From assembly GCA_964619315.1 (NCBI GenBank), contig CAZUEH010000004.1:24285-88284 (forward strand): a DNA stretch of 64,000 nt, in the 5' to 3' direction. Under the pieces are notes generated by a model that saw only the letters and a program-made list of their open reading frames with translations, searched no databases and had not been told where the DNA came from. This document shows positions 1-64,000 of this stretch, one piece after another. Source of the DNA: an uncultured Oscillospiraceae bacterium. GTDB taxonomy: Bacteria; Bacillota; Clostridia; Peptostreptococcales; Anaerovoracaceae. How positions within the stretch are numbered: position 1 is the first letter of the stretch; the number at the start of each line of letters is the position of its first letter. The translations under genes were made by a program, and so were the position numbers.

Positions 1-257
1 ATCGGAATTCTAAGAAGAACTGTCTGTTTGCCATTCTTTCTCACTTCGTCAGCATAAGTCTTGATATTTTTAACTCTAGAGTCGGCAACGAAATCTACCG
101 CTGGATGGGTTGCTACCATATGTGTCATTTCTTTGTCTGCACAAAGGCCTTTGGTAACAATCATTAGGGAGCATTTGCCCTCTTCCTTGGTAATATGTGC
201 AACTGAATCTAGGTTCGCTTTTAATTTTTTCAAATCAATTACTAGTCTTGGGTACAT
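1..257 (-). CDS. orr: ornithine racemase-like PLP enzyme (alanine racemase N-terminal domain family); 5' part only, the gene runs off the left edge
   Basis: Not in the ORF track because it is edge-truncated. Manual minus-strand translation from the ATG at 255-257 gives MYPRLVIDLKKLKANLDSVAHITKEEGKCSLMIVTKGLCADKEM... An AGGAGG Shine-Dalgarno lies 8 nt upstream. It occupies the terminal position of the ornithine cluster, where orr sits in Clostridium sticklandii-type clusters. Confidence 0.55.
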   Translation of the reverse strand, partial: MYPRLVIDLKKLKANLDSVAHITKEEGKCSLMIVTKGLCADKEMTHMVATHPAVDFVADSRVKNIKTYADEVRKNGKQTVLLRIP

Positions 258-270
258 GTTGGAGTCCTCC

Positions 271-2037
271 TTATTCTTCACGGTATGGGCAATGTCTACG
301 TGTACAGTGTTTGCAATCATGGTTGCAATTAGGTTTACCATCTACTTCTCCACATGCTCTCATCACATGAGGGTTCGCTTCTTTTTTTGGTTCCTCTGTT
401 TTAGGTGCTTCTTCAAGAACATCTGCTGCTTTCTTTATTGAGCGATCTGCAAGCAGTGCTTCTCTTTTGGCAGCTTCAACTTCTTCTGCTGTAGCGCCTC
501 CGATAGCTTCAGGATTCTTGTACTCGCTCATGTCATATCCCATATCTTCCATTTCCTTGATGTGGGCAGCTCTTTCTTCTTCTTTTGCCTTGCTCATTTC
601 ATTAAGTCTTTGAAGTTCCTCAATAAACTGTGCCTTATTGGCCTTTTGGTCTTGCTCTTTTAACTCAACCTTAAGTGACTTGGCAAGAAGTTTAATCGCT
701 CCCGCTCTATGGGTTTTAGAAAGAACGCCTATAGATGCCATTATGTAATCGTTATCTACCAATATTTTAACGGCATCGCTCGGATAAAGTTTCATGCCTG
801 TTTCATTGTCTTTTGCAATCAACTCCATTAGTTCAACTCTATGAGGAAGGTGGGTAAGGGCGCCACCTGTTCCTACAATGTATTTGATTTGTGTTAAGTC
901 TTTGCCTTCTGCAAGTGTCTGTCTGCCTGAAGGTCCATATACATATCTGATTTCGCCTGCATGTCTTTCTACTGCTCTTAAAACAGCTTCTTTAGTCAGA
1001 CGCTCTGCCAGTTTGAATTCGTCCTCTGTCTTTGGAATTGCAACATAAGATTCCAGAGTTTTGTCTAAGTCTATATGCAACTCTGTGTCACATTCTTTTC
1101 TCAGTTTCTCTTCGCCGATAGATTCGATTACTTTCATTCTGTTTACATATACACCCAAGTCGCCTTCAACAGTTCTCTTTGCCTTTGGCTCAGGTGCAGT
1201 CAAAATTCTAGCTACTGCATCAGAATCTTCTGTTACTGCATGAACGTCAGTGGTTGCCCCACCTACGTCGATTACCATTACATCCCCTATGCAATCATAC
1301 AAAAGCTTAGTGCATTCCATAACTGCGCCAGGAGTTGGTATTATTGGCCCGCTTACCATGTCTCTAACATGTTCCATACCAGGAGCGTTAGTAATATGGT
1401 CTTCAAAGGCGTCTTGTATTACCTTTCTGCAAGGCTCTACATTAAGGGTATCTATTCTAGGATACACGTTATCTATTAGGTAAAGGTATTGGCCGCTTTC
1501 TTCATCAAAAATCAGCTTCATTTCATCTTGATTTTCTATGTTTCCAGCATATACAACAGGAGTTTTTAGGCCCATGTTTCTTATCATTTCTGCATTATAA
1601 ATAGCCGTATCTCTTTCGCCGTAGTCTACGCCGCCAGCAATTAAAATAAGATTAGGGTCAATTGACTTGATTCTCGCCAAGTCGGTTCTTCTAAGTTTTC
1701 CAACTGTTATGTCATGGATAATTCCGCCAGCCCCTAGCGCTGCCTCTTTTGCGGCCTTTGCAGTCATATCATAAACAAGACCGTGAACGGTCATTTTTAA
1801 TCCGCCTGCTGCCGAAGATGTTGCTACCATGTCGTCATATTCTAAGCTGTCGATGGACATTTTTTTGCACAAGTCATCTATCGCTCCTTGTAGTCCAATT
1901 CGCACATCGCCTTCAACTACTGACGTAGGTGCTTGCCCCTGTCCCCAGAAGCAAGGATTATCACTGGACAAATCCTTAAAGGCATTTACTACAGTGGTGG
2001 TGGATCCGATTTCTGCTACTAATACATCTACTTTCAT
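271..2037 (-). CDS. GlmL/MutL-family (ASKHA-like) putative reactivase of D-ornithine aminomutase, with a long charged linker and a Cys-rich C-terminal tail
   Basis: The 588 aa ORF has an N-terminal MKVDVLVAEIGSTTTVVNAF phosphate-1-like motif typical of glutamate mutase accessory protein GlmL/MutL. It lies between oraE and orr. The C-terminus reads ...CGEVDGKPNCNHDCKHCTRRHCPYREE. Confidence 0.7.
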   Translation of the reverse strand: MKVDVLVAEIGSTTTVVNAFKDLSSDNPCFWGQGQAPTSVVEGDVRIGLQGAIDDLCKKMSIDSLEYDDMVATSSAAGGLKMTVHGLVYDMTAKAAKEAALGAGGIIHDITVGKLRRTDLARIKSIDPNLILIAGGVDYGERDTAIYNAEMIRNMGLKTPVVYAGNIENQDEMKLIFDEESGQYLYLIDNVYPRIDTLNVEPCRKVIQDAFEDHITNAPGMEHVRDMVSGPIIPTPGAVMECTKLLYDCIGDVMVIDVGGATTDVHAVTEDSDAVARILTAPEPKAKRTVEGDLGVYVNRMKVIESIGEEKLRKECDTELHIDLDKTLESYVAIPKTEDEFKLAERLTKEAVLRAVERHAGEIRYVYGPSGRQTLAEGKDLTQIKYIVGTGGALTHLPHRVELMELIAKDNETGMKLYPSDAVKILVDNDYIMASIGVLSKTHRAGAIKLLAKSLKVELKEQDQKANKAQFIEELQRLNEMSKAKEEERAAHIKEMEDMGYDMSEYKNPEAIGGATAEEVEAAKREALLADRSIKKAADVLEEAPKTEEPKKEANPHVMRACGEVDGKPNCNHDCKHCTRRHCPYREE

Positions 2038-2057
2038 ATGCGTGCTTCCTTTCGTTT

Positions 2058-2531
2058 CTATAAATATCGCGCGTAAAAACTCATGGCTATAGGTTCATAC
2101 CCTAGCTTAGTATAAAAAGCTTTCGCTCCCGGATTAGTTTCTTCCGATTGGAACTGCAACCTCTTATATACGCTTTTTCTCGCGTAATCTTCAATTTCTT
2201 CCATAACTCTTCGCCCTAGGCCTTTGCCTTGATGGTCAGAGATTATGTATAAATCATCTATAATCAGTGCGTGACCCTCTGACCACACGCTAAAAATAGT
2301 CATCAGATTGGCAAATCCGATTGTCTCTCCATTTTCTTCAATCATGAAGAGCGTTATATATTCTGGTTTTTCCATAGCCTGGTCAAAAATATCTGCCAGC
2401 TCTTCATCTTTGGAAGTATCAATATGTCCCCACAAATTGTCGTCCTGTATCTCAAAGTCCATGAATTCTCTGTTTAGTCTAACCCATTTATTTCTATCTT
2501 CTTGTTTAGCCTTGCGTAACATTTCATTCAC
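2058..2531 (-). CDS. GNAT family N-acetyltransferase
   Basis: The 157 aa ORF carries an acetyl-CoA binding motif A, QGKGLGRRVM. The SD GGAGTG precedes the ATG. Confidence 0.7.
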   Translation of the reverse strand: MNEMLRKAKQEDRNKWVRLNREFMDFEIQDDNLWGHIDTSKDEELADIFDQAMEKPEYITLFMIEENGETIGFANLMTIFSVWSEGHALIIDDLYIISDHQGKGLGRRVMEEIEDYARKSVYKRLQFQSEETNPGAKAFYTKLGYEPIAMSFYARYL

Positions 2532-2552
2532 TCCTTTCCAAAATACTCATTT

Positions 2553-2588
2553 TTGAAAAAAGGGGCCGGGCAAACAAGCCCAGCCCCT
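2553..2588 (-). terminator. intrinsic terminator downstream of oraE
   Basis: The minus strand reads AGGGGCTGGGC-TTGTTT-GCCCGGCCCCT followed by TTTTTTC. This is a GC-rich 11 bp stem. Confidence 0.6.
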
Positions 2589-2653
2589 TCAAAGTCTAAC
2601 TTTTTGAGCTTCTTTCGATGCTCTTCGCTTTTCACTAATGTGTTAAGCGGTTA

Positions 2654-4864
2654 TTATCTGTCGCCTCTTCTTCTCTGTCTTTCTTCTGCTAAGAAAGTTG
2701 CAACGTCGATACCGTGAGAGTTTCTTCCGAATCCCATGTCGATACCTGTCTTAACAGCTTCTTCAGGAATAACCTGAGTTCCGCCTGCGCAAAGGATAAC
2801 ATCATCTCTGATGCCCTTTTCAACGCATAGTTCATGAATTCTCTTCATGTTCTTGTAGTGAACGTTGTCGTGAGAAATGATAGTTGAGCAAAGGATTGCA
2901 CCAGCATTTTCTTCGATACAAGCGTCAACCATCTTTTCAACAGGAACGGAAGTTCCAAGGTAGATACATTCAATACCCCACTTTTCAATTCCGCCATGCT
3001 TAATGTTGATGATTTCTCTCATACCTACTGAATGCTCGTCTTCGCCTACAGTACCGCAGATAACTTTCATGTGCTCATGACCTTCGAACTCATCATATAG
3101 TTCTTTGTCAGTCATGTAATGTGGTTCAGGTGGAATTACAAGAGTAGTTAAGTCGATATCGAAATCAACTCTTCCCTTTAACTCGATTCTTGTACCTTCA
3201 GCATCCTGCATTACTTCTGCAGAAATTACTTCAGGGTCAACCAAGCCAATCTTTCTACCTAACTCAACAGCAGCAGCCTCTGCAACTCTCTTGTTGATTG
3301 GAAGCATCATTGTCATCATAACAACTCTGTCGCCACACCATTCAACTTCTGGAGTGATAATTTTGCCAGTTCTGTATTTAGCAACCTTTTCAAGTCTTGC
3401 TTCTACGTTATCATCGTCAAATTCGTCGATGTAAACGATCTTGCTTCTGTCTTCGAAAGTACATCCGCCGATTAATGCTGCAGGATCTTCAGGGTTTCCG
3501 CCGCACTGTTCTACGTTGTTGTATCCGTAGTGAGCAGTTACAGGAGCCATGTAGTCTTCATCTCTTTCGAAAATGAATCCATAGCCTACGCCGCCTTCGA
3601 TCTTTCTTGCAATACCGTCGCCGTTTCTTTCAGGATACTTAGCTGAGTCAACGAAGAATCCGTCTTGTACTGCCTGGAAGTATCCACCGTTTTCAACGAT
3701 TTCTTCCATGAACAGGCAAGCTCTTTCTTTAAGATCTCTTGCTGTTTCTCTTAAAGGTCCTTCATTCTTAAGTTCAACCATGTCCATAAGACCATCTAAT
3801 CCGATCAAAGTCTGCTTCGCAGTGTCGCAAGCTTCGATGTTGTAGATATGCCAAGGAACGTTTCTTCCTTCGTCTGGAGTGATAGTTGACTGGATATCAG
3901 CTCTTGTAAGTTTTGAGATAAGCATGTTCAGTACGTGAGTAACTGTAGCTTCTCTTGCTGAGGACTGGATGTACTTAGTGTTCATCTGAGCTCTCATCTT
4001 ATATCTGTCGCAAATGTCTCTCAAAGCAACTGCATAAGGTAGATCCATGTAAACGCATGGAGCTGGAGTTGCTGTAGGAGGTACTGTTGACAGTGAAATG
4101 TTTTCTGGCTTAATACCTACTTTTTCGGAGAATCTGGAGTTGATAGCATGCTGAACGATAAGTTCAGGCATTACTTTCCAAGCTTCTCTTGCAGTAGCGT
4201 TAGCATTGTGTGCTCCGTCTATCTGTAGGATGTTTGCCCATGCCATGATTTTCTTGGATTCGCAAGCATCTACGAAAGATCTTACACAGTTAATATCTCT
4301 GTAAAGTACGTTGTACTGAGGATCCTGATGCGCACCGTTTACGCCTTCTTCAGCGAATAGTACTGCAACGTCTGGTCCAGCAACGCCGGAGATATATGAA
4401 TGGTAGTTAATTGGACGACCAACTTCGTCTTCAATTAGGTCTACAGCTTTTCTCTGTGCACGAAGTTGTTTTCTTGTGATAGGAACACCACCGATACCCT
4501 GAGGAGTACCTTCCATTAGTCCATCGATATGGGACTGACCCATATGTCTGATAACCATTAGGTGATCCGCACCGTGCCATGCTCCCATTCTCATTCTTCT
4601 GATATCATCTTCAAATCTTCCGGAAGCGATTTCAGTAGTGATAGTCTGCATAGGCTGTGGATCTACATCTTCCATGAACTTTGCTGGAGGAAGTGGAACG
4701 CTCTGCTTCAAAGGCTTTGATATTTCATGATACTCAAAAGGTCCCATGTTCTGATCTTCAGCTTTTTCTCTCCAGATCCATCCTCTTCTTCTTGGTTCAT
4801 ATTTGTCAAGGTCTTTAAGAATATTGACAATATCTAACTTTTCGTTTCTTTTTAACTCTGTCAT
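2654..4864 (-). CDS. oraE: D-ornithine 4,5-aminomutase, large (beta, B12/PLP-binding) subunit
   Basis: The 736 aa size matches and the C-terminus has a B12-binding Rossmann-like region. The gene is translationally coupled to the 121 aa small subunit and sits in the ord-ortAB-oraSE cluster. Confidence 0.85.
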   Translation of the reverse strand: MTELKRNEKLDIVNILKDLDKYEPRRRGWIWREKAEDQNMGPFEYHEISKPLKQSVPLPPAKFMEDVDPQPMQTITTEIASGRFEDDIRRMRMGAWHGADHLMVIRHMGQSHIDGLMEGTPQGIGGVPITRKQLRAQRKAVDLIEDEVGRPINYHSYISGVAGPDVAVLFAEEGVNGAHQDPQYNVLYRDINCVRSFVDACESKKIMAWANILQIDGAHNANATAREAWKVMPELIVQHAINSRFSEKVGIKPENISLSTVPPTATPAPCVYMDLPYAVALRDICDRYKMRAQMNTKYIQSSAREATVTHVLNMLISKLTRADIQSTITPDEGRNVPWHIYNIEACDTAKQTLIGLDGLMDMVELKNEGPLRETARDLKERACLFMEEIVENGGYFQAVQDGFFVDSAKYPERNGDGIARKIEGGVGYGFIFERDEDYMAPVTAHYGYNNVEQCGGNPEDPAALIGGCTFEDRSKIVYIDEFDDDNVEARLEKVAKYRTGKIITPEVEWCGDRVVMMTMMLPINKRVAEAAAVELGRKIGLVDPEVISAEVMQDAEGTRIELKGRVDFDIDLTTLVIPPEPHYMTDKELYDEFEGHEHMKVICGTVGEDEHSVGMREIINIKHGGIEKWGIECIYLGTSVPVEKMVDACIEENAGAILCSTIISHDNVHYKNMKRIHELCVEKGIRDDVILCAGGTQVIPEEAVKTGIDMGFGRNSHGIDVATFLAEERQRRRGDR

Positions 4865-5229
4865 TACTTCTTACCTCCCTTGAAATCTTCTACTAACTTG
4901 TCCCAACCTTCGCCTTTAGCTAATTTAATGCTAGCGTCTCTGATTGAAATGTTTTCCATTTTTGACAATTTGTAAACACAATGTCCACATCCCTTACCCA
5001 TCAAACCATGGTCAATTGCGTGGTTAACGATAGGCATACAATCTAGGGAAGAAACTCCCATTCTCAAAAGAACGGATCTTTCTACTGAAGGAGTTGTGTT
5101 CTTTTTGCCTAATTCAAGAAGCGGTTCAACAACTTTGTCAGTTAGCTCCCAAAATCTTGCATAAAGTTCTTCGTCAGTAAGGTTTGCAATATGCTTTCTT
5201 CTTACTTCGAAATCATCATCTCTTCTCAT
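4864..5229 (-). CDS. oraS: D-ornithine 4,5-aminomutase, small (alpha) subunit
   Basis: A 121 aa ORF lies immediately upstream of oraE and overlaps it by 1 nt. Size and position match OraS. Confidence 0.8.
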   Translation of the reverse strand: MRRDDDFEVRRKHIANLTDEELYARFWELTDKVVEPLLELGKKNTTPSVERSVLLRMGVSSLDCMPIVNHAIDHGLMGKGCGHCVYKLSKMENISIRDASIKLAKGEGWDKLVEDFKGGKK

Positions 5230-5248
5230 CCTAATTTCTCCTTTATTT

Positions 5249-6652
5249 TTACAGTTCTGCTACAGTCTTCTTAACGAATTCAACGTCAGTTTTTGTTTCT
5301 TCTGCCAAGAATTTAAAGTCTGCATCTGTAAGTTCAGTACCAGCTTTTTTAACAGCCTTTTTAATCAATGAACGTCTGAAACGGTTAATGTCAGCTTCTT
5401 TGTACTTGATTAGGCTAGGGTCTGTAGGAAGAATAATGTTTTCACCAGGCTTATCTTCTACTGGATCACCGAATCTAAGGTCGATTCCGTTTTCTCTTGC
5501 GAAGTCAAGCTGAGGCTGAATGTGCTTACCTGCTCCTGTGTATTCAGTTTCACTTACTACGATGATAGCATCTTCCGGTAATTCCTGAGCTAGTGAAAAT
5601 GCTGCTGCTACTGCTGTATTTCCTGCTGGTCCTCTTTCAAGACCTTCAAGGTTAGCTAAAGCTTCTGTAATGTACATTACTTCACCCTGAGTTGTAGTTA
5701 CATATCTGTCCATGTAACGAAGAGGTCTAGCTGCACTTCTTGGAACGTCTGAATGGTCTGGATCTGTTGCATAAGGAACACCAAATCCTGTGTGACCTGT
5801 TGTGCATGACTTCTTGTTGAACTGAGTATCGGAAGCCATGTGTAGTCCTGTTAAGTCGATGGAAGCAGCGATTACTTCTGTGTTAGCGCATCCTGCTTTG
5901 ATAAGACCACGAGCAGTACCTGTAGTCATTCCGCCACCTGCTGTAGTACATACTACCATTTCAGGATCTTTTCCATATCTTTCACGGCATTCCATAGCGA
6001 TTTCGTAACCTAAAGTTTCTACGCCAGCAATACCAAATGGTGAGTATAATGAAGCGTTGAAGTAACCTGTATCTTCTAATACTGATAAGAATGTGTAGAA
6101 TAATTCAGGTCCTACTGTAAGCTGAATAACTTCTGCTCCTAAAGCTTCGCATTTTCTTGCTTTTTCAACGATTTCAGGTTGGCCAACTCCACGGGAGTCA
6201 TAGCATTCCTGAACGATGATGCACTGAAGACCCTGCATTGCTGCCTGGGATGCTACTGCTGCACCGTAGTTACCGGAAGTAGCAGCGATAACGCCTTTGT
6301 AGCCTGCATTCTTAGCATGTGCAACTGCACAAGCAGCTCTTCTGTCCTTAAAGCTTCCGGATGGGTTAGCAGCTTCATCCTTAACAAGGATTGTTGCACC
6401 ATATCCAGGCTTTGCATATTTTCTAGCAAGAGCTGAAATGTTTGTAAGTTCTAATAGTGGAGTGTTTCCTACTCCTGTTCTTGACTGAATTCTGTTGATT
6501 TCGTCAAGAGTATATCCTGTAGCTTTCATAAGACCATCGTAGTCAAATATTGTGCCACCTTTTTCAAATTCGCCGTAGTCAAGTCCTAATGCTTTTTTCA
6601 TTATGTCGTTGGATCTTCCCATTACGGACTGATAATCTTTTGCTAATGTCAT
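5249..6652 (-). CDS. ortB: 2-amino-4-ketopentanoate thiolase, beta (PLP-dependent) subunit
   Basis: The 467 aa ORF has a tryptophan-synthase-beta-like PLP fold with the motif NPSGSFKDRRA. It is coupled to ortA upstream. Confidence 0.8.
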   Translation of the reverse strand: MTLAKDYQSVMGRSNDIMKKALGLDYGEFEKGGTIFDYDGLMKATGYTLDEINRIQSRTGVGNTPLLELTNISALARKYAKPGYGATILVKDEAANPSGSFKDRRAACAVAHAKNAGYKGVIAATSGNYGAAVASQAAMQGLQCIIVQECYDSRGVGQPEIVEKARKCEALGAEVIQLTVGPELFYTFLSVLEDTGYFNASLYSPFGIAGVETLGYEIAMECRERYGKDPEMVVCTTAGGGMTTGTARGLIKAGCANTEVIAASIDLTGLHMASDTQFNKKSCTTGHTGFGVPYATDPDHSDVPRSAARPLRYMDRYVTTTQGEVMYITEALANLEGLERGPAGNTAVAAAFSLAQELPEDAIIVVSETEYTGAGKHIQPQLDFARENGIDLRFGDPVEDKPGENIILPTDPSLIKYKEADINRFRRSLIKKAVKKAGTELTDADFKFLAEETKTDVEFVKKTVAEL

Positions 6653-6954
6653 TATTTGTCACCTCCGACCATAACGTCTCTAAGCTGTCTGTCGATTTCA
6701 ATAATCTCAGGTACGAACTTGCCGTAGCTGTGAGTATAATAAGGGCCTACTTCAATCAAAGTACCTTTTTCAAGACGGTTTACTGCAGTTTTAACTGTAA
6801 CAACGTCACCGATTTCAGCAGTTTCTTCCTGTAAGAAACCTTTTGTCCACATTTGTAAATCACATTTCTGTGTGTCTTCAGGTAGCTTTGCTGTTCTTTC
6901 TTCCGCTTTTAAAACGATAGAATGAATACGCACCCAATCACCTTTTTTAGCCAT
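6652..6954 (-). CDS. ortA: 2-amino-4-ketopentanoate thiolase, alpha subunit
   Basis: I trimmed the ORF-track start at 7011 to the ATG at 6952-6954 (MAKKGDWVRIH...). That ATG has a GGAGAA SD 8 nt upstream. The product is about 100 aa and the stop overlaps the ortB start. Confidence 0.7.
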   Translation of the reverse strand: MAKKGDWVRIHSIVLKAEERTAKLPEDTQKCDLQMWTKGFLQEETAEIGDVVTVKTAVNRLEKGTLIEVGPYYTHSYGKFVPEIIEIDRQLRDVMVGGDK

Positions 6955-7035
6955 TTTAAATTTTCTCCTTTTTTGTAAATTACGCCCGTAAGAATATTCC
7001 TGCGGGCGCAACTAAAGACTTCGTAGTTTGATTAA

Positions 7036-8094
7036 TTATTTTACGATTTTCTTATCTTCGTTAATAAGGTTTCTCATGTCGCCCATGATTGCTCTTGGAA
7101 TAGGAAGAGTAATCATAGTATGTAGTCCAGCTTCAGCATTGATAACCTGAGGAATCATGTTAGCGCACATAGCGATAGTTCCAAGGCCACCTTCAACTTC
7201 TGGAGTGTTTAGCATGTTTACGTTTGGAGTACCCTTGATGATTACATAGTCACCAGTAGTTACGCCAACCTGTTCAGGTTCGATCTGCTGTGGATGTTCC
7301 ATTCTAACTTTCATTCCGTTGCTTAGTACAGCATCAGCTTCCATTGCAACGCCTGCGCATGAACCAGCAGCAGCGAATCCATGAGGGGATTTTCTGTCTA
7401 CATCAGTAGTGATAGGGTTCATGTCCTGTGAGAATTCGTCCATAGTTAGTCCCAAGCCTTCAGCGATCATGCCAGCGGATTCAGCGAATCCAACGTGACC
7501 GGACATAGTTCCGTTAGCTTTTCTTTCTGTGAATTCTTCTACGGAGATACCAATTCCCTGTTCTTCCATAACAGCTGGTCCGAAAGGTGATAGGGAGTTA
7601 ACTCTTCTTGAAAGGATGTGTTCAACATCTACCATACAACCTGTCATAACTAGTACCAAAAGGTCCATGATATGTCCAGGGTTGATGCCTGTTCCTAGGC
7701 AAGAAACGCCATTAGCTTTAGCGATCTTATCTAGTTCTTCAGCCAATTCAGGATTCTGAGCCTTAGGGTAAGCCATTTCTTCAGCAGAAGTGATTACGTT
7801 GATTCCCTGTTCCATTATGAACTTTAGTCTTGGGAATGCTGTCTTTGTGAATGAGTCTGTGCAAAGCAATACGATGTCTGCTGCACCTGGTTTAATTAGT
7901 TCTTCAGCATCCTGAATAAGAACGTCAGGTCTGTTTCCTCTTTCAGTTTTGATGTAGTCATACATTGAAGTGCCAATTTTCTTGCCTCTTCCTGCAACGC
8001 CTACGATTTCAACGCCTTTTTTCTGAAGCAGCATGTCTGCCATTCCGCCGCCCATAGCGCCAAGTCCCCAGATAATTACTTTTACTTCTTTCAT
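7036..8094 (-). CDS. ord: 2,4-diaminopentanoate dehydrogenase
   Basis: The 352 aa ORF has an N-terminal Rossmann motif IIWGLGAMGGG. It is the first gene after the sigma-54 promoter in the ornithine cluster. Confidence 0.8.
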   Translation of the reverse strand: MKEVKVIIWGLGAMGGGMADMLLQKKGVEIVGVAGRGKKIGTSMYDYIKTERGNRPDVLIQDAEELIKPGAADIVLLCTDSFTKTAFPRLKFIMEQGINVITSAEEMAYPKAQNPELAEELDKIAKANGVSCLGTGINPGHIMDLLVLVMTGCMVDVEHILSRRVNSLSPFGPAVMEEQGIGISVEEFTERKANGTMSGHVGFAESAGMIAEGLGLTMDEFSQDMNPITTDVDRKSPHGFAAAGSCAGVAMEADAVLSNGMKVRMEHPQQIEPEQVGVTTGDYVIIKGTPNVNMLNTPEVEGGLGTIAMCANMIPQVINAEAGLHTMITLPIPRAIMGDMRNLINEDKKIVK

Positions 8095-8153
8095 CTTAGC
8101 TTCTCCTTTTTTTAATAAAGATTTAGTTTAAAGTTTTAACTGCCTATATATAA

Positions 8154-8169
8154 AGCAAGGTCCGTGCCA
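8154..8169 (-). promoter_or_regulatory. sigma-54 (-24/-12) promoter of the ord operon
   Basis: The minus strand reads TTGGCACGGACCTTGCTT, which matches YTGGCACGrNNNTTGCW at every specified position. It lies about 60 nt upstream of the ord ATG and a sigma-54 activator gene is adjacent. Confidence 0.8.
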
Positions 8170-8332
8170 ACAAATACTTGGATATTGTATACTTATTCTC
8201 CGCGTTTTTGTGATTTTTTCACCGTGACCCACGCATTTATACCTACTTTTTTGTGAATTCGCCCAAATTATTGCTTGTTTGGGTTTTTATGTGTTTTTTT
8301 GTCTCAAACTTGCATTATTTTACAGCGTTTGA

Positions 8333-8370
8333 TGCAAATATTTTTGCTTAAATAGTGCAAATATTTTTGC
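8333..8370. promoter_or_regulatory. two copies of the 15-mer TGCAAATATTTTTGC (inverted repeat GCAAA-N4-TTTGC); candidate enhancer (UAS) for the sigma-54 activator
   Basis: Exact copies lie at 8333-8347 and 8356-8370, with starts 23 bp apart. They sit about 165-215 bp upstream of the -24/-12 element. The second copy abuts the activator stop codon. Confidence 0.5.
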
Positions 8371-9767
8371 TATTTGCCCACAATGTTATACTTTTTTAAC
8401 TTGTGTTGTAAAGTTTGCCTTTTTATCTGCAAAAGTTCAGCAGCTTTTGAGATATTTCCGCTCGAATCAAGGAGGGCATCTCTAATTATTTTTATTTCAA
8501 CCTCTTCCATATATTTATCTAGAGGTGTGTTTTTTTCATAGCCTATGGCTGGAGCCTTGCTTTTCCTTGCATTTCTAGGCATTGCTAAACTTTTTTCAGT
8601 TAGCACGTGTTCATTTTCTCCCATGGACACCGCCTGCTCGATAATGTTTTCTAACTCTCTTACGTTTCCTGGATAGTCGTAATTTATAAGCTTTTTAACA
8701 GTTCCATCAGCAAGCATCCAGATTTCTTTGTCGAATCTTTCGTTATATTTTTGCAGGAATTTTTCTGCAAGTCGAGGGATATCATCAGGTCTTTCTCTAA
8801 GTGCAGGAATTTCTATATTAACAACATTTAGTCTATAAAATAAGTCCTTTCGTAGTTTCCCTTTGGAAATCAAGTCTTCTGGCGGTTCATTGACTGTTGC
8901 GATAATTCTTACATTGATAGGTATGTCTTTCGTTCCACCAACTCGTCTTATGTAATCTTCTTGCAAAACTCTAAGAAGCTTGCTTTGCAGATCATAAGGC
9001 ATTGCACTGATCTCGTCTAGCAAAAGGGTTCCGCCATTGGCCTGCTCAAACAATCCTTCTCTATCGACAGCTCCCGTAAACCCACCTTTGGACGTTCCGA
9101 AGAGGATTCCCTCCAGCAAAGACTCTGGTATTGCTGCGCAGTTTTGGGCCAAAAAAGGCCTATCTTTTCTCTTACCACTATAGTGTATGCTCTGGGCTAT
9201 CAGTTCTTTACCAGTTCCCGTTTCACCGTATATGAATACGGATGCGTCGTTTTCTGCCGCTTTACGAGCACGGTTAATTGCTATTTCAAACTCTTCATTT
9301 TCTCCAAAAATATCATCAAAGGTGTATCTCTTGATAGACCCTTTGTTTTCCGTCGTCGGTTGGCTCTTGCTTTGTTGCAATTCCAAGAGAGTATCAGACA
9401 TTCTTTGTATGTCAGTAATGTCCTTTGCGACCTCAATTGCTGCCACTGTTTCGCCCTCTACAACTATTGGAACGGTGCTGTTTATTGTAGTTATCTCTTT
9501 GCCGTAAAAGTTCTTATAGCTCTGTTGGCTCTTGACCGTGGCTTCCCCATTTAGCAAGGCTTTGAGCATGGTACTATCATTGTTTCGTACTTGCGGAAAG
9601 GCATCATGAAAGGATTTGCCAAGAACGTCTTCCATGTTGACTTTTTCCATAGAGGCCATGACATCGTTGTAAAATCGGCCAATTCCTTTTTTATCAACCA
9701 CATACACACCCTCATCTATAAGTTTTATAAGTTCTTCTATTATTTTTTCGTAATATTCTTTTTTCAT
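8370..9767 (-). CDS. sigma-54-dependent transcriptional activator (PAS sensor, AAA+ domain, Fis-type HTH)
   Basis: The ORF shows Walker A GETGTGKE, a GAFTGA-like loop GGFTGAV, and a C-terminal HTH AAELLQIKRQTLQHKLKKY. It has an N-terminal PAS-like domain and no receiver domain. I set the start at the ATG at 9765-9767, which follows a GGGGGA SD. The ORF track gives a GTG at 9779. Confidence 0.85.
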   Translation of the reverse strand: MKKEYYEKIIEELIKLIDEGVYVVDKKGIGRFYNDVMASMEKVNMEDVLGKSFHDAFPQVRNNDSTMLKALLNGEATVKSQQSYKNFYGKEITTINSTVPIVVEGETVAAIEVAKDITDIQRMSDTLLELQQSKSQPTTENKGSIKRYTFDDIFGENEEFEIAINRARKAAENDASVFIYGETGTGKELIAQSIHYSGKRKDRPFLAQNCAAIPESLLEGILFGTSKGGFTGAVDREGLFEQANGGTLLLDEISAMPYDLQSKLLRVLQEDYIRRVGGTKDIPINVRIIATVNEPPEDLISKGKLRKDLFYRLNVVNIEIPALRERPDDIPRLAEKFLQKYNERFDKEIWMLADGTVKKLINYDYPGNVRELENIIEQAVSMGENEHVLTEKSLAMPRNARKSKAPAIGYEKNTPLDKYMEEVEIKIIRDALLDSSGNISKAAELLQIKRQTLQHKLKKYNIVGK

Positions 9768-9795
9768 CGCTTCCCCCACTCACTCACACGTTAAT

Positions 9796-9834
9796 ATTTT
9801 ATCACATATTTGCCAAGAGTGCAAATATTTTTGC
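9796..9834 (-). promoter_or_regulatory. candidate sigma-70 promoter of the activator gene, overlapped by a third copy of TGCAAATATTTTTGC
   Basis: On the minus strand the -35 is TTGCAC (plus 9819-9824), the spacer is 17 nt, and the -10 is TAAAAT (plus 9796-9801). The third exact 15-mer at 9820-9834 overlaps the -35. Confidence 0.45.
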
Positions 9835-9907
9835 AGTTTTTATTTCTTGAAAATTGTCTCATTTCCTGTCATAATATAAAGGTCACAGTAAAGAAAGGAC
9901 TTCACCT

Positions 9908-10231
9908 ATGAGACTCAGAAAAGATTCCAACGAAATACAAGAAGACGATATCATGCTTATCGCTAAAGTGTCCGACGCATTGGCGCACCCTGCAAGAATA
10001 AAAATATTCCGCTACATAATGCAGGCAAACAAAGCTATGGTTTCCGTATGTAACAAGGACCTTGTTGAGCACTTCGACTACGCTCAGGCCACAATTTCTC
10101 AGCACACAAAAAAATTGGCTGAGTCAGGTCTTCTAGAAATTAAAAAGAAGGACAAGTTTTCTTACTACTATGCTAACTTGGGAATGCTTATGCAGTACCT
10201 TAACGCTACAAAGAAGTTTTCCGTATCCTAA
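9908..10231 (+). CDS. ArsR/SmtB-family winged-helix transcriptional regulator
   Basis: The 107 aa ORF contains ALAHPARIKIFRYI ... ISQHTKKLAESGLLEIKKKDKFSYY, typical of the ArsR HTH. An alternative start at 9953 is possible. Confidence 0.7.
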   Translation: MRLRKDSNEIQEDDIMLIAKVSDALAHPARIKIFRYIMQANKAMVSVCNKDLVEHFDYAQATISQHTKKLAESGLLEIKKKDKFSYYYANLGMLMQYLNATKKFSVS

Positions 10232-10335
10232 GGATAGGTGCTACACTTCTACATACGTATAGAATTAATAAACCCCAAGGGGCTTGCGTTTTGTTGCAAA
10301 ACCACCTTGAGGTTTTTTATTTTTTGTACTTACCC

Positions 10336-13300
10336 TTATATTACTAAGTCGCTTACATCTATATCTTCTTCTTTGATGTATTTGAACTTCTTGCCAGTAA
10401 ATAGGTCATATATTACCGGTACTACTAAGAGCGTTAGCAGCGTTGCATAGACTAGGCCGCCTATACATACCAGTGCGATTGGCTGCATCATGTCCGTTCC
10501 TGCCGTTCTTCCCATCGCCATAACTATAAGCCCTAAGATCGTTGTCAAACTGGTCATAATTACTGGTCTTATACGAGTTGCAGCGCCCTCTATTATTGCT
10601 TGTCTCTTTTCCATTCCTTGTGTTCTAAGCTGGTTGATATAGTCTACCATAACGATTCCGTTGTTTACGATTATACCCACAAGCATTATCAATCCCAACA
10701 TTGCAATTATACTTATTTCTTTGCCGAATATGATAAGTGCTAATAGTCCTCCTGTAAACGCAAGCGGTATGGTGAACATTACTATAAACGGAGAACGCAG
10801 CGACTGGAATTGAGCTACCATTATCAGGTAAACTAACAAAATTCCTAGGAGAAGCATCTCGAGCAAGTCTCCCATGGCATCCATGATCATTTCATTTTCG
10901 CCACTAAATTCTATGTTAACGCCTTTTGGCGCTTCGTAATCAGCCAAGGCATCTTCAGCGTCCTGTGTAATCAATGTTACATTGTGGCCTTCTTCTACTT
11001 CTCCAGTAACCGTCAAATAGGTTCTTTGGTTTACTCTGGAAATAGATGGCAAGGTTTGAATTTCTTCCATGTTTGCCACTTCGGAAAGTTTAACCGATGT
11101 TACACTGCCATTAAGATCTTTTCCCTCGATTCTCAAGTTTTTAAGAGCTTCTGCGGAAATATTATTAGCATCTGCTTCGGAAACTACAACATCATAATTG
11201 TTACCTTCCATAAGCAGCGTGGTCGCCGTAGTCTCAGTATTCAACAACTTAGCCACCTGCATGTAAACTTGCGCTACCGTCAGCCCATTTCTCATGGCCT
11301 TTTCTTTGTCTATTGTAAAATGAATTTCTGGTTCTGCTTCTAACAATCCATTATCTACCGTCTTTATGCCTTCTACCTGTTCCAAGATGCCGCCTACTTC
11401 TTGAGCAGTCTTTTGAAGAACCTCTGCATCATTGCAGTAGATTTCGATTCCAACTCCGCTTCCACCTAAGGCAGAAGTATAAGAGGTCATCGATGAAGCG
11501 CTTAGCATTTCTACTTTGCAGTCTAAATCTTCGCACACCTTCTCTATGTCTTTGCAAATGTCTCCGCCACTTCTATTGGACTTTTCATCTACAATTACAT
11601 ATAAGCTTACCGCATTAGTTGCCGTCTCACCTGTAAGGGCGTTGTTCGAGGACAACATTCCTCCAACCGTATCTACACCTTCAACCTGTTCTATTTTTTC
11701 AAGAACCTGATCAGCCATCTCCTTCGTTTCTTCCGTTTTGGCTTCCTCGTTATTCATCGTCATAGTCCCTGAAAGTTGAGGTGTTGCCATATCCGGTATA
11801 AATATGAATCCTTTTGCAACAGATGCCACTACACTAAATATGAGCAGTGCCACAACAAGAATCAATATAGCCGCTTTGTGCTTTAGATTCCATTGCACGA
11901 ATTTCATATATTTAATCTTGAAAGCGTCGAACCTTTTGCCTTCAGGTTTCATTTCGTTCTTAAACAACATTGACGCCATTGCTGGTACCAAAGTAAGAGC
12001 AATAACCAAACTGGCAAGAAGCGAATAAGTTATAGTCAATGCCATGTCAGTAAATAACTGCCTTGTTATTCCCTGTACGAAAACTATCGGAGCAAATACA
12101 CAAACCGTAGTCAATGTAGATGAGGCAATAGCTGCCGAAACCTGCTTGGCCCCTGCAACTGCCGCTTTCTTTGGCGGCACTCCCATTCTCCTAAGCCTGA
12201 AAATGTTTTCTATAACTACTATGGAGTTATCCACCAACATACCCACCGCCACGGCGAGACCTGCCAGGGAAATCATATTTAGGGTTACACCAGAAAAATA
12301 CATGAGCACTATGGCAAACATTATACTTATCGGTATACTCAACAACGTTATAAATGTAGGCTTAATATCCCTTAGGAATATAAGCAGAATCACTACTGCA
12401 AACAAGGCCCCAAATCCCAAACTTTGAGCTATGGCTCCTATTATAAGATAGATGTAGTCTCCTTGATCCATCATCGTAGTAAACTGAAGACCTTCGTATT
12501 CTGCAGAAAGTTCTTCAAATTTATCACTTAAATTATCGGATACGGTAGCCGTTGGATAGTTTGACTGTTTTGAAAATGTCAACATGACTCCAGGGTTTCC
12601 GTTGATGCTAGCATATATGGAGTCCAAATTGTCTGCCATAAATACATCTGCTACGTCATTTAGAGTTATTTCGCCTAAGCCCTCGATGTCCATCAAGAAT
12701 AGGTTTTCAATATCCTCAAGACTTGTAAACTCATCACCAACACTTACTAAGTATTTAGCTCCGTTCTCTTGTATATATCCTGCCGGCATAGAGAAGTTTT
12801 GTCCTTGCAAAATGCCTGATACCATTTCCATGTTTATCATTGAACCCAAGTCCGCTTGAGCCAATGCTACGTTGCCTGCCGCATTGATTTGTCCCATGGC
12901 ATTATTGAGTTTGCCCTTTTGCTCTAAAAGCTGTCCTTGAGCGTCCTCGAGTTGGGAGTATGCTTCGTCAAATGAGTCTTGCGCAACGTAACTTCCTTTT
13001 TCTGCTTCCTTGTAGGCCTGCTTCAACGCTTTAACACGCATGTCAGCCTCTGCCGCAGATCCCTTTAGCTGTTCAATTTGCTGTTGCAAATTTGTTAAAT
13101 CTGCATTGTTACCAGCTTCATCAACGAGCGCTTCCAATACAGAAAGCTGCACATAAAGAGAGCTAGCCTGTGCAACGGCAGCATCAAGTTCTGCACTTAT
13201 AGAGGCAAGCTGATCATATGTGCCATCTTTTGTCTGGTCAAGTTCTGTCTTGGCCTCCGAAAGTTTTGCTTCAGCCTGTTTAATTTGCTTTAGCCCTGTG

Positions 13301-13941
13301 TTTACTTGCGATTTGGCGTTGGCCAAAGATTTGTTTGCCTTGCCCAAAAGTTTTTCATTCAGAGCCTCTATCTTAGCTTCGTTTATCGAAACATTTATTT
13401 TTGTTTCAACAAGGCCCTGCGTGCTAATGCTTGCAACACCTGTCGTTCCTTCTAATTCATTGATTAGTGTATCTTTAACAAAAGCAGAAAGTTCTTCTGT
13501 ATCATAACCTTCCACATCAACTGCCGCTATGGTTATTGGCATCATGGTCGGATTTATTTTCATTATATTTGGTGACCCTACGGCATCTCCCCAAGATCCC
13601 TCTATAAGGTCCTTCGTTTGTAATATGCTCACCACCGAGGTGTCCATATTTGCATCCGTTTCAAATTCCAGCATTATCATTGAATAATTGGCGCTAGAAA
13701 TGGATTGCATGCTTTTTAAATTTTCCGTTGTGGAAAGTCCTTGTTCCAAAGGTTTTGTAACAGTAGCTTCTACCTCCTCAGGAGTCGCTCCTGGATATGT
13801 AGTCATAACTACTACATAAGGTAAATCAATGCTTGGCATTAAATCTGGAGTCATCCCCAGTATTGAAACAACGCCTAAGGCTATGATTATTATTAATGTG
13901 ACAAAAATTGTCATCGGTTTTTTAACACTAAATTTTGGCAT
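10336..13941 (-). CDS. RND-superfamily efflux transporter (AcrB/SwrC-like permease) with a coiled-coil insertion of about 170 aa in the first extracytoplasmic loop
   Basis: The 1201 aa ORF has a 12-TM, two-large-loop RND layout with conserved TM4-like segments (LVDNSIVVIENI, IVNNGIVMVDYI). Residues about 197-370 (nt 12832-13353) are heptad-like and rich in Ala, Gln, Glu and Lys. Confidence 0.85.
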   Translation of the reverse strand: MPKFSVKKPMTIFVTLIIIIALGVVSILGMTPDLMPSIDLPYVVVMTTYPGATPEEVEATVTKPLEQGLSTTENLKSMQSISSANYSMIMLEFETDANMDTSVVSILQTKDLIEGSWGDAVGSPNIMKINPTMMPITIAAVDVEGYDTEELSAFVKDTLINELEGTTGVASISTQGLVETKINVSINEAKIEALNEKLLGKANKSLANAKSQVNTGLKQIKQAEAKLSEAKTELDQTKDGTYDQLASISAELDAAVAQASSLYVQLSVLEALVDEAGNNADLTNLQQQIEQLKGSAAEADMRVKALKQAYKEAEKGSYVAQDSFDEAYSQLEDAQGQLLEQKGKLNNAMGQINAAGNVALAQADLGSMINMEMVSGILQGQNFSMPAGYIQENGAKYLVSVGDEFTSLEDIENLFLMDIEGLGEITLNDVADVFMADNLDSIYASINGNPGVMLTFSKQSNYPTATVSDNLSDKFEELSAEYEGLQFTTMMDQGDYIYLIIGAIAQSLGFGALFAVVILLIFLRDIKPTFITLLSIPISIMFAIVLMYFSGVTLNMISLAGLAVAVGMLVDNSIVVIENIFRLRRMGVPPKKAAVAGAKQVSAAIASSTLTTVCVFAPIVFVQGITRQLFTDMALTITYSLLASLVIALTLVPAMASMLFKNEMKPEGKRFDAFKIKYMKFVQWNLKHKAAILILVVALLIFSVVASVAKGFIFIPDMATPQLSGTMTMNNEEAKTEETKEMADQVLEKIEQVEGVDTVGGMLSSNNALTGETATNAVSLYVIVDEKSNRSGGDICKDIEKVCEDLDCKVEMLSASSMTSYTSALGGSGVGIEIYCNDAEVLQKTAQEVGGILEQVEGIKTVDNGLLEAEPEIHFTIDKEKAMRNGLTVAQVYMQVAKLLNTETTATTLLMEGNNYDVVVSEADANNISAEALKNLRIEGKDLNGSVTSVKLSEVANMEEIQTLPSISRVNQRTYLTVTGEVEEGHNVTLITQDAEDALADYEAPKGVNIEFSGENEMIMDAMGDLLEMLLLGILLVYLIMVAQFQSLRSPFIVMFTIPLAFTGGLLALIIFGKEISIIAMLGLIMLVGIIVNNGIVMVDYINQLRTQGMEKRQAIIEGAATRIRPVIMTSLTTILGLIVMAMGRTAGTDMMQPIALVCIGGLVYATLLTLLVVPVIYDLFTGKKFKYIKEEDIDVSDLVI

Positions 13942-14057
13942 TCTTGATTGCCCCCCTCGTAAGCTTATCGTTCATTCTAACATATTTCCACTGCACATGT
14001 AAGATACAAGTTACAATAAACCACCTTTATTATCGTCTCACTTATAATCTCCACCAT

Positions 14058-14090
14058 AAACAACAAAACGCCCACCATATGGTGAGCGTT
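14058..14090 (-). terminator. intrinsic terminator downstream of rpsI
   Basis: The minus strand reads AACGCTCACC-ATAT-GGTGGGCGTT followed by TTGTTGTTT. Confidence 0.6.
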
Positions 14091-14125
14091 GATTGTTTGA
14101 AAGTATAAATTGTCTCTTTCGCAGA

Positions 14126-14521
14126 TTAACGCTTTGAGAACTGGCTTGCTCTTCTTGCTTTTTTCAAGCCGTATTTTTTTCTTTCTTTCATTCTTGAGTC
14201 TCTTGTTAAGAAACCTGCTGCCTTTAGAGGAGCTCTAAAGCTTTCTCTATCAGCTACGCAAAGCGCTCTTGAGATACCGTGTCTCAACGCACCAGCTTGG
14301 CCTGTAAATCCACCACCGAATACTGTAGCAACTACGTCGAACTTGCCTTCGCATCCAGCGATCTCGAAAGGTCTTCTAACCTCTCTCTTTACGATTTCCA
14401 TTCCAAAATAATCTTCTAAATCTTTTTTATTAACAGTGATTTTTCCAGTTCCGGGAATCAGTCTGACTCTAGCAACTGAACTTTTTCTTCTGCCTGTTCC
14501 TTGATATTGAATCTTTGCCAT
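14126..14521 (-). CDS. rpsI: 30S ribosomal protein S9
   Basis: 131 aa. The N-terminus reads [21 protein letters not shown]... and the C-terminus is [12 protein letters not shown]. Confidence 0.95.
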
Positions 14522-14537
14522 TGCCTAATCCCCTTTC

Positions 14538-14966
14538 CTAAAAATTCAAAGTTTCTGGTTTCTGTGCAGTGTGAGCATGCTCAGGACCTGCATAAACCTT
14601 TAACTTTTTAAACATCTGTCTACCTAGTTTTCCATCAGGAAGCATGCCTTTAACTGCGTGCTTGATGATTTCTTCTGGCTTGGTTGCTTGCAATTTTTCA
14701 AAAGTAGTTTCTCTTAAGCCACCTGGATATCCAGTATGTCTCTTGTAGATTTTCTCTTTTCTCTTCTTGCCTGTTACTGCTACTTTCTCAGCGTTAACTA
14801 CGATTACATAATCGCCACAATCAACGTGAGGAGTATAAGTAGGTTTGTTTTTGCCTCTAAGGATAGAAGCGATTTCGGAAGCCATTCTTCCGAGAGTTTT
14901 GCCTTCTGCGTCTACAACGTACCATTTACGTTCTACTTCAGCAGGCTTTGCGATAAATGATTTCAT
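14538..14966 (-). CDS. rplM: 50S ribosomal protein L13
   Basis: 142 aa, beginning [27 protein letters not shown]. It forms the conserved rplM-rpsI pair. Confidence 0.95.
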
Positions 14967-15134
14967 CTGTTTCCCTTTCTACCTACTCGCTTTGATACAT
15001 TTCAAAGGGTTTCGGCTTTGTCTACTTGGATTTCGTCCCTATCTTCGAGGGCAAAATCGTTTTCGATATACTAAAACTTTTTAGTCTTGGGGCTCGGACG
15101 GATTCCCATCCTGCTCCCGAGCGCATAAAAGCGC
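14967..15134 (-). ncRNA. structured 5' leader of rplM-rpsI (candidate L13 ribosomal-protein leader)
   Basis: The untranslated leader is about 170 nt and lies downstream of a good promoter. It has several stem-loops on the minus strand, including AGCGC-TTTTAT-GCGCT, CTCGG-N21-CCGAG and CTTTGA-AATGTAT-CAAAG. L13 leaders are known in Firmicutes. No covariance model was run. Confidence 0.4.
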
Positions 15135-15140
15135 TTCTAT

Positions 15141-15169
15141 ATTATATAGCGTGGTCTTTGGAAAATCAA
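15141..15169 (-). promoter_or_regulatory. sigma-70 promoter of rplM-rpsI
   Basis: On the minus strand: TTGATT, a 17 nt spacer, then TATAAT. Confidence 0.6.
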
Positions 15170-15183
15170 TAGTTTTTTGCCGT

Positions 15184-16521
15184 TTACTTGATTTTTTCGA
15201 TAATACTTGCGGCTTTTGCCTTCAAAACCTCTTTTTCGTTAGGAACATCTTCATTTATCACTGCTTCTAAGAGATTTTCTAATATTTCTCCTATTTCTTT
15301 GCCCGGATTCATCCCCATGGCAAGCAAATCATCTCCATCCAGTTCCATGTCCTTTAGGGAGAAGCATTCTTTCCTCTCTATTATGGATTTTGCCATTTCT
15401 TCCAGCTGGTTATATTTTTCTTGTCTGCACCAATATTGTTGGCCTTGTCCCAAGTTATCTGCTCTTTTTAACTTCAATAGGTCTAAAAACGTTTCTGGCG
15501 AAAGTTTGTTTAAGGCCCTCTTTACCGATTTTTCGGTGGTGGCTATTTCCACTCCATGGTTTTTCACAAGTTCAACCACCGATGCTTTTGTAGCGTTGTC
15601 GAATTTAAGTCTTTCCATAATATCTTGCGTTATTTGTGCGCTGACCAGTTCATGTTTGTAAAAATGTCCTATTCCTTCCTCGTCTTGAGAGAAGCATCTT
15701 GGCTTTCCTATGTCATGAAGGAGTGCCGCAAGCCGCAACTCTAATTTGGGTTCAATAGCGTCTACGACTCCAAGTGTGTGTTCGTAGACATCGTATACGT
15801 GATGAGGATTTTTTTGGTTAAATCCTATGGCTTCTACGATTTCAGGAATTATGGTGCCTATTATCTCCGCTCCATTTGTTAAAACTTTTTTTGTATTCTT
15901 TGCACACAATAACTTGCAAAGCTCATCTCGGACTCTTTCCGCACTTATGTTTTTTAGAAGTTCTCTGTTGTTGTTTGCTTCTAATAATGTATCGCTTTCA
16001 ATTTCAAAACCTGTTACTGCAGCGAATCTCAATGCTCGCATTATTCTAAGTGCGTCTTCTTTGAATCTCGCGTCTGGTCGTCCAACACAGCGAATGATTC
16101 TTGCTTTAATGTCCTCTTGCCCGCCAAAGTAATCTACTATCCCATCCTCATAGTTAAAGGCTATGGCGTTCATTGTAAAATCTCGTCTTGCCATATCTTC
16201 CTTTATATTAGAGGTGAACTCAACCTTGTCTGGGTGGCGGTTGTCAGAATACCCATCCTCAATTCTATATGTAGTTATCTCTATCGGATTTCCTTCTATT
16301 ATAAGGGTGCTCGTTCCATGTGTGATTCCTGTTTCTACAATTTTATGGTCTTCAAAAACTTCTTTCATTTGCCATGGCAATGCAGAGGTTGTTATATCAT
16401 AGTCCATAGGGGTTTTGCCCATAAGACTATCTCTGACACAGCCTCCCACAATATATGCCTCAAAGCCGGCCTTGTGTAGGTCAGTCAAAACCTTATTTAT
16501 ATTTTTAGGTATCTTAATCAT
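15184..16521 (-). CDS. cca: CCA-adding tRNA nucleotidyltransferase (poly(A) polymerase family head plus HD domain)
   Basis: The 445 aa ORF has the motifs GGCVRDSLMG and DYDITT, and an HD motif LLHDIGKP. Confidence 0.85.
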   Translation of the reverse strand: MIKIPKNINKVLTDLHKAGFEAYIVGGCVRDSLMGKTPMDYDITTSALPWQMKEVFEDHKIVETGITHGTSTLIIEGNPIEITTYRIEDGYSDNRHPDKVEFTSNIKEDMARRDFTMNAIAFNYEDGIVDYFGGQEDIKARIIRCVGRPDARFKEDALRIMRALRFAAVTGFEIESDTLLEANNNRELLKNISAERVRDELCKLLCAKNTKKVLTNGAEIIGTIIPEIVEAIGFNQKNPHHVYDVYEHTLGVVDAIEPKLELRLAALLHDIGKPRCFSQDEEGIGHFYKHELVSAQITQDIMERLKFDNATKASVVELVKNHGVEIATTEKSVKRALNKLSPETFLDLLKLKRADNLGQGQQYWCRQEKYNQLEEMAKSIIERKECFSLKDMELDGDDLLAMGMNPGKEIGEILENLLEAVINEDVPNEKEVLKAKAASIIEKIK

Positions 16522-16644
16522 GGATCACCTCCGGCTAACAATGTTACTTTAGTTTACCTCATATTTTAAATAAAATCAAAATTTCCTTGCGCTCTGCCGC
16601 TTTTGCTCATATAATTATTTCATTCGTTGTAAAGGAGAGACCTG

Positions 16645-17520
16645 ATGAAATCATACGCTAAAGTTATTCTTCCAATGCTTATATGGGGAACCCTCCCTAT
16701 TTTTGTAAGCAAAATTCCATTAAGTAGTGCCGAGATCGTAATGTGGAGAATTATATTCGGCTTTGCTTTTCTTGCTCTCATATTTTTGTTTACTAAAAAC
16801 AAAGCTGAGAAGGAAGTATATAAGAAGCTTTCTCCTCGATTGATTTTTACAGGGATGCTTATGGGCGCAAACTGGGTCGTTTTGTTTGAAGCTTATCGCT
16901 GTGTCGATGTAAGCGTGGCAACTTTAGTTTACTATATGGCTCCAGTCTTTGTAATGGCTGCTTCTGTTTTTCTTTTTAAGGAAAAGGCGGGGCTTATAAA
17001 GATTTTGGGGATGTCCGCCGCCCTCATAGGAATGTTCATTGTAACTGGAGTAAACATGGGTGGAGCCGATCCCGCAAGAGGTATGATGCTAAGCTTGGCT
17101 TCGGCGATTCTTTATGCTTCTGTAACACTAATGAATAAAATCACTAAAGGCCTTTCGGGTCTTGAAATGACAATTATACAACTGATAGGTGCTGCCCTCG
17201 TTGTAATTCCTTATACTGTCGTAACTCATCAGGGGCCTTGGCTCAACATCGCATCTGAAGCGGGCATTTTTACTATTATTATAGGTCTTGTTCACACAGG
17301 AATAGCTTTGTACCTATACTTCTCGGCTATTCAGGAATTACCTGCTCAAAGCGTCGCTCTTTGTAGCTATATAGATCCTGCCTCAGCTTTGTTCTTTGCT
17401 GCAATTTTCTTGGGAGATGTCTTGTCACCTTTTCAGATTTTCGGAGCGCTGCTCATCTTAGGTGGTGCTGCTATTGGAGAAATTTTAGGAAACAATCGAG
17501 AGAAAGTTCTCAAAGAATAA
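16645..17520 (+). CDS. EamA/DMT-family transporter
   Basis: The 291 aa ORF has about 10 hydrophobic segments in a duplicated EamA-like arrangement. It has a TTGCGC-17-TATAAT promoter and an AGGAGA SD upstream. Confidence 0.75.
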   Translation: MKSYAKVILPMLIWGTLPIFVSKIPLSSAEIVMWRIIFGFAFLALIFLFTKNKAEKEVYKKLSPRLIFTGMLMGANWVVLFEAYRCVDVSVATLVYYMAPVFVMAASVFLFKEKAGLIKILGMSAALIGMFIVTGVNMGGADPARGMMLSLASAILYASVTLMNKITKGLSGLEMTIIQLIGAALVVIPYTVVTHQGPWLNIASEAGIFTIIIGLVHTGIALYLYFSAIQELPAQSVALCSYIDPASALFFAAIFLGDVLSPFQIFGALLILGGAAIGEILGNNREKVLKE

Positions 17521-17537
17521 TTTGAGTTTAGAATTCT

Positions 17538-17564
17538 GCCCCGATAAACGTCGGGGCTTTTTTA
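17538..17564 (+). terminator. intrinsic terminator after the EamA gene
   Basis: GCCCCGA-TAAACG-TCGGGGC followed by TTTTTT. Confidence 0.7.
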
Positions 17565-17656
17565 GTTGCGGGCATCTCGTACTTGGTTGAAATTACTCAT
17601 TTTAAGTGGAAAGACTGGCAAATTAATTAAATTTTCAGAAAATTCAGTAAAAACGC

Positions 17657-17685
17657 TTGACATTGGTTTTTCACTATTATATTAT
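17657..17685 (+). promoter_or_regulatory. sigma-70 promoter of the ABC-importer operon
   Basis: TTGACA (17657-17662), a 17 nt spacer, then TATTAT (17680-17685). It lies about 290 nt upstream of the first structural gene. Confidence 0.55.
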
Positions 17686-17716
17686 TTAGCTACAATATTT
17701 GAAAGGGAGAACTAAA

Positions 17717-17827
17717 ATGACGCTTAGAGTATCACTTGCGGCAACTGAATATTTTGCATACTTTAGAAGCATGGTACATTTTTACCTTGCTTACTTTACA
17801 ATCGCAAAATTAAACACTGCTGCATAA
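17717..17827 (+). CDS. candidate 36-aa leader peptide rich in Tyr-Phe pairs
   Basis: Not in the ORF track because it is under 60 aa. An AGGGAG SD lies 8 nt upstream of the ATG. Translation: MTLRVSLAATEYFAYFRSMVHFYLAYFTIAKLNTAA. The peptide has 4 Tyr and 4 Phe within 16 residues, as YF, YF, FY, YF. Confidence 0.35.
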   Translation: MTLRVSLAATEYFAYFRSMVHFYLAYFTIAKLNTAA

Positions 17828-17877
17828 AAGCAAATTTTAGCACTCAACGTTTTCCTAATCCATAAATGTGAAACTAG

Positions 17878-17913
17878 CTCATTTGCAAACTATGCAAGTG
17901 AGTTCTTTGTTTT
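17878..17913 (+). terminator. intrinsic terminator inside the 5' leader (candidate attenuator)
   Basis: CTCATTTGCA-AACTA-TGCAAGTGAG forms a 10 bp stem with one G-U pair. It is followed by TTCTTTGTTTT. It sits 50 nt after the leader-ORF stop and 65 nt before the SBP start. Confidence 0.55.
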
Positions 17914-17978
17914 AGGGGACATAATCACACAAACACTTTTAAAAAATCAAACACGCGACTAAAAAGGAGACGACAAAA

Positions 17979-18959
17979 ATGAAAAAGATTATTGCAACAT
18001 TAATGGTCCTTATAATGACCTTAAGCCTATGCGCATGCGGCGGCAGCAAGGACGACAAAGAGATATTAAAAATCGGAGTCATCCAACTTATTAAGCACGA
18101 TGCTTTGGACAGAACTTATGAAGGTTTCGTAGATGGCCTTGCTGAACTGGGTTACGTTGACGGCGAAAATATCGAAATAGAATACCAAGTAGCCGCTGGA
18201 GACCAGTCAAACTGTCTTTCAATAGCTGAATCAATGGTTAACGACGACAAAGATTTAATCTTTGCTATCGCTACCACAGCAGCTCAAGCAGCAGCAAGCA
18301 AAACTTCAGACATTCCTATTTTAATATCAGCAGTAACTGATCCGGCAGGTTCCGGCCTTGTAGCTTCTAACGAAGAACCAGGTCGTAATGTTTCCGGCAC
18401 ATCTGACTTGACTCCAGTAGGAAGCCAAATGGAAATGTTAACTCAGATTTTCCCTGATGCAAAAAAGGTTGCTGTCCTTTATTGCACAACTGAATCTAAT
18501 TCAGAAATCCAGTTAGGACTTGCAAAGGAAGCAGCTGCAAAGCTTAACCTTGAAGTAGTTGAAGCATCTGTTTCTTCTTCAAATGAAATTCAGCAGATAG
18601 TAGCATCTCTTTCAAGAAAAGTTGATGTAATCTATGCTCCTACAGATAATACAATTTCAGCAGGTATGGACACCGTATCTATGGTAGCTACTCAAGAAGG
18701 CATTCCTGTTATTTGTGGAGAAGCCGGAATGGTAAAGGCTGGCGGAACAGCAACTCTTGGTCTTGACTACTATGACTTAGGAATTGCCACTGCAAAGCAA
18801 GCAATTAGAATCTTGGTTGATGGTGAAGACATCACTAAAATGCCAATCGAATATGCACAGGACGAAACATTAAAATATGCAGTAAATACTGCAATTGTAG
18901 ATCAATTGTCTATAGCTATTCCAAAGGAAATAATGGATAACTGCACTGTATATAAATAA
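17979..18959 (+). CDS. ABC transporter substrate-binding lipoprotein (ABC_sub_bind / COG2984 family)
   Basis: The 326 aa ORF has a signal peptide with lipobox LSLCACGG. The sequence KIGVIQLIKHDALD...AIATTAAQAAA is typical of this family. AAGGAG SD. Confidence 0.8.
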   Translation: MKKIIATLMVLIMTLSLCACGGSKDDKEILKIGVIQLIKHDALDRTYEGFVDGLAELGYVDGENIEIEYQVAAGDQSNCLSIAESMVNDDKDLIFAIATTAAQAAASKTSDIPILISAVTDPAGSGLVASNEEPGRNVSGTSDLTPVGSQMEMLTQIFPDAKKVAVLYCTTESNSEIQLGLAKEAAAKLNLEVVEASVSSSNEIQQIVASLSRKVDVIYAPTDNTISAGMDTVSMVATQEGIPVICGEAGMVKAGGTATLGLDYYDLGIATAKQAIRILVDGEDITKMPIEYAQDETLKYAVNTAIVDQLSIAIPKEIMDNCTVYK

Positions 18960-19020
18960 ACTTTAAGGCGGGGGAATATCCCCCGCCAATTGATATAACA
19001 AGTAAAACAAGGAGCTAAGT

Positions 19021-19989
19021 ATGGAACTTTTGTCAAGTATATTGAGAAATCTCCCTGATGCCCTTTCTCTCGGACTTGTCTGGGGAATTATGGCTATCGG
19101 GGTGTATATAACTTTTAAAGTATTGGACATCGCTGATATGACAGTTGATGGTACCTTTGCTTTAGGAGGCTGCATCGTGGCCTCCACTATATCAGCTGGT
19201 TGGAATCCTTGGATGTCCAGCTTGCTAGCAGTTGTTTGCGGCATGGGTGCAGGATTTATGACAGGTACGTTACACACCAAATTCAAGATACCTGCAATCC
19301 TTGCAGGTATCTTGACCATGCTATCCCTCTACTCGATTAACCTTATAATATTAGGCGGCAAGTCAAACATCGGTATGTCTCAGTTTGGCGAGCAGCGAGT
19401 AGATACAATCGTAGATACTATTACTGCGCTTTTCGGGGCGACTTCAAAAACTACTACTATAATTATGGGCCTCATTTTGGCCGTACTAATTATTGGCGGA
19501 TTGTACTGGTTCTTTGGAACCGAAAAGGGTTGCCTCATAAGAGCTACTGGTATTAACGAGGCCATGGTTAAAGCCCAAGGAGGCAACACTGACAACATGA
19601 AAATCATGGGAATAATCATCGCCAATGGATTCGTTGCCCTTTCTGGCGCTCTTGTCGCTCAAATCCAGAGATATGGAGACGTGGGCATGGGTACTGGAAC
19701 CATCGTTATCGGATTAGCTTCCATAATAATTGGTGAGGTAATTTTCGGCACTAAGTGTTCCTTCAAAATGAGAATGGTTTCCGTTTTCTTTGGTAGCATT
19801 GCATATCGTGTAATCATAGCAACTGTTTTGCTTTTGGGTTTCAATCCAAACAATTTGAAGTTGCTAACAGCACTTTTAGTTATCGCTGCCCTATCTGTTC
19901 CTACACTGAGAGAGTATTTGACAGAAAGAAAGCGTGTCAAGGAAAATATCAGCACTTATGAGGGGGTGGATACTAATGTTGACGCTTAA
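19021..19989 (+). CDS. ABC transporter permease (branched-chain/BPD_transp_2-like)
   Basis: The 322 aa ORF is multi-TM. It follows the SBP and overlaps the ATPase gene. Confidence 0.8.
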   Translation: MELLSSILRNLPDALSLGLVWGIMAIGVYITFKVLDIADMTVDGTFALGGCIVASTISAGWNPWMSSLLAVVCGMGAGFMTGTLHTKFKIPAILAGILTMLSLYSINLIILGGKSNIGMSQFGEQRVDTIVDTITALFGATSKTTTIIMGLILAVLIIGGLYWFFGTEKGCLIRATGINEAMVKAQGGNTDNMKIMGIIIANGFVALSGALVAQIQRYGDVGMGTGTIVIGLASIIIGEVIFGTKCSFKMRMVSVFFGSIAYRVIIATVLLLGFNPNNLKLLTALLVIAALSVPTLREYLTERKRVKENISTYEGVDTNVDA

Positions 19990-20770
19990 AGACGTATGTA
20001 AAACATTTAATAGAGGCTCAGCCAACGAAAAGGTTGCCTTGCAGTGTATTGACCTCAATGTTAATGAGGGTGATTTTATAACTGTAATCGGTGGCAATGG
20101 GGCTGGCAAATCCACTATGCTCAACATGATTTCGGGTGCATTTCCCGTTGACAGTGGTCTAATTAAGATGGGTAGCGAAAACGTTACCAATCAACCAGAA
20201 CACGTTCGCGCAAATAGAATTGGTCGAGTTTTTCAAGACCCAATGATGGGTACCGCGGGAGATATGTGGATAGAAGAAAATCTTGCGATAGCATACAGAA
20301 GAGGCAAAAAAAGAGGCTTCAAGTGGGGTGTAACAAAAGATGAGAGAGTCCTTTATAAAGAACTTCTTGCGCCTTTTGATTTAGGCCTTGAGGACCGCTT
20401 ACAAACAAAAGTATCCCTCTTATCAGGAGGACAGCGCCAAGCGTTGACTCTACTTATGGCTACAATTCAGCGTCCTGACATTTTACTTTTAGATGAACAT
20501 ACGGCGGCGCTTGATCCTAAAACTGCTTCCAAAGTTCTTTCAATGGCAGATACGTTGATTAAAGAACATAACCTTACAGCAATAATGGTAACACATAATA
20601 TGAAAGACGCAATCAAATATGGTAACCGTATCATAATGATGATGAACGGCAAAATAATATACGATGTGTCCGGAGAAGAGAAAGCAAAGCTACAAGTTGC
20701 TGACCTTCTTAAAAAGTTTGAAGTCTCCGCAGGAGAAGAATTTACTAGCGACAGAATGCTTCTTGTTTAA
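19976..20770 (+). CDS. ABC transporter ATP-binding protein
   Basis: Walker A GGNGAGKST, signature LSGGQRQ and Walker B LLLDEH are present. I trimmed the start to the ATG at 19976 (MLTLKDVCKTF), which follows a GAGGGGG SD. The ORF track gives 19934. Confidence 0.85.
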   Translation: MLTLKDVCKTFNRGSANEKVALQCIDLNVNEGDFITVIGGNGAGKSTMLNMISGAFPVDSGLIKMGSENVTNQPEHVRANRIGRVFQDPMMGTAGDMWIEENLAIAYRRGKKRGFKWGVTKDERVLYKELLAPFDLGLEDRLQTKVSLLSGGQRQALTLLMATIQRPDILLLDEHTAALDPKTASKVLSMADTLIKEHNLTAIMVTHNMKDAIKYGNRIIMMMNGKIIYDVSGEEKAKLQVADLLKKFEVSAGEEFTSDRMLLV

Positions 20771-20778
20771 CAAAAAAA

Positions 20779-20803
20779 GGCTCCGTTTTATAAAACGGAG
20801 CCT
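20779..20803. terminator. bidirectional intrinsic terminator between the ABC operon and the EAL gene
   Basis: GGCTCCGTTTT-ATA-AAACGGAGCC is flanked by an A-run upstream and a T-run downstream. Confidence 0.7.
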
Positions 20804-20816
20804 TTTGGGTTTTAAA

Positions 20817-21524
20817 TTATAATCCGAGGTTTTCTTTTAAGAACTTGTTGGCCTCATCTTGTGGTAAAACTCGAGAGTAATAGAACCCTTGAATCAAGTC
20901 ACAGTCAGTTGATAGAACCATTTCATTTTGCTCTTCAGTTTCGACACCTTCACAAAGAACTTCAATGCCAAGTCCATGGGCCAATACGATAATGCCGTCT
21001 AACAACTTCTTGCCTCGTTCGTCCAATGCGTTTAAAATGATTTTACGTTCGACTTTAACGCAATCTATTGGATAATCGTATAAGTCAATCAATGAAGAGT
21101 CTCCTCCACCAATATCATCTAAAACGATTGGGAATCCAAGGTCTTTACATCCGTTGATTTTTTTAAGTGATGTTTTTCTATCGTCAGATAAAGCGTTTTC
21201 TGTTATCTCGATTACCATATTGTTGTGGTTGAAAGAATACTTCTCAGTAATTCTTGTGATATCTTCTAAGAACTTCTTGTCAGAAATCGTAAATCTTGTA
21301 AAGTTACAAGACAAGGTTACATCTGAGATTCCTTCTTTTTCCCACTTTTCTAGCTGCTCACAAACTTGACCAAACATGAAATAGTCATGGTCGTGTATCA
21401 TTCCAGTACGGCTCAAAACATCAAGGTATTTGGCTGGAGTAAGCAATCCTTCTTGTGGATCCTGCCAACGGGATACCGCCTCAGCTCCATGGATTTTACC
21501 TTCTTTATTAACTACATACTGCAA
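20817..21524 (-). CDS. EAL-domain protein (c-di-GMP phosphodiesterase domain only); probably a 5'-truncated remnant of a larger signalling gene
   Basis: Catalytic-type motifs are present: GAEAVSRW, EITEN, LDDIGGG, EGVETEEQ, QGF. The only start is a TTG inside the canonical domain N-terminus. The reading frame stays open without a start up to 21644 and is followed by an IS fragment. Confidence 0.65.
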   Translation of the reverse strand: MQYVVNKEGKIHGAEAVSRWQDPQEGLLTPAKYLDVLSRTGMIHDHDYFMFGQVCEQLEKWEKEGISDVTLSCNFTRFTISDKKFLEDITRITEKYSFNHNNMVIEITENALSDDRKTSLKKINGCKDLGFPIVLDDIGGGDSSLIDLYDYPIDCVKVERKIILNALDERGKKLLDGIIVLAHGLGIEVLCEGVETEEQNEMVLSTDCDLIQGFYYSRVLPQDEANKFLKENLGL

Positions 21525-21689
21525 ATAAATTTGGAACTCTTTCTTTTCGAGTGCCTCTGTAACACGCTGATGTAGTCTTTCGTTTTGTTTAGTCTCTTTG
21601 ATTATAGATGTTGTGGAGAAATGGAAATCCTCTTTGTGGATAGGTTACAATAAACTAGACAATAAAAATAAGGTCATGTAAACTAAAAA

Positions 21690-21975
21690 TAGAAAAATAG
21701 ATGAAGTCCTAGATACATTTAAAATAAAGCGTTCACTGAGCATGAAAGGCTGTCCTTATGATAATGCTGTAGCTGAAGCTACATTCAAGATATTTAAAAC
21801 TGAATTCGCAAATATCTCTTATTTTGAAAGCTTGGAACAGTTAGAAATCATGTTAGCTGACTATGTAAATTGGTTTAATAATATTATGATTCATTCAACA
21901 TTAGGATATTTGAGTCCCAAAGAATATAAATTACATAACCTTAAAAAAACTGTCTAGATTAGTGTTGACAATCCA
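21690..21975 (+). pseudogene. IS3-family transposase C-terminal fragment (integrase core end) with a probable right terminal sequence
   Basis: Translation: ...LDTFKIKRSLSMKGCPYDNAVAEATFKIFKTEF...HSTLGYLSPKEYK. This matches the conserved SMSRKGNCxDNA...LxYxSPxxY end of IS3 OrfB. There is no N-terminal part, no frameshift region and no left end. The downstream sequence ends ...GTTGACAATCCA. Confidence 0.65.
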
Positions 21976-22145
21976 CCTTGCTAAATGTTCTGGTAATCTA
22001 CCATGAAAATGTGTGAAATTCTTTCGTTCTTTGCTAGTTGTTTACGGGAAATGTCATACATATCTAATTGTACCACAAAAACCCCTCTCCTACAAGTAAA
22101 ATGCACCTTCGCAAGACTTTCAAGACCGGAACCCTTTCACCCTTT

Positions 22146-22185
22146 CAAAAAGCAAAAGACGGACCAGCTTTTTGCTAGTCCGTCT
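22146..22185 (-). terminator. intrinsic terminator after the M23 peptidase gene
   Basis: The minus strand reads AGACGGAC-N13-GTCCGTCT followed by TTTTGCTTTTTG. Confidence 0.6.
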
Positions 22186-22191
22186 CTATTA

Positions 22192-23883
22192 TCAGGTATA
22201 TCTTGATGGGTCTACATAGTTACCATTGATTATTATTTCAAAATGGCAATGTGATCCATAACTGTTTCCAGTATTTCCTACTGCCGCAATGGTCTGTCCT
22301 TGGAAGACCTTTTCGCCAACGCCTACATATAGCTTGCTACAATGTCCATAAAGAGTCTTCGCTCCACCTCCATGGTCAATGATTACGGTAAGTCCGTATC
22401 CATAATGCCATCCCGCTTTGGATACTGTTCCGCCATCTGCTGCCTTGATAGGAGTTCCTGTTGGCGCTCCATAATCGTCGCCAGTGTGTCTTCTTCCCCA
22501 TCTCCAACCATATCTAGATGAGATTCCAACATTTACAGGTCTAATATATTGTCCAGTTCCTTTTTTAGGAGGAACAACTTTCGTTCCCTTTAAGATGACT
22601 TTGTTTACTGGTGCAGTTAACACTTCTCTGCTCAAGTCTTCTCTAGCAACGATTTGCCCATTATGTTTGGTTAGTCTTGCTGTAATACTTGCCTTACCAT
22701 TCTGTCCTTCTCTGTTTGTAACTGACTCTCCCTGATAGTAATAGCTTGAGTCTTTGTACTCAGTTTCAAACGGAATGCTTTCTGCGAATGTCGACACACC
22801 GATTGTTTCGAGTGTCAATAGCGGGATTTCTTTTTGTACTTTTATGGCATCCCCTGCATGAATTGTAGAGTTTGCACTTAGTCCCGGATTTAGAGCCGTA
22901 AGTTCGCTAAGGCTCAATCCAACCTTTTCACATATCGCATAAATCGTATCTCCAGAGGCTACTATATATTCCGAGGATTGTTGCCCTCCATTCCCAAGTA
23001 GCTCTATGGCAGCTTCCTTGCTAATAATATTATTAAGTTTTGTGCTATAAGGTTCTATCTTAATGTCTTCTACAAAACCTACATATTCGTACTCTGTAGA
23101 ATCGGTATCTGTCAAGAACATTGCTTCTATATCTTTTAGTACCTGTTCTGCGGTTTGCTGGTTTTCTACAACCAATTTAACTTCACCATTTATTAATATC
23201 GCGCTTCCCTGTGCATTGATTTCACTCATGTAGGTCAGTCTTCTAAGAACCGTGTCTTCGGTATCAATCTCTTTTCCATAAGAAACTACAGGTCTAAACT
23301 TGATATCCGTTTCTGGGTCGATCACTATGTTTGATCCATACTCTTGTGAAAGTTCTTCACTTGCTAACTCGAGAATTTCTAATACGTCCTTTTGCTCTTT
23401 AACTATTCCTAATGGTCTTCCATTGTAGGAATACTCGTATCCAGTTGTAGCAGCAAAGGCTCCTACCATAAGAAGACAAGCCGCTCCAAGGACTAAGGAG
23501 TTTTTAATTAAATAACCCTTGTATTCAGCAGTTTTTAGTCCAAGCTGATGCTGTTTTCTTCCGATAACAACTAGAGTTTTTAAAACAAACCATTCTCCTA
23601 TGGCAATGGCTCTATCGCAAAAGTTTATCACTGCTGCGCCTACGGTTAATATTCCGTCGACACCAGCTTCTAATACTTCTTCTGTCTCAACAATCGTTTC
23701 GTCTGCAAAGTCAATCGAATCTCCTGCTTTTTCCCATATTTTAGAGAACGTTTCTTTTCTCTTGTTTTTTCTCAAAGCTTTCTTCTCATTTCGATCAAGG
23801 GACCCTCTAGATTCTTTTGTTGTATCCTCCGAGGGGTCCTCTTTTTTCTTTTTTATTTTTTTGATGAAGTGAAGTTTTGCCAT
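22192..23883 (-). CDS. membrane-anchored peptidoglycan hydrolase with LysM, G5-like and M23 (LytM) metallopeptidase domains
   Basis: The 563 aa ORF has a basic N-terminus and a TM segment. The LysM region reads YIVASGDTIYAICEKVGLSLSELTALNP. The G5-like region reads YKDSSYYYQGESVTNREGQNGKASI. The M23 motifs are HTGDDYGAPTGTPI and HCHFEI. Confidence 0.8.
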   Translation of the reverse strand: MAKLHFIKKIKKKKEDPSEDTTKESRGSLDRNEKKALRKNKRKETFSKIWEKAGDSIDFADETIVETEEVLEAGVDGILTVGAAVINFCDRAIAIGEWFVLKTLVVIGRKQHQLGLKTAEYKGYLIKNSLVLGAACLLMVGAFAATTGYEYSYNGRPLGIVKEQKDVLEILELASEELSQEYGSNIVIDPETDIKFRPVVSYGKEIDTEDTVLRRLTYMSEINAQGSAILINGEVKLVVENQQTAEQVLKDIEAMFLTDTDSTEYEYVGFVEDIKIEPYSTKLNNIISKEAAIELLGNGGQQSSEYIVASGDTIYAICEKVGLSLSELTALNPGLSANSTIHAGDAIKVQKEIPLLTLETIGVSTFAESIPFETEYKDSSYYYQGESVTNREGQNGKASITARLTKHNGQIVAREDLSREVLTAPVNKVILKGTKVVPPKKGTGQYIRPVNVGISSRYGWRWGRRHTGDDYGAPTGTPIKAADGGTVSKAGWHYGYGLTVIIDHGGGAKTLYGHCSKLYVGVGEKVFQGQTIAAVGNTGNSYGSHCHFEIIINGNYVDPSRYT

Positions 23884-25139
23884 AATTCTGCTTCTCCCAT
23901 TCTCTCTTTAATGCAGGAACAACGATTTCCATCTTCCGTCATTCCTGTATCGTTGCATTTGCTGCAAAGATATTTAGTCTCAGTGTAATCTTCTCTATAA
24001 TTATTTTCTGTCAGGAGTACTGCTCTTTCTTGTTCCAAAAGCCCCATTAGCCTTTTTAATTCTTTCATTTCACCAGAGTTTCCACTCAAAACAATTTTTG
24101 GAAGTTTTCTGCCAAGTTCTACAAGTTCATTGTCTACCTCTTGAACTCGTGGAATTCTCTTGTACACTTCTGCCATTCTTGCTTCAGCTTCTTCTTCCGC
24201 TCTACTCCTCAAGGATTCATAATATTTATTTAAGACAGCTTGTGTAACAGCTCTGTTGCCATTGACGTTACGGCCATCGATTTTTGCTTCTTCATACCAG
24301 TTGTTTAAAACTTTATTTACATATCTAAGGTTCGGGTTTGAAATAAATGACGCTTTTGTGCATGCGTCAAGTACGCTTTCCATATTGAATTCCATTTCGT
24401 CAAACCACTTGTCCATCATTTCTCGTTCTGCCTCAGTGGCACCTCTATTGAGGCCCAAGGTTTGAAGGACTTTTTTGTGAAGCCCATATCTTTGATCTAA
24501 TAACCCTAGGTGGGTTCTCACATCTTCTTGTGTTTCAAAACCTTCTTTTGCCCACTGGCTCACAACTTTGGCTATATAATTAATCCCTGTCTTTCCTTTT
24601 TCCACGCAGTATTCCACTGCAAATAAGATTATTTCTGCGCTGGCATCTATATCTTCTACCCAAGAAAATATTTCTCTAGTCTCCTTTGGGGACAATGGTT
24701 TGCCCATAAGCTGCTCTACACTCAAAAGAAGGGTTTTGAGATCATTGTTAACCAATGGATTATCCTCTTGTATTTCTTCTTCCTCTTGGTAAGGCTCCTC
24801 GTGAACTACTTGATTTTCTCCTCCATACATAAGAGGTCTAAGTTGTTTAAACCGAACATCAAATTCCTTGTCTGAGGCTCTTTGCGCGTTAGCTTTTTCT
24901 ACCACGCCCATTTGGGTCCAATATTCCCAAGCTTCATATATCCGCTCTTTGGACATGCCAAGCTGCCTGCTCATTTGCTCAAAGGTCATATCATCTCCGT
25001 TTTGGCTATATAAAAGGCCATAGAGATAGACTTTGACAAAGTCGCCAGGCGCTGACGGTATATATTCATTTATAAATATGTTTTCCACTTCTGTTGTAAG
25101 AAGATAGAAATCTCTTATTTTTTCTCTTGTAAAACTCAT
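23853..25139 (-). CDS. DnaD/DnaB_2-domain replication initiation protein fused to a helicase-loader-type N-terminal module (coiled coil plus CxxC...CxC), with no AAA+ domain
   Basis: The 428 aa ORF has two DnaD-like repeats, at about residues 135-205 and 225-290. Residues about 300-415 read LNKYYESLRSRAEEEAEARMAEVYKRIPRVQEVDNELVELG...YLCSKCNDTGMTEDGNRCSCIKERM. This resembles the N-terminus of clostridial DnaC/DnaI-like loaders. The gene lies 3 genes from the replicative helicase. Confidence 0.65.
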   Translation of the reverse strand: MSFTREKIRDFYLLTTEVENIFINEYIPSAPGDFVKVYLYGLLYSQNGDDMTFEQMSRQLGMSKERIYEAWEYWTQMGVVEKANAQRASDKEFDVRFKQLRPLMYGGENQVVHEEPYQEEEEIQEDNPLVNNDLKTLLLSVEQLMGKPLSPKETREIFSWVEDIDASAEIILFAVEYCVEKGKTGINYIAKVVSQWAKEGFETQEDVRTHLGLLDQRYGLHKKVLQTLGLNRGATEAEREMMDKWFDEMEFNMESVLDACTKASFISNPNLRYVNKVLNNWYEEAKIDGRNVNGNRAVTQAVLNKYYESLRSRAEEEAEARMAEVYKRIPRVQEVDNELVELGRKLPKIVLSGNSGEMKELKRLMGLLEQERAVLLTENNYREDYTETKYLCSKCNDTGMTEDGNRCSCIKERMGEAELWQNFTSSKK

Positions 25140-25141
25140 GT

Positions 25142-25330
25142 TTATTCGGCTCCGTTTAAATCCTCAAGAAGCTTATCAAGATCAAGTCCATGACCTTCTG
25201 CCGCTTGTTCGAGAGTTTCCATATCTGCTCCTGGGCATCCTGCGCAAGCCAAAAGATATTTTTCAAAGATTTTTTCGTATTTTTCACCCATTAGCAAAAC
25301 TTCCGATACAGACATTTCTTTTGTAATCAT
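25142..25330 (-). CDS. DUF1858-type small protein (hybrid-cluster-protein-associated redox disulfide domain family)
   Basis: 62 aa, starting at the ATG at 25328-25330 after a GGGAGGA SD. The sequence is MITKEMSVSEVLLMGEKYEKIFEKYLLACAGCPGADMETLEQAAEGHGLD... with a CAGC motif. Confidence 0.55.
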   Translation of the reverse strand: MITKEMSVSEVLLMGEKYEKIFEKYLLACAGCPGADMETLEQAAEGHGLDLDKLLEDLNGAE

Positions 25331-25351
25331 GATAGTCCTCCCATCTTTCAA

Positions 25352-26665
25352 TTAAAGCGCTTTTTCACTAAACTTGGTATATCTTGCAACCCATGTAAGC
25401 TCAATTTTGTCCGTTGGGCCGCTTCTGTGTTTGGCTATGTTTATTTCGCAAATTCCCGGTTTTTCAGTGTTTTCATTGTAATAGTCGTCTCTATACAAGA
25501 ACATTACGATATCTGCATCCTGCTCTATTGCGCCTGATTCTCTCAAGTCGGAAAGCATCGGCCTTTTATCTTGTCTCAATTCAGGAGCTCTGGAAAGCTG
25601 GGAAAGTACAATTACAGGGCATTCCATCTCTCTTGCGAGCAGTTTCAGATTTCTTGATAGCGCACTGATTTCTTGCTGTCTACTTTCTGACCTTCCATCG
25701 AAAGTCATAAGTTGAAGGTAATCGACTATGATCAGGTCCAATCCCTGTTCTGCCTTTAGCCTTCTGCATTTGTTGCGCATTTCCATTATGGAAATTCCCG
25801 GGCTATCGTCTATTACTATCTTAGTTTCATTTAGTTCATTTAATGCAAAGTTTATTCTGTCCCAATCTTTCATATCTAAGTTGCCCTTTTTTAGCTTCTC
25901 AGATTCCACTCTTGCTTGCATGGATATCAATCTTTGCCCTAACTGTTCTCGGGACATTTCTAAGCTAAAAACCAAGACTGACGCGTTTGCTTTAATCGCA
26001 CTTTGCTCGGCTATATTCAACGCAAAGGCGGTTTTTCCCATACCAGGACGAGCCGCAACTATAATAAGATCCGAAGGTTGAAGCCCTGCGGTCTTTTCGT
26101 CTAATTGCCTGAAGCCTGTTTGCAGACCTGTTACTTGGCCTTTGTTTTGCACCGCTTCATCTATTATCTTCAGGTTTTTCATTAAAACTTCCTGAATTTT
26201 TGCATAGTCGTTTTTCTGTCTCTTTTGAGCTATTCTAAAAATATCGCTTTCTGCACAGTCCAAAAGTTCTTCTGCTGCCATCTTATCATCATACCCTTTG
26301 GCTGCAATTTCTTCAGTGGCAGAAATCAGTCTCCTTAAGACAGCTTTTTCTGAAACAATTTTGGCATACTCTCCTGCATTAGCAGTCGATGGGACTTCTG
26401 ATGTAAGGGTGGCTATATATGCTCTTCCTCCTACCATGTCCAGTGCCTTTTTTCTATTAAGTTCTTCGCAGACAGTAAGCATATCTACCGCCGTATTTTG
26501 CCTGTATAAGGTAATAATGGCATCGAAAATTTCACGGTGGCTTTCGTTATAAAAATCCTCCGGTTTTACTTCTTCTGCGACATCAATAAGTGCGTCTTTG
26601 CTGAGCATTGCAGCCCCTATGGCTGATCTTTCAGCTTCCTCGTTGTGGGGAGGTATTCTTTCCAT
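25352..26665 (-). CDS. dnaB: replicative DNA helicase (DnaB family; called DnaC in Bacillus nomenclature)
   Basis: The 437 aa ORF starts with PPHNEEAERSAIGAML and has Walker A ARPGMGKTAF and the motif IIVDYLQLM. It follows rplI as in other Firmicutes. Confidence 0.9.
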   Translation of the reverse strand: MERIPPHNEEAERSAIGAAMLSKDALIDVAEEVKPEDFYNESHREIFDAIITLYRQNTAVDMLTVCEELNRKKALDMVGGRAYIATLTSEVPSTANAGEYAKIVSEKAVLRRLISATEEIAAKGYDDKMAAEELLDCAESDIFRIAQKRQKNDYAKIQEVLMKNLKIIDEAVQNKGQVTGLQTGFRQLDEKTAGLQPSDLIIVAARPGMGKTAFALNIAEQSAIKANASVLVFSLEMSREQLGQRLISMQARVESEKLKKGNLDMKDWDRINFALNELNETKIVIDDSPGISIMEMRNKCRRLKAEQGLDLIIVDYLQLMTFDGRSESRQQEISALSRNLKLLAREMECPVIVLSQLSRAPELRQDKRPMLSDLRESGAIEQDADIVMFLYRDDYYNENTEKPGICEINIAKHRSGPTDKIELTWVARYTKFSEKAL

Positions 26666-26693
26666 ATCCGTCTCCTAAAAAGTCCTAGTTAAG

Positions 26694-27140
26694 CTACTCT
26701 GTTTCAACGATTACTTTCAATTTTGTGCTAACTTCAAAGTACAGTTTAATGTCTACTGACATTTCTCCAGTTTGTTTAATTGGAGCATCAAGCTGTATTT
26801 TCTTTTTGTCCACTTTTATGTCACACTGTTTGCTCAAAGCTTCCGCAATGTCCTTAGAGGTTATTGAGCCAAAGATTCTACCGCCCTCGCCAGCCTTTGT
26901 CTTAATGTTGACGGACACTGTTTCAATCTTTTTAGCAAGTGCTTGTGCCGCCGCTTTCTCTTCTGCTTTTTTTTCTGCTGCGATGGCCTTTTGTTTTTCA
27001 AGTTGTCTTATATTGCCGTCGGTCGCCTCTGTTGCAAGGCCCCTTGGGATTAACATGTTTCTTCCGTATCCGTCGCTAACTTTTACGACTTCACCGGCTT
27101 TTCCGGTTCCTTTTACATCTTTATTTAGAATAACAATCAT
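26694..27140 (-). CDS. rplI: 50S ribosomal protein L9
   Basis: 148 aa, beginning MIVILNKDVKGTGKAGEVVKVSDGYGRNMLIP. Confidence 0.9.
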   Translation of the reverse strand: MIVILNKDVKGTGKAGEVVKVSDGYGRNMLIPRGLATEATDGNIRQLEKQKAIAAEKKAEEKAAAQALAKKIETVSVNIKTKAGEGGRIFGSITSKDIAEALSKQCDIKVDKKKIQLDAPIKQTGEMSVDIKLYFEVSTKLKVIVETE

Positions 27141-28903
27141 TGTTCTACCTCCATGATCTGTAATATCTGGCTTATCGCCTCCTCAGGACTTATGTCTACC
27201 TGGGCTGCCGCCGTAGTCAAATGGCCTCCGCCATTAAATTTTTCCATTATTAGTTGCACGTTTACTTCTCCAAGGGAGCGAGCGCTTATAACCGTTTTTC
27301 CCTCGTCGTTTATTCCTGCAACGAAGCTTACTTTAACTCCTTTTATCGTTAAGAGTTGGTCTGCTATCTGTGCACAAATTACTTGCTCATCAGGATGTTT
27401 TTCATTGCAGATGGCCGTAATTATCCCAACCTCTCCAGCATTAAACATCTTTGCCTTGGCAAGGGTTTCCACCTTGATCATAAAGCTTTCTTTATCCTCT
27501 TGGAAAAATCTGCTTACTTCTGATGGGTCAGCACCTTGTCTTCTTAACCATGCAGCCGCCTCAAAAGTTCTTACCCCTGTTTTTATTGCAAAGTTATTGG
27601 TGTCTATAGTTATCCCTGCAAGAAGCGCCTCCGCTTCTAGTTTTTCTAATGATCTCTTGCTGGACATATATTGTAAAATTTCAGCAACCAGCTCACTAGT
27701 TGAGGATGCATATGACTCCATATATGCCAAAATTGCATTTTCTATAAAATCTTCGCCTCTTCTGTGATGGTCAATTATAACTACTCTTTCACATATGGAA
27801 AGAAGCTCTGGGCATTGAACCATGCTAGGTCTATGGGTATCTAATACAATCAGCAAGCTATCTTTGTCTGCTAAAGTCTTAGCCCTTTCGCTGGAAATAA
27901 ATTTGTACTCGTCACTTTCTCTCGCTTGTTTAAATATCGATTGAAGTGCTTCTTTGTAATTATCTATAACTATGTATGGTTCTCTTTCGCATAAAGCGCA
28001 AAGTCTCATGACTCCTAGCGATGCACCAAAGCAATCCATGTCAGGATTTTTATGTCCCATTATGAAAATCTTTTTAGATTGGTCTATGAGTTGTCTCAAC
28101 GCATGACCAACTATTCTGGATTTTCCTTTGTTTCTTTTTTCTACAGTCTGGAGTTTGCCTCCAAAATACTGCACTCGAGTATCTCTCTTAAGTACCGCCT
28201 GATCTCCGCCTCTTCCTAACGCCAAGTCTAAGGCCGCATCTGCGTATTCCTCTGTTTGGGCCGTGGTGCTACCACCTGCTCCTACTCCTATACTAAGACT
28301 TACAGGAAAGTCTGCTGCCGTTTCTATTTCTCTTATTTCGTCCAATATATTGAACTTTTCGGCAACTATTTTTTCAAGATACTTTTGCTCAAACGCTAAC
28401 AGATAAGTGTTGTTTTTCATTCTATTGACTGAAGCATCTGCCTTCTCGGCCCACTTCCTTATTATCTTATCGATCTCGTTTGGTGTCGAAATCCTAACCT
28501 CTTGCGGCGTGTTAGCCAGAAGTTCATCATAATTATCTATTTGTACCTTGGCTATACAGATTTTTTCTGCATAATATTTATCTTTGAGTTCTTCTAAACT
28601 TGTAACGTCCTCAAACAAAATATTCAGATACTCTTCCCCGTTGAGCTCAATCTTTTGGCATACGAGTTTGAATATCCTATCATTCCTTTGAAGTAACGGG
28701 TGTGTTTCCTCTTCGGCTGCAGTATATAGGTCTGCGGCTTTGAATCCTGTTAAGGCGAAAATATCTGCGCCCTCGATTCCATCGTATAAAAATACTTCGC
28801 CAATCTTCTCTCCGGCACACAAAACTTTGCCGTTTTTATTGATTGCACAAACAGGCAATGGGATATATGACGATATGAACTTTTCAAGCTTTGTTGCTGA
28901 CAT
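27137..28903 (-). CDS. gdpP: GdpP-like DHH/DHHA1 phosphodiesterase (PAS, degenerate GGDEF, DHH, DHHA1) lacking N-terminal TM helices
   Basis: The 588 aa ORF has the DHH motif IIDHHRR and the DHHA1 motif GGGH. It is in conserved synteny upstream of rplI and the helicase gene. The N-terminus MSATKLEKFISSYIPLPVCAINKNGK is soluble and PAS-like. Confidence 0.7.
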   Translation of the reverse strand: MSATKLEKFISSYIPLPVCAINKNGKVLCAGEKIGEVFLYDGIEGADIFALTGFKAADLYTAAEEETHPLLQRNDRIFKLVCQKIELNGEEYLNILFEDVTSLEELKDKYYAEKICIAKVQIDNYDELLANTPQEVRISTPNEIDKIIRKWAEKADASVNRMKNNTYLLAFEQKYLEKIVAEKFNILDEIREIETAADFPVSLSIGVGAGGSTTAQTEEYADAALDLALGRGGDQAVLKRDTRVQYFGGKLQTVEKRNKGKSRIVGHALRQLIDQSKKIFIMGHKNPDMDCFGASLGVMRLCALCEREPYIVIDNYKEALQSIFKQARESDEYKFISSERAKTLADKDSLLIVLDTHRPSMVQCPELLSICERVVIIDHHRRGEDFIENAILAYMESYASSTSELVAEILQYMSSKRSLEKLEAEALLAGITIDTNNFAIKTGVRTFEAAAWLRRQGADPSEVSRFFQEDKESFMIKVETLAKAKMFNAGEVGIITAICNEKHPDEQVICAQIADQLLTIKGVKVSFVAGINDEGKTVISARSLGEVNVQLIMEKFNGGGHLTTAAAQVDISPEEAISQILQIMEVEQ

Positions 28904-29047
28904 AATTCTCTCCCCATAGGCACTGTTTTTTATAACAAAGCCTATTTATTTTATCACTTACCACGCTTTTTTTAGTGTTGATTATGTGATAATCTACGGT
29001 TTTAGCTATCGTACCCTATATTGTACCACATATCCCATTTTTTTTCA

Positions 29048-29575
29048 TCACCAAAATCCACGGAGGCTCTTGCTTTGCCCTAGGCTTTCCCCACACTTGC
29101 CGCACCTGTATTTTTCTGGGTTCTTTATCAGCGGGCACATACGCTTTCGCCTGTATTCTTGTCCACAATTCTTGCATTTTATTACATAATTGATCTTTTC
29201 CATGCCACCAGGTTCTGGAATTCCAATCTCCTTATAATCTATCGTTCTTCTTATCTCGTATCCCAACTGTTTCTCTACTAAGGCTCCGTATGTCTGCCAT
29301 TTTTTTCCATGATCGAAGCATCCCGGACAGGTATGGAGTAATTCGTGGGCGATGATTCTTTTTATATCGTCCTCGCTACAATCAAGTGCATGTTTCGATA
29401 TTTCTATCGTATATGTCGGCGCACACAAAGGCTTTTTCTCAATCATGCACCCTCCGAGCCTTCTCTTGACTCTACTATTAACTTTTATCTCTTTTATGTT
29501 CTTCGATATGGGTATGTCAATCTCTATGAGCTCTTGACTTACCTCCATCAACAGTTGATGCAATTTTTCTTTCAT
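29048..29575 (-). CDS. SprT-like zinc metalloprotease-domain protein with a C-terminal zinc ribbon
   Basis: The 175 aa ORF has an HExxH motif (IIAHELLHT). The C-terminus has CKNCGQ...CGKCG. Confidence 0.6.
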   Translation of the reverse strand: MKEKLHQLLMEVSQELIEIDIPISKNIKEIKVNSRVKRRLGGCMIEKKPLCAPTYTIEISKHALDCSEDDIKRIIAHELLHTCPGCFDHGKKWQTYGALVEKQLGYEIRRTIDYKEIGIPEPGGMEKINYVIKCKNCGQEYRRKRMCPLIKNPEKYRCGKCGESLGQSKSLRGFW

Positions 29576-29691
29576 GAATATAAATGCCTTTCGGAGTTCC
29601 TCGAATATACTTTTGCTTTTGATTCACAAAGGGCTGAGAACACAAGTTTTCAGCCCTTTGGTTTTAAGTTTGATAAATAATTTTCTATGTG

Positions 29692-31557
29692 CTATTTTTC
29701 TTTAATGTACCTATTCAATGTCTTGATTACAGTATCAAAATCAATTGGCTTTGATATGTGTTCGTTCATCCCTGCCTCAATGCTTTTTTCTATATCTTCT
29801 TTGTAGGCATTGGCCGTCATCGCTATGATTGGTACCGTTTTCGCATCTTCTCTATCAAGTGCACGGATCGCCTTTGTTGTATCATATCCGTTCATGTTTG
29901 GCATTTGAACATCCATGAAAATCAATTCATAAAATCCTTCTTCTGAGGATGCGAATTTTTCTACCGCTATAATTCCGTCAGCAGCGGTTTCAATTATAAT
30001 TCCTGTTTCTTCAAGGAGTGCCGTCAATATTACCAAGTTTATTTCAACATCTTCGGCAATCAGTAGGCGGTGACCTTTTAGATCCGAATCATCGTTTGAA
30101 GGACATTCTTTACTCGAAAGCTCATTGGTTTTTTCAAAATTCAAAGTGAAGTAGAATTTTGATCCTTCACCCTCTTTGCTTTCAACTACTATATTTCCTC
30201 CCATCATATGGGTTAAGTTCTGACTAATTGCAAGGCCTAAGCCTGTTCCTCCATAGTTAGAGTGAATGCTCTTGTCCACTTGCTCAAAGGCTTTGAACAA
30301 CAGTGGTATTCTATCTTCAGCAATTCCTATACCGTTATCTTCAACCGAAAAATAAACTTCAACATTTTTCTCGTCAATGGAATGGGATTTGATAGTAAGC
30401 TGAACCTTGCCATTTTCCTCACTTGTAAACTTCACTGCATTGCTCAGAAGATTAAATAGAATCTGTTTTATTCTCATTCGATCCCCTTTGACCAATCCTT
30501 CTGGCAGCTCAATGTTGTCATGATTAAAGGTTATCTCTCGCTCATTTGCCTTAACATTAGTAAGCTGAATAACATCTTCAACCACCGCACCTAAGCCAAT
30601 CGCCTCATTATCAATTACAAACTTGCCGGATTCGATTTTTGACATATCCAGCACATCGTTTACAAGGTCTAACAAATGCAGCGAGGCCTTTGAGATTTCC
30701 GTCAATGTGTAATCAGTTTCGTTCTTACTTTCCATTCTGTTTGCCAGCTGTGTCATGCCAATAATAGCGTTCAGCGGCGTCCTTATTTCATGGCTCATTC
30801 GAGCAAGGAACTCACTTTTTGCATTCGATGCAACGTTTGCAGCTTCTGTTTGGCGTTCTAATTCAGCCGTTCTCTCTTTAACAGTAATCTCTAGTTTGTC
30901 ATTATTTTCTAAAAGTTGAACACTTTTCAAGAAGTTGGCAACATACATTTGGTAAATAAGTATTGAAGTGCAGGATATAAGAACTGTAATTATTATCAGA
31001 TTGGTCCATGTGTCAGTAATTAAAATCGAATCTGAGGTGTTCACCTGATTTCTTGTCGCAAAAAGAGCAAACCACAAATATGCAAAGGCTCCCCCTATTG
31101 TGCAAACACTCTGTATCGGGTGTATTATTGGGAATAATCCAACTATTAGAATTGCTATTATGTAACTATTGACGCCGCCTGTTGATAAAATATTAAGCGT
31201 ACAGAAGATCATCTGTATTATAAGATAGGTATATAGAAGGCTGTTTGTCGTGACCTTTTTTATCCACGCGGCCTTTAGTTTTTCCTTTTTAATAAGCGTC
31301 AAAATCACGAAATATATTATGCCGAGGGCTAGAGTCCCCATAGACAGGAAAATATATATCATGATATCGCTTGATTTTGAATCTGCTGGTTTAAAGATAT
31401 TGATGACATTAAGTACAATTTGCATCACAATTATGTAAATCGAAAACACATACATACGTGAAACATTGGTTTTAGCAATTGCTGCGCCAAATTTTGCTTT
31501 ATACTCTTTAGGTACGGTTATTCTAAAGAGATTGTCTACACTAAACCTCTTTTTCAT
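29692..31557 (-). CDS. hybrid sensor histidine kinase/response regulator (multi-TM sensor, HisKA, HATPase_c, REC)
   Basis: The H-box is [15 protein letters not shown], the N/G boxes include DNGIGI and GGTGLGLAI, and the C-terminal receiver has [12 protein letters not shown]. The N-terminus has about 6 TM segments. Confidence 0.8.
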
Positions 31558-31811
31558 ATCTACCTCTATATAATTTCTTGTAAGTATTAATAAGAAAGTT
31601 TACTCTGCAAAGTCTTAGCCTTTCAACGGCTCATGTATGTATAAGTATAATATAAATGTGGCAGAATTTCAACAAACTTATTATGTAGTAACGGCACTTT
31701 GGCATAAAATATAATGCCAAATGTTTTAGAAAGTGTGCTTCCATGATTCAAGTGGTAAATATTGGTAATTCATGCAGTGTTCTTGCCCTCCTTCTACGCC
31801 AAAGCCCTTAT

Positions 31812-31840
31812 ATAAAAAAAGATACCGTTTACACGGTATC
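31812..31840 (-). terminator. intrinsic terminator after the DUF1294 gene
   Basis: The minus strand reads GATACCGTG-TA-AACGGTATC followed by TTTTTTTAT. Confidence 0.65.
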
Positions 31841-31887
31841 TCCAAAATTTAATATTAAGTTTGGTCTTTTGTCTGTTCTCTATACTT

Positions 31888-32169
31888 CTACAGAATGTTT
31901 ATATAAAACAATCCATAAATCACTGCTGCATTTGCTATAATTCCTATCGGCATAAGAATCTTGAACTTCATCTTTTGTGTTTTATGGTTAAAAGCCATTG
32001 CGCCTATAGTTATCCCTAGTGCGCCCATTGCAAAGTTTATGGTCAGCAATGTTTTTTCGCTTATTCGGGATTTGTCCACTTTTGCCCTATGCTTATCAAT
32101 TCCCATCATTATAAAGGTAATCAGATTCCATAAAACCATTATAATTATCAGTAGTTTCATGTGAAACAT
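31888..32169 (-). CDS. DUF1294 family small membrane protein
   Basis: The 93 aa ORF has MGIDKHRAKVDKSRISEKTLL followed by TM segments, typical of DUF1294. Confidence 0.6.
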   Translation of the reverse strand: MFHMKLLIIIMVLWNLITFIMMGIDKHRAKVDKSRISEKTLLTINFAMGALGITIGAMAFNHKTQKMKFKILMPIGIIANAAVIYGLFYINIL

Positions 32170-32174
32170 CTCCT

Positions 32175-33068
32175 TTATTTAAGTGTTTTCAATAGGTCCA
32201 AGAGTCTCTCTCTTTCATCTTTGGAATAATATTCTATTTCTATCTTACCCTTTGATTTGCCATCACCGATGGTAACCTTGGCACCCAAAATGTTTTTTAG
32301 GTCCTCTTCGACTCTTGCGATGTTAGGATCTTTTTTCTTCGACGCTGGTTTTCTTTTCTTTGTGGTTGCTCCTTGCACGGCCATTTTTTCCACTTCTCTA
32401 ACAGAAAGACCCTCATCAATAATTTTATTCCATAGATTCTTTCTCGTTTCTTCGTCTGAAACAGTTATTAGAGTTCTTCCATGAGCTGCCGACATCTTCC
32501 CTAAAGAGATGCTTTCCTTTATATATTCCGGCAATTTTAGAAGTCTCATTGAATTTGTTATGTATGGTCTGCTTTTGCCCACGCTTTTGGAAACTTGCTC
32601 TTGCGTTAGTCCAAAGTTTTCAGTCATTTGTCTAAGACCTTCGGCTTCTTCTATCGGGTTCAAGTCCTCACGCTGCATATTTTCTATAATGGCAATGAGC
32701 ATGTTTTGCTCATCATCAAACTCTCTTACAAGGCACGGAACCTGTGCAAGTTCAGCTTTGATAGCTGCTCGCCATCTTCGCTCCCCTGCAACAATTTCAA
32801 ATCCTTTGTTTTTTCTTCTAACTACTATAGGTTGAATTATCCCATGTTCTTTGATAGATGCTGCTAACTCACCTATTTTTTCTTCATTAAACGTTTTGCG
32901 GGGCTGATTAGCATTTGGCATTATGTCATGGATCTTTATATACTGCACCGCATCTTGATCGTTTGTAATTTCTTTGGTTGCGGGTTTTTCAACGGAAGCT
33001 TTGGCTGGAGCATCGGCAAAAAGCGCGTCTAAGCCTCTTCCTAATCCGCCTTTTTTTGCTGTTGACAT
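32175..33068 (-). CDS. parB: chromosome partitioning protein ParB/Spo0J
   Basis: The 297 aa ORF has the motifs GLGRGLDALF, IIQPIVVRR and GERRWRAA. Confidence 0.9.
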   Translation of the reverse strand: MSTAKKGGLGRGLDALFADAPAKASVEKPATKEITNDQDAVQYIKIHDIMPNANQPRKTFNEEKIGELAASIKEHGIIQPIVVRRKNKGFEIVAGERRWRAAIKAELAQVPCLVREFDDEQNMLIAIIENMQREDLNPIEEAEGLRQMTENFGLTQEQVSKSVGKSRPYITNSMRLLKLPEYIKESISLGKMSAAHGRTLITVSDEETRKNLWNKIIDEGLSVREVEKMAVQGATTKKRKPASKKKDPNIARVEEDLKNILGAKVTIGDGKSKGKIEIEYYSKDERERLLDLLKTLK

Positions 33069-33069
33069 A

Positions 33070-33840
33070 CTACTCCTCCTCTAGCTCAAGAAATTCTTCA
33101 GCGAAGTCTATGTACGCTTCTGCTCCTTTTGATTTAGGATCGTACTCTGTAATAGGTAACCCATAGCTTGGCGCTTCTGCTAATCTTACATTACGCGGAA
33201 TCACTGTGGAGTATACCTTGCCTCCGAAATATTTTTTTACCTCTTGAACCACTTGTGCTGATAGGTTGGTTCTTCCATCAAACATGCTAAGAATAACCCC
33301 TTGCACTTCCAGCTCTGGGTTTAGGCTTTTCTTTACTAGTTCTATGGTGCTCACCAATTGGCTTACGCCTTCCAACGCATAAAATTCGCATTGAATAGGA
33401 ATTAGCACGCTATCTACCGCCGCCAATGAGTTTATAGTCAATAGTCCTAGTGACGGAGGGCAGTCGATGAAGATATAGTCATACTCGTCTTTTACTTTAT
33501 CAAGACCAGCTTTTAATGCGGTTTCTCTTCTTTCAACCTGAACTAACTCAACTTCTGCACCGGCCAAGTCAACACTTGCAGGTATCAAGTCAAGATTCTC
33601 TGTATCCGTCTTCATTATAGCATCTCTTATGTCGTATTCACTATCTACGAGAATGTTATAAATAGTGTCCTCCAAGCCTTTCTTGGCAATTCCAAGTCCG
33701 CTTGTAGTGTTCCCTTGTGGATCTATGTCCAACACTAAAATCTTTTTCCCCTTCAAGGCCAGGCAGGCTGCCAGGTTTATATTGGTTGTAGTTTTTCCTA
33801 CACCACCTTTTTGGTTGAATATTGCTATTGCTTTTCCCAA
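33070..33840 (-). CDS. soj: chromosome partitioning ATPase ParA/Soj
   Basis: A deviant Walker A, NQKGGVGKTT, is present. I set the start at the TTG at 33838-33840, which lies 7 nt after an AGGAGG SD and gives MGKAIAIFNQKGG. The ORF-track start at 33894 has no SD. Confidence 0.9.
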   Translation of the reverse strand: MGKAIAIFNQKGGVGKTTTNINLAACLALKGKKILVLDIDPQGNTTSGLGIAKKGLEDTIYNILVDSEYDIRDAIMKTDTENLDLIPASVDLAGAEVELVQVERRETALKAGLDKVKDEYDYIFIDCPPSLGLLTINSLAAVDSVLIPIQCEFYALEGVSQLVSTIELVKKSLNPELEVQGVILSMFDGRTNLSAQVVQEVKKYFGGKVYSTVIPRNVRLAEAPSYGLPITEYDPKSKGAEAYIDFAEEFLELEEE

Positions 33841-33921
33841 AATACTTCCTCCTATTTTATGTCTGCTGTTATTATATAATATTTTCACACTCATTACTAT
33901 AGTTATTGTTAAAAAAATAGA

Positions 33922-33937
33922 TGTTTCACGTGAAACA
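33922..33937. other. parS centromere-like site, perfect match to the consensus
   Basis: TGTTTCACGTGAAACA matches the Firmicute parS consensus TGTTNCACGTGAAACA. It is embedded in a 24 bp perfect palindrome at 33918-33941, between rsmG and soj. Confidence 0.85.
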
Positions 33938-34029
33938 TCTATCTATTTTTAGCTTTCCTGTTGGTCTGGCTGGGAGCGTACGGCTTTGCTATTTGTTTCC
34001 ATTTTTTCCCATTTATGTCAATTCTCGAT

Positions 34030-34740
34030 TTACCTTATTGGCTCTTTTGCAGGGGTTCCTGCTTTTCTCGGGTACTTTGATCCCGTTTTGTCTGTCTTTT
34101 TTATTAGCACTATCTTGTGCTCGTCTCCGACTTGGTGAAGCGGTGTCGGCGCCATTCTTTCATATTCGCCACCTAAAATTTTGATAGCCTTTTGAGCAGT
34201 TTCCAGCTCCGCCTCGGAGTCTGCGCCCTTGTAGGCAACCATATATCCTCCCACTTTTACGAATGGCAAGCAATATTCGCTAAGGACGGTTAGATTTGAT
34301 ACGGCCCTTGAGACACAAAGGTCATAGCCTTCTCTATGGCGAGGATTTCTAGCCAAATCTTCGGCTCTTGCATGAACCGTTTTGACGTTTTTTATTCCTA
34401 TAGCTTCGCAAAGTTCGTCAATGATTTTCAGTTTTTTGTTTAGGGAATCAGCAAGAATGAATTCTTTTTCTGGAGACAAAATCGCCAACGGAACTCCCGG
34501 GAAGCCTGCGCCTGTTCCCATATCTAACACTTTATTTGCTTTTACGTATTCTGGCAAATTAAAACAGGCTGCCGAATCCACAAAGTGCTTAATAGTGAAT
34601 TCCTTAGGATCTCTTATGGCCGTTAAGTTGACCATTTCGTTCCATTGAAGCACGCCACTGCGATATGCGTCAAACTTTCTGAGCATATCTTCGTCGTAAG
34701 GCATTTTGTTTTCTTCGAAATATTCTATAAGTTGTTTCAC
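34030..34740 (-). CDS. rsmG: 16S rRNA (guanine527-N7)-methyltransferase RsmG (GidB)
   Basis: The 236 aa ORF has the SAM motif LDMGTGAGFPGVPLAI. It follows mnmG. Confidence 0.9.
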   Translation of the reverse strand: MKQLIEYFEENKMPYDEDMLRKFDAYRSGVLQWNEMVNLTAIRDPKEFTIKHFVDSAACFNLPEYVKANKVLDMGTGAGFPGVPLAILSPEKEFILADSLNKKLKIIDELCEAIGIKNVKTVHARAEDLARNPRHREGYDLCVSRAVSNLTVLSEYCLPFVKVGGYMVAYKGADSEAELETAQKAIKILGGEYERMAPTPLHQVGDEHKIVLIKKTDKTGSKYPRKAGTPAKEPIR

Positions 34741-36620
34741 TATTTTCCTCTTCTTCTTTTCTCCAAATATACAAGGAGAACATTGATGTCTGCTGGTGAT
34801 ACTCCAGAAATTCTCGAGGCTTGGCCTAAAGATTCTGGCTTTATCTGGTTTAGTTTTTGCGATGCTTCAATTCTTAGTCCATCGATTTTTTCGTAGTCAA
34901 GTTCGTGGTCGAGTTTCTTGTTTTCTAATTTTTTGAATCGTTCTATTTGGGCGAGCTGCTTTTGGATATATCCTTCATATTTTATATGAACTTCTAATTG
35001 TGTTACCTCATGATAAGAAAGTTCAGGTCGAGTTTCATCATCTATTTGCGCCAAGTCTTTGTATGTGATCTGCGGTCTCTTTAAAAGATCTGCCATAGAA
35101 ATTCTTGACTGTACTGGCGAGGTTTCATGTGCTTCCAAAAATTCATTTATCTCTTTTGGTGTAAATGTTTTTTGGTTCAATCTTTCAAGCTCTTTTCCAA
35201 CATTTTCCTTTTTTGCCAAATATCGCTTATATCGCTCCTCAGAGGCCAATCCGACTTCATATCCCTTGTCTGTCAAACGCAAATCTGCGTTGTCTTGCCT
35301 CAGAACCAGCCTATATTCCGCTCTGGACGTCATTATTCTGTAAGGTTCATTAGTCCCTTTTGTCACCAAATCGTCGATTAGAACGCCAATATAAGCCTCG
35401 TTTCTTCCCAGAACTAGCGGATTTTTTGACGAAATTTTGCGAACTGCATTAATTCCTGCCATCAATCCCTGAGCTGCCGCTTCTTCATATCCGGAGCTTC
35501 CATTAAATTGTCCTGCGCAAAAAAGATTTTCAATCTGTCTATTTTCTAAACTCAATTTTAAATCTTGAGGGTCGATGCAATAATACTCGATCGCATAGGC
35601 CGGTCTAACTATTCTAAGATTTTCAAGTCCTGGTATTGTTTTGTAAAAAGCAAGTTGAACATCCTCAGGCAAGCTAGATGACATTCCTTGTATATACATT
35701 TCGTCAGTATCCAAACCTTCGGGTTCTACGAAAAGTTGATGCCTCTCTTTGTCCGCAAATCTATTTACTTTATCCTCGATGGACGGACAATATCTTGGGC
35801 CGATTCCCTCTATCTGTCCTCCGAACAAAGCCGATCGATGAAAATTAGCTCGAATCACTTTATGAGTTTCTTCATTAGTATATGTAAGCCAGCAAGAAAT
35901 TTTATTTCCTCCCACCTTATCGTTCAGGAAAGAAAACGGAACCGTTTCCTCGTCGCCTTTCTGCTCCTGCATTTTGGAATAATCCAAACTGCTTCCTAAA
36001 CATCTAGCCGGTGTGCCAGTTTTAAACCTACGAAGTTTCATTCCGTGCTTCTTTAAATTTTCTGCTAACTCGTTAGATGGCGCAAGGCCGTTAGGCCCAC
36101 TTTCAAATGCGCTACTCCCGATAAAAATCTTTCCGTTTAAGAAAGTTCCCGTTGTCAGGATTACTGCCTTTGCCTCATAACAAGTCCCGGTCTTTGTAAC
36201 GACTCCCGTCACCTTACCGTCTTCAATAATCAAGTCCGTCACTTCCCCCTGTTTCATGTCCAGGTTAGGTGTTGACTCGATAGTCTTTTTCATTTCTATA
36301 TGGTAGCGATTTTTATCTGCCTGTGCCCTAAGGGAATGTACCGCAGGCCCTTTAGCAGTGTTGAGCATTTTGCACTGAATAAAGGTCTTATCAATATTGC
36401 AGCCCATTTCTCCGCCAAGTGCATCTATCTCTCTAACTAGGTGACCTTTTCCGGTTCCCCCTATAGACGGATTGCACGGCATCATTGCTACCGCTTCTAA
36501 GTTCATGGAAAACATCAATGTTCTTTTGCCCATTCGGCTTGCAGCAAGAGCAGCTTCGCAACCAGCATGGCCAGCGCCTACTACAATCACATCGTATTCT
36601 CCCATAAAAATTCTTTCCAT
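34740..36620 (-). CDS. mnmG: tRNA uridine 5-carboxymethylaminomethyl modification enzyme MnmG (GidA)
   Basis: The 626 aa ORF has the FAD motif [16 protein letters not shown]. An alternative start 5 codons in is possible. Confidence 0.95.
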
Positions 36621-36642
36621 TATATATAAAGTCCTTTCAAAC

Positions 36643-38013
36643 TTATTTTCCTAAACAAAATCTTTCAAACACCTTGTCAATTATATCAGAGGTTGCCGTC
36701 TCTCCAATTATTTCTCCCAGAGCCTCGTATGCCCTGTTTACATCAATCTCGATAAATTCCAAAGGTTCTCTTATTTCAGTCATTTGCAAAGCATCCGCCA
36801 GACTCTGGCTTCCTTCTTCCAAAAGATTTTTGTGGCGAAGGTTCGTCACCAGCATATTTTCTCCATGACTTACTTGACCTCCATACACCATGTCCTCTAT
36901 GGCTGCTGCCAACTCTTTTGACCCTTTGCCATCAATCAACGCAGTCTCTATTATAACTGCCTGAGGCATTGCTTTGGTTAGTTTCGCTGCTGTAATCACA
37001 GAGCCTTTATCTCTTTTGTTAAGCAGAATTATAGCTTTGCGATCTGCAATATAATCAATTATTTCGTGATCCTCTGGATCAAGGTCGTTGCTTCCATCAA
37101 TTACGAAGACAACTAAATCCGAATTATTAAAAGCCTCTTTGCTCTTCTCAATTCCTATTTTTTCTATTACGTCCTCAGTCTCATGGATGCCGGCTGTATC
37201 TGTTAACACAACAGGAATGTTGTTTATTACAAGCCTTTCCTCTATTGTATCTCTTGTGGTTCCCGGGATATCTGTTACTATGGCTCTGTTCTCGCCGATA
37301 AGAGTGTTCATCAAGGAGGACTTTCCTACATTAGGTTTTCCTACTATTGATACTTTTAATCCCTCTCTGATTATTCGCCCTGTGTTAGCAGTGGACAATA
37401 GCTTGACTATTTTGTCCCTTGTATTTTTCAACGCCTCCGACAATTTTTCGTAGGTCATTTCTTCAATGTCCTCGTCTGGATAATCAATGTTTACCGTAAG
37501 GCTCACCAATATATCCACAAGGTCTGCACGTATTTCCTTTATTTTTGCAGAAAAAGCTCCTTCAAGCTGGTCGAGGGCTACATCGAAAGTTTTTTCAGTC
37601 TTGGCTTTGATCAAATCGATTACAGCTTCTGCCTGTGACAAATCAAGGCGTCCATTCAAAAATGCTCTTTTGGTGAATTCTCCTTTTTCAGCAAGTCTTC
37701 CGCCATTTTTCAATACTAAGTCCAAAATTTTTCTTAAAGAAATAATGCTGCCATGACATTGTATTTCTACTACATCTTCAGCCGTATATGTACGAGGGCC
37801 TTTCATATATACAGACATTACCTCGTCTATTTTCTTGCCACTTTCAGGATCTATTATGTGACCATAAGCAAGCGTTCTGCTTTTTATGTTTTCGGACACA
37901 GGAACAAAGACCTTCTTCAAAATTGTCAAGGCCTCTTCTCCGCTTATTCTTACTATTCCTATTCCGCCCTCGCCTTGGGCCGTTGCAATAGCAACAATTG
38001 TATCTTCCATCAT
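36643..38013 (-). CDS. mnmE: tRNA modification GTPase MnmE (TrmE)
   Basis: The 456 aa ORF has the G1 motif GKPNVGKSS, the G3 motif DTAG, and the C-terminal motif FCLGK. Confidence 0.95.
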
Positions 38014-38075
38014 ACGCTTTTCCCTAATTAGTTAATTTGTTGCAAAAAGGGCTGTCAAAGAGACAGCCCTCCATA

Positions 38076-38873
38076 TTATTTCAGCTCAATTATAACCCTT
38101 CTATATGGGTCTTGTCCTTCGCTTCTAGTTAACACCTTGTCGTGGTTGTGAAGAGCTTCGTGAATCACCTTTCTTTCATACGGGTTCATCGGTTCAAGCT
38201 TAACACTTCTTCTTGTTTTCATTACCTTGTTGGCAAGTCTATACGCCAGCGCTTCAAGGGTGCTTTCTCTCTTTGCTCTATAATTTTCGGCATCTACTAC
38301 CACTCGAGTATATTCTTCATTGCCTTTGTTAGCTACAAGGCTTGTCAAATATTGGATAGCATCCAAGGTTTGTCCTCTTTTGCCTATTATAGTTCCAGAA
38401 TCTTTGCCTTGAATGTTCAAGAACAAAGCTTCGTCATTTTTCTTGGCTTCTATTTCTAGATCCAATCCCATTTCCTTCATTACTTTTCTAAGGAAATCTA
38501 GTGCTTCGTGTTCTTCGCAAGGAACTAAGTTCTCTTCGTTGAGTTCTCGTTCTTTTTTGAAGTTTTCTTCCTGTCCAACTCTTGGTTCCTGCTTTGCAGG
38601 TTCCTTTGCGAACTTTTCTGTCTGTTGAGTCTGCACTTTTGGTGCCTTTTCGGTTTCAATGACTTCCTTTTTATATTCAGTTGTCGGCTTTGCTGACTCC
38701 TGCTTTTTTTCTACCCTAACGAGGGCAAGTTTTGAGCCAATTCCGAAAAAGCCTCTTGAAGGTTCCTCTAAAACAGTAACTTCGACTTCATCTATGGTAA
38801 GTTTCAGATCTTCTAACGCCAAGCTTACGGCGGTTTCTACATCTGTTCCCCATTTTTCAGAAAAATCTGCCAT
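38076..38873 (-). CDS. jag: Jag/KhpB RNA-binding protein (Jag_N, KH, R3H)
   Basis: The KH region reads GKRGQTLDAIQYL. The R3H region reads LEPMNPYERKVIHEAL. I set the start at the ATG at 38871-38873, downstream of a GGAGG. The ORF track uses a TTG at 38891. Confidence 0.8.
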   Translation of the reverse strand: MADFSEKWGTDVETAVSLALEDLKLTIDEVEVTVLEEPSRGFFGIGSKLALVRVEKKQESAKPTTEYKKEVIETEKAPKVQTQQTEKFAKEPAKQEPRVGQEENFKKERELNEENLVPCEEHEALDFLRKVMKEMGLDLEIEAKKNDEALFLNIQGKDSGTIIGKRGQTLDAIQYLTSLVANKGNEEYTRVVVDAENYRAKRESTLEALAYRLANKVMKTRRSVKLEPMNPYERKVIHEALHNHDKVLTRSEGQDPYRRVIIELK

Positions 38874-38898
38874 GTTTTGCTTTTCCTCCAATATAAAG

Positions 38899-39612
38899 TT
38901 ATGCTCTCGCTACTTTTTTCTTCTTCTTTTTCTTAGTTTCTCCTAACATCTTCTTCTTCATTTTAGCGAAGTGGATGTTGTAGAAGATTTGAATTATCTG
39001 ATTCAAAGACCAATAAATAGCTAATCCTGCTGGATAGCTTCTTGCCATAACCAAAATCATTACAGGGAAAAAGTATTTCATAACTTTGTTCATAACCTGC
39101 ATTTGTTCTGCATTTGGTCCAGCGGTCTGATTGGTCTGAGAAAAATAGGTTGCTATAAAGGTAGCAATTCCCGCCACTACCGGAAGTATCCACTTATCAG
39201 GTTGTGATAAGTCAGGGATCCACAAGAATTCTTCGTGGATAGCAAAAAGCATGGAATCAGAAGAAATATAGTTCATTGGGTTTCTCAACAAAGAAAAAAG
39301 TCCCATTATAACTACCATCTGAACCAACATTGGAAGGCATCCGCCATACATGCTACCGCCTTCTTCTTTATATAGCTCTGACATCTTTTCATTCATCAGA
39401 GTTTTATCTTTAGCATATTTTTGCTGTATTTCCTTGATTTTGGGTTGCATTTTGCTCATGTTGGTTGTAGTCTTTATCTGCTTTGCATATAAAGGGTACA
39501 TTACAACCTTTACTAAGACCGTAAATGCAATTAAAGCAAGACCATAATTACCTATTAAGTCATAAATCCATGTGAGCAAATAACTCATTGGACCTGCTAA
39601 AATTCTCATCAA
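38899..39612 (-). CDS. yidC: membrane protein insertase YidC/SpoIIIJ
   Basis: The 237 aa ORF has multiple TM segments, a YidC core (GCLPMLVQMVV) and a Lys-rich tail. Confidence 0.9.
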   Translation of the reverse strand: MMRILAGPMSYLLTWIYDLIGNYGLALIAFTVLVKVVMYPLYAKQIKTTTNMSKMQPKIKEIQQKYAKDKTLMNEKMSELYKEEGGSMYGGCLPMLVQMVVIMGLFSLLRNPMNYISSDSMLFAIHEEFLWIPDLSQPDKWILPVVAGIATFIATYFSQTNQTAGPNAEQMQVMNKVMKYFFPVMILVMARSYPAGLAIYWSLNQIIQIFYNIHFAKMKKKMLGETKKKKKKKVARA

Positions 39613-39621
39613 TTTCCTCCA

Positions 39622-39852
39622 TTATTTTAAAGGGTCGTATCCTCCTTCATGCCAAGGATGACACTTTAAAATTCGTTTAATTCCCAAGTAACCGCCTTTT
39701 ATTGGCCCGTATTTTTCCAGTGCCTGTATAAAATATGTCGAACAGGTTGGAGTAAAACGACATGTCGAGGGGAAAAGCGGCGAAATAATCTTCTGATAAA
39801 ACTTAATTAACAGAATCATAATTTTTTTAAAAAAATTACTTATAAATTTCAT
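39622..39852 (-). CDS. yidD: membrane protein insertion efficiency factor YidD
   Basis: The 76 aa ORF reads [31 protein letters not shown]...KRILKCHPW. Confidence 0.85.
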
Positions 39853-40190
39853 TTTACTTTTTTAACCCCGGCTCTCCTAAAGGCAGAATTAAGGGATTTT
39901 TCAACTTCTGCACATTTTTTGTCACAAATAGTGTTTCTTGCAATGATAATAAAATCATAGCCAATAGGCAGCCTCTTTTCGATGCTACGATAGCTTTCTT
40001 TCATAAGGCGCTTTGCTCTGTTTCTTTTAACACTATTTCCGACTTTTTTGCTTGCCAAAACCCCTGTCCTGTTATAAGAAAGTCCATTTGGACGATAAAA
40101 TAAAACTACATATCGGTCTCCAATTGACTTGCCTCTTTTATATATGGCCGAAAAATCGCCATTTTTTCTCAAAACATTCTTTTTTAGCAT
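39849..40190 (-). CDS. rnpA: ribonuclease P protein component
   Basis: The 113 aa ORF is basic and has an RNR-like motif ([11 protein letters not shown]). It follows rpmH. Confidence 0.9.
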
Positions 40191-40217
40191 TGTTTACAAA
40201 TCCTTCGGATTCATTGA

Positions 40218-40352
40218 TTAAGCACTAAGTTGCTTTCTTCCTTTAGCTCTTCTTCTCTTCAAAACGTTTCTACCGTTTTTTGTGCTCATTCTTTTTCTGA
40301 AGCCATGTTCCTTCATTCTCTGTCTCTTTTTTGGTTGATAAGTTTGTTTCAT
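40218..40352 (-). CDS. rpmH: 50S ribosomal protein L34
   Basis: 44 aa: [45 protein letters not shown] trimmed the start to the ATG at 40350-40352, which follows an AAAGGAGAA SD. Confidence 0.9.
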
Positions 40353-40400
40353 TTCTAAGGTTCTCCTTTCCAAACGTGTTTGTGTAAATCTAAATTCCAA

Positions 40401-40628
40401 TTACACACATATGCCTTGATATTATAAATTAAAAACCGTTGAATGTCAATGATTTCATGGATTATCTTTTCCTCAAAAACTTATTAAAAATTGTTCCCAC
40501 TTTTATCCACATCCTGTGGATAACTTATTTAATTATTTATTTTTCAAATATCACAAGTTCACACTTGCCTGTGGATAACTTTTTAGTTAGAATGTAACTA
40601 TACAACAAAAAAATTAAGAAGGTTTGTT
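40401..40628. other. oriC, upstream DnaA-box cluster (rpmH-dnaA intergenic region)
   Basis: Perfect DnaA boxes are TTATCCACA at 40503-40511 and TGTGGATAA at 40515-40523 and 40570-40578. The context is AT-rich. Gene orientation flips at this position. Confidence 0.8.
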
Positions 40629-41990
40629 ATGGATTATAATAAGATTTGGGAAAGCGTACTTAGCAAAATGGAGCAGCTAACAACTCCAATAAGCTATACA
40701 ACATGGATTCTACCCCTAAAAATCAGAAGGATCGACAAAGAATTAAAAATAGTTTATCTTGAGGTCAATTCAGACAGCAAAAGTGAATTCATCATCAAGA
40801 CTATTAAAAATAGATATATTACCGGCCTCGAAACTACTTTTAAGGAAGTTTTAGAGGATAGTTTTCGTGTAGTTTTAAAGGATTCTGAGCAATATAGAGT
40901 CGAAGAAGAAAAAACCGAACCAAAACTCAAACCTAAAACTAATACTTTGAACCACGAAAAAATATTCAATCCAAGATTTAATTTCGCAAATTTTGTAGTT
41001 GGTAACAGCAATAAGTATGCTCATGCTGCCTCCTTGGCAGTCGCCGAGTCTCCATCAGAAGCTTACAACCCTCTGTTTATATATGGTGCTTCTGGACTTG
41101 GTAAGACACATTTGATGCATGCTATTGGAATTTACCTTTTAGAAAATAATCCTTCACAAAATGTTTTATATGTTTCCTCTGAAATGTTTACAAATGAGCT
41201 TATAAAAGCTTTGCGTAATCACACTATGAACGAATTTAAGTCGAAATATAGAAAAGTAGACGTTCTTCTTATTGATGATATACAATTTTTAGAGGGAAAA
41301 GAAAATACACAGGAAGAATTTTTCCACACTTTTAACTCCCTATATGATTTAAATAAGCAGATAATCATTTCGAGTGACAGGGCTCCAAATAAATTGGTAA
41401 ATTTGGAGGAAAGACTTAGATCAAGATTCCAATGGAACTTAATTGCTGACATTCAGCCGGCAGATTATGAAACAAGAGTTGCAATCCTGATTAAAAAAGC
41501 AGAAAATATGGGTCTAAACTTAGAAGAAAACCCTGAACTTTATGATGTTGTCTGCATGATCGCAGAGAAAATAAAAGATAATATTAGAGAACTTGAAGGA
41601 GCATTGATACGAGTAGTATCTTTCTCTCAACTACTAAATGAAAAATTGGATAAGAATTTTACTCGAAAAACTTTAAAAGATATTTTTAGTAATTTAGAAA
41701 GAACTGTAACTCCTGAGAAAATCAAGAAAACCGTCTGCAAACACTACGGAATAAAGGTTTCTGATATGGAATCTTCTAAAAAAACTAATAATATAGCTTT
41801 TCCAAGGCAAATAGCAATGTATCTTATTCGTGAGATGACAGATTACTCTCTTCCTAAGATTGGACAATTCTTTGGAGGAAAACATTATACGACTGTTTTA
41901 TATGCTTGCGACAAGATAAATGATGATTTGCAAATAGATAAAAACTTGTCCGAAATAATAAATCAAATCAAAGAAGAGTTGAAAGAATAA
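40629..41990 (+). CDS. dnaA: chromosomal replication initiator protein DnaA
   Basis: The 453 aa ORF has Walker A GASGLGKTHL and a C-terminal DNA-binding region IAFPRQIAMYLIREMT...GGKHYTTVLYA. Confidence 0.97.
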   Translation: MDYNKIWESVLSKMEQLTTPISYTTWILPLKIRRIDKELKIVYLEVNSDSKSEFIIKTIKNRYITGLETTFKEVLEDSFRVVLKDSEQYRVEEEKTEPKLKPKTNTLNHEKIFNPRFNFANFVVGNSNKYAHAASLAVAESPSEAYNPLFIYGASGLGKTHLMHAIGIYLLENNPSQNVLYVSSEMFTNELIKALRNHTMNEFKSKYRKVDVLLIDDIQFLEGKENTQEEFFHTFNSLYDLNKQIIISSDRAPNKLVNLEERLRSRFQWNLIADIQPADYETRVAILIKKAENMGLNLEENPELYDVVCMIAEKIKDNIRELEGALIRVVSFSQLLNEKLDKNFTRKTLKDIFSNLERTVTPEKIKKTVCKHYGIKVSDMESSKKTNNIAFPRQIAMYLIREMTDYSLPKIGQFFGGKHYTTVLYACDKINDDLQIDKNLSEIINQIKEELKE

Positions 41991-42156
41991 TAGTTATCCT
42001 AACCATTAAAAAGCATTTAACTTTTACTCCATATAATTTGAACAACCGTTTCTGTTGACGTTTTAATGGGTTTAGAAGTTATCCACAGATTTCACAGGCC
42101 CTACTACTACTATTACTACCAATAAATATAATTATTAACTAATACGGAGGTATTGT
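41991..42156. other. oriC, downstream part: DnaA boxes, GC clamp, DnaA-trio array and AT-rich unwinding element
   Basis: TTATCCACA lies at 42079-42087 and a degenerate TTATCCTAA at 41994-42002. A GGCC clamp follows. Then CTA CTA CTA CTA TTA CTA at 42101-42118 gives 3'-GAT/AAT-5' trios on the bottom strand. AATAAATATAATTATTAA follows. Confidence 0.7.
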
Positions 42157-43269
42157 ATGAAATTTTCTTGTAACCAACATACTCTTACAAAAGCACTTAA
42201 TATTGTTTCAAAAGCAGTCACTATAAGAACCACTATTCCTATCTTAAAAGGCATTCTTCTAAAAGTAGATGCTAACGGGATACTTACTATGGCAGCTTCC
42301 GATTTAGACTTAAGTATAGAGAAGAAGATAAAAGTAGAAAATAGTACCCCAGGCGAAATAGTGGTACTTTCCAAGTTATTTGGAGATATAATAAGAAAAC
42401 TTCCTGATGGAGTAATAACAATTGAAGAAAACGACGGTAAAATAAATATCAAATGTTCAAATTCCGAGTTTAACATAATAGGACTTTCCGCAGAAGAATT
42501 TCCTAATATAAACCCTAATGAAGAAGACACAGAAAAATTAGTTTTCAACAAAGAATTATTAAAAGACATGATAAAGAAAACCTCTTTTGCTGCAAGCATA
42601 GACGAAAATAAAGGTGCTATGACTGGAGTTCTTATTGAAATGGACGAAGATAGCTTAAACATGGTAGCTATAGACGGCTTTAGAATGGCAATAGCAAGAG
42701 AACAAATGAAAAACAAGAAAAAACAAAACATTATAATACCTGCCAAAATACTCACAGAAATAAGCAGAATAATAACAGAAGAAGAAATAAACAGTGATGA
42801 TGTAACAATGGTTCTAAATGAGAAAAAAGCGATATTTGTTATGGAAAACACTAAAATTGTTATAAGACTTTTAGAAGGCGAATTCATGAATTATAACAGA
42901 ATAATACCTACAGAAAACCCTTGCAAGGTTGTATTAAACAAAAATGATTTAATGAACAGCGTAGAAAGAGCATCACTTCTTGCAAAAGTAGGAAAAAACA
43001 ATCTTATAAAACTTGAAATAAAAGATAACGGCATAGAAATAACTTCCAAGTCAGAAGAAGGAAATGTTAAAGAGGAAGTAATCGCTTCAAAAGATGGAAA
43101 TGATATTATAATAGGATTCAACTCAAAATATTTAATAGATGTACTAAAAGTAATAGATGATGAAAACATAACCATGCTTTTCAACACAAATGTAAGCCCT
43201 TGCTTGATAAAACCACTTTCTGGAAATGAATTTGAGTACTTAATATTACCAGTAAGAATAAATCAATAA
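42157..43269 (+). CDS. dnaN: DNA polymerase III beta sliding clamp
   Basis: The 370 aa ORF begins MKFSCNQHTLTKALNIVSKAV and follows dnaA. Confidence 0.95.
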   Translation: MKFSCNQHTLTKALNIVSKAVTIRTTIPILKGILLKVDANGILTMAASDLDLSIEKKIKVENSTPGEIVVLSKLFGDIIRKLPDGVITIEENDGKINIKCSNSEFNIIGLSAEEFPNINPNEEDTEKLVFNKELLKDMIKKTSFAASIDENKGAMTGVLIEMDEDSLNMVAIDGFRMAIAREQMKNKKKQNIIIPAKILTEISRIITEEEINSDDVTMVLNEKKAIFVMENTKIVIRLLEGEFMNYNRIIPTENPCKVVLNKNDLMNSVERASLLAKVGKNNLIKLEIKDNGIEITSKSEEGNVKEEVIASKDGNDIIIGFNSKYLIDVLKVIDDENITMLFNTNVSPCLIKPLSGNEFEYLILPVRINQ

Positions 43270-44354
43270 TGTATATAAAAAAAATAGAATTAAAAAACTT
43301 CAGAAATTATGAAAACCTTGAATTAGAGTTTAATGAAAAGGCGAATTTTATAATTGGCAATAATGCTCAAGGCAAAACTAACCTTCTTGAGGGGATTTTT
43401 ATGTCTTCGGTTGGAAAATCTTTTAGAACTTCAAAAGATAGTGAAATGATTGGCTTTGATAAAGATTTTAGCAAAATTAAAGTTACAGCGCACAAAGATT
43501 TATTTCCGATAGAAGTAGATATAACTTTAAAAAAGGATGCTGGAAAATTCATAAAGGTAGATGGAGTTAATATATCAAAAACATCAGATCTTTTAGAAAA
43601 TGTATATATAGTTATATTTTCACCTGAAGATTTAAAAATAGTAAAAGATGAACCGGAAAAAAGAAGAAGATTTATAGATCGAGAACTTTGTATAATAAAA
43701 CCATCATATTACGACAGTTTTTTTAATTATAAAAAAGTTTTACTCCAAAGAAATACTTATATAAAAGAAAAAAGCATAGATAAATCCGTTCTCGACATAT
43801 GGGATATGCAGCTTGCAAAGTATGGAGCAAAAATTATATCGATGAGATATGATTTTATACAAAAAATAGATAAACTGAGCAATGAAATTCATAAAAGCAT
43901 AACCAATGGAAAAGAAAATCTGCGTATAGAATATGATCCTAACATTAAAATGGCAGATGAATTGGAAAAAACAGTTTACGAAGCTATTAAAAATTCTTAT
44001 TCAAATGACCTTAGGCTGAGAACCACAACAAAAGGGCCACATAGAGATGATATACAATTTTATATAGATAATGTAAATGTTAGAAGCTTTGGATCTCAAG
44101 GTCAGCAAAGAACTACAGCACTCTCTCTTAAACTTGCAGAGTTAAATATAATAAAAGAAGAGACTGGAGAAAGTGCAATTTTGCTTTTAGATGATGTTAT
44201 GTCAGAACTTGATTCAACACGACAGGAATTTTTGATAAAAACCTTATCTGACATACAACTTTTTATAACAACAACAGAGATTACACAGAATCTAAAAGAC
44301 GCAGTTTCCAAAGGAAATATATATACAATTGAAAAAGGAAAAGTAAAGCTATAA
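43269..44354 (+). CDS. recF: DNA replication and repair protein RecF
   Basis: The 361 aa ORF has Walker A GNNAQGKTNLLE, the signature GSQGQQRT and Walker B LLLDDV. Confidence 0.9.
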   Translation: MYIKKIELKNFRNYENLELEFNEKANFIIGNNAQGKTNLLEGIFMSSVGKSFRTSKDSEMIGFDKDFSKIKVTAHKDLFPIEVDITLKKDAGKFIKVDGVNISKTSDLLENVYIVIFSPEDLKIVKDEPEKRRRFIDRELCIIKPSYYDSFFNYKKVLLQRNTYIKEKSIDKSVLDIWDMQLAKYGAKIISMRYDFIQKIDKLSNEIHKSITNGKENLRIEYDPNIKMADELEKTVYEAIKNSYSNDLRLRTTTKGPHRDDIQFYIDNVNVRSFGSQGQQRTTALSLKLAELNIIKEETGESAILLLDDVMSELDSTRQEFLIKTLSDIQLFITTTEITQNLKDAVSKGNIYTIEKGKVKL

Positions 44355-44405
44355 AAAACATACCAGAATCAAGAGATATATACGCTGTTTTTTATAGCTT
44401 TTTTA
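44346..44405 (+). terminator. possible terminator after recF (long stem, large loop)
   Basis: AAGCTATAAAAAACA-N25-TGTTTTTTATAGCTT followed by TTTT. The stem is AT-rich, so this call is weak. Confidence 0.35.
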
Positions 44406-44529
44406 GTTGGAAAAATCGGTTTTAAGAGGGGTAAAAATAAAAAAACAAGAAACAATATTAAATGAAGAATTTATTTGAATAAAACCCCAAAATATGGTAT
44501 ACTAATCGCTGGGATTGTAACTTGCTTAA

Positions 44530-46500
<1,971 letters not shown>

Positions 46501-46518
46501 GGAAAGGAGGGCTTATAG

Positions 46519-49005
46519 ATGACTACATTTTTAGAAGATCAGAAGTTGATTCAACACGAAATCAACAAAGAAATGAAAGACTCATATATCGATTATGCCA
46601 TGAGCGTAATCGTAGGCCGTGCCCTTCCTGATGTCAGGGATGGACTGAAGCCAGTACATAGAAGAATCCTTTATGGTATGAGTGGGCTAGGAATAACTCC
46701 GGACAAGCCACACAAAAAGTCGGCACGTATCGTCGGAGAAGTAATGGGTAAATATCACCCACATGGAGACTCATCAATTTACGATGCAATGGTAAGATTA
46801 GCACAGCCATTTAGCATTCGTTATATGCTAATAGACGGACACGGAAACTTTGGTTCAGTGGACGGAGACGGTGCTGCTGCGATGCGTTATACCGAGGCGA
46901 GAATGACACCTCTTGCGTTGCAAATGCTTAGAGACCTCGAAAAAGATACTGTAGATTATATGACTAACTTTGACGGCGAGGAAAAAGAACCTACCGTACT
47001 ACCAGCAAGATTTCCGAACCTTCTAGTAAACGGATCTAATGGTATAGCAGTAGGTATGGCGACCTCAATTCCACCTCACAACTTAGTAGAGGTAATTGAT
47101 GCTGCCGTAAAACTTATAGATGAACCAGAATCTACAGTAGAAGACCTTATTAAGATAGTAAAAGGACCAGACTTCCCTACCGGAGCTGTTATAATGGGCA
47201 AATCTCACATGAGAGAAGCCTATCGAACAGGACAAGGTAAGGTAGTAGTAAGAGCTGTAACAGAAATAGAAGAAACTTCCCACGGCAAACAGCAGATCGT
47301 AGTTACAGAAATTCCTTATCAAGTAAACAAGGCTCGTCTAATAGAGAAGATTGCAGACCTTGTAAGAGACAAAAGAGTTGAAGGAATTACAGCTATACGA
47401 GATGAATCAAACCGAAAAGGAATGCGTATAGTCATAGAACTTAAGAGAGATGCTAATGCTAATATAATCCTAAACAGATTGTATAAACATACTCAAATGC
47501 AAGACAGCTTCTCAATGATTATGCTGGCACTTGTAGATGGACAACCAAAGATTTTAAATCTTCATGAAATCATCAACGAGTATTTGAAGCATCAAAAAGA
47601 AGTAGTTACAAGAAGAACTATCTTTGACAAGAAAAAAGCCGAAGCTAGAGCACACATCTTAGAAGGTTACCTAATTGCATTGGACAACATAGATGAAATC
47701 ATCAAGATAATCAGAAGCAGCTATAACGATGCCAAAGAAAAATTGATGGACAGATTCAGCCTTTCAGATATTCAGGCACAAGCCATTTTGGACATGCAGC
47801 TACGTAGGCTACAAGGCTTAGAAAAAGAAAAAATCGAAAGCGAATATCAAGAGCTTCTTAAGAAAATCGCATACTATGTAGAACTTCTTGCAGACGAGCA
47901 AAAGTTGATGGGCGTAGTAAAAGAAGAATTGATTGAAATTAGAGACAAGTGGGGCGACAAGAGAAGAACTCAGATCAAGGCAGACTCATTGGAAATCGAT
48001 GAAGAAGATTTGATCGAACAAGAAGAAGTTTGCATCACGGTTACCCATCTTGGATACGTAAAGAGAGTGCCAGTAGACACATACAAGGCACAAAGAAGAG
48101 GCGGAAAGGGAATCACTGGACTTACAACTCGTGAAAACGACTTTGTTAAGAACATGATAATGACATCAACTCACGACCACCTCATGTTCTTTACCAATAC
48201 AGGAAAAGCCCACAGAATCAAGGCTTACGAGATTCCAGAGGCGACAAGAACGGCAAGAGGAACTCCAGCTGTTAATTTCCTAAACTTGATGCAGAGAGAA
48301 AGAGTTACAGCCGTAATTCCAATCAAAGAATTTGCAGAAGATAAGTTCTTGGTAGGAGTTACTAAGGATGGTATAATCAAGAAGACTGCTCTTTCCAACT
48401 TTGATACCAACAGAAAAACTGGCCTCATAGCAATGAACCTAAAAGAGGGAGACCAGCTTATCGACATCAAGCAAACAACAGGTAGCAATAATGTTATCAT
48501 CGTAACTAAGCACGGCAAATGCATTTGCTTCTCCGAGGAAGATGTAAGACCTATGGGAAGAATCGCTGGTGGAGTTAGAGCAATCAAGCTTGAAAAAGAT
48601 GACGAAGTTGTATCAATGGAATTAGTAGAACCTGGTCAGGAGCTTTTGGTAGTTACCGAAAAAGGCTTTGGAAAAAGGACTAAAGTAGAAGAATATAAGA
48701 TTCAAGTTAGAGGCGGAAAAGGTCTCTTAACCTACGACAAGACCAAGTTTAAGAAAACAGGACAGCTTGTAGGCGCTATGGTTGTAGACGATGAGGATGA
48801 CATTATGTTAATCAACTCTAACGGAATAATCATAAGAATGCAGGCCAAAGAAATTTCAAGACTTGGAAGAGCAACTCAAGGAGTTAAAATAATGAACGTT
48901 GGAGACGAGGTTAACATTATTGCCCTTGCTAAGGTTGCAAGAGAAGACGAACTTGAATTAGAACAAGATTCATCCGAAGTACAAGAGCAACTTGAACTAA
49001 AATAA
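46519..49005 (+). CDS. gyrA: DNA gyrase subunit A
   Basis: The 828 aa ORF has the motifs [24 protein letters not shown] and a QRDR-like region [12 protein letters not shown], with the active-site Tyr in AAMRYTE. Confidence 0.97.
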
Positions 49006-49024
49006 ACAAAAGGAGGCTAAACTC

Positions 49025-49426
49025 ATGGCAGACAAATTGAATTTTGTAGTTCCAGGCAAGCCACAATATATAACTATAGTCAGATTGGCCGTGGGTTCTG
49101 CGGCTAACACCGCCGGATTTAATGTAGAAGAAATCGAAGACATAAAAACTGCGGTAGGCGAAGCATGCAAGAATATATGTTGCCACGGATCCGAAGGATT
49201 TGCTGAGCAATATCAAGTAGACTGCTTTGTCGAAGAAGAAAAAATAGAAATTTATGTGACTGACACAAGTGATAGCCACAAATTAGAAAAGCTAAAAAAG
49301 CCGTGTTTTGATTGTCCGAACGAAGGCGATCTAGGGCTTTATATCATCGAATCCCTCATGACAAGTGCAGAACTCGTAGAAGGGCCTAGCCATAAAAAGG
49401 CCATAAAAATGATAAAGGCGAAATAA
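49025..49426 (+). CDS. anti-sigma factor of the SpoIIAB/RsbW (GHKL-like) family, with a degenerate ATP-binding G1 box
   Basis: The 133 aa ORF has an N-box-like segment IKTAVGEACKNICCHG and a G2-like segment GDLGLYIIESLM. Where DxGxG is expected, the sequence is TDTSDSH. It ends in ATGA-type coupling to the sigma gene. Confidence 0.6.
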   Translation: MADKLNFVVPGKPQYITIVRLAVGSAANTAGFNVEEIEDIKTAVGEACKNICCHGSEGFAEQYQVDCFVEEEKIEIYVTDTSDSHKLEKLKKPCFDCPNEGDLGLYIIESLMTSAELVEGPSHKKAIKMIKAK

Positions 49427-50157
49427 TGAACACAGAATTATTCAACCAGTACGCACAAAATCCAACAACAGAACTGAGGAATCAGCTAGTGGAAGAAAAT
49501 CTGTACATGGTTGATATCCTCATAAGAAAATATTTAGGTAAAGGCGTTGATTACGACGACCTTTATCAAGTAGGAGCGCTAGCTCTTGTTTCGGCAGTGG
49601 AAAGATTCGATCTTTCCAAGGGTTTTGAGTTCAAAAGTTTCGCCACGCCTACAATCTTAGGTGAAATAAAAAAATACTTCCGTGATAAGCAATGGAGCCT
49701 CAAAGTTCCTCGCAGACTTAAAGAAACTGCGACTAAAGTGAGAGATGTAAAAGTTTCTTTGAGCACTAGCTTAGGCAGAGTTCCTAGCATAGATGAAATC
49801 GCAGAAGCAGTCGGACTTTCAAACGAGCAAGTAATGCAGGCGATGGAAGGCTCTAAAGCCTATGGAACTTATTCTCTCGAAAGTGCCGCTTCAACAAACT
49901 CTGACGGAAACGAAGACAATCCCCTAGAAAAGTATATAGGCTTTGAAGATTTGGGATATGAGCGAATAGAAACAAATGAAGTCGTTTCAACGGTGTTGGA
50001 ACGATTCAGCGAAACCTACAGATATATATTCAAAGAGAGATTTGTCGAGGGCAAACCACAGGCGGTTATAGCTAAAGAACTTGGAGTGTCACAGATGACG
50101 ATTTCTCGTGCCGAAAAAAAGATCGTAGATCAATTCAAAAAAGAAATACATAGATAA
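49426..50157 (+). CDS. RNA polymerase sigma factor, SigB/SigF/SigG subfamily (group 3 sigma-70)
   Basis: The 243 aa ORF has region 2 YDDLYQVGALALVSAVERFD...FATPTILGEIKKYFRD. Region 4 has the HTH IAKELGVSQMTISRAEKK. Confidence 0.8.
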   Translation: MNTELFNQYAQNPTTELRNQLVEENLYMVDILIRKYLGKGVDYDDLYQVGALALVSAVERFDLSKGFEFKSFATPTILGEIKKYFRDKQWSLKVPRRLKETATKVRDVKVSLSTSLGRVPSIDEIAEAVGLSNEQVMQAMEGSKAYGTYSLESAASTNSDGNEDNPLEKYIGFEDLGYERIETNEVVSTVLERFSETYRYIFKERFVEGKPQAVIAKELGVSQMTISRAEKKIVDQFKKEIHR

Positions 50158-50176
50158 AAAGAAAGAAGGCCATTTG

Positions 50177-51157
50177 ATGAAAAGAGTTTTTTCAGGAGTA
50201 CAACCTACAGGCAATATTCATTTAGGTAACTACCTGGGAGCCCTCAGACAATTTGTCGAGCTTCAGGAAGACCACCAGTGCGTTTATTGCATAGTCGACA
50301 TGCATGCGATTACGCTTCCTCAGGATCCTAAAATTTTGAGAGAACACATATTAGATGTAGCTGCCTTGTATTTGGCAGTAGGCATCGACCTTAAAAAATC
50401 AATAGTATTTGTTCAGTCAGATGTACCGGGACATGCGGAACTTTCGTGGGTACTAACTTGTAACGCTTACACTGGGGAACTTTCAAGAATGACCCAATTC
50501 AAAGACAAGAGTAAAAACAAAGAGTCAGCACCTGCAGGCCTATTCACTTATCCTGTTCTAATGGCGGCGGACATTCTTTTGTATGACACTGACATCGTTC
50601 CTGTAGGAAACGACCAGAAGCAACACATTGAACTCTGTAGAGACCTTGCTATAAGAGTAAACGGCAAAAACCCAGACACTTTCGTAGTGCCTGACGGCCG
50701 CTTCCTCAAAGCCGGTGCAAGAATAATGGCTTTAGATGATCCAACCAAGAAGATGAGCAAAAGCGCAGAAAACATTCACTCTCGCATATCCCTTCTTGAT
50801 GAACCATCAAAAATCAAAAAGTCCATCATGAAAGCAACAACCGATTCAGAAGGAATCGTTCGCTTTGATACAGAAAACAAACCGGGAATAAGCAACCTTC
50901 TCAATATATACAGCGTACTATCTGGAGAGGCCATCGAGGACCTGGAAAAGAAGTACGAAGGCAAAGGCTACGGAGACTTCAAGAAAGACTTAGTTGAAGT
51001 AACAGTAGAGGCCCTTGCACCTATCCGTGCAAAGTATGAAGAAATCCGCAACTCCCAAGAACTTTTAGATGTTCTAAAAGATGGAGCCCAAAAGGCCGAT
51101 GCAATTGCTCAAAAGACAATGAAGAGAGTAAAAGACAGCTTCGGACTAGGGGTGTAG
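50177..51157 (+). CDS. trpS: tryptophan--tRNA ligase
   Basis: The HIGH-type motif is QPTGNIHLGNYLGA and the KMSKS motif is present. I set the start at the ATG at 50177. The ORF track starts at a TTG at 50174. Confidence 0.9.
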   Translation: MKRVFSGVQPTGNIHLGNYLGALRQFVELQEDHQCVYCIVDMHAITLPQDPKILREHILDVAALYLAVGIDLKKSIVFVQSDVPGHAELSWVLTCNAYTGELSRMTQFKDKSKNKESAPAGLFTYPVLMAADILLYDTDIVPVGNDQKQHIELCRDLAIRVNGKNPDTFVVPDGRFLKAGARIMALDDPTKKMSKSAENIHSRISLLDEPSKIKKSIMKATTDSEGIVRFDTENKPGISNLLNIYSVLSGEAIEDLEKKYEGKGYGDFKKDLVEVTVEALAPIRAKYEEIRNSQELLDVLKDGAQKADAIAQKTMKRVKDSFGLGV

Positions 51158-51181
51158 GGAGCAGCACGAATTAAACCAACC

Positions 51182-51210
51182 AAAAAGCAGGCAACATTGC
51201 CTGCTTTTTT
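51182..51210. terminator. bidirectional intrinsic terminator between trpS and metH
   Basis: AAAAA-GCAGGCA-ACAT-TGCCTGC-TTTTTT. Confidence 0.75.
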
Positions 51211-51218
51211 AATACATT

Positions 51219-53627
51219 TTATATTTTTAGCCAGTCTGAATAGCGAACCGTGTCCATTGCATCCTTTGCATATTTGTCAGCACCAATGCGGTCTGAATAC
51301 TCTTTATTGAGAACTGCGCCGCCTACGATGACTTTGCACCATGGGGCGGAAGTTTTTAGGAGCTGGATGGTTTTTTCCATTGCAGGAACGGTGGTAGTCA
51401 TAAGGGCGCTAAGGCCGACTATTGGAGCGTGAGTTTCTACTACTGTTTGGACAATTGTTTCAGGGGAAACGTCTTTGCCCAAGTCTATTACCTTGAAGCC
51501 ATAGTTTTCCAAAAGGAGTTTTACTATGTTCTTCCCTATGTCATGAATATCGCCTTCTACAGTAGCGATAACCACTGTGCACTTGCTTTTGAAATCAGCA
51601 GAGCGAGGCACAAAGATTTTGATTTGCTCGAAAGAGGCCTTTGCCGCTTCCGCGCTCATGAGAAGCTGAGGCAAGAAAAAACGCTTTTCGTCGTACCCAT
51701 TGCCTACGATGTCGAGAGCAGGGATTATTTCATTTTGAATTACATCAAGAGCTTCTCTACTGGATATAAGTTCTTTTGTGCATTGGACAGCGGCGTCTCT
51801 CATCCCTTTTATAATGGCTTTCTGCAAAGGAGAAGCATATTCTCCTTGAGGGCTACCAGCTGCTATCGATACTGCAGAAGGTGCTGCAGCGGCAGCTTGA
51901 GGAATATTCTCACTAAACGCTATGTACTCACTACAATTTTCGTCCATGTCATGTAAAGCCTTGTAAGAATAGTAGACTTTGAGCATGTCCTGGGAGTATG
52001 GGTTCATTATGGCCGCCGAGAGGCCCTTTTCTAAGGCGCACGCGAAGAAAGTGCTGTTAATTGCATCTCTGCCCGGCAAACCAAAAGAAACGTTAGAAAC
52101 ACCAAGAGAGGTGTGACAGCCCATTTCATTTTTGATGATGTCGAGAGCCTTTAGCGTTTCTTTCGCAGCAAGTGAATCAGCGCTGACAGTCATAGCCAAT
52201 GTATCAAAGATAATGTCCTTTTTATCAATTCCGTATTCGGCAGCTTTCGCTAATATTTTGCGCGCAATGGCAACCCTGCCCTCTGCAGTAGCAGGAATGC
52301 CGTCCTCATCCAAGGTAAGAGCAACTACTAAGCCACCATATTTTTTAACAAGTGGAAAGACTTCGTTCATAGAAGATTCTTTGCCGTTGATTGAGTTGAT
52401 CATTGCTTTGCCGTTGTAACGACGCAAAGCCGCTTCCATAGCCTTAACGTCTGCAGTGTCGATTTGAAGAGGCAAGTTGATGATGGACTGAAGTTCATAC
52501 ACGGCTTTTTCTAGCATCCACACCTCGTCAATTTCAGGAAGTCCAACGTTGACATCAAGAATATGTACATTAAGATCTTGCTGGCTTATTCCCTCTTGCA
52601 AAATATAGTCTATATCTTTTTCCTGTAGAGCCTGCTTGAAACGCTTCTTTCCTGTAGGGTTGATTCGCTCCCCAATGAGTATAGGAGATTTGTCGAATTC
52701 CACTATATGAGTGTAAGAAGACACGCAAGTTATATTTTTTGGAGTTACAGGAACTGGGGGAATTGAAGAAGTTCCCTCCACTATAGTTTTAATGTATGAA
52801 GGGTCTGTACCGCAGCACCCGCCGATTAAGCGAACCCCTTGACCGACAGCATCAGCAAGATCTGAGGCAAATTCGCCAGGAAGAGTACTGTAAACTGCTT
52901 TTCCGTCAACCTCTGCAGGAAGTCCTGCATTAGGCTTGAGGAGTACAGGTATTGAAGAATATTGAAGAAGTTCCTCTATTACTCCTGTAAGTTGCTTTGG
53001 TTCAAGGGAACAATTTGCTCCAAGAGCATCAGCGCCCATACCTTCGATAAGTGCAACCATGGCAGCAGGAGAAGCACCGGTCATTAGCTTTCCGTCTTCA
53101 CCGTAAGCGTTGGAAACGAATACAGGCAAATCGCTGTTTTCCTTAGCGGCTAACAATGCAGCCTTAGTTTCGTAGCTGTCGCTCATGGTTTCTATAAATA
53201 TTAAATCCACACCTTTGTCAGCACCCGCCCTAACTATTTGGGCAAAAAGCTCAACTGCATCCTCAAAATCATAATCTCCATATGGTTTAAGAAGACGGCC
53301 ACAAGGACCGATGTCAAGGGCTATGAACTTTTGCTGTGGAGCTGTGGAAGTTTCTTTTGCTCTTTTAGCATTTTCGATAGAGGCGGCAACTATTTGATTT
53401 AGCTCGTCCAAAGAAAACTTTAGAGAGTTAGCCCCAAAAGTATTGGTGTTTACCACATTGCTTCCCGCATCAAAATAGTCTCTATGGATTTTTTCTACTT
53501 CAGCAGGATGGGTAATATTCCACATTTCTGGATGCTCACCGGGAGCAAGGCCAGCCTCTTGAAGCAAAGTCCCCATTCCACCATCAAGGTAGACTAGGTT
53601 ATCTTTCATATATTCTAAAATGTTCAT
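51219..53627 (-). CDS. metH: methionine synthase core (homocysteine S-methyltransferase, pterin-binding and B12-binding domains) without a fused reactivation domain
   Basis: The 802 aa ORF has an Hcy-binding N-terminus (GGMGT, GGCCGT). The cobalamin motif GDIHDIGKNIV is of the DxHxxG type. The ORF ends after the B12 domain. Confidence 0.85.
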   Translation of the reverse strand: MNILEYMKDNLVYLDGGMGTLLQEAGLAPGEHPEMWNITHPAEVEKIHRDYFDAGSNVVNTNTFGANSLKFSLDELNQIVAASIENAKRAKETSTAPQQKFIALDIGPCGRLLKPYGDYDFEDAVELFAQIVRAGADKGVDLIFIETMSDSYETKAALLAAKENSDLPVFVSNAYGEDGKLMTGASPAAMVALIEGMGADALGANCSLEPKQLTGVIEELLQYSSIPVLLKPNAGLPAEVDGKAVYSTLPGEFASDLADAVGQGVRLIGGCCGTDPSYIKTIVEGTSSIPPVPVTPKNITCVSSYTHIVEFDKSPILIGERINPTGKKRFKQALQEKDIDYILQEGISQQDLNVHILDVNVGLPEIDEVWMLEKAVYELQSIINLPLQIDTADVKAMEAALRRYNGKAMINSINGKESSMNEVFPLVKKYGGLVVALTLDEDGIPATAEGRVAIARKILAKAAEYGIDKKDIIFDTLAMTVSADSLAAKETLKALDIIKNEMGCHTSLGVSNVSFGLPGRDAINSTFFACALEKGLSAAIMNPYSQDMLKVYYSYKALHDMDENCSEYIAFSENIPQAAAAAPSAVSIAAGSPQGEYASPLQKAIIKGMRDAAVQCTKELISSREALDVIQNEIIPALDIVGNGYDEKRFFLPQLLMSAEAAKASFEQIKIFVPRSADFKSKCTVVIATVEGDIHDIGKNIVKLLLENYGFKVIDLGKDVSPETIVQTVVETHAPIVGLSALMTTTVPAMEKTIQLLKTSAPWCKVIVGGAVLNKEYSDRIGADKYAKDAMDTVRYSDWLKI

Positions 53628-53629
53628 GT

Positions 53630-54301
53630 TTATTCCTCCCTAAAACTACAGTCGAATTTTTCGCATTGGGCACAGGTGCCTGAATGACAATCCTTTTTTA
53701 TACTGGAAATGCCAATTAAGGCAGAAACTGATTTAGATGGTGACATTAAAAGACTTTCATTTAAGGAAAGCCCTATCTTTCTATTGCAGTCTAATACATC
53801 AAAGATGCTCTTTTGGCTTTCCAAAGAAAAATCCCCATAACCTGGGCTAAAACGAGGCCTAGTGAAAAGCCCCTCTGCCAAACAGTCCTTGGTAATTTCA
53901 TCGTTAAAAGCATTACAAAGACTTTCGATTCGCTCAGCACCTATTGCCTGAAAGCAAAGAGCCTTTGATGGCGAAGTTCGGCCATACCTTGCTATAAGCC
54001 TATCGGGTTCAAGACCGATAGTGGCAGCAAACAACACTATCTTCTTACAGTCAGATAGGTTTTTAATTAAATCTTTGCTATTTGTGGTCATAAAAGAAAG
54101 ATCGGCAATATCCGTTGACACTTCAATGTCAAAAGAGCGGTAGCAAACTTTGTAAGTGAGCTTTGGTGCAAGTTCATCAATACAGTCTTCTACCAGAGCA
54201 AGAACCTCCGCAGACGATTCCTTGCAACCCATGTAGCGTAAGATTTCTTTTTTATTTAATTGGGGCGTGTCATATTTTTTGACAAGAAGGGTGTTTATCA
54301 T
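53630..54301 (-). CDS. stand-alone methionine synthase activation (AdoMet-binding/reactivation) domain protein with a Cys-rich C-terminal tail
   Basis: The 223 aa ORF lies between metF and metH and has the motif RFSPGYGDF typical of the Met_synt_B12 domain. The C-terminus is DCHSGTCAQCEKFDCSFREE. Confidence 0.7.
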   Translation of the reverse strand: MINTLLVKKYDTPQLNKKEILRYMGCKESSAEVLALVEDCIDELAPKLTYKVCYRSFDIEVSTDIADLSFMTTNSKDLIKNLSDCKKIVLFAATIGLEPDRLIARYGRTSPSKALCFQAIGAERIESLCNAFNDEITKDCLAEGLFTRPRFSPGYGDFSLESQKSIFDVLDCNRKIGLSLNESLLMSPSKSVSALIGISSIKKDCHSGTCAQCEKFDCSFREE

Positions 54302-55179
54302 AATTTCCCCAAAATGTTTGATAGATTACTTTGTATTTTCTGTGCAACATCTGGTTTATTCATAGAATAAACATGGACATTGGTTATGTTATTAGCAAAA
54401 AGGTCGATTATTTGGTCTGTTGCATATGCGATACCTGCTTGCTTCATTGCTTCTGGGTCTGAACCAAACTTGTCCACCAAACTCTTAAAACGTTGTGGTA
54501 CATGAGAACCAGAAAGGCTAACTGCTCTTTCCACCTGCTTAGCATTGGTGATAGGCATAATTCCTGCAACAACAGGGACGGTAACGCCTGCTTCTCTAAG
54601 TTTGTACATATAGTTGTATAGCAAGTTGTTATCAAAGAACATTTGAGTGGTTAGAAATTCGCAGCCAGCATCGACTTTTTCTTTTACAAACTGGATGTCT
54701 TCCTTTTGGCTGGAGCTTTCCGGGTGGATTTCAGGATAGCATGCTCCTCCTATGCAGAAGTCAGCACCAGACTCTTTTAGTTCTCTAATAAGGTCGATTG
54801 CGTTGTGATAATGCCAGCTGCTTTTGTCGGACAAATCCATGTCCTGTGGCAAGTCCCCTCTAAGGGCCATTATATTTTCAAGGCCAGCCTCTTTAATTTC
54901 ACGGATTTTTTCGCGAACGGTATCCTTGGTAGAGGAAACGCAAGTAAGATGAGCCAGAGTAGGCACATCATAGAGGTCCTTAATGTTTTTTGCAATATCA
55001 AGGGTATATTTACTTGTGCCGCCGCCAGCACCATAAGTTACACTCATAAAGGTAGGCTTTAGCTTAGCGATTTCATCTGTAGCGGCTTTTACACTATCAA
55101 ATGAAGAGTCAACCTTTGGCGGAAAGACTTCAAAAGATAGGGACAAAGTTTCTTGTTTTAGTTGGTTAATCAATTTCAT
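54298..55179 (-). CDS. metF: methylenetetrahydrofolate reductase
   Basis: The 293 aa ORF begins SFEVFPPK and also has TYGAGGGT and the ALRGD motif. It overlaps the next gene by 4 nt. Confidence 0.85.
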   Translation of the reverse strand: MKLINQLKQETLSLSFEVFPPKVDSSFDSVKAATDEIAKLKPTFMSVTYGAGGGTSKYTLDIAKNIKDLYDVPTLAHLTCVSSTKDTVREKIREIKEAGLENIMALRGDLPQDMDLSDKSSWHYHNAIDLIRELKESGADFCIGGACYPEIHPESSSQKEDIQFVKEKVDAGCEFLTTQMFFDNNLLYNYMYKLREAGVTVPVVAGIMPITNAKQVERAVSLSGSHVPQRFKSLVDKFGSDPEAMKQAGIAYATDQIIDLFANNITNVHVYSMNKPDVAQKIQSNLSNILGKL

Positions 55180-55215
55180 TATATTTTCACTCTTTTCTTA
55201 TAATTATACCTAACC

Positions 55216-55245
55216 ATTATACACTGATAAAGCGTGTTAAATCAA
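55216..55245 (-). promoter_or_regulatory. sigma-70 promoter of the metF/activation-protein/metH operon
   Basis: On the minus strand: TTGATT, an 18 nt spacer, then an extended -10 TGTATAAT. The 5' UTR is only about 35 nt, with no room for a riboswitch. Confidence 0.45.
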
Positions 55246-55277
55246 GAGTTAGCTTAGCTCTAGCATTGTGTTTAGAG

Positions 55278-55310
55278 AATAAAAAACGGAAGCTCTTTTG
55301 AACTTCCGTT
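55278..55310 (-). terminator. intrinsic terminator after the larC1-like gene
   Basis: The minus strand reads AACGGAAG-N10-CTTCCGTT followed by TTTTTTAT. Confidence 0.65.
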
Positions 55311-55357
55311 GTCAGCACTATTTCTTGTTAATTTGCAGAAACTGGTATCCTCAGGAT

Positions 55358-56128
55358 TTAGCCCATTTCGCCATAGTAAACTTTTAAATGATTAGAATGT
55401 CCGATGTCTTTGAACCCTGCTCCGAAGCCAATCTTTTCTAGTTTCATTTCAGGCATCATGTCATATTCTTCTGCTAAAGTAGATATGATTGCAGCTCCAG
55501 TTGGAGTTACTAACTCTGTAGGAACATCGATTTGCTTAAACTTAACATTTTCGTTTGTAAAGATTGCCGAGGTTGCAGGCACTGGCACACTTAGCTTTCC
55601 ATGAGCGCAAGTGATAAATCCGTGCCCTTCGTTTACTGTGCTAGAAATAATTTTATCAGGGTTTAATTTATTGACTAAAATGGCAGTACCGACGATGTCG
55701 ATAATAGAGTCAATAGCCCCTACTTCATGAAAATGAACCTGTTCCAAGGTCTTATTATGAACTTTGCTTTCTGCGGCAGCCACTTTTAAGAATATTTTCT
55801 TTGCGAGAGCCTTTGTGTTTTCATCTAAACTGCTATTGTCAATAAGTTCGTTAACGTCATAAAGATTTCTATGTTCATGATGATGGTGGTGTCCGCCGTG
55901 CAGATGAGGAGCATGACCATATTCGTCTTTTACATCAATTAAGACATCGACATAAGTCCCGCTTATTCCATAGGAGTCCTTTTTATATATTTCTATCTCA
56001 TAACCATCAACATTCAATTTCTTGACTTCGTCTAAAAAATACTTTTCATCATCAACCAATTCCAATAGCGCACCTAACGTCATGTTGCCACATATTCCGC
56101 TAGAGCAATCAAAATATAATAATCTCAC
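55358..56128 (-). CDS. larC: LarC-family (DUF111) nickel insertion protein, N-terminal LarC1 part only, with a His-rich tract
   Basis: The 256 aa ORF begins MRLLYFDCSSGICGNMTLGALLEL. The His tract is HLHGGHHHHHEH and the motif VHFHEVGAIDSIIDIVG is present. The ORF stops where LarC2 would begin and is followed by a terminator. Confidence 0.65.
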   Translation of the reverse strand: MRLLYFDCSSGICGNMTLGALLELVDDEKYFLDEVKKLNVDGYEIEIYKKDSYGISGTYVDVLIDVKDEYGHAPHLHGGHHHHHEHRNLYDVNELIDNSSLDENTKALAKKIFLKVAAAESKVHNKTLEQVHFHEVGAIDSIIDIVGTAILVNKLNPDKIISSTVNEGHGFITCAHGKLSVPVPATSAIFTNENVKFKQIDVPTELVTPTGAAIISTLAEEYDMMPEMKLEKIGFGAGFKDIGHSNHLKVYYGEMG

Positions 56129-56264
56129 AGCTGTTTCCTCCTAGAGTTGTAATAAAATTAAAACGACTACTTTTATTATATTTTATATTATATAAAATGC
56201 AACAGGCAATTATTCTTTTGAGAAGTTTTACCGGGAGAGGATAAAGGACTGACATAGATCCATT

Positions 56265-56300
56265 AAAAAAGCACTTCGATTATTGCCCGAAGTGCTTTTG
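56265..56300. terminator. bidirectional-type intrinsic terminator after the isocitrate dehydrogenase gene
   Basis: AAAAAA-GCACTTCG-ATTATTGCC-CGAAGTGC-TTTTG. Confidence 0.7.
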
Positions 56301-56305
56301 TGATT

Positions 56306-57460
56306 TTACAGCTTGCTTATTACGTAGTCGGCAAAATCTTTGCAAGTGTCGCCGTCAGCGAGGCCAGTTACAACGACTTTCTTTTCTGTATCGCAGCAAA
56401 GGTGAAGTGCGTCAGCCAAAGAAGACGCTTTGTCTACAAGACCGATGTGACGAAGAAGCATTTCTGCTGCCTTGAAGATGCTTGACGGGTTAGCATAATC
56501 TGCAAGGCCGTCTTCTATCATTCTTGGCGCAGAGCCGTGGATGGCTTCGAACATTGCATAGTGGTCGCCGATGTTGGCGCTTCCTGCCGTACCTACACCG
56601 CCTTGAATTTCGGCAGCTTCATCAGTGATGATGTCGCCGTATAAGTTAGGCAGTACGAAAACTTGGAACTGATTTCTAATAGACTTGTTAACCAAGTTAG
56701 CAGTCATAATGTCTATGTACCAGTCTTCAGCTTTAATATCAGGATATTCCTGTGCAACCTCGTTGCAAATTTTGGAAAATTTGCCGTCGGTTTTCTTCAT
56801 TATATTAGCCTTAGTAACGATTGATACGCTAGTTTTGCCATTGTTCTTGGCGTATTCAAAAGCTGCTCTAGCAATTCTTTGAGTCCCGCAGTCAGTAGTA
56901 ACCTTGAAGTCCATAGCCAATAGCTCTGGAACTTCAATGCCTTGACTTCCAAGAGTGTATTCGCCCTCAGTGTTTTCACGGTAGAACATCCAGTCGATTC
57001 CCTCTTCAGGTACAGAAACGGGACGAACGTTTGCGTACAAATCAAGTTCTCTACGAAGTGTTACATTAGCACTTTCCAAAGTGCCGCCCTTTGGAGTGGT
57101 AGTCGGGCCTTTTAGAATTACATCACAAGACTTAATTGCATCTAAAACGTCAGCAGGAACGGCTGTCGATTGAGCCATTCTGTTTTCTAGAGTAAGACCT
57201 TCAATGTCCTTGAAGACGATTTTTTTAGAAGCGAGCTCGTCTTTTAGTAATGTTTCCAAAAGCCTTTTAGCTTCTTTCATTATGATAGGGCCGATACCAT
57301 CGCCTCCACATAGGCCGATAGTTATAGTATCCAAAGCTAAGAAATCTTTAGGAGGCAAGGCCTCTTTCATTCTTTCCGCTCTGGCGATCTGTTCCTTTAA
57401 TAGTTTTTCGAACTGAGCTGTAGCTGTGTTGATATATTTTTCCAATTTGCGAACCTCCAA
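56306..57460 (-). CDS. icd: isocitrate/isopropylmalate dehydrogenase family enzyme, most likely isocitrate dehydrogenase
   Basis: The 384 aa ORF has the motifs GGDGIGPII, LRRELDLYANVRP and NLYGDIITDEAA. It sits in an operon with aconitase and a Re-citrate-synthase-like gene. Confidence 0.7.
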   Translation of the reverse strand: MEVRKLEKYINTATAQFEKLLKEQIARAERMKEALPPKDFLALDTITIGLCGGDGIGPIIMKEAKRLLETLLKDELASKKIVFKDIEGLTLENRMAQSTAVPADVLDAIKSCDVILKGPTTTPKGGTLESANVTLRRELDLYANVRPVSVPEEGIDWMFYRENTEGEYTLGSQGIEVPELLAMDFKVTTDCGTQRIARAAFEYAKNNGKTSVSIVTKANIMKKTDGKFSKICNEVAQEYPDIKAEDWYIDIMTANLVNKSIRNQFQVFVLPNLYGDIITDEAAEIQGGVGTAGSANIGDHYAMFEAIHGSAPRMIEDGLADYANPSSIFKAAEMLLRHIGLVDKASSLADALHLCCDTEKKVVVTGLADGDTCKDFADYVISKL

Positions 57461-59392
57461 TTACATATTTCCTTGACCGACATATTTGAGCAAGCCACCA
57501 GCTTTTAAAATTGCCTTTTGTCTGTCAGTGAAACTGCAAACAAGAGTGATTTCTTTGCCTGTCTTATTATCTGTCAGCATAATTTTGCCACTGTCCATAC
57601 CTGCGTAGATGTCAGAAAGCTTCAAAGCATCGTCTTGTGAAAGCTGATCGTAATCATCAGGATTTTCAAAAGTCAAAGGCAAGATTCCAGCGTTAATCAA
57701 GTTTGCTGCATGAATTCTTGCAAAGCTCTTCGCAATTACCACCCTTACACCAAGGTAAAGAGGAACGAGAGCCGCATGTTCTCTTGATGAACCTTGACCA
57801 TAGTTGTTACCGCCGATTATGATACTTTCGCCTGCTGCCTTAGCTCTTTCAGGGAAAGCCTCATCGCACACTGCAAAGCAGTACTGTGACAGATGCGGAA
57901 TATTTGAACGATACGGAAGTATCTTTGCGCCTGCTGGCATAATGTGGTCTGTAGTAATGTTGTCGCCAACCTTAAGCACAAGGGGTGCTTCAAGGGAATC
58001 TTCAAGAGGCTTGCTTTCAGGGAAAGGCTTAATGTTAGGGCCTCTAAGGATAGGGAGATCCGCTGCTTCCTCTGGTGAAGCAGGAGGAATAACTGCACTA
58101 TCATCAATTTTGAATGATGTAGGAACAACAACTTCAGGCATTTTGTCAAGAAGCATTGGGTCAGTGATTTCTCCAGTCAAAGCTGCCGCTACAGCAGTTT
58201 CAGGAGAAACTAGATAAACCTGACCATCAGCAGTACCTGAACGGCCTTCGAAGTTTCTGTTAAAAGTTCTTAGGGAAACGCCGCCAGAATTAGGTGAGAA
58301 ACCCATGCCGATACAAGGGCCACAAGCACATTCTAAAACTCTTGCGCCGCTGGCAAGGATGTCGGAAAGTGCACCGCAGTCTGCAAGCATTGACAATACT
58401 TGTTTTGAACCTGGTGATATTGAAAGGCTAACTTCAGGGCGAATGGTCTTGCCTTTTAGAAGTGCCGCAACTTTTAGCATATCAAACAAAGATGAGTTTG
58501 TGCATGAACCAATACAAACCTGATCCACTTTTGTACCTTTGAGACTTTCAACGGTAACAACATTGTCAGGGCTGTGGGGACAAGCAATCATTGGCTTAAG
58601 TGTGTCAAGGTCGATGTCTATAACTTTGTCATAAACAGCATCAGGGTCACTTGATAGAGGAACATAATCCGCTACTCTGCCCTCTGCTTCCAAGAAAGCC
58701 TTTGTGATTTCGTCTGATGGGAAGATTGAGGTGGTTGCACCAAGCTCAGTTCCCATGTTGGTGATGGTGGCTCTTTCGGGAACGGAAAGGGTCTTAATGC
58801 CTTCGCCTCCCCATTCTACGACTGCACCAACGCCGCCTTTAACTGATAAAATTCTTAGTATTTCAAGACTTACGTCTTTTGCTGTAACGCATTCTCTTAA
58901 TTTTCCTGTAAGATTGACCTTGTACATCTTTGGCATTGTGATATAGTAAGCACCGCCACCCATTGCAACTGCAACATCAAGGCCGCCAGCACCCATTGCC
59001 AACATTCCGATACCGCCGCCAGTAGGGGTATGGCTATCAGAGCCGATTAAAGTTTTGCCTGGTTTGCCAAATCTTTCAAGGTGAACCTGATGGCAAATTC
59101 CATTGCCGGGTCTTGAAAAGTACAAGCCATATTTTTTGGCCATAGACTGAATAAAACGATGGTCGTCTGCATTTTCAAAACCTGATTGTAGAGTGTTATG
59201 GTCGATATAAGCTACTGAAAGATCAGTGCGTACACGAGGAACTCCCATTGTTTCAAATTCCAGATAGGCCATAGTGCCTGTTGCATCTTGAGTTAAGGTT
59301 TGGTCTATTCTTAAGGCCACCTCTTTGCCAGGGGTCATTTCACCGCTAACAAGATGGTCTTTTATTATCTTTTGTGCTATCGTAAGTCCCAT
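57461..59392 (-). CDS. aconitate hydratase (monomeric, about 640 aa clostridial type)
   Basis: The 643 aa ORF has Fe-S ligand regions IGSDSHT, IGSCTNS and CGPCIG, plus a swivel domain at the C-terminus. Confidence 0.85.
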   Translation of the reverse strand: MGLTIAQKIIKDHLVSGEMTPGKEVALRIDQTLTQDATGTMAYLEFETMGVPRVRTDLSVAYIDHNTLQSGFENADDHRFIQSMAKKYGLYFSRPGNGICHQVHLERFGKPGKTLIGSDSHTPTGGGIGMLAMGAGGLDVAVAMGGGAYYITMPKMYKVNLTGKLRECVTAKDVSLEILRILSVKGGVGAVVEWGGEGIKTLSVPERATITNMGTELGATTSIFPSDEITKAFLEAEGRVADYVPLSSDPDAVYDKVIDIDLDTLKPMIACPHSPDNVVTVESLKGTKVDQVCIGSCTNSSLFDMLKVAALLKGKTIRPEVSLSISPGSKQVLSMLADCGALSDILASGARVLECACGPCIGMGFSPNSGGVSLRTFNRNFEGRSGTADGQVYLVSPETAVAAALTGEITDPMLLDKMPEVVVPTSFKIDDSAVIPPASPEEAADLPILRGPNIKPFPESKPLEDSLEAPLVLKVGDNITTDHIMPAGAKILPYRSNIPHLSQYCFAVCDEAFPERAKAAGESIIIGGNNYGQGSSREHAALVPLYLGVRVVIAKSFARIHAANLINAGILPLTFENPDDYDQLSQDDALKLSDIYAGMDSGKIMLTDNKTGKEITLVCSFTDRQKAILKAGGLLKYVGQGNM

Positions 59393-60039
59393 TATTGTCT
59401 AGTTCCTTTCATTATATTCTCGTAAGCATGCTTAATGTGCTCGCGAATTAGTTCGTCTACTTTTTTCTCGTCTCTACGCTTAAGGGCCTCATAAAGATTC
59501 AAGTGTTCCTTGACGGAATACTTGGTTCTGCCACTTGTATTCAAAGACTCCTGTCTATACTTTAGGAGTTTGTGGTGAATAGGAGACAATATTGATTGGA
59601 AAATAGGGCTTCCAGACGCAACATATATAATGTCATGAAACTCTGTGTCCAAATTTCTAACTTTTTCTGTATTGCCTTTTTCAGAATAAAATTCTTGCTG
59701 ATCTAAAAGGTCTTTTAGCTTTGCCAAATCTTCTTCGGATATATTTGTTGCAGCCATAGTTGTAACAATTGGTTCCAAAAAAGCCTTAACACGGAACATA
59801 TCAGTTACGTCTTGGTCCGTTATTCCCAAAACCACAGTGCCGCAAGGAGAGATTCCAATAAGTCTCTCGTTTTCAAGTCTGGTCATAGCTTCTCTGATAG
59901 GAGTTCTGCTTACGCCTAGTTCTTCGGAAAGTCTAGACTCGCTAAGAACTTCGCCAGTAGCATAGACTTTGTTCAAAATGTTTTTTTCTATTATTTCATA
60001 TACTTGGTTAGCCAAGGATAGTGATTTATAATCTGCCAT
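59392..60039 (-). CDS. GntR-family transcriptional regulator (FadR/FCD subfamily)
   Basis: The 215 aa ORF has the winged-helix sequence LSESRLSEELGVSRTPIREAMTRLENERLI and a helical C-terminal FCD-like domain. It is coupled on both sides within the operon. Confidence 0.8.
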   Translation of the reverse strand: MADYKSLSLANQVYEIIEKNILNKVYATGEVLSESRLSEELGVSRTPIREAMTRLENERLIGISPCGTVVLGITDQDVTDMFRVKAFLEPIVTTMAATNISEEDLAKLKDLLDQQEFYSEKGNTEKVRNLDTEFHDIIYVASGSPIFQSILSPIHHKLLKYRQESLNTSGRTKYSVKEHLNLYEALKRRDEKKVDELIREHIKHAYENIMKGTRQ

Positions 60040-61412
60040 TACTTTATCCCCTTTCCTTTTGTTAATTCGTTTATCTTGTCCTCCATCTCGCTGTTGGCAA
60101 GGCTGGTAGTTCTACCATCTGCATACATTTCGTCAACCCAGGTTTTAAGGGAGGCTACAAGTGGAGAGTCTTTGGTCATTTTCTTGTCTTCCGCGAGACT
60201 ATAATGCTCGTTAATCCAATAAGCAATTCCGGCCAAGCCAGAAGTCTTACTAACGGCAACGCCTGGAGCTCGGTTAAGAATCTTTGCAGTATTAAAAATA
60301 TTATATATTTCTTCGTCTTTCATAAGGCCGTCTGCATGAATTCCAGCTCTTGTTACATTGAAGTTTTCTCCAACATAAGGCGTCATAGGAGGAACGGTGT
60401 AGCCCATTTCAGTTTTAAAATATTCGGCAATTTCAGTTACAACTGTAGGGTCCATTCCGTCAAGAGATCCTTTCAAAGAAGCATATTCAAAGACCATTGC
60501 TTCTAGAGGAACATTACCAGTACGCTCGCCAATGCCAAGAAGTGAGCAGTTAACTGCGCAAGCTCCATACATCCAAGCAGCAGAGGCATTTGCAACAGCT
60601 TTATAAAAGTCGTTATGACCGTGCCACTCAAGCATTTCACTTGGAACTCCTGAATGGTGCTGCAAACCGTAAACAATACCAGATACGCTTCGAGGCAAAG
60701 CCACTTCAGCATATGGAACTCCGTAGCCCATGGTGTCGCAAGCCCTTATTTTGACAGGGATTCCCGCCTCGTTGGACAAGTCCATAATTTCGTTTACGAA
60801 AGGAACAACGAAGCCATAAAAATCCGCTCTGGTTATGTCTTCCAAATGACATCTTGGCACAAGGCCTGCGTCGAAAGCTTCTCTAATTGTTTCGAGATAA
60901 TAATCGGCAGCTTGTCTTCTGGTCATATTCATTTTCTTGAAAATGTGATAGTCACTGCAAGAAACTAAAATGCCTGTTTCACGGATTTCCAAATCTTTAA
61001 CCAGCTGGAAATCTTCTTTCTTTGCTCTTATCCAAGTGGTGATCTCAGGGAACTTCAACCCTAAGTTCATACATTTTTCGATAGCTTCCTGGTCTTTCTT
61101 CGTGTATATAAAGAATTCGGATTGACGTACCAATCCGTAAGGCCCGCTCAGTCTTGAAAGAAGTTTATAAAGGTCAACAATCTGATCAACCGTATACGGC
61201 GCCATAGACTGCTGGCCATCCCTAAATGAAGTGTCTGTAATCCAAATATCCTCAGGCATGTTCATAGGAACTCGTCTGTGGTTAAATGCCAACTTAGGAA
61301 CTTCATCATAATTAAAAACGTCCCTAAAAAGTTTAGGTTCATCCACGTCCTGTAACGTATAGCGATAGACATCCTGTTCTAGCAGGTTTGTTTTCTTAGA
61401 AATTTCAATCAT
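60039..61412 (-). CDS. Re-face citrate synthase-like enzyme (homocitrate/isopropylmalate synthase family, DRE-TIM aldolase)
   Basis: 457 aa, starting at the ATG at 61410-61412 after a GGGGG SD. I rejected the ORF-track extension to 61559. The motif ITDTSFRDGQQS, the HxH metal-ligand region (WHGHND) and the operon with aconitase and IDH all point to the Clostridium kluyveri-type Re-citrate synthase. Confidence 0.6.
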   Translation of the reverse strand: MIEISKKTNLLEQDVYRYTLQDVDEPKLFRDVFNYDEVPKLAFNHRRVPMNMPEDIWITDTSFRDGQQSMAPYTVDQIVDLYKLLSRLSGPYGLVRQSEFFIYTKKDQEAIEKCMNLGLKFPEITTWIRAKKEDFQLVKDLEIRETGILVSCSDYHIFKKMNMTRRQAADYYLETIREAFDAGLVPRCHLEDITRADFYGFVVPFVNEIMDLSNEAGIPVKIRACDTMGYGVPYAEVALPRSVSGIVYGLQHHSGVPSEMLEWHGHNDFYKAVANASAAWMYGACAVNCSLLGIGERTGNVPLEAMVFEYASLKGSLDGMDPTVVTEIAEYFKTEMGYTVPPMTPYVGENFNVTRAGIHADGLMKDEEIYNIFNTAKILNRAPGVAVSKTSGLAGIAYWINEHYSLAEDKKMTKDSPLVASLKTWVDEMYADGRTTSLANSEMEDKINELTKGKGIK

Positions 61413-61474
61413 TGCAGTACCCCCTATTATCTGTCTCAAATATTTCAACGCGTTAAAGCGCAATAACCATACCT

Positions 61475-61530
61475 GTATACAAGTATACCTTTTTTTGAAA
61501 AAACAGTCAAGTTTTTGGGAAATGTATACA
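61475..61530. promoter_or_regulatory. promoter of the Re-citrate synthase operon with three GTATAC palindromes (candidate GntR operators)
   Basis: On the minus strand: -35 TTGACT (plus 61505-61510), a 17 nt spacer, then -10 TATACT (plus 61482-61487). GTATAC occurs at 61475-61480, 61483-61488 and 61524-61529, the last as TGTATACA. Confidence 0.4.
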
Positions 61531-61616
61531 TGATAAAAAACTGCGGAAAAAATCAACAAAAGCCTTGACCTTCCCCCGGGTAGAAGGTATAGAATGTAAC
61601 CACAAAGGGGGATGAA

Positions 61617-62309
61617 ATGAATATAAATCTTAATTGTGAAGATCGAGGTGCAGGGGAACCTCTAATACTCCTTCATGGGAATGGTGGAAGCGGACAATTC
61701 TTCAAACATCAGATGGATTTTTTTTCAAAAGAATATAGGGTAATGGCTATAGACACAAGGGGGCACGGAAAGTCCCCAAGGGGAAATCGGCCATTTACCA
61801 TCAAGCAATTTGCAGAGGATTTGCATAAGTTTATGTGCGAAAGAGGAATCGAGAAAGCCAACCTTTTAGGCTTTTCCGATGGTGGAAACATTGCAATAAC
61901 CTTTGCCTTGAAGTATCCCGACATGGTAGAAAGCCTTATAATCAGCGGCGCCAATTTATATCCACAAGGAGTCAAAGCGTCAGTGCAAGTGCCAATAGTC
62001 ATTTCATATTATCTTATTAAATTTTTTTCCAAGTACAGTAGAAAAAGCGAAAGATTAGGACTTATGGTAAAGCAGCCAGACATCAGGCCTTTAGACCTGG
62101 AAAAATTGCAAATGCCAGCGTTGGTAATGGCGGGAACTAATGATATAATAAAGGAAACACATACGCGCCTCATAAAAGTCAATTTGCCTAACAGCAAACT
62201 ACTTTTCATCAAGGGAGGGCACTCTATTTTGCAAACACAGCACGAAAAAGTTAATAGAGTTGTTGGAAACTTTCTCAAAGAGAAGTCGCAAAATGAAAGG
62301 ATGGAATAA
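61617..62309 (+). CDS. alpha/beta-fold hydrolase
   Basis: The 230 aa ORF has an oxyanion HG motif in LILLHGNGGSG and a nucleophile elbow GFSDGG. Confidence 0.75.
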   Translation: MNINLNCEDRGAGEPLILLHGNGGSGQFFKHQMDFFSKEYRVMAIDTRGHGKSPRGNRPFTIKQFAEDLHKFMCERGIEKANLLGFSDGGNIAITFALKYPDMVESLIISGANLYPQGVKASVQVPIVISYYLIKFFSKYSRKSERLGLMVKQPDIRPLDLEKLQMPALVMAGTNDIIKETHTRLIKVNLPNSKLLFIKGGHSILQTQHEKVNRVVGNFLKEKSQNERME

Positions 62310-63182
62310 ATGTCTATCATAGAAACAAAAAATCTAACGAAATATTACGGGAAAATCCGTGGAATTGAAAATCTCAATTTGGAAGTTAAAGAAGGTGAGT
62401 TTTTCGGCTTCATCGGACCAAACGGTGCAGGAAAGTCAACCGCAATCAGAACCTTGCTAGGGTTAATCAACCCGACATCTGGTGAGGCAGAAGTTTTCGG
62501 CATGCCACTTTCTCGCAAAGACGAATACCTCAAAGAAATTGGATACCTATCCTCGGAGGCGACCTTTTATAATCGAATGAAAGTAGGGGAACTTATCGAT
62601 TATTCTGCCAAACTAAGAGGAAAAGACTGCTCAAGCGAAGCAAAAGTTTTATGCGAAAGACTTGAACTGGACACTAAAAAGAGAATAGACCAATTGTCTT
62701 TAGGAAACAGAAAGAAACTTGGCATAGTTTGCGCCATGCAGCACAAACCAAAGCTATATATAATGGATGAGCCCACCAGTGGCTTAGACCCTCTGATGCA
62801 AAAGGAGTTCTTTGAGCTTCTTCATGAAAGACAAGAAGAAGGTGCCACAGTGTTCTTCTCTTCCCATGTCCTTTCGGAAATACAGCATCATTGCACTAAA
62901 GCAGCAATAATAAGACAAGGAAACTTAGTAGCGGTTGACAGCATAGAGAATCTATCTACTTCCAATGCTAAACAAGTGATCCTTCATGGAGTTTCGACCT
63001 TGCCAGAAAACATCAAAGCCAAATCTGTTGTGGAATCACAGCAGTCAGTTACGTTCTTGTATCAGGGCGAAATCAAAGAATTACTTACAGAAATCTGCCG
63101 CTTGCCAGTGACAGACGTGACAATAAATGAGCCAGAGCTTGAAGAAATCTTCATGCACTACTATGAAAAGGAGGGGAAGTAA
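62310..63182 (+). CDS. ABC transporter ATP-binding protein (ABC-2 exporter type)
   Basis: Walker A GPNGAGKST, signature LSLGNRKK and Walker B YIMDEPTSGLD are present. The start abuts the hydrolase stop. Confidence 0.85.
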   Translation: MSIIETKNLTKYYGKIRGIENLNLEVKEGEFFGFIGPNGAGKSTAIRTLLGLINPTSGEAEVFGMPLSRKDEYLKEIGYLSSEATFYNRMKVGELIDYSAKLRGKDCSSEAKVLCERLELDTKKRIDQLSLGNRKKLGIVCAMQHKPKLYIMDEPTSGLDPLMQKEFFELLHERQEEGATVFFSSHVLSEIQHHCTKAAIIRQGNLVAVDSIENLSTSNAKQVILHGVSTLPENIKAKSVVESQQSVTFLYQGEIKELLTEICRLPVTDVTINEPELEEIFMHYYEKEGK

Positions 63183-63970
63183 TGGTTATTTTCAACAAAG
63201 AAATAAGAAAAAACACAAAGAGCCTTTCCATCTGGACCGCATTTATTGCAGGAACGATGCTTATATGTGTAATGCTATATCCTGAAATGAGAAACCAAAT
63301 GGCGGGGCTTAGCGATATGTTTGCCGACATGGGAGCCTTCACTCAAGCCTTCGGAATGGACCAATTAAACTTTGGAACTCTTATTGGATACTATGGAATA
63401 GAATGTGGAAATGTCTTAGGCCTTGGCGGAGGACTGTTTGCGGCATATCTTGGAATAACAGTTCTTTCTAAAGAGGAAAAAGACCATACTGCTGAATTCT
63501 TATTATCACACCCGGTCAAAAGATCCTCTGTGGTAGCACAAAAATTAGCGGCTACAATTTGTCAAATCCTCGCACTAAACATTATCGTTTTCGCTGTTTC
63601 GGCAGCGTCGATTATAGCTATAGGCGAAGATATCCCGATGAAAGAACTATTGTTACTACATGGAGGGTACTTAATCCTTCAACTTGAAATTGCAACCATC
63701 TGCTTTGGTCTTTCTGCATTTCTTCGCAGAGGAAGCATTGGCATTGGGTTAGGTGGCGCAGCACTGCTATACTTTATGAATATAATTGTAAACCTTAGCG
63801 AAGGCGCTGAATTCTTAAAATATGTAACGCCGTTTGTATATGCAGAGCCGTCAACTGTAATGGAAAACATGTCCTTAGACATGGTGCTGGTAGGCATAGG
63901 AGTGCTATATAGTATAATCTTTGTGGCAATCGGATTCATTCATTATGGTCGCAAAGACATAGCAGCTTAA
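63182..63970 (+). CDS. ABC-2 family transporter permease
   Basis: The 262 aa ORF has about 6 TM segments and is coupled to the ATPase by a 1 nt overlap. Confidence 0.7.
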   Translation: MVIFNKEIRKNTKSLSIWTAFIAGTMLICVMLYPEMRNQMAGLSDMFADMGAFTQAFGMDQLNFGTLIGYYGIECGNVLGLGGGLFAAYLGITVLSKEEKDHTAEFLLSHPVKRSSVVAQKLAATICQILALNIIVFAVSAASIIAIGEDIPMKELLLLHGGYLILQLEIATICFGLSAFLRRGSIGIGLGGAALLYFMNIIVNLSEGAEFLKYVTPFVYAEPSTVMENMSLDMVLVGIGVLYSIIFVAIGFIHYGRKDIAA

Positions 63971-64000
63971 GAAAAAATAATGCAGGACAAATAAAAAAAC

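Follow-up and report, generated by a model that had tools for sequence, protein, structure and literature searches.

A conserved four-cysteine C-terminal tail on the ornithine degradation protein Or-4 and on a split MetH activation protein, with a candidate role in reductive cobalamin repair

ATP-driven corrinoid reduction by an ASKHA ATPase with a flexibly linked Fe-S module is established for activators of the RACE type, such as RACo (PMC7317905), and RamA-like proteins combining a ferredoxin with DUF4445 reactivate methionine synthases (MetH) that are devoid of the activation domain (PMC5764234). Aminomutases need reduction as well, because the suicide inactivation of 5,6-LAM, which is slower in 4,5-OAM, yields cob(III)alamin (PMC3958899). 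In diol dehydratase reactivation, the Fe-S flavoprotein PduS serves as corrin reductase (PMC2982820). The activators of 2-hydroxyacyl-CoA dehydratases and BcrAD ('archerases') are also ASKHA ATPases and inject low-potential electrons via a [4Fe-4S] cluster. To our knowledge, no RACE-like function has been reported for an adenosylcobalamin enzyme, and we know of no experiment that has established the biochemical role of a GlmL/MutL-family protein.

The window, i.e., the whole 64-kb stretch of DNA that was analyzed, encodes a protein of this last family, namely Or-4, next to the genes of its presumed client:

271..2037, minus strand: Or-4 gene, 588 aa, with C-terminal extension; ATG start, stop codon at 271-273
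670..2037, minus strand: ASKHA/GlmL core, aa 1-456 (NF040744, PF13941), with the nucleotide-binding motifs EIGSTTT (aa 9-15), DVGGATTD (aa 257-264) and GTGGA (aa 389-393)
2654..5229, minus strand: presumed client, D-ornithine 4,5-aminomutase OraE plus OraS, assigned from size, order, motif and the NF040744 name of the neighbor
2654-4864, minus strand: OraE, 736 aa, with the B12-binding motif DEHSVG
4864-5229, minus strand: OraS, 121 aa

Or-4 matched NF040744 ('GlmL-related ornithine degradation protein') with 710.5 bits against a cut-off of 600, residues 3-456 covering profile positions 1-448 of 448, and scored 549.8 bits with Pfam MutL PF13941 (cut-off 27) and 268.5 bits with TIGR01319 (cut-off 204). 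Since the score with NF040745, the methylaspartate mutase accessory protein GlmL proper, was 379.8 bits and hence below the cut-off of 475, the ORF represents the Or-4 paralogue and not GlmL proper. The three nucleotide-binding motifs were almost invariant across 118 sequences, the core was modeled by AF2 with a pLDDT of ~90, and Foldseek matched it to PilM, FtsA, the Hsp70 NBD and the diol/glycerol dehydratase reactivases 2d0o and 1nbw (E 1e-5 to 1e-7, prob 1.0). Sequence and model place the core in the ASKHA superfamily, with ATP binding and hydrolysis predicted. The gene is located in an ord-ortAB-oraSE-(Or-4)-orr ornithine fermentation cluster, in which size and order of the upstream genes are as expected and the downstream gene codes for an Ala_racemase_N protein of 362 aa; the identical Or-4 protein, followed by ornithine racemase, was present on contigs of at least three independent sequencing runs. 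Profile matches, fold and gene order are in accordance with the proposal of an earlier note that a GlmL-family ASKHA core lies in an ornithine aminomutase cluster, and both the motifs and the slot flanked by oraE and the gene for ornithine racemase are those of described GlmL/MutL and Or-4 proteins (NF040745, NF040744, PF13941). Rfam detected zero RNA families over the 64-kb window, and thus no riboswitch context. From fold similarity and gene neighborhood we infer that Or-4 may act as reactivase of a B12 enzyme.

The protein differs from its described relatives in its C-terminal part:

274..669, minus strand: lineage-specific C-terminal extension, 132 aa, aa 457-588, without Pfam or NCBIfam match
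481..645, minus strand: conserved helical part, aa 465-519 (alignment of 70 distinct tails; AF2), with a long helix (aa 465-498), HIKEMEDMGYDMSEYK (aa 492-507) and GGATAEE (aa 513-519)
328..441, minus strand: variable, predicted-disordered spacer, aa 533-570, pLDDT <50, holding the optional C562
274..327, minus strand: Cys4 terminal module, aa 571-588, C571-x3-C575-x2-C578-x-R580-x-H582-C583-P-Y-R586-E-E

The part preceding the Cys cluster had been described as a low-complexity linker of about 120 aa. The extension is indeed rich in E, A and K (56 of 132 residues); however, aa 465-530 are conserved and predicted helical, and only about aa 533-570 vary, their length and sequence differing between clades in the alignment of 70 distinct tails. 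In the AF2 model, the helix of aa 465-498 reached a pLDDT of 75-85 and the Cys4 module one of ~60. A microcompartment encapsulation peptide was considered for the helical stalk and rejected, as shell genes were not found nearby and the MetH protein described below would be left unexplained.

The cysteine spacing given previously was exact (C562-x8-C571-x3-C575-x2-C578-x4-C583-P, nt 274-360). C571, C575, C578 and C583 were conserved in 100% of 78 tailed orthologues (64-100% identity; Anaerovoracaceae and related MAGs), and among distinct tails R580 was kept in 48/49, H/N582 in 47/49 and R586 in 44/49. The supposed five-Cys cluster is reduced to four invariant residues, as C562, within RACGEVDG (aa 560-567), is Cys in only 53% of the orthologues. 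Nor did the terminal REE hold as part of the motif, for orthologues end in RQE, RKE, GKK, RQV or RNTNY. Such invariance of four Cys beside a freely varying spacer is typical of a ligand set.

That the tail might be an artefact, created by a frameshift confined to one strain, by read-through or by an error of assembly, was suggested by a single locus (MAG L080) with an A-run frameshift inside the extension, in which the next frame still encodes the Cys motif. An artefact would be missing from orthologues, but the extension was found in 77/77 related genome loci with a complete 3' end, intact with Cys4 in 76/77 and from different species, and in 120/120 of the closest database clusters; moreover, the identical protein was recovered in the independent runs mentioned above. 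The conservation data rule this explanation out, and we assign it practically no probability. By contrast, Or-4 and GlmL proteins of other lineages comprise 440-480 aa without the extension, in agreement with the earlier note, according to which GlmL proteins have no such tail. On Or-4, the tail is restricted to one lineage, Anaerovoracaceae and related MAGs, and its distribution is best explained by a gain in the Anaerovoracaceae lineage.

Besides the tail, the lineage is distinguished by cysteines of the core:

1087..1869, minus strand: span of core cysteines C57, C203, C242, C249 and C316, from the column comparison of tailed and tail-less proteins

Cys was found in 83% (C57), 100% (C203), 99% (C242), 99% (C249) and 92% (C316) of the 78 tailed orthologues as compared to at most 5% at these columns in tail-less representatives (n=61). 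Accordingly different are the tail-less Or-4 proteins (P0241, P0242, P0243, P0247, P0250), with neither Cys4 extension nor the five core cysteines, and the true GlmL proteins (P0295, P0312), which have neither the 132-aa extension nor these five clade-specific cysteines.

A similar tail was noticed on a second protein of the window:

53630..54301, minus strand: split MetH activation (SAM-binding) protein, 223 aa (PF02965, 34.8 bits, cut-off 25)
54298-55179 and 51219-53627: neighboring genes metF and metH, respectively
53633..53689, minus strand: MetH-activation tail, aa 205-223, C205-x4-C210-x2-C213-x-K-x-D-C218-S-F-R221-E-E

By its profile match, this ORF is assigned as a stand-alone member of the MetH activation domain family PF02965. 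The gene order metF-act-metH is kept in relatives and the SAM-binding RxxxGY-type motif is represented by an invariant RPRFSPGYGD in the family. With respect to the described MetH activation domains (the C-terminal domain of E. coli MetH and TM0269, PDB 1j6r), the protein matched 1j6r over residues 18-198 only (E 1.4e-10; E 1.3e-15 for the family profile), and TM0269 stops where the clostridial tail starts. The tail is near-universal among clostridial relatives: in 120 homologues (55-69% identity) C210, C213 and C218 were conserved in 98% each and R221 in 97%. The fourth Cys has variable spacing, and 15 of the 117 tails with the motif lack it, which leaves only three invariant Cys. The tailed proteins additionally have five conserved core Cys, namely C40, C53, C85, C129 and C172, none of which is present in tail-less TM0269. 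Core cysteines thus appear to have been acquired together with the tail in both tailed lineages.

Comparison of the two tail profiles by hhalign (prob 88%, P 3.4e-6) bears out the earlier suggestion that their likeness exceeds chance, with the common consensus C-x2-C-x-[RK]-x-[HND]-C-x-[YFW]-R. With a Cys frequency of 1.8%, taken from 947 long ORFs at related loci, C-x2-C-x4-C is expected in the last ~25 residues of about 9e-5 of proteins, and the window holds 2 ORFs with such a terminus among ~55 genes, both encoding B12 accessory proteins. Or-4 and the MetH activation protein are unrelated and have nothing in common but a cobalamin enzyme as client; the B12-binding DxHxxG motif occurs in both clients as DEHSVG (OraE) and DIHDIG (MetH). 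In the literature searched, the tail is described on neither family.

Other carriers were sought in a limited metagenome sample with a family-agnostic, TGC-biased four-Cys DNA pattern requiring R at position 5; this pattern detects just one Or-4 tail in about three, and few MetH-activation tails. At least 120 metagenome matches were obtained; the recognizable genes among the matches listed were 13 Or-4 and 3 MetH-activation C-termini and no other family. The motif was not found on any further ORF in the 1.27 Mb that surround 80 Or-4 loci or at 12 metH loci, all flanking DNA together amounting to ~1.4 Mb. The spacing and the conserved residues recur in two small ORFs (L099 2613-2798 and L115 4214-4411) of contigs from viruses or integrative elements; neither ORF matched a family, and both might not be real genes. 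A search for the motif on unrelated proteins thus returned, among the recognizable genes of the matches listed, two B12 families, with the two viral-contig ORFs besides. If the tail were a general sensor of redox state or oxygen, or else a stability tag, its link to cobalamin would be coincidental and other carriers should exist. The two viral-contig ORFs and the limited extent of the survey speak for this notion; however, 16/16 recognizable genes among the matches listed belong to two B12 accessory families and the flanking DNA yielded no further carrier, so that we consider it quite improbable. So far, the module is specific to the Or-4 and MetH-activation families.

With regard to the chemistry of the tail, database comparisons returned no known domain: neither the Or-4 extension nor the MetH-activation tail (searched as 139-, 34- and 30-aa pieces) had a Pfam match (E<=10) or NCBIfam match (E<=0.1), and profiles built from the two tail alignments retrieved no PDB sequence with significance (best E~1). 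The Cys tail appears to be covered by no Pfam, NCBIfam or PDB family. The description of CxxCxxxxCP as ferredoxin-like was therefore too loose: the canonical Fer4 motif is CxxCxxCxxxCP, as opposed to C-x3-C-x2-C-x4-C in Or-4, no Fe-S Pfam model matched, and many orthologues have K/Q/R/G/S instead of the Pro after the last Cys. The sole PDB profile match of ferredoxin type, 'CIKCKYTDC' of A. vinelandii FdI, was not significant at E about 1. Better-documented precedents are the CX2CX4C loop of ThiC and the CX3CX2C motif of radical-SAM enzymes. ThiC carries a C-terminal, tethered and mobile [4Fe-4S] loop with CX2CX4C spacing, which swings about 25 Å (PMC4389238). As in the ThiC/BzaF loop, the same spacing is found here near the C-terminus, tethered after a helical element (C575/C578/C583 in Or-4, C210/C213/C218 in the MetH activation protein), with a basic residue three positions past the last Cys, cluster binding by either tail being putative. 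Contrarily, the ThiC catalytic domain is absent, the loop reads CKHCTRRHC in Or-4 instead of CSMCGPKFC, and in the Or-4 tail a fourth Cys is invariant as well, giving the spacing of radical-SAM enzymes (C571/C575/C578), with no Radical_SAM domain (PF04055) found by Pfam.

Four invariant Cys within 13 residues with basic and aromatic flanks are also seen in many zinc knuckles, and the tail might be a structural knuckle of this kind, binding Zn(II) for docking or oligomerization only and having no redox role. The B12-binding domain with DxHxxG shared by OraE and MetH, which is of Rossmann type, would be a plausible target for a common docking peptide, and the lack of an Fe-S Pfam match suits this explanation. 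We nevertheless regard it as rather unlikely: the presence of only three invariant Cys in the MetH-activation family, with 15/117 tails devoid of a fourth nearby, suits a [4Fe-4S] cluster in which one iron is left open, as in the ThiC loop, and is unusual for structural Zn; the spacing equals that of CX3CX2C and CX2CX4C, both documented as [4Fe-4S] motifs (PMC4389238); every carrier seen is a strict anaerobe; TM0269 and some Or-4 proteins do without the tail; and docking alone leaves the co-acquired core cysteines unexplained. Compared to the retroviral-type knuckle CX2CX4HX4C, Or-4 has C-x2-C-x3-H-C without a zf-CCHC Pfam match, and the His is replaced by D/N in MetH-activation tails. Alternatively, the thiols might act on the cofactor without any metal of their own, either by ligating Co through a thiolate while the cofactor is handed over or removed, or by reducing cob(III)alamin as a dithiol/disulfide couple. 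Both carriers handle cobalamin enzymes, a flexible tether could let the tail reach into the active site, and the human B12 chaperone MMADHC loads methionine synthase by cobalt-sulfur coordination (bioRxiv 10.1101/2023.07.25.550549). However, one Cys would suffice for Co-S ligation, whereas three to four strict Cys at fixed distances, accompanied by conserved R, H/D and aromatic residues, argue for a folded metal site, and a thioredoxin-like CxxC context is absent from the tail, which makes metal-free chemistry improbable in our estimation.

We tentatively favor, at slightly less than an even chance, that the tail is a tethered metal center, most likely an Fe-S cluster, which provides electrons to reductive B12 repair. 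Following this, Or-4 would be an ATP-binding ASKHA chaperone for the adjacent adenosylcobalamin- and PLP-dependent D-ornithine 4,5-aminomutase, with a C-terminal arm consisting of the conserved helical stalk (aa 465-530), the flexible spacer (aa 533-570) and the 18-residue Cys4 loop. The loop C-x3-C-x2-C-x-R-x-H-C-x-Y-R would hold a metal, most likely as [4Fe-4S] or another Fe-S cluster, receive an electron from ferredoxin or flavodoxin, and pass it on, possibly via the co-acquired core cysteines, to the oxidized cobalamin (cob(III)/cob(II)) of the aminomutase during its ATP-dependent repair. On the split MetH activation protein, the electron with which cob(II)alamin is reductively remethylated from SAM would come from the module. 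The AF2 models of both tails are of low confidence (pLDDT 54-65) and contain no docking information.

Judged from its sequence, Or-4 resembles the RACE-type activators (RACo, RamA, O-demethylase activating enzyme) in architecture and not by family membership: the ASKHA ATPase, the flexible linker and the small Cys-ligated module are alike, and these proteins are also helpers of cobalamin enzymes in anaerobes, the RamA-like ones serving MetH too. However, DUF4445, Fer2 and Fer4 are absent from Or-4, in which Pfam finds only PF13941, its Fe-S binding is putative, its module is C-terminal and comprises 18 residues, and its client is an adenosylcobalamin radical enzyme instead of a methyltransferase. 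In the archerases the cluster joins two subunits, forming a helix-cluster-helix interface, and is not placed on a C-terminal tether; no sequence relationship of Or-4 to them was detected. Some points speak against reductive repair. Clusters of the C. sticklandii type evidently function with a tail-less Or-4, and core function therefore does not require the module. Moreover, the known reactivases of adenosylcobalamin enzymes, which are of the DdrAB type, exchange the cofactor and do not reduce it. These proteins (2d0o, 1nbw) and EutA are likewise ASKHA chaperones encoded beside adenosylcobalamin enzyme genes and were among the best Foldseek matches of Or-4 (E about 1e-6), but with very low TM-scores of 0.24-0.30; their exchange is driven by ATP, they lack a Cys-rich tail, and cobalamin is reduced by the separate PduS.

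A more far-reaching reading, possible but doubtful, is that tail and core cysteines together form an undescribed, portable Fe-S 'electron plug' on clostridial cobalamin-repair proteins. With this plug, the GlmL-type chaperone would become a reductive reactivase of an adenosylcobalamin radical enzyme that is driven by ATP and self-contained, and on the MetH side the module would stand in for a flavodoxin or reductase partner.

Both ornithine fermentation and methionine synthesis have a central place in gut anaerobes that ferment amino acids, and split methionine synthase is common in gut Clostridia. The presence of the Cys4 module on GlmL-family and MetH activation proteins leads to the testable idea that the module delivers electrons to cobalamin repair. 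Should an Fe-S cluster be bound by the tail, the latter would represent a new minimal cluster-binding peptide, ATP-coupled reductive activation would be extended from corrinoid methyltransferases to an adenosylcobalamin aminomutase, and the missing electron entry point of split methionine synthase would be identified. Should the module indeed be portable in the sense outlined above, it would explain methionine synthase reactivation in thousands of clostridial species.

The core of the protein under study (aa 1-456) is of an already known kind: aa 3-456 give a full-length match to NF040744, the NCBIfam model 'GlmL-related ornithine degradation protein (Or-4)' (710.5 bits vs. a cut-off of 600), and are also matched by Pfam MutL (PF13941). 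The gene is placed as expected for the NF040744 family, in an ornithine cluster with the following members:

271-2037, minus strand: Or-4 ORF, 588 aa
2058-2531, minus strand: small GNAT acetyltransferase gene, between oraE and the Or-4 gene
Upstream of Or-4, same strand: OraE, 736 aa, with DEHSVG B12 motif
Upstream of Or-4, same strand: OraS, 121 aa
Upstream of Or-4, same strand: OrtA/OrtB pair, 119 and 467 aa
Upstream of Or-4, same strand: dehydrogenase, 352 aa
Upstream of Or-4, same strand: sigma-54-type regulator
Downstream of Or-4, past the window edge: ornithine racemase, 362 aa, alanine-racemase fold

The oraE/or-4 spacer is variable, since the position of the GNAT gene is occupied in a related genome (L002) by a GNAT fragment and a 144-aa ORF. 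A His_Phos_1 phosphatase gene and a CobU-like gene (L081 12984-13928) were found in the same genome about 10 kb past the left edge of the window, and thus genes of cobalamin lower-ligand biosynthesis are present near the ornithine cluster.

Foldseek identified the fold of the core (AlphaFold2 pLDDT about 90) as ASKHA, with E-values of 1e-5 to 1e-7 and low TM-scores, the matches being PilM, FtsA, Hsp70 nucleotide-binding domains and the diol and glycerol dehydratase reactivases; its three nucleotide-binding motifs are nearly invariant. A reactivase role is presumed for GlmL-family proteins. The last 132 aa of Or-4 (the extension, aa 457-588) had no Pfam or NCBIfam match, permissive thresholds included. 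Alignment of 70 distinct orthologous tails and an AlphaFold2 model based on 118 sequences divide the extension into a helical stalk, a variable spacer and a terminal loop:

aa 465-498: conserved stalk helix, pLDDT 75-85, carrying HIxEMExMGYDMxxYK and GGATxEE
aa 517-530: weaker stalk helix following it (AlphaFold2)
aa 533-570: variable spacer, pLDDT below 50, of clade-dependent length and sequence
aa 571-588: terminal loop, pLDDT about 60

The 'low-complexity linker' of the earlier note therefore describes the spacer and not the stalk, which is helical and conserved. The cysteine spacing quoted there, C562-x8-C571-x3-C575-x2-C578-x4-C583-P, is exact in the translated ORF; the terminal REE, taken as part of the motif, is not conserved among Or-4 orthologues, and C562 is kept in only about half of them.

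The tail is a lineage-specific accretion and no family trait, because close relatives all carry it and full-length relatives at or below 54% identity lack it. Each of the closest 120 database clusters, 81% identical or more, is tailed and 573-610 aa long. When every GTDB species was represented by a single genome, a relative was detected in 199 genomes, and among the best 80 loci (68-87% identity), from Anaerovoracaceae (Emergencia, Senimuribacter, Lentihominibacter, Fimisoma) and Clostridia MAGs, an intact ORF ending in C-x3-C-x2-C-x4-C was present in 76, which together with the 120 clusters rules out an artefact. Three loci are interrupted by contig ends, and one (L080) has an A-run frameshift within the extension (about 9600-9800) with the Cys4 motif in the next frame, perhaps an assembly error at the homopolymer or else a true pseudogenisation of the tail. 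In an exhaustive search of 50%-identity representatives, the full-length relatives at or below 54% identity are tail-less proteins of 436-480 aa, as the earlier note stated for GlmL proteins; several score above the Or-4 equivalog cut-off and two others are true GlmL proteins. The only tailed entries there are fragments from the same clade as this Or-4.

A second carrier is the MetH-activation protein, encoded between metF and a metH without PF02965 domain:

53630-54301, minus strand: MetH-activation protein, 223 aa, stand-alone PF02965 domain
53633-53689, minus strand: its tail

No Pfam or NCBIfam model covers this tail, and the alignment with Thermotoga maritima TM0269 (PDB 1j6r) stops where the clostridial tail starts. 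C-x2-C-x4-C-x-[FY]-R closes 117 of 120 homologues (55-69% identity), with an additional upstream cysteine at variable distance in 102 of the 117 and missing in 15. Nearly all clostridial MetH-activation homologues in this sample are thus tailed, and the feature is more widespread than its Or-4 counterpart. The likeness of the two tails, proposed earlier, is upheld by a common consensus, C-x2-C-x-[RK]-x-[HND]-C-x-[YFW]-R, and by profile-profile comparison, which aligned them in register (probability 88%, P 3.4e-6). One metagenomic MetH-activation protein terminates in CSNACVKCHRTNCPYRRI, the same in form as the Or-4 tail.

Furthermore, five cysteines of the Or-4 core go with the tail in 78 tailed proteins (codons within 1087-1869, minus strand):

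C203: Cys in 100%
C242: Cys in 99%
C249: Cys in 99%
C316: Cys in 92%
C57: Cys in 83%

In none of these columns does Cys exceed 5% among 61 tail-less representatives, and from this alignment the five cysteines appear to have been acquired with the tail. The MetH-activation family repeats this pattern: C40, C53, C85, C129 and C172 are 94-100% conserved in tailed proteins, whereas tail-less TM0269 has A, L, S, L and E at these positions.

The motif is expected by chance in about 9e-5 of proteins. In the 1.27 Mb surrounding the 80 Or-4 loci, where 947 ORFs reach 200 aa or more, it occurs on no other ORF, and at 12 metH loci on none besides the activation protein. Metagenome contigs scanned with a family-agnostic DNA pattern (C-x3-C-x2-C-x-R-x-[DNH]-C-x-[FY]-R) gave at least 120 matches; the 120 listed include 13 Or-4 C-termini, one of them 64% identical and from an organism with 57% GC, and three MetH-activation C-termini, the remainder being short or nonsensical frames, of which nine of the longest had no Pfam match. 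Within this limited sample, the tail module is confined to two accessory proteins of cobalamin enzymes; a role unrelated to B12 is considered improbable. Of 24 matches on viral contigs, two are plausible small ORFs of unassigned family (IMG/VR; L099 2613-2798, minus, 61 aa; L115 4214-4411, minus, 65 aa) and the other 22 are chance frames. Both ORFs contain CRDxCxxCKRxDCx[FY]R with the spacing and conserved residues of the tails, and PHROG and Pfam gave no match for either. An array of overlapping small phage genes surrounds one; an integrase flanks the other.

The metF-act-metH operon adjoins a block (40629-51157) which by synteny with locus L084 contains recF, gyrB, gyrA, an anti-sigma kinase, a sigma factor and a tryptophanyl/tyrosyl-tRNA synthetase; on the basis of this block, the window probably spans the chromosomal origin region. 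Nearby is one further ORF:

55358-56128, minus strand: LarC-like 'Ni_insertion' ORF, 256 aa, matching profile positions 1-234 of 375 only

It contains a His-rich run, HLHGGHHHHHEH, and could encode LarC1 alone or be truncated; no ORF for the C-terminal part of the profile was found between it and metF. Rfam detected no family at gathering score in 1-64000, and hence no SAM or cobalamin riboswitch upstream of metF-act-metH or the ornithine cluster.

No Pfam, NCBIfam or PDB model covers the tail, its Anaerovoracaceae restriction in Or-4, its identity with the MetH-activation tail or the co-acquired core cysteines, and no description of the tails or these cysteines was found in the searchable literature. 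With its invariant cysteines, conserved Arg, His/Asp and aromatic positions and free spacer, the tail shows the conservation pattern of a small, tethered metal site. An Fe-S cluster would be the favoured metal, as the Or-4 spacing combines the radical-SAM motif CX3CX2C with the ThiC motif CX2CX4C. The latter binds a [4Fe-4S] cluster in ThiC, where it sits on a tether at the C-terminus that is mobile (PMC4389238). The retention of only three invariant cysteines in the MetH-activation family likewise favours Fe-S over the main rival, a structural Zn knuckle docking onto the B12-binding domain common to both clients, D-ornithine 4,5-aminomutase (OraSE) and MetH; we regard this knuckle as less likely. 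Both clients require electrons, which again favours Fe-S. MetH repair is a reductive methylation of cob(II)alamin and needs an electron. Suicide inactivation of aminomutases leads to cob(III)alamin (PMC3958899). A further argument for Fe-S is that the established devices for reducing Co(II) corrinoids at the expense of ATP are ASKHA ATPases bearing an Fe-S module on a flexible linker (PMC7317905), and that RamA-like ASKHA/Fe-S proteins serve MetH (PMC5764234). Direct thiol chemistry of the tail cysteines on the cobalt is improbable in our estimate, ranking just ahead of a role outside B12. The full electron-relay model, in which the tail carries a putative Fe-S cluster, is put forward tentatively, at somewhat less than an even chance, for these two cobalamin accessory proteins.

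Follow-up and report, generated by a model that had tools for sequence, protein, structure and literature searches.

Leader peptides that sense amino acids are textbook regulatory devices of Proteobacteria and are rare in Firmicutes, where T-boxes dominate and RNA polymerase can run ahead of the ribosome. Among the described systems closest to the locus analyzed here, the ilv-leu operon of S. aureus has a leader peptide in addition to CodY control and carries a terminator 52 nt past the leader stop codon (Kaiser et al. 2018, PMC5794164). Attenuators consisting of an upstream ORF and an intrinsic terminator have also been predicted for Acholeplasma aroF (uORFC-13-1, whose description includes one or more Phe codons but lacks Tyr; PMC8632094) and for the His leader peptides of Bacilli (PMC2965389). 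With regard to transport, the C. difficile protein CD0873 binds tyrosine, and its residues Glu263 and Tyr279 are credited with admitting tyrosine and keeping tryptophan out (PMC6816091).

In the 64-kb stretch of DNA analyzed here (the window), the genes of an ABC importer are preceded by a short leader that the original prediction had read as a candidate ribosome-mediated attenuator responding to aromatic amino acids. This interpretation is supported; neither of the two sequence-level checks that bear on it, conservation of the ORF and the Rfam scan, spoke against it. Our verdict is that the leader probably represents a new family of Tyr/Phe attenuators that act through the ribosome, on top of probable control by CodY, and we place the probability that the region is a two-layer amino-acid control region (CodY plus ribosome-mediated attenuator) for a Tyr/Phe ABC importer at roughly two in three. 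The most likely role of the leader would be to allow the importer to be turned on only when Tyr/Phe are short. The features of the region are as follows:

17630-17644, no strand assigned: CodY box, a perfect 15-bp palindrome (AATTTTCAGAAAATT) equal to the consensus AATTTTCWGAAAATT with 0 mismatches
17657-17685, plus strand: sigma-70-type promoter TTGACA-17-TATTAT, scoring 11/12 (-35 at 17657-17662, -10 at 17680-17685)
17703-17709, plus strand: Shine-Dalgarno sequence (SD) AAGGGAG of the leader ORF, 7 nt 5' of the ATG, read from the sequence
17717-17827, plus strand: leader ORF of 36 codons plus TAA (MTLRVSLAATEYFAYFRSMVHFYLAYFTIAKLNTAA), with ATG at 17717 and TAA at 17825-17827; translation predicted
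17750-17797, plus strand: regulatory codon block, codons 12-27, with 4 Tyr, 4 Phe and no Trp
17752-17809, plus strand: conserved hairpin inside the ORF, codons 12-31, from RNAalifold and pair counting
17752-17757 with 17804-17809, plus strand: P2 of this hairpin
17767-17771 with 17788-17792, plus 17774-17776 with 17783-17785, plus strand: P3 of this hairpin
17830-17841, plus strand: 5' strand of the proposed antiterminator (GCAAATTTTAGC), 3-14 nt past the stop codon, pairing with 17877-17886 in the terminator 5' arm
17876-17913, plus strand: intrinsic terminator, a stem-loop at 17876-17904 (12 pairs, -14.8 kcal/mol) followed by CTTTGTTTT
17964-17969, plus strand: SD AAGGAG of the binding-protein gene, read from the sequence
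17979-18959, plus strand: lipoprotein substrate-binding protein, PF04392 (E 9e-78), with Tyr and/or Phe as predicted ligand
19021-19989, plus strand: importer permease, PF02653, a domain match
19934-20770, plus strand: ABC ATPase, PF00005, coordinates are those of the ORF, in which translation probably begins at an internal ATG, ~19958-19976

The promoter, the SD, the small ORF and the terminator hairpin with its T tract are all present where they had been predicted. An identical layout occurs in at least 17 related lineages of gut Clostridia, comprising the window and 16 other diverged ones. In 17/17 it consists of an SD and ATG, an ORF of 32-40 codons (usually 36) and a terminator ~45-50 nt past the stop codon, and the binding proteins of these lineages are 67-79% identical to that of the window. 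A single-protein scan of genome contigs provided 6 of the loci, with the remainder obtained from a metagenome scan and exact-protein look-ups. Layout and conservation were compared across all 17 lineages, and frame, codon enrichment, terminator and antiterminator were tested in 15; it should be noted that these lineages share kinship, so that aggregate statistics overstate their independence. Comparison of the sequences supports the parts themselves, their conservation, hairpin covariation, codon enrichment and a link to Tyr/Phe. In 5 relatives, tyrS is the directly adjoining upstream neighbor.

The palindrome at 17630-17644, which had been overlooked by the original prediction, follows the published CodY-box consensus (PMC5314169) and is the sole perfect match to it within the 64-kb window. 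It ends 12 nt 5' of the -35 element, with its center near -55. The box is perfect in 15 of the 17 leader lineages, lies at a constant distance from the -35 element, and is the best-conserved part of the intergenic alignment; lineage L093 retains the leader and has no CodY box. The promoter is the top promoter-like site across 16500-21500, and in relatives the -35 element is invariant and a -10 element is aligned, with transcription predicted to start near 17692. CodY acting at the 17630-17644 box would adjust initiation to the overall supply of amino acids and GTP, most likely via repression.

The leader ORF behaves as a maintained reading frame. An AAGGAG-like SD and an invariant ATG are found in every aligned lineage, and the frame contains 0 stops in 15/15 lineages, as compared with 0-6 (mean ~2.7) in the +1 and +2 frames. 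Gene callers also predict the ORF in several assemblies, and its peptides are named just 'hypothetical protein' in public sources. The unusual Tyr/Phe content that had been attributed to the 36-codon ORF exceeds chance: within codons 12-27 of the window, 8/16 codons are aromatic compared with 3.5 +/- 1.3 in shuffled sequences (P = 0.0005) and 2-3 only in alternative frames, and the arrangement recurs in the 16 further lineages. Likewise, Tyr/Phe account for 7-9 of these 16 codons in 15/15 lineages against 2.4-4.4 expected from composition, with Trp absent, and the enrichment is frame-specific with per-lineage P values from <0.0005 to 0.0075. Individual aromatic positions swap among Tyr, Phe and other residues and the total is preserved, the ratio ranging from 1 Tyr:7 Phe to 6 Tyr:3 Phe. 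A short reading frame with abundant Tyr/Phe codons persists in 17/17 lineages, as the original prediction required of relatives, and flanking codons and synonymous positions vary; for example, codons 2-8 differ in 50-67% of pairwise comparisons, and the second codon position is as variable as the third. The conserved entity appears not to be the peptide sequence as such. Searching for Tyr/Phe-rich sORFs also returned three other matches in the window and three minus-strand ones in other loci (L024, L090 and L095), and more distant binding-protein (SBP) loci gave no further Tyr/Phe-rich leader-like sORF.

Downstream of the ORF, the terminator hairpin begins 48 nt past the leader stop codon in the window, and the spacer between stop codon and terminator is typically 44-51 nt. 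A hairpin of -14.8 to -24.3 kcal/mol followed by a T tract is present in 15/15 lineages analyzed, and its arms covary, with sequences that diverge between lineages and complementarity that persists. No promoter-like site was detected between the terminator and the binding-protein SD in the window or in the relatives that were also checked, and in L002 and L003 the T tract is separated from the binding-protein start codon by ~30 nt only, leaving no room for a second promoter. Transcription of the importer must therefore read through the terminator.

The manner in which readthrough might be controlled is suggested by the region just past the stop codon. A 6-bp pairing between GCAAAT (17830-17835) and ATTTGC (17881-17886), previously put forward as a possible antiterminator, is present in the sequence as complementary strands, and relatives show complementarity to their own, differing terminator arms at the same place, with compensatory changes. 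For instance, GCUGAUG:CAUCAGC in L003 becomes GCUGACG:CGUCAGC in its sister lineage L096, and UGCA:UGCA in L092 becomes UGUA:UACA in its sister L094. In the window, the candidate antiterminator strand (-9.1 to -9.3 kcal/mol) is the best partner of the terminator arm across the whole leader, and in most lineages the 5' arm finds its best or near-best partner in the stop region, with the position conserved. Owing to this complementarity and its compensatory changes, a ribosome terminating at the stop codon would be expected to block the antiterminator. Consistent with this, folds in which the ribosome was masked gave, for 12/15 lineages, a paired 5' arm with the ribosome stalled at the last aromatic codon and a free one with the ribosome at the stop codon; in L087, L001 and L091 the arm remains paired despite a ribosome on the stop codon. 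The aggregate probability that the arm pairs with the stop region is 0.49, compared with 0.28 +/- 0.05 in shuffled sequences, for lineages that are related. When each arm was confronted with the stop regions of other lineages, the cognate region ranked first or second in 7/15, with mean energies of -9.4 (cognate) and -7.0 kcal/mol (non-cognate).

The antiterminator helices are nevertheless short, and about half of the lineages are individually non-significant. Lineage by lineage, pairing exceeds shuffles clearly in three cases only (L003, L096 and L093) and by a small margin in the window, L089 and L002. The window antiterminator, ~9 pairs interrupted by an internal loop, reaches -9 kcal/mol, as against -14.8 kcal/mol for the terminator, and closes a loop of ~35-40 nt; the minimum-energy fold of the full leader is a different one, and the antiterminator was not seen in minimum-energy folds in which +/-15 nt around the stalled ribosome were masked. 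Since long-range helices of 6-9 bp are thermodynamically unfavored, downstream-only folds and comparative tests were chosen. Hence, the candidate antiterminator is moderately supported overall and weak in several lineages.

The regulatory codons overlap a hairpin inside the ORF, an addition to the original prediction. Covariation across lineages is strong, with 92% of cells paired (30-52% when the partners are slid) and 31 double-change cells (10.8 +/- 2.7 in shuffles). For example, Gly14 and Pro30 are jointly replaced by Asn14 and Leu30 with the RNA pair retained. The internal loop GCUUACUUU is conserved, codon 27 is invariably TTT, the apical loop is variable, and the window leader folds with z = -3.8. 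This structure is likely the '1:2' or pause structure of the leader. A closing stem between codons 8-9 and 35-36 was also considered and set aside, as a single register fails to align across lineages.

These features must also be weighed under other readings, of which the most far-reaching is that the aromatic core of the peptide and/or the hairpin senses aromatic amino acids directly, through free Tyr/Phe in the exit tunnel or through an RNA that binds the amino acid or tRNA in a manner unlike that of T-boxes. We regard this as unlikely; if true, it would constitute a new class of aromatic-amino-acid sensor.

Somewhat less probable is that the ORF encodes a small functional protein, such as an aromatic-rich, membrane-associated partner of the transporter, with the hairpin serving as a leaky terminator that fixes the ratio of peptide to importer mRNA. 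Its conserved length, the gene calls in several assemblies and the possession of its own SD, promoter and terminator would fit such a protein, and the motif Y-F-G-[YF] and Phe27 (always TTT) are conserved across the leaders and could mark a functional or arrest peptide. However, there is almost no constraint on the first and last thirds of the peptide, second codon positions are unprotected, and residue changes follow the RNA pairing. A membrane helix is made less likely by a charged residue amid the aromatic ones (R17, K19 or E17). The peptide has no Pfam match, and a phmmer search with the 36-aa sequence against 1.8 billion representatives retrieved itself alone. The covarying complementarity between stop region and terminator arm would also be left unexplained.

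We consider it equally improbable that the hairpin at 17752-17809 is an RNA sensor of a small molecule, a tRNA or an RNA-binding protein, with translation of the ORF being secondary. The strong covariation, the folding z of -3.8, the conserved internal loop and constant TTT at codon 27 would all agree with such a sensor, and amino-acid genes of Firmicutes are usually under RNA sensors. Yet the apical loop is unconserved, and none of 4227 Rfam families gave a gathering-score match in the whole window, with noise alone at E <= 10 for 17500-18050. The T-box model RF00230 did not match the leader even at E <= 10 in that interval, whereas it readily finds the T-boxes of the homologous loci L004 and L006 at 113-116 bits. 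A known riboswitch or T-box was accordingly rejected, the scan having returned meaningless matches only, in agreement with the original reading of the leader. Moreover, an RNA sensor would not account for a frame that stays open behind an unchanging SD and ATG, or for Tyr/Phe enrichment confined to that frame.

More doubtful still is a TnaC-like, ligand-dependent arrest of the nascent peptide, in which an aromatic core lying in the exit tunnel would respond to free Tyr/Phe, or to some other molecule, and the resulting stall would govern the terminator whatever the state of tRNA charging. A core A-x-x-Y-F-G-[YF]...[FY]-x-x-A-x-F is recognizable across lineages, and Y-to-F swaps are conservative changes in a protein. 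Against this, the last residues (AA, SA, FA, CT, KD, SR, YS) and the stop codon (TAA, TAG, TGA), both critical in TnaC-type arrest, vary among lineages, as does the ORF length (32-40 codons), and the co-replacement of Gly14 and Pro30 preserves RNA pairing rather than residue type. An abundant substrate would also turn the importer on, which is the wrong sign unless stalling favors termination. Lastly, a terminator acting as a constitutive partial stop, with CodY supplying all regulation and no amino-acid-specific switch, is very improbable: the perfect, conserved CodY box and the weakness of the antiterminator in several lineages are compatible with it, but it leaves unexplained the Tyr/Phe-enriched ORF of fixed length and the 44-51-nt spacer maintained in all lineages, as well as the leader without a CodY box in L093.

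Returning to the ribosome-mediated attenuator, we infer translation, stalling, pausing, switching and CodY binding from the sequences, and would propose the following course of events. The leader RNA would be translated from the ATG at 17717, and the hairpin of codons 12-31 would form first, probably pausing RNA polymerase until the ribosome arrives. When charged tRNA-Tyr and tRNA-Phe are ample, the ribosome would pass the 8 Tyr/Phe codons and reach the stop codon, where it would cover the next 12-14 nt and so keep 17830-17841 from pairing; with this strand blocked, the terminator at 17876-17904 would fold and transcription would stop at ~17905-17913. When either tRNA is poorly charged, the ribosome would stall within codons 12-27, and the free stop region would pair with 17877-17886, preventing the terminator and permitting transcription of the importer genes. 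With zero translation, the 5' half of the leader would pair with the stop region, again leading to termination. RNA polymerase moves ahead of the ribosomes in Bacillus subtilis (PMC13323073), and attenuators of this kind would therefore need efficient pausing; the leader offers a test case for the synchronization of ribosome-dependent attenuation in Firmicutes.

The importer itself points toward the same amino acids. The best PDB match of the binding protein is 6HNI (C. difficile CD0873, E 3e-74), whose ligand residues Glu263 and Tyr279 have their counterparts in Glu248 and Tyr264 of the window protein. Together with VC_1101 and SP1069 (TrpX), CD0873 represents the aromatic-amino-acid binders of PF04392. 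Homologues at 45-46% identity have T-boxes with a UUC (Phe) specifier, and because Glu248 and Tyr264 are also found in these Phe-T-box homologues, the two residues cannot separate Tyr from Phe; specificity for Tyr, Phe or both is our prediction. The original prediction had connected this binding-protein family with tryptophan import and considered a Tyr/Phe leader on such an importer coherent. The first part does not hold for the nearest solved homologue, which binds tyrosine, and for that same reason the second part fits even better.

If correct, the attenuator reading would describe a well-conserved leader family of Clostridia that senses tyrosine and phenylalanine jointly and controls uptake rather than synthesis. 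It would supply a substrate prediction for an abundant, uncharacterized importer of gut bacteria, and the replacement of the Phe T-box of the distant homologues' transporter by the leader would be a clean natural example of a sensor swap. The C. difficile tyrosine importer, a relative of the window importer, is tied to p-cresol production.

Comparison with known systems places the leader in the following context. CD0873 (PDB 6HNI; PMC6816091) is the closest solved homologue of the binding protein, yet identity is only moderate. T-box leaders preceding PF04392 transporters (Streptococcus suis TrpX, PMC9382623; L004, L006) occupy an equal position before the same transporter family, are likewise on when the cognate tRNA is uncharged and are read out by a terminator; they differ in sensing through RNA-tRNA pairing with no translation, and the window leader is without T-box motifs. 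Acholeplasma uORFC-13-1 and the His leaders of Bacilli resemble the window leader in lying outside Proteobacteria and Actinobacteria, but concern other taxa, genes and amino acids, and no sequence relationship between them and the window leader was detected. Neither the Rfam scan nor literature searches returned a Tyr-rich leader peptide, and Phe_leader, Trp_leader, His_leader, Leu_leader, Thr_leader and the leu/phe leader were absent among the 11 matches listed at E <= 10 for 17500-18050.

With pheL-pheA, trpL and hisL of E. coli, the leader shares an SD-led short ORF predicted to be translated, a cluster of cognate codons and a terminator before the structural genes, together with a proposed control by ribosome position of alternative pairing of the terminator 5' arm. 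It differs in that its host belongs to an uncultured lineage of gut Clostridia and is no proteobacterium, its target is an importer rather than a biosynthetic operon, and sequence similarity is none. Its ORF is 36 codons long; Tyr and Phe codons, 7-9 in total, together make up the regulatory set within a stretch of 16 and lie inside a covarying hairpin; and its candidate antiterminator uses the stop-codon region over a ~45-50-nt spacer. The S. aureus ilv-leu leader differs in its Leu/Ile codons, its 26-aa peptide and its biosynthetic genes (PMC5794164), and in a proposed antiterminator that sequesters the poly-U tail instead of the 5' arm and has genetic support, whereas that of the window rests on sequence. 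Both occur in firmicutes and both join a promoter CodY box to an attenuator, a proposed one in the window, with spacers of 52 nt in S. aureus and 48 nt in the window.

The main parts of the locus are listed here; a re-reading of 17400-18200 recovered every element named in the original prediction at its coordinates.

17538-17557: terminator of a separate EamA transporter gene, the upstream neighbour of the leader
17630-17644: predicted CodY box, AATTTTCAGAAAATT
17657-17662 and 17680-17685: -35 and -10 elements of the promoter TTGACA-17-TATTAT (score 11/12)
17703-17709: SD of the leader ORF, AAGGGAG
17717 (ATG) to 17825-17827 (TAA): leader ORF of 36 codons, peptide MTLRVSLAATEYFAYFRSMVHFYLAYFTIAKLNTAA
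17752-17757 with 17804-17809: helix P2, codons 12-14 with 29-31 (RNAalifold)
17767-17776 with 17783-17792: helix P3, codons 17-20 with 23-26 (RNAalifold)
17876-17904: terminator hairpin of 12 pairs, then CTTTGTTTT
17964-17969: SD of the binding-protein gene, AAGGAG
17979 (ATG): lipoprotein binding protein, PF04392 ABC_sub_bind (E 9e-78), followed downstream by a PF02653 permease and then an ABC ATPase

The promoter is the top promoter-like site within 16500-21500, and the leader (17690-17980) folds more stably than 200/200 shuffled sequences (z = -3.8). As originally predicted, a known riboswitch or T-box was not found in the leader: at gathering score Rfam matched nothing in any part of the window, and relaxing the threshold to E <= 10 over 17500-18050 brought up nothing but noise. 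Immediately past the importer operon, 71 aa remain of an IS integrase core (rve_2, E 2.5e-16, 21742-21957), adjoining an EAL-domain ORF (20817-21524). This ORF, perhaps truncated, begins with TTG at profile position 21, and the two features together suggest an old insertion event. The window also contains the chromosomal origin region (36643-46500), with mnmE on the minus strand and dnaA (40629-41990), dnaN, recF and gyrB on the plus strand.

Related loci (L001-L098) were collected by binding-protein homology. The binding protein served as query for a genome scan (L001-L006) and aligned close homologues as query for a metagenome scan (L007-L086); twelve exact-protein look-ups added L087-L098. 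The same leader occurs at every locus that has a binding protein ~67-79% identical to that of the window and sufficient upstream DNA, giving 17 distinct lineages, and is absent from loci with a binding protein at 45-60% identity. In the shared layout, a 15 bp palindrome (AATTTTC[A/T]GAAAATT) stands 12-13 nt 5' of a TTGACA that never varies; next come a -10 element, an SD of the AAGGAG type and an ATG that is likewise invariant. The ORF has mostly 36 codons (35 in L008 and L097, 32 in L091, 38 in L095, 40 in L089), and in the 15 lineages analysed a terminator hairpin of -14.8 to -24.3 kcal/mol with a T tract begins 38-54 nt past the stop in 13, 67 nt in L020 and 102 nt in L094. Since no promoter-like site is present between the terminator and the binding-protein gene in the window, and the T tract ends only ~30 nt before the start codon in L002 and L003, the importer must be transcribed through terminator readthrough.

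Frame 0 of the leader ORF is free of stops in 15/15 lineages, with 0-6 in each of frames +1 and +2. Independent gene callers recognize the ORF as a gene in several assemblies, and the peptides carry no public database annotation beyond "hypothetical protein" or "unknown". Codons 12-27 include 7-9 Tyr/Phe codons in every lineage tested, compared with 2.4-4.4 in composition-matched shuffles and 0-4 in the other frames of this stretch, and zero Trp codons. The small ORF and its Tyr/Phe content, the core of the original prediction, are thus conserved among relatives (the ORF in all 17 lineages), with turnover at individual positions. Position 26, for instance, can be Y, D, A, V or G, aromatics were gained at positions 17, 21 and 24 in lineages having lost them elsewhere, and Tyr:Phe ratios run from 6:3 to 1:7.

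RNAalifold, run on a nearly ungapped alignment of 15 leaders (A3), places helices P2 and P3 inside the ORF. Standard pairs fill 92% of P2/P3 cells, versus 30-52% when the partners are slid by 1-3 columns, and 31 cells are changed on both sides, versus 10.8 +/- 2.7 in shuffles (0/500 reach 31); double changes occur at 9/15 pairs, a count without a control of its own. Judged by this covariation, the hairpin is real, with the aromatic codons shared between its 5' strand and its loops. We read it as the counterpart of the classical 1:2 (pause) hairpin, at which polymerase would pause. A general objection to the attenuator comes from B. subtilis, whose RNA polymerase outruns ribosomes (PMC13323073), so that ribosome-dependent attenuation would need pausing. 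The strong covariation and a conserved internal loop leave an RNA-only sensor a low probability; against it stand an SD and ATG that never vary, an uninterrupted frame, and codon enrichment confined to that frame.

Compared pairwise, codons 2-8 show differences in 50-67% of cases at each of the three positions, variability at second codon positions equals that at third positions, and in one clade Gly14 (GGC)/Pro30 (CCA) is replaced by Asn14 (AAC)/Leu30 (UUA), keeping the base pairing and not the residue type. These patterns show that selection does not act on the amino-acid sequence as such. This substitution pattern disfavours a stand-alone small protein, which would moreover leave the complementarity between stop region and terminator unexplained; a TnaC-like arrest peptide is likewise disfavoured, as ORF length, stop codon and C-terminus all vary. 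At the ORF end, the nucleotide string GCUGCAUAG is preserved in L091 though out of frame (the ORF stops 12 nt earlier), and in L089 it reads GCUGUACAG, making the ORF 4 codons longer, on which grounds the stretch seems to be conserved as RNA rather than as Ala-Ala-stop.

The terminator arms diverge widely between lineages, and in most of them the sequence at or just past the stop is complementary to the loop-proximal part of their own terminator 5' arm, as follows.

Window: stop region GCAAAU(UUU)AGC, 5' arm GCU(C)AUUUGC
L002: stop region CUGAUG, 5' arm CAUCAG
L003: stop region GCUGAUG, 5' arm CAUCAGC
L008: stop region GCAGA...GGG, 5' arm CCC...UCUGC
L089: stop region UACAGAUUAGCC, 5' arm GGCCCGUCUGUA (-15 kcal/mol)
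L020 and L093: stop region CAAGUG, 5' arm CACUUG

Compensatory changes separate sister lineages, from U:A in L003 to C:G in L096 (GCUGA[U/C]G:C[A/G]UCAGC) and from UGCA:UGCA in L092 to UGUA:UACA in L094. Where the ORF end has moved (extended in L089, truncated in L091, shifted in L095), the complementary segment is still reachable by a ribosome at the new stop. The candidate antiterminator pairing of the original prediction is present in the window and has counterparts in most relatives, but the helices are short, absent from full-length minimum-energy folds, and clearly significant in single-lineage tests only in L003, L096 and L093. When only the RNA downstream of the ribosome was folded, the 5' arm was paired with the stop region with the A site at the last aromatic codon and free with the A site at the stop in 12/15 lineages (P(paired) of the arm 0.55 and 0.05, respectively, in the window); L087, L001 and L091 lack this contrast. 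Mean pairing probability was 0.49, versus 0.28 +/- 0.05 after shuffling of the segment that would lie under a terminating ribosome (0/100 shuffle sets reach 0.49; lineages are not independent). In unconstrained folds, sequence past the stop pairs with the 5' part of the leader that holds the SD and start region, and such pairing in an untranslated leader would lead to termination. A pyrimidine-rich spacer stretch, GTTTTCCT (17849-17856), is complementary to the leader-ORF SD and equally to the binding-protein SD, and similar stretches lie ~20-30 nt past the stop in most lineages; pairing here may close the leader when it is untranslated, or hide an SD. Were the terminator purely constitutive, conservation of the leader would go unexplained. 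On comparative sequence evidence, we estimate the probability that the mechanism is ribosome-mediated attenuation at about two-thirds.

Among solved structures, C. difficile CD0873 (6HNI, E 3e-74) is the best match to the binding protein, with V. cholerae VC_1101 and S. pneumoniae SP1069 as the two other matches; their respective ligands are tyrosine, phenylalanine and tryptophan (PMC6816091). In CD0873, Glu263 bonds the tyrosine hydroxyl and Tyr279 sterically excludes tryptophan (PMC6816091); the aligned Glu248 and Tyr264 of the window protein are invariant across the clade. The importer had been presented as a paralogue of predicted tryptophan importers (TrpXYZ) for which a Tyr/Phe leader made sense; the latter point stands, but the nearest solved homologue is the tyrosine binder. 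Homologues at 45-46% identity have T-boxes of 113-116 bits directly upstream (L004 1625-1866, L006 1495-1742), with a specifier loop reading GAA-UUC, that is, Phe. Their binding proteins carry the same Glu/Tyr pair proposed to make CD0873 tyrosine-specific, and the pair therefore cannot separate Tyr from Phe specificity. In five lineages (L089 1-378, L091 1-304, L092 1-295, L094 1-43, L095 1-366), the leader directly follows a gene for tyrosyl-tRNA synthetase (PF00579 + PF22421), where the window has the EamA transporter. Given the CD0873 homology, the Phe T-boxes and the synthetase, a leader counting Tyr/Phe codons ahead of this importer would be physiologically coherent, as would a T-box-to-leader-peptide exchange within one transporter family.

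The predicted CodY box at 17630-17644 matches the consensus AATTTTCWGAAAATT (PMC5314169 and others) perfectly, as no other site in the window does. It is perfect and at a fixed distance to the -35 element in 15/17 lineages, has one mismatch in L095 and is missing from L093. The box is directly followed by a partial repeat within 17630-17653, in which TTCAGAAAA is present twice, perhaps a second CodY motif that is degenerate and overlaps the first; overlapping CodY motifs are described in B. subtilis. Perfect boxes also lie ~100 nt upstream of homologue genes (48-50% identity) that have no leader ORF (L057 1399-1413, L058 1080-1094), and for this reason CodY control of the transporter family may be older or wider than the attenuator.

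On its sequence features, we classify the leader as a putative case of ribosome-mediated attenuation, a known mechanism. Few leader-peptide attenuators are described in Firmicutes, including the His leaders of Bacilli (PMC2965389), the branched-chain leaders of S. aureus and L. lactis (PMC5794164) and a Phe uORF ahead of aroF in Acholeplasma (PMC8632094). Literature searches turned up no report of a Tyr-containing leader or of one mixing Tyr and Phe, no such leader from Clostridia, and no case with a PF04392 importer as the target; no Rfam model matches the leader. The S. aureus ilv-leu operon combines CodY with a leader-peptide attenuator, as proposed here, and has its terminator 52 nt past the leader stop codon (PMC5794164). 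The combination in the present locus is unusual: a long leader, dispersed mixed regulatory codons within a covarying hairpin, an importer as target and a CodY box.

Follow-up and report, generated by a model that had tools for sequence, protein, structure and literature searches.

The stand-alone reactivation protein of a split cobalamin-dependent methionine synthase, here called Act, ends in a short cysteine tail, which is a real part of the protein maintained by selection and, judging by its sequence, probably serves as a metal or iron-sulfur site. The conserved unit of the tail is C-x2-C-x4-C-x-[FY]-R, and the last 15–20 residues of Act are a small unit that is flexibly tethered to the SAM-binding domain by a linker of variable length. 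Such a tethered Cys3(+1) tail is present on most Clostridial split-MetH reactivation subunits, with a variant form on distant orthologs, including those of Coriobacteriia. A GlmL-like protein of ornithine degradation, encoded elsewhere in the window (the whole stretch of 64,000 nucleotides that was analyzed), ends in a similar motif; there the tail is narrow, lineage specific, and confined to a small clade.

To our knowledge, delivery of the reactivation electron to methionine synthase is well studied only for flavodoxin in E. coli, where the free protein supplies the electron, and for human MSR. The Act tail bears on the route by which, in strict anaerobes, an electron of very low potential reaches methionine synthase to rescue its oxidized cob(II)alamin. 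If it is an Fe-S site, the tail would be among the smallest natural cluster-binding units and would join the corrinoid iron-sulfur protein (CFeSP) as a second case in which a cluster is retained solely to repair a corrinoid. In the event of a zinc site, the tail would still reveal a docking element that had gone undescribed, in a central enzyme of bacteria that abound in the gut.

Act is the reactivation subunit of a split methionine synthase

The features of the methionine synthase locus are as follows.

54298–55179, reverse strand: metF, methylenetetrahydrofolate reductase (PF02219 and TIGR00676 above cut-off)
53630–54301, reverse strand: act, stand-alone MetH reactivation subunit (SAM-binding activation domain), 223 amino acids (PF02965 and TM0269/1j6r match)
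53633–53689, reverse strand: C-terminal Cys tail of Act, C205-x4-C210-x2-C213-x4-C218-S-F-R-E-E (translation and ortholog alignment)
53639–53674, reverse strand: conserved core of the Act tail, C210 to R221 (ortholog alignment)
51219–53627, reverse strand: metH core (Hcy, folate, cap, and B12 domains) without activation domain (Pfam and TIGR02082)

Act is a separate subunit in the gene order metF-act-metH(core). The metF stop codon overlaps the act start codon (ATGA), and the metH core begins 2 nt past the act stop codon. The only Pfam matches in the metH core were PF02574, PF00809, PF02607, and PF02310, and the TIGR02082 match stopped at model position 840 of 1182. The association with a split metH, which the sequence-only reading had proposed to check, was seen in 80 Clostridial loci: wherever the flank was long enough, the metH core followed act, and metF lay directly upstream in nearly all of them wherever upstream flank was present. 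An Rfam scan of the whole window gave no match and, therefore, no riboswitch upstream of metF.

The identity of Act was supported by a PF02965 match at amino acids 133–196 (E = 1.6e-8) and by a phmmer alignment of amino acids 18–198 to TM0269/1j6r (E = 1.4e-10). In the AF2 model, the body of Act was predicted with pLDDT >90, and Foldseek placed 1j6r at the top (TMq 0.76, TMt 0.85), followed by the MetH activation domains 8ssd, 6bm5, and 1msk. The segment RPRFSPGYGD at amino acids 148–157, which we take to be the equivalent of the SAM-binding RxxxGY motif of E. coli MetH, includes five residues (R150, S152, G154, Y155, and D157) that were invariant in 67 aligned orthologs. Work by Huang and colleagues in 2007 is said to have shown, for TM0269 only, that SAM-dependent reductive reactivation of the core enzyme needs the stand-alone subunit. 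TM0269 (Thermotoga maritima, PDB: 1j6r; its split MetH is TM0268) resembles Act in fold and family, in adjoining a MetH without activation domain, and in retaining the SAM motif, but in TM0269 and 24 Thermotoga-type relatives the chain stops just past the domain (...GWREKNEKQT), and there is no Cys tail. Also missing from them are the body cysteines C40, C53, C85, C129, and C172, which are conserved in the Clostridial Act subfamily.

The C terminus of Act is a conserved, tethered cysteine motif

The translated C terminus of Act reads ...KKDCHSGTCAQCEKFDCSFREE*. In the same 67 orthologs (55%–68% identity), C210, C213, and C218 were invariant and R221 was at least 90% conserved; the C-x2-C-x4-C core was present in 117 of the 120 best Act matches, and the tail was present in 70 of 80 species-level Clostridial orthologs. 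The terminal REE, which the sequence-only reading had included in the motif, is not part of the conserved unit; Act orthologs vary after the conserved Arg and end in RR, RRx, RG, or RK, and the REE found in both tails of the window is a coincidence of this genome. In the best homologs, the protein ends 3–6 residues past the third core Cys. Linkers between domain and tail range from approximately 5 to more than 50 low-complexity residues across orthologs.

The three core cysteines are accompanied by a variable fourth position, which in Act tails is an upstream Cys, a downstream Cys (in the variant form described below), or else His, Asp, or none. Among 167 distinct tails of the CX2CX4C form (form A), the upstream Cys was present in approximately 72% and absent from 28%, and 20% had neither Cys nor His upstream. 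Form A tails are short and hydrophilic with a mean net charge of +1.2. A tail of this composition has little to shield a cluster, which counts against an Fe-S site. AF2 gave pLDDT <50 for amino acids 208–223; therefore, no tail geometry can be read from the model.

The impression that the terminal motif had gone undescribed also held. No Pfam family covers it in a scan of four tails at E ≤ 10, in which the only matches were PF12669 (FeoB_associated, 17 bits) and a chance viral tegument model, and no description of the Act tail was found in the searchable literature. A profile search of the PDB with the tail returned nothing significant; ferredoxin I from Azotobacter (E = 1.3) and the Gag zinc knuckle (E = 1.6) were among its weak matches. 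The spacing C-x2-C-x4-[C/H] is also that of zinc knuckles, which counts against an Fe-S site.

Variant and tail-less orthologs of Act

More distant Act orthologs carry a variant tail, C-x2-C-x5-C-x-[YLFI]-R-x6-C, with the fourth Cys 8 residues on. Among 120 distant homologs, 36 had the CX2CX4C form and 30 had the CX2CX5C variant. Two variant-tail carriers are named Atopobiaceae and Slackia MAGs, and act adjoins the MetH core in both variant-tail loci that were checked (L170 and L172). The tail is absent from approximately 12% of Clostridial Act orthologs and from all Thermotoga-type ones, and in a neighbor-joining tree the tail-less proteins were scattered among tail-bearing ones, which indicates that the tail is dispensable. 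A single loss was rejected because of the same scatter. No compensating ferredoxin or split-off tail ORF was found beside tail-less act genes, and no Cys in the Act body, the MetH core, or MetF co-varied with tail presence as a fourth ligand or docking residue might.

A similar tail on a GlmL-like protein of ornithine degradation

The second carrier lies near the start of the window, together with the genes of its presumed client.

2654–5229, reverse strand: oraE (2654–4864) and oraS (4864–5229), probable B12/PLP-dependent D-ornithine 4,5-aminomutase (operon context; NF040743 as a weak B12-domain relative)
271–2037, reverse strand: GlmL-related ornithine-degradation protein (Or-4 type, actin-like ATPase family), 588 amino acids (NF040744 and PF13941)
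670–2037, reverse strand: core of the GlmL-like protein, amino acids 1–456
274–327, reverse strand: Cys tail of the GlmL-like protein, C571-x3-C575-x2-C578-x4-C583-P-Y-R-E-E (translation and homolog comparison)

The glmL-like gene is the last before orr in an ord-ortA-ortB-oraS-oraE-GNAT-glmL cluster, and the ornithine gene order around oraE/oraS is conserved in metagenomic loci. The protein matched NF040744 ("GlmL-related ornithine degradation protein") over amino acids 3–456 with 710.5 bits against a curated cut-off of 600, and PF13941 with 549.8 bits. OraE/OraS is the presumed client, and from annotation only we infer a role for the GlmL-like protein in corrinoid repair, as a reactivase. 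Because the NF040744 model ends at amino acid 456, the charged linker that follows (amino acids 457–570) and the Cys tail (...GKPNCNHDCKHCTRRHCPYREE*) are additions to the family; both this tail and that of Act lie outside their family models. An overlap of the tail coding region with orr was considered and rejected; the true orr start is an ATG past the stop codon, behind the ribosome-binding site TAAGGAGGA.

Conservation of the tail among orthologs differed between Act, with 70 of 80 species, and the GlmL-like protein. The GlmL-like Cys tail was kept in all of the 120 best homologs (81%–100% identity), but in only 7 of 80 orthologs from ord-ortAB-oraSE operons, and each of the 7 had 73% or higher identity to the protein of the window. 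In proteins closely related to the tailed clade, the linker is present but the Cys tail is missing.

In the window, CX2CX4C occurs in only two real ORFs, those of Act and the GlmL-like protein. No other C-terminal CX2CX4C or CX2CX5C carrier was present among approximately 1,450 non-overlapping ORFs of at least 150 amino acids (approximately 2 Mb of loci), a survey that covers the neighborhoods of act and GlmL-like genes only; within these related loci, the two B12-accessory proteins are the only ones with a C-terminal CX2CX4C tail. A CX2CX4C match in locus L070 was discarded as the internal motif of an Rrf2-type regulator that is cut by the contig end. A 19-position tail profile gave no match at E ≤ 0.001 among 1.84 billion representative proteins, but the profile is too short: true tails score just 22–30 bits against it (local calculation), so new families could not surface in this way. 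The generic motif holds approximately 22–26 bits of information, with an estimated 10^4 to 10^5 chance matches in large collections.

A tethered metal center as a proposed electron-entry site

We propose that the tail is tethered and most likely of [4Fe-4S] type, that it relays or docks an electron for cob(II)alamin reduction, and that a GlmL-like clade acquired a like tail, a reading to which we give a probability of roughly 0.4. The three Cys of Act, with a variable fourth ligand, would bind the center. When MetH adopts its reactivation conformation, the tail would swing over to the cobalamin domain and pass on a single low-potential electron, or dock its donor, for conversion of cob(II)alamin to cob(I)alamin, which would then be remethylated from SAM. 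In one ornithine-fermenting clade, the GlmL-like protein would have gained a tail of this type at the end of a 110-residue linker, giving a layout of ATPase plus metal module that would resemble known ATP-dependent corrinoid activators. The tail spacing matches that of known [4Fe-4S] motifs (ThiC, CFeSP/RnfB, and endonuclease III-like), and the original suggestion that the tail could replace or dock an electron donor is a plausible hypothesis. A wider version is quite unlikely in our estimate: anaerobes might have equipped at least two B12-repair proteins, on separate occasions, with a minimal tethered three-Cys [4Fe-4S] peptide dedicated to bringing in electrons for cobalamin repair. In gut Clostridia and Coriobacteriia, the split MetH would then be self-sufficient for reductive reactivation from bulk ferredoxin, and on Act a contact between SAM and the open iron of the cluster, as in ThiC, might even occur.

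Whether the two tails belong together depends on how much they share beyond the cysteines. Both translations confirmed the same terminal Cys motif on the two proteins, C-x2-C-x4-C-x-[F/Y]-R-E-E-stop, and a further upstream Cys, which is separated by x4 in Act and x3 in the GlmL-like protein; the aromatic residue near the end holds for the window pair (F/Y) but is Y or N within the tailed GlmL-like clade. That the tails are neither DNA repeats nor a recent duplication was upheld, with 44% identity over the last 45 nt of coding DNA and different Arg and Glu codons. The claim of one module on both proteins was not supported: the Act-tail HMM scored the GlmL-like tail at 2.5 bits (E = 51), the other cross-family score was 7.4 bits (E approximately 2; database of 6,518 ORFs), and a position-specific matrix for the non-Cys positions, with the Cys fixed, gave p of approximately 0.01–0.05, nearly all of it from [FY]R. 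As there is no significant similarity beyond Cys spacing and [FY]R, homology of the two tails is unproven, and the most that the two proteins would have in common is one type of metal knuckle. The same scores, the unrelated coding DNA, the lack of REE conservation in either family, and the sparse GlmL-like distribution, with sister proteins that have only the linker and several tails in which the aromatic residue is Asn, are what one would expect if the Act tail were an old family feature and the GlmL-like tail an independent recent extension, with a coincidental or convergent resemblance and no common function. We consider this unlikely, since each tail forms the very end of its protein and follows a long flexible linker, both hosts are accessory proteins of corrinoid enzymes, the tails share C-x2-C-x-[K/R]-x2-C-x-Phi-R with R-to-G variants at the same position in both families, and there is no third carrier among the surveyed ORFs.

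The metal itself could be zinc. The tail would then be a structural Zn(Cys)3-4 knuckle with no redox role, a basic docking peg onto the cobalamin domain of MetH or onto MetF, or one that recruits an acidic ferredoxin or flavodoxin. C-x2-C-x4-C/H corresponds to the first three ligands of a CCHC knuckle, as the weak Gag match reflects; the short, hydrophilic tail is net positive on average and is disordered in AF2 without partner or metal; and of the three further Cys-rich C termini that could be identified in the sampled loci, one is a DksA/TraR zinc finger. However, only three Cys are invariant, and the frequent lack of a nearby fourth Cys, or of any upstream Cys or His, would be unusual for structural zinc. 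In CCHC knuckles (C-x2-C-x4-H-x4-C), the third ligand is His instead of Cys and a fourth Cys follows 4 residues on, whereas form A Act tails have no downstream ligand; no zinc-finger Pfam model, zf-CCHC included, matched the four tails even at E ≤ 10. The hosts are apparently gut or fermenter anaerobes, in which three-Cys motifs of such spacing are typically Fe-S sites, and a zinc knuckle is in our view a serious possibility, though somewhat unlikely. Very improbable is a tail that handles the corrinoid and not electrons, through a thiolate-cobalt contact or as an aid to cobalamin loading or release, like the Co-S complexes of eukaryotic B12 trafficking. Act and, presumably, the GlmL-like protein work on cobalamin that is damaged or unloaded, a tethered tail could extend as far as the cofactor, and a 2026 paper reports that cobalamin loading of human MTR needs the accessory protein MMADHC; but one thiolate would be enough, leaving three invariant, closely spaced Cys unexplained, the tail has no sequence relation to known trafficking proteins, and the idea is pure analogy.

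Comparison of the tails with known cluster-binding proteins

For the preferred Fe-S reading, a close functional parallel is CFeSP, whose cluster serves reductive reactivation of the Co center and not catalysis; the role proposed for the Act tail would be the same, by analogy. The FeS domain PF04060 of CFeSP AcsC, RnfB, and HydS shares the C-x2-C-x4-C spacing of its first three ligands with the Act tail. In AcsC/CdhE, RnfB, and HydS, the full motif CX2CX4CX16C(P) binds a [4Fe-4S] cluster (PMC4023990; PMC8163306). Its fourth Cys, 16 residues downstream, and the Pro are absent from Act because its chain stops so soon past the third Cys; in addition, the aromatic residue lies one position off, and PF04060 did not match any of the four tails at E ≤ 10. 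The likeness is, therefore, a working analogy and not membership.

The C-terminal loop of endonuclease III and MutY, C-x6-C-x2-C-x5-C, binds a [4Fe-4S] cluster. An endonuclease III-type (HhH-GPD) protein in locus L012 ends in this pattern. Such loops resemble the tails in placing four Cys, arranged as C-xn-C-x2-C-xm-C, in a stretch of fewer than 20 residues at the very end of the protein, but their spacings are 6 and 5 compared with 3–5 and 4 in the tails. They are also packed on the HhH-GPD domain, whereas the Act tail is tethered, and classically they bind DNA and do not act as a redox relay.

ThiC likewise has a three-Cys CX2CX4C motif near its C terminus, which binds a [4Fe-4S] cluster on a segment that inserts into the SAM-bound active site (PMC4389238). 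There is no sequence relation to the Act tail; the ThiC motif belongs to a folded helical cluster domain used in radical SAM chemistry, whereas that of Act is a bare tail on a protein of methyl-transfer reactivation.

Corrinoid methyltransferase activators bind and hydrolyze ATP, carry one [2Fe-2S] or two [4Fe-4S] clusters, and reduce Co(II) (PMC6739815). The GlmL-like ATPase with its Cys tail would follow the same modular logic as RACo, RamA, and the O-demethylase activating enzyme, which combine an ATPase with an Fe-S cluster. RACo/RamA-type activators differ in having canonical ferredoxin domains and in belonging to another ATPase subfamily, whereas the GlmL-like protein presumably serves an AdoCbl mutase.

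Identity of the MetH reactivation subunit

The stand-alone reactivation subunit of the split methionine synthase (act) is encoded in a compact locus:

54298-55179, minus strand: metF, the stop of which overlaps the start of the act open reading frame
53630-54301, minus strand: act, 223-aa MetH reactivation subunit, packed end to end between metF and metH
51219-53627, minus strand: metH, 802 aa, starting 2 nt past the act stop

The MetH protein lacks an activation domain; it comprises homocysteine, pterin, cap, and B12 domains, and its match to TIGR02082 ends at model position 840 of 1182. PF02965 matches act at aa 133–196, and the Thermotoga maritima stand-alone reactivation subunit TM0269 (PDB: 1j6r) matches at aa 18–198 (E = 1.4e-10). 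An AlphaFold2 model with 67 orthologues as input had pLDDT >90 across the act body; its best structural match was 1j6r (TMq 0.76, TMt 0.85), followed by the MetH activation domains of Thermus, E. coli, and human. Act agrees in all testable features with the TM0269-type stand-alone subunits and belongs to this group.

No SAM or cobalamin riboswitch was detected with Rfam in the 178-nt gap 5' of metF (55180-55357), and no Rfam family reached its gathering score over window positions 1-64000. A 256-aa ORF just upstream of metF (55358-56128, minus strand) matches PF01969 (LarC nickel-insertion) over only the N-terminal 234 of 375 positions and may be either a short or a split LarC-like protein; its arrangement with metF recurs on other contigs of the same organism.

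The act protein carries a conserved C-terminal cysteine tail

The act protein ends in ...KKDCHSGTCAQCEKFDCSFREE, exactly as in the sequence-only reading, with C210, C213, C218, and R221 forming the core motif. C-x2-C-x4-C-x-[FY]-[R/S] was found in 117 of the 120 best act homologues (54–69% identical), 1–4 residues, rarely more, from the C terminus. In an alignment of 67 act homologues, the three cysteines are invariant and the arginine is at least 90% conserved. A species-level survey with one genome per species gave 80 Clostridial loci (Oscillospiraceae, Lachnospiraceae, Acutalibacteraceae, Eubacteriales, and others), and the gene order was metF-act-metH core wherever the flank was long enough. 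The tail is present in 70 of these loci, and in the other 10 act stops directly after the domain. A neighbour-joining tree has the tail-less proteins interspersed with tailed ones, a pattern that suggests the tail was lost more than once in the act family. Across the 80 loci, domain and tail are separated by ~5 to >50 low-complexity residues, and pLDDT is <50 for aa 208–223 of act; the tail is therefore best regarded as a tethered unit outside the fold. Judged from these comparisons, the act tail is old, widespread, and under selection.

The terminal REE stressed in the sequence-only reading is not conserved, with act tails usually ending in RR, RRx, RG, or RK. A further upstream cysteine, also noted there, occurs in 121 of 167 distinct act tails, mostly 3–5 residues before the core, and as C-x3 in the GlmL-like tails; of the act tails that lack it, 13 have histidine instead, 30 have acidic residues only, and 3 have no obvious substitute. 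Five cysteines in the act body (C40, C53, C85, C129, and C172) are kept at 90–100% in Clostridial orthologues, tail present or absent, whereas TM0269 has no cysteine at any equivalent position. Two typical Clostridial metF-act-metH triads (L027 and L045) lie on contigs filed as Bacteroides stercoris and Alistipes communis bins; these are probably mis-binned rather than Bacteroidota genes.

The distant part of the family was sampled by a search with TM0269 as the query. It contained 24 Thermotoga-type proteins without a tail, 36 with the CX2CX4C form, and 30 with a second form, C-x2-C-x5-C-x-[YLFI]-R-x6-C, in which the fourth cysteine lies downstream, 8 residues past the third. Second-form carriers with source names came from one Atopobiaceae MAG and one Slackia MAG, and both of the second-form proteins looked up (L170 6001-6696; L172 6001-6654) adjoin a MetH core without activation domain. 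Constant across both forms are three close cysteines followed by x-hydrophobic/aromatic-Arg; the fourth cysteine falls on either side of this core, depending on the form.

The GlmL-like tail has a narrow distribution

271-2037, minus strand: GlmL-like protein, 588 aa, matching NF040744 (710 bits, aa 3–456) and PF13941

This gene is the last in the cluster ord-ortA-ortB-oraS-oraE-GNAT-glmL. Past aa 456, a charged linker of ~110 residues precedes the tail CNHDCKHCTRRHCPYREE, so both ORFs do carry the motif. C-x3-C-x2-C-x4-C-[PQK]-[YF]-[RG] is kept in all 120 closest homologues (81–100% identical), one of which is source-named as an Anaerovoracaceae MAG. For a wider sample, metagenome contigs were scanned with a pattern designed around the ATPase motif D[VIL]GGATTD, which yielded 80 family members (42–90% identity); these are true orthologues, as most lie directly downstream of ord-ortAB-oraSE where the flank suffices. 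Only seven (L085–L087, L089, L091, L093, and L098), each with 73% or more identity to the window protein, have the cysteine tail, an eighth runs off its contig, and ~68 have no C-terminal extension at all. Conservation in orthologues is thus broad for act, and the tail of the GlmL-like protein, kept among its closest relatives, is phylogenetically narrow.

The linker (aa 457–566; window 340-669, minus strand) contains a conserved GYDMS[AE]YK stretch that is also present in four close relatives with the linker but not the tail (L092, L094, L095, and L097); linker and tail were therefore gained or lost separately. The consensus of the tailed clade is C-x-H-[DE]-C-x2-C-[TSM]-R-x-[HN]-C-[PQ]-[YN]-R, in which [YN] means that the aromatic residue is not fixed.

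OraE and the GlmL-like gene are separated by a GNAT acetyltransferase gene (2058-2531, minus strand), which is found at the same place in L088–L091 (43–54% identity) and is absent from most ornithine operons. The public call of the downstream alanine-racemase-family gene, probably an ornithine racemase, starts within the tail-coding region (L165 2533-3684; window 230-275, minus strand). Its true start is likely the ATG after the GlmL-like stop, behind TAAGGAGGA, which would place the GlmL-like stop codon within the ribosome-binding site of the next gene.

Relationship of the two tails and search for other carriers

In both families a long flexible linker leads to a tail at the very C terminus; the tails share the pattern C-x2-C-x-[K/R]-x2-C-x-Phi-R and have R-to-G variants at the same position. 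As proposed, they are not DNA repeats: their coding DNA is 44% identical over 45 nt, and the Arg and Glu codons differ. When searched against 6,518 ORFs, an HMM of act tails gave the GlmL-like tail 2.5 bits (E = 51), and the reverse search gave 7.4 bits (E ~2). With the cysteines fixed, the other nine positions of GlmL-type tails gave p ~0.01–0.05 versus random residues, almost wholly from [FY]R; in this test, act tails reach ~17 bits against their own matrix. Common descent is unproven because neither the HMM cross-scores nor the non-cysteine positions give significant similarity, and it is equally possible that the same kind of metal knuckle was invented independently in each family. The idea of one module shared by two B12-repair proteins thus receives only partial support: it is robust for MetH (70/80), but its GlmL-like side (7/80) is narrow and statistically unlinked.

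Among real ORFs of the window, CX2CX4C is confined to these two. The survey was extended to the window plus 160 loci (~2 Mb; 1,450 non-overlapping ORFs of at least 150 aa), a sample biased to the neighbourhoods of both genes. Three or more cysteines in the last 20 residues were found in 69 MetH subunits, 9 GlmL-like proteins, and 5 further proteins, all 5 lacking the motif. Three of the 5 are identifiable: an endonuclease III-type protein ending in C-x6-C-x2-C-x5-C, a ferredoxin-domain aldo-keto reductase, and an FmdE protein bearing a DksA-type zinc finger. Nor did the loci around both genes contain a further real carrier of CX2CX4C or C-x2-C-x(4,5)-C-x-Phi-[RK] near C termini. The search for unrelated carriers, confined to these surroundings, gave no third one, which speaks against a wide spread of the motif among unrelated proteins and caps it at roughly a handful per genome.

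One candidate was rejected: L070 3025-3339 (plus strand), downstream of MetH in one Clostridia MAG and truncated where its contig stops, is a putative Rrf2-type regulator by its N-terminal sequence, and its C-x2-C-x4-C (VTCLQCNAEKC) is internal, not a tail. Rrf2 family cysteines are spaced C-x5-C-x5-C, which differs from L070.

No Pfam family matches the tail; it resembles PF04060 and the zinc-knuckle families only in working and is a member of neither. The literature searched contained no account of a cysteine tail on MetH reactivation subunits or GlmL-like proteins.

Possible function of the tail

The SAM-binding reactivation subunit of split MetH carries a conserved, tethered Cys3(+1) unit, and we infer that it binds a metal centre. 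Reactivation of MetH requires one low-potential electron for cob(II)alamin and a methyl group from SAM. Three invariant close cysteines with a movable or missing fourth ligand are the signature of several [4Fe-4S] sites, among which FNR, Wbl, and endonuclease III have CX2CX5C spacing. CX2CX4C near the C terminus of ThiC is a [4Fe-4S] site (PMC4389238), and CX2CX4CX16C(P) is a [4Fe-4S] motif in the corrinoid iron-sulfur protein subunits AcsC/CdhE, RnfB, and sensory hydrogenases (PMC4023990; PMC8163306). In the known ATP-dependent activators of corrinoid proteins, ATP hydrolysis is paired with either one [2Fe-2S] cluster or two [4Fe-4S] clusters (PMC6739815). Given such clusters and the need for a low-potential electron, the most economical reading is a cluster on a tether, able to reach cobalamin when MetH adopts its reactivation conformation; the GlmL-like ATPase with its tail would then resemble the ATP-dependent activators.

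We put the probability of an Fe-S site in the act tail at about 50%. The tail spacing is also that of zinc knuckles, which makes zinc a credible second candidate, and PDB matches of the tail profile were non-significant both ways (ferredoxin I, E = 1.3; Gag knuckle, E = 1.6). Several observations count against a tethered Fe-S cluster: the tail is short and hydrophilic, it is dispensable in ~12% of Clostridial species and in Thermotoga, no cysteine in the act body, MetH core, or MetF co-varies with its presence, and no compensating gene adjoins the tail-less act copies. A site that is neither Fe-S nor zinc seems rather improbable.

Chromosomal setting

Within window positions 32175-49005, scanning identified parB, parA, rsmG, mnmG, mnmE, jag, and yidC on the minus strand, and the plus-strand ORFs from 40629 are, by position only, presumably dnaA, dnaN, recF, gyrB, and gyrA. 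The window thus looks like it spans the chromosomal origin region, and the two B12-repair genes lie ~50 kb apart, flanking this origin-like region on either side.
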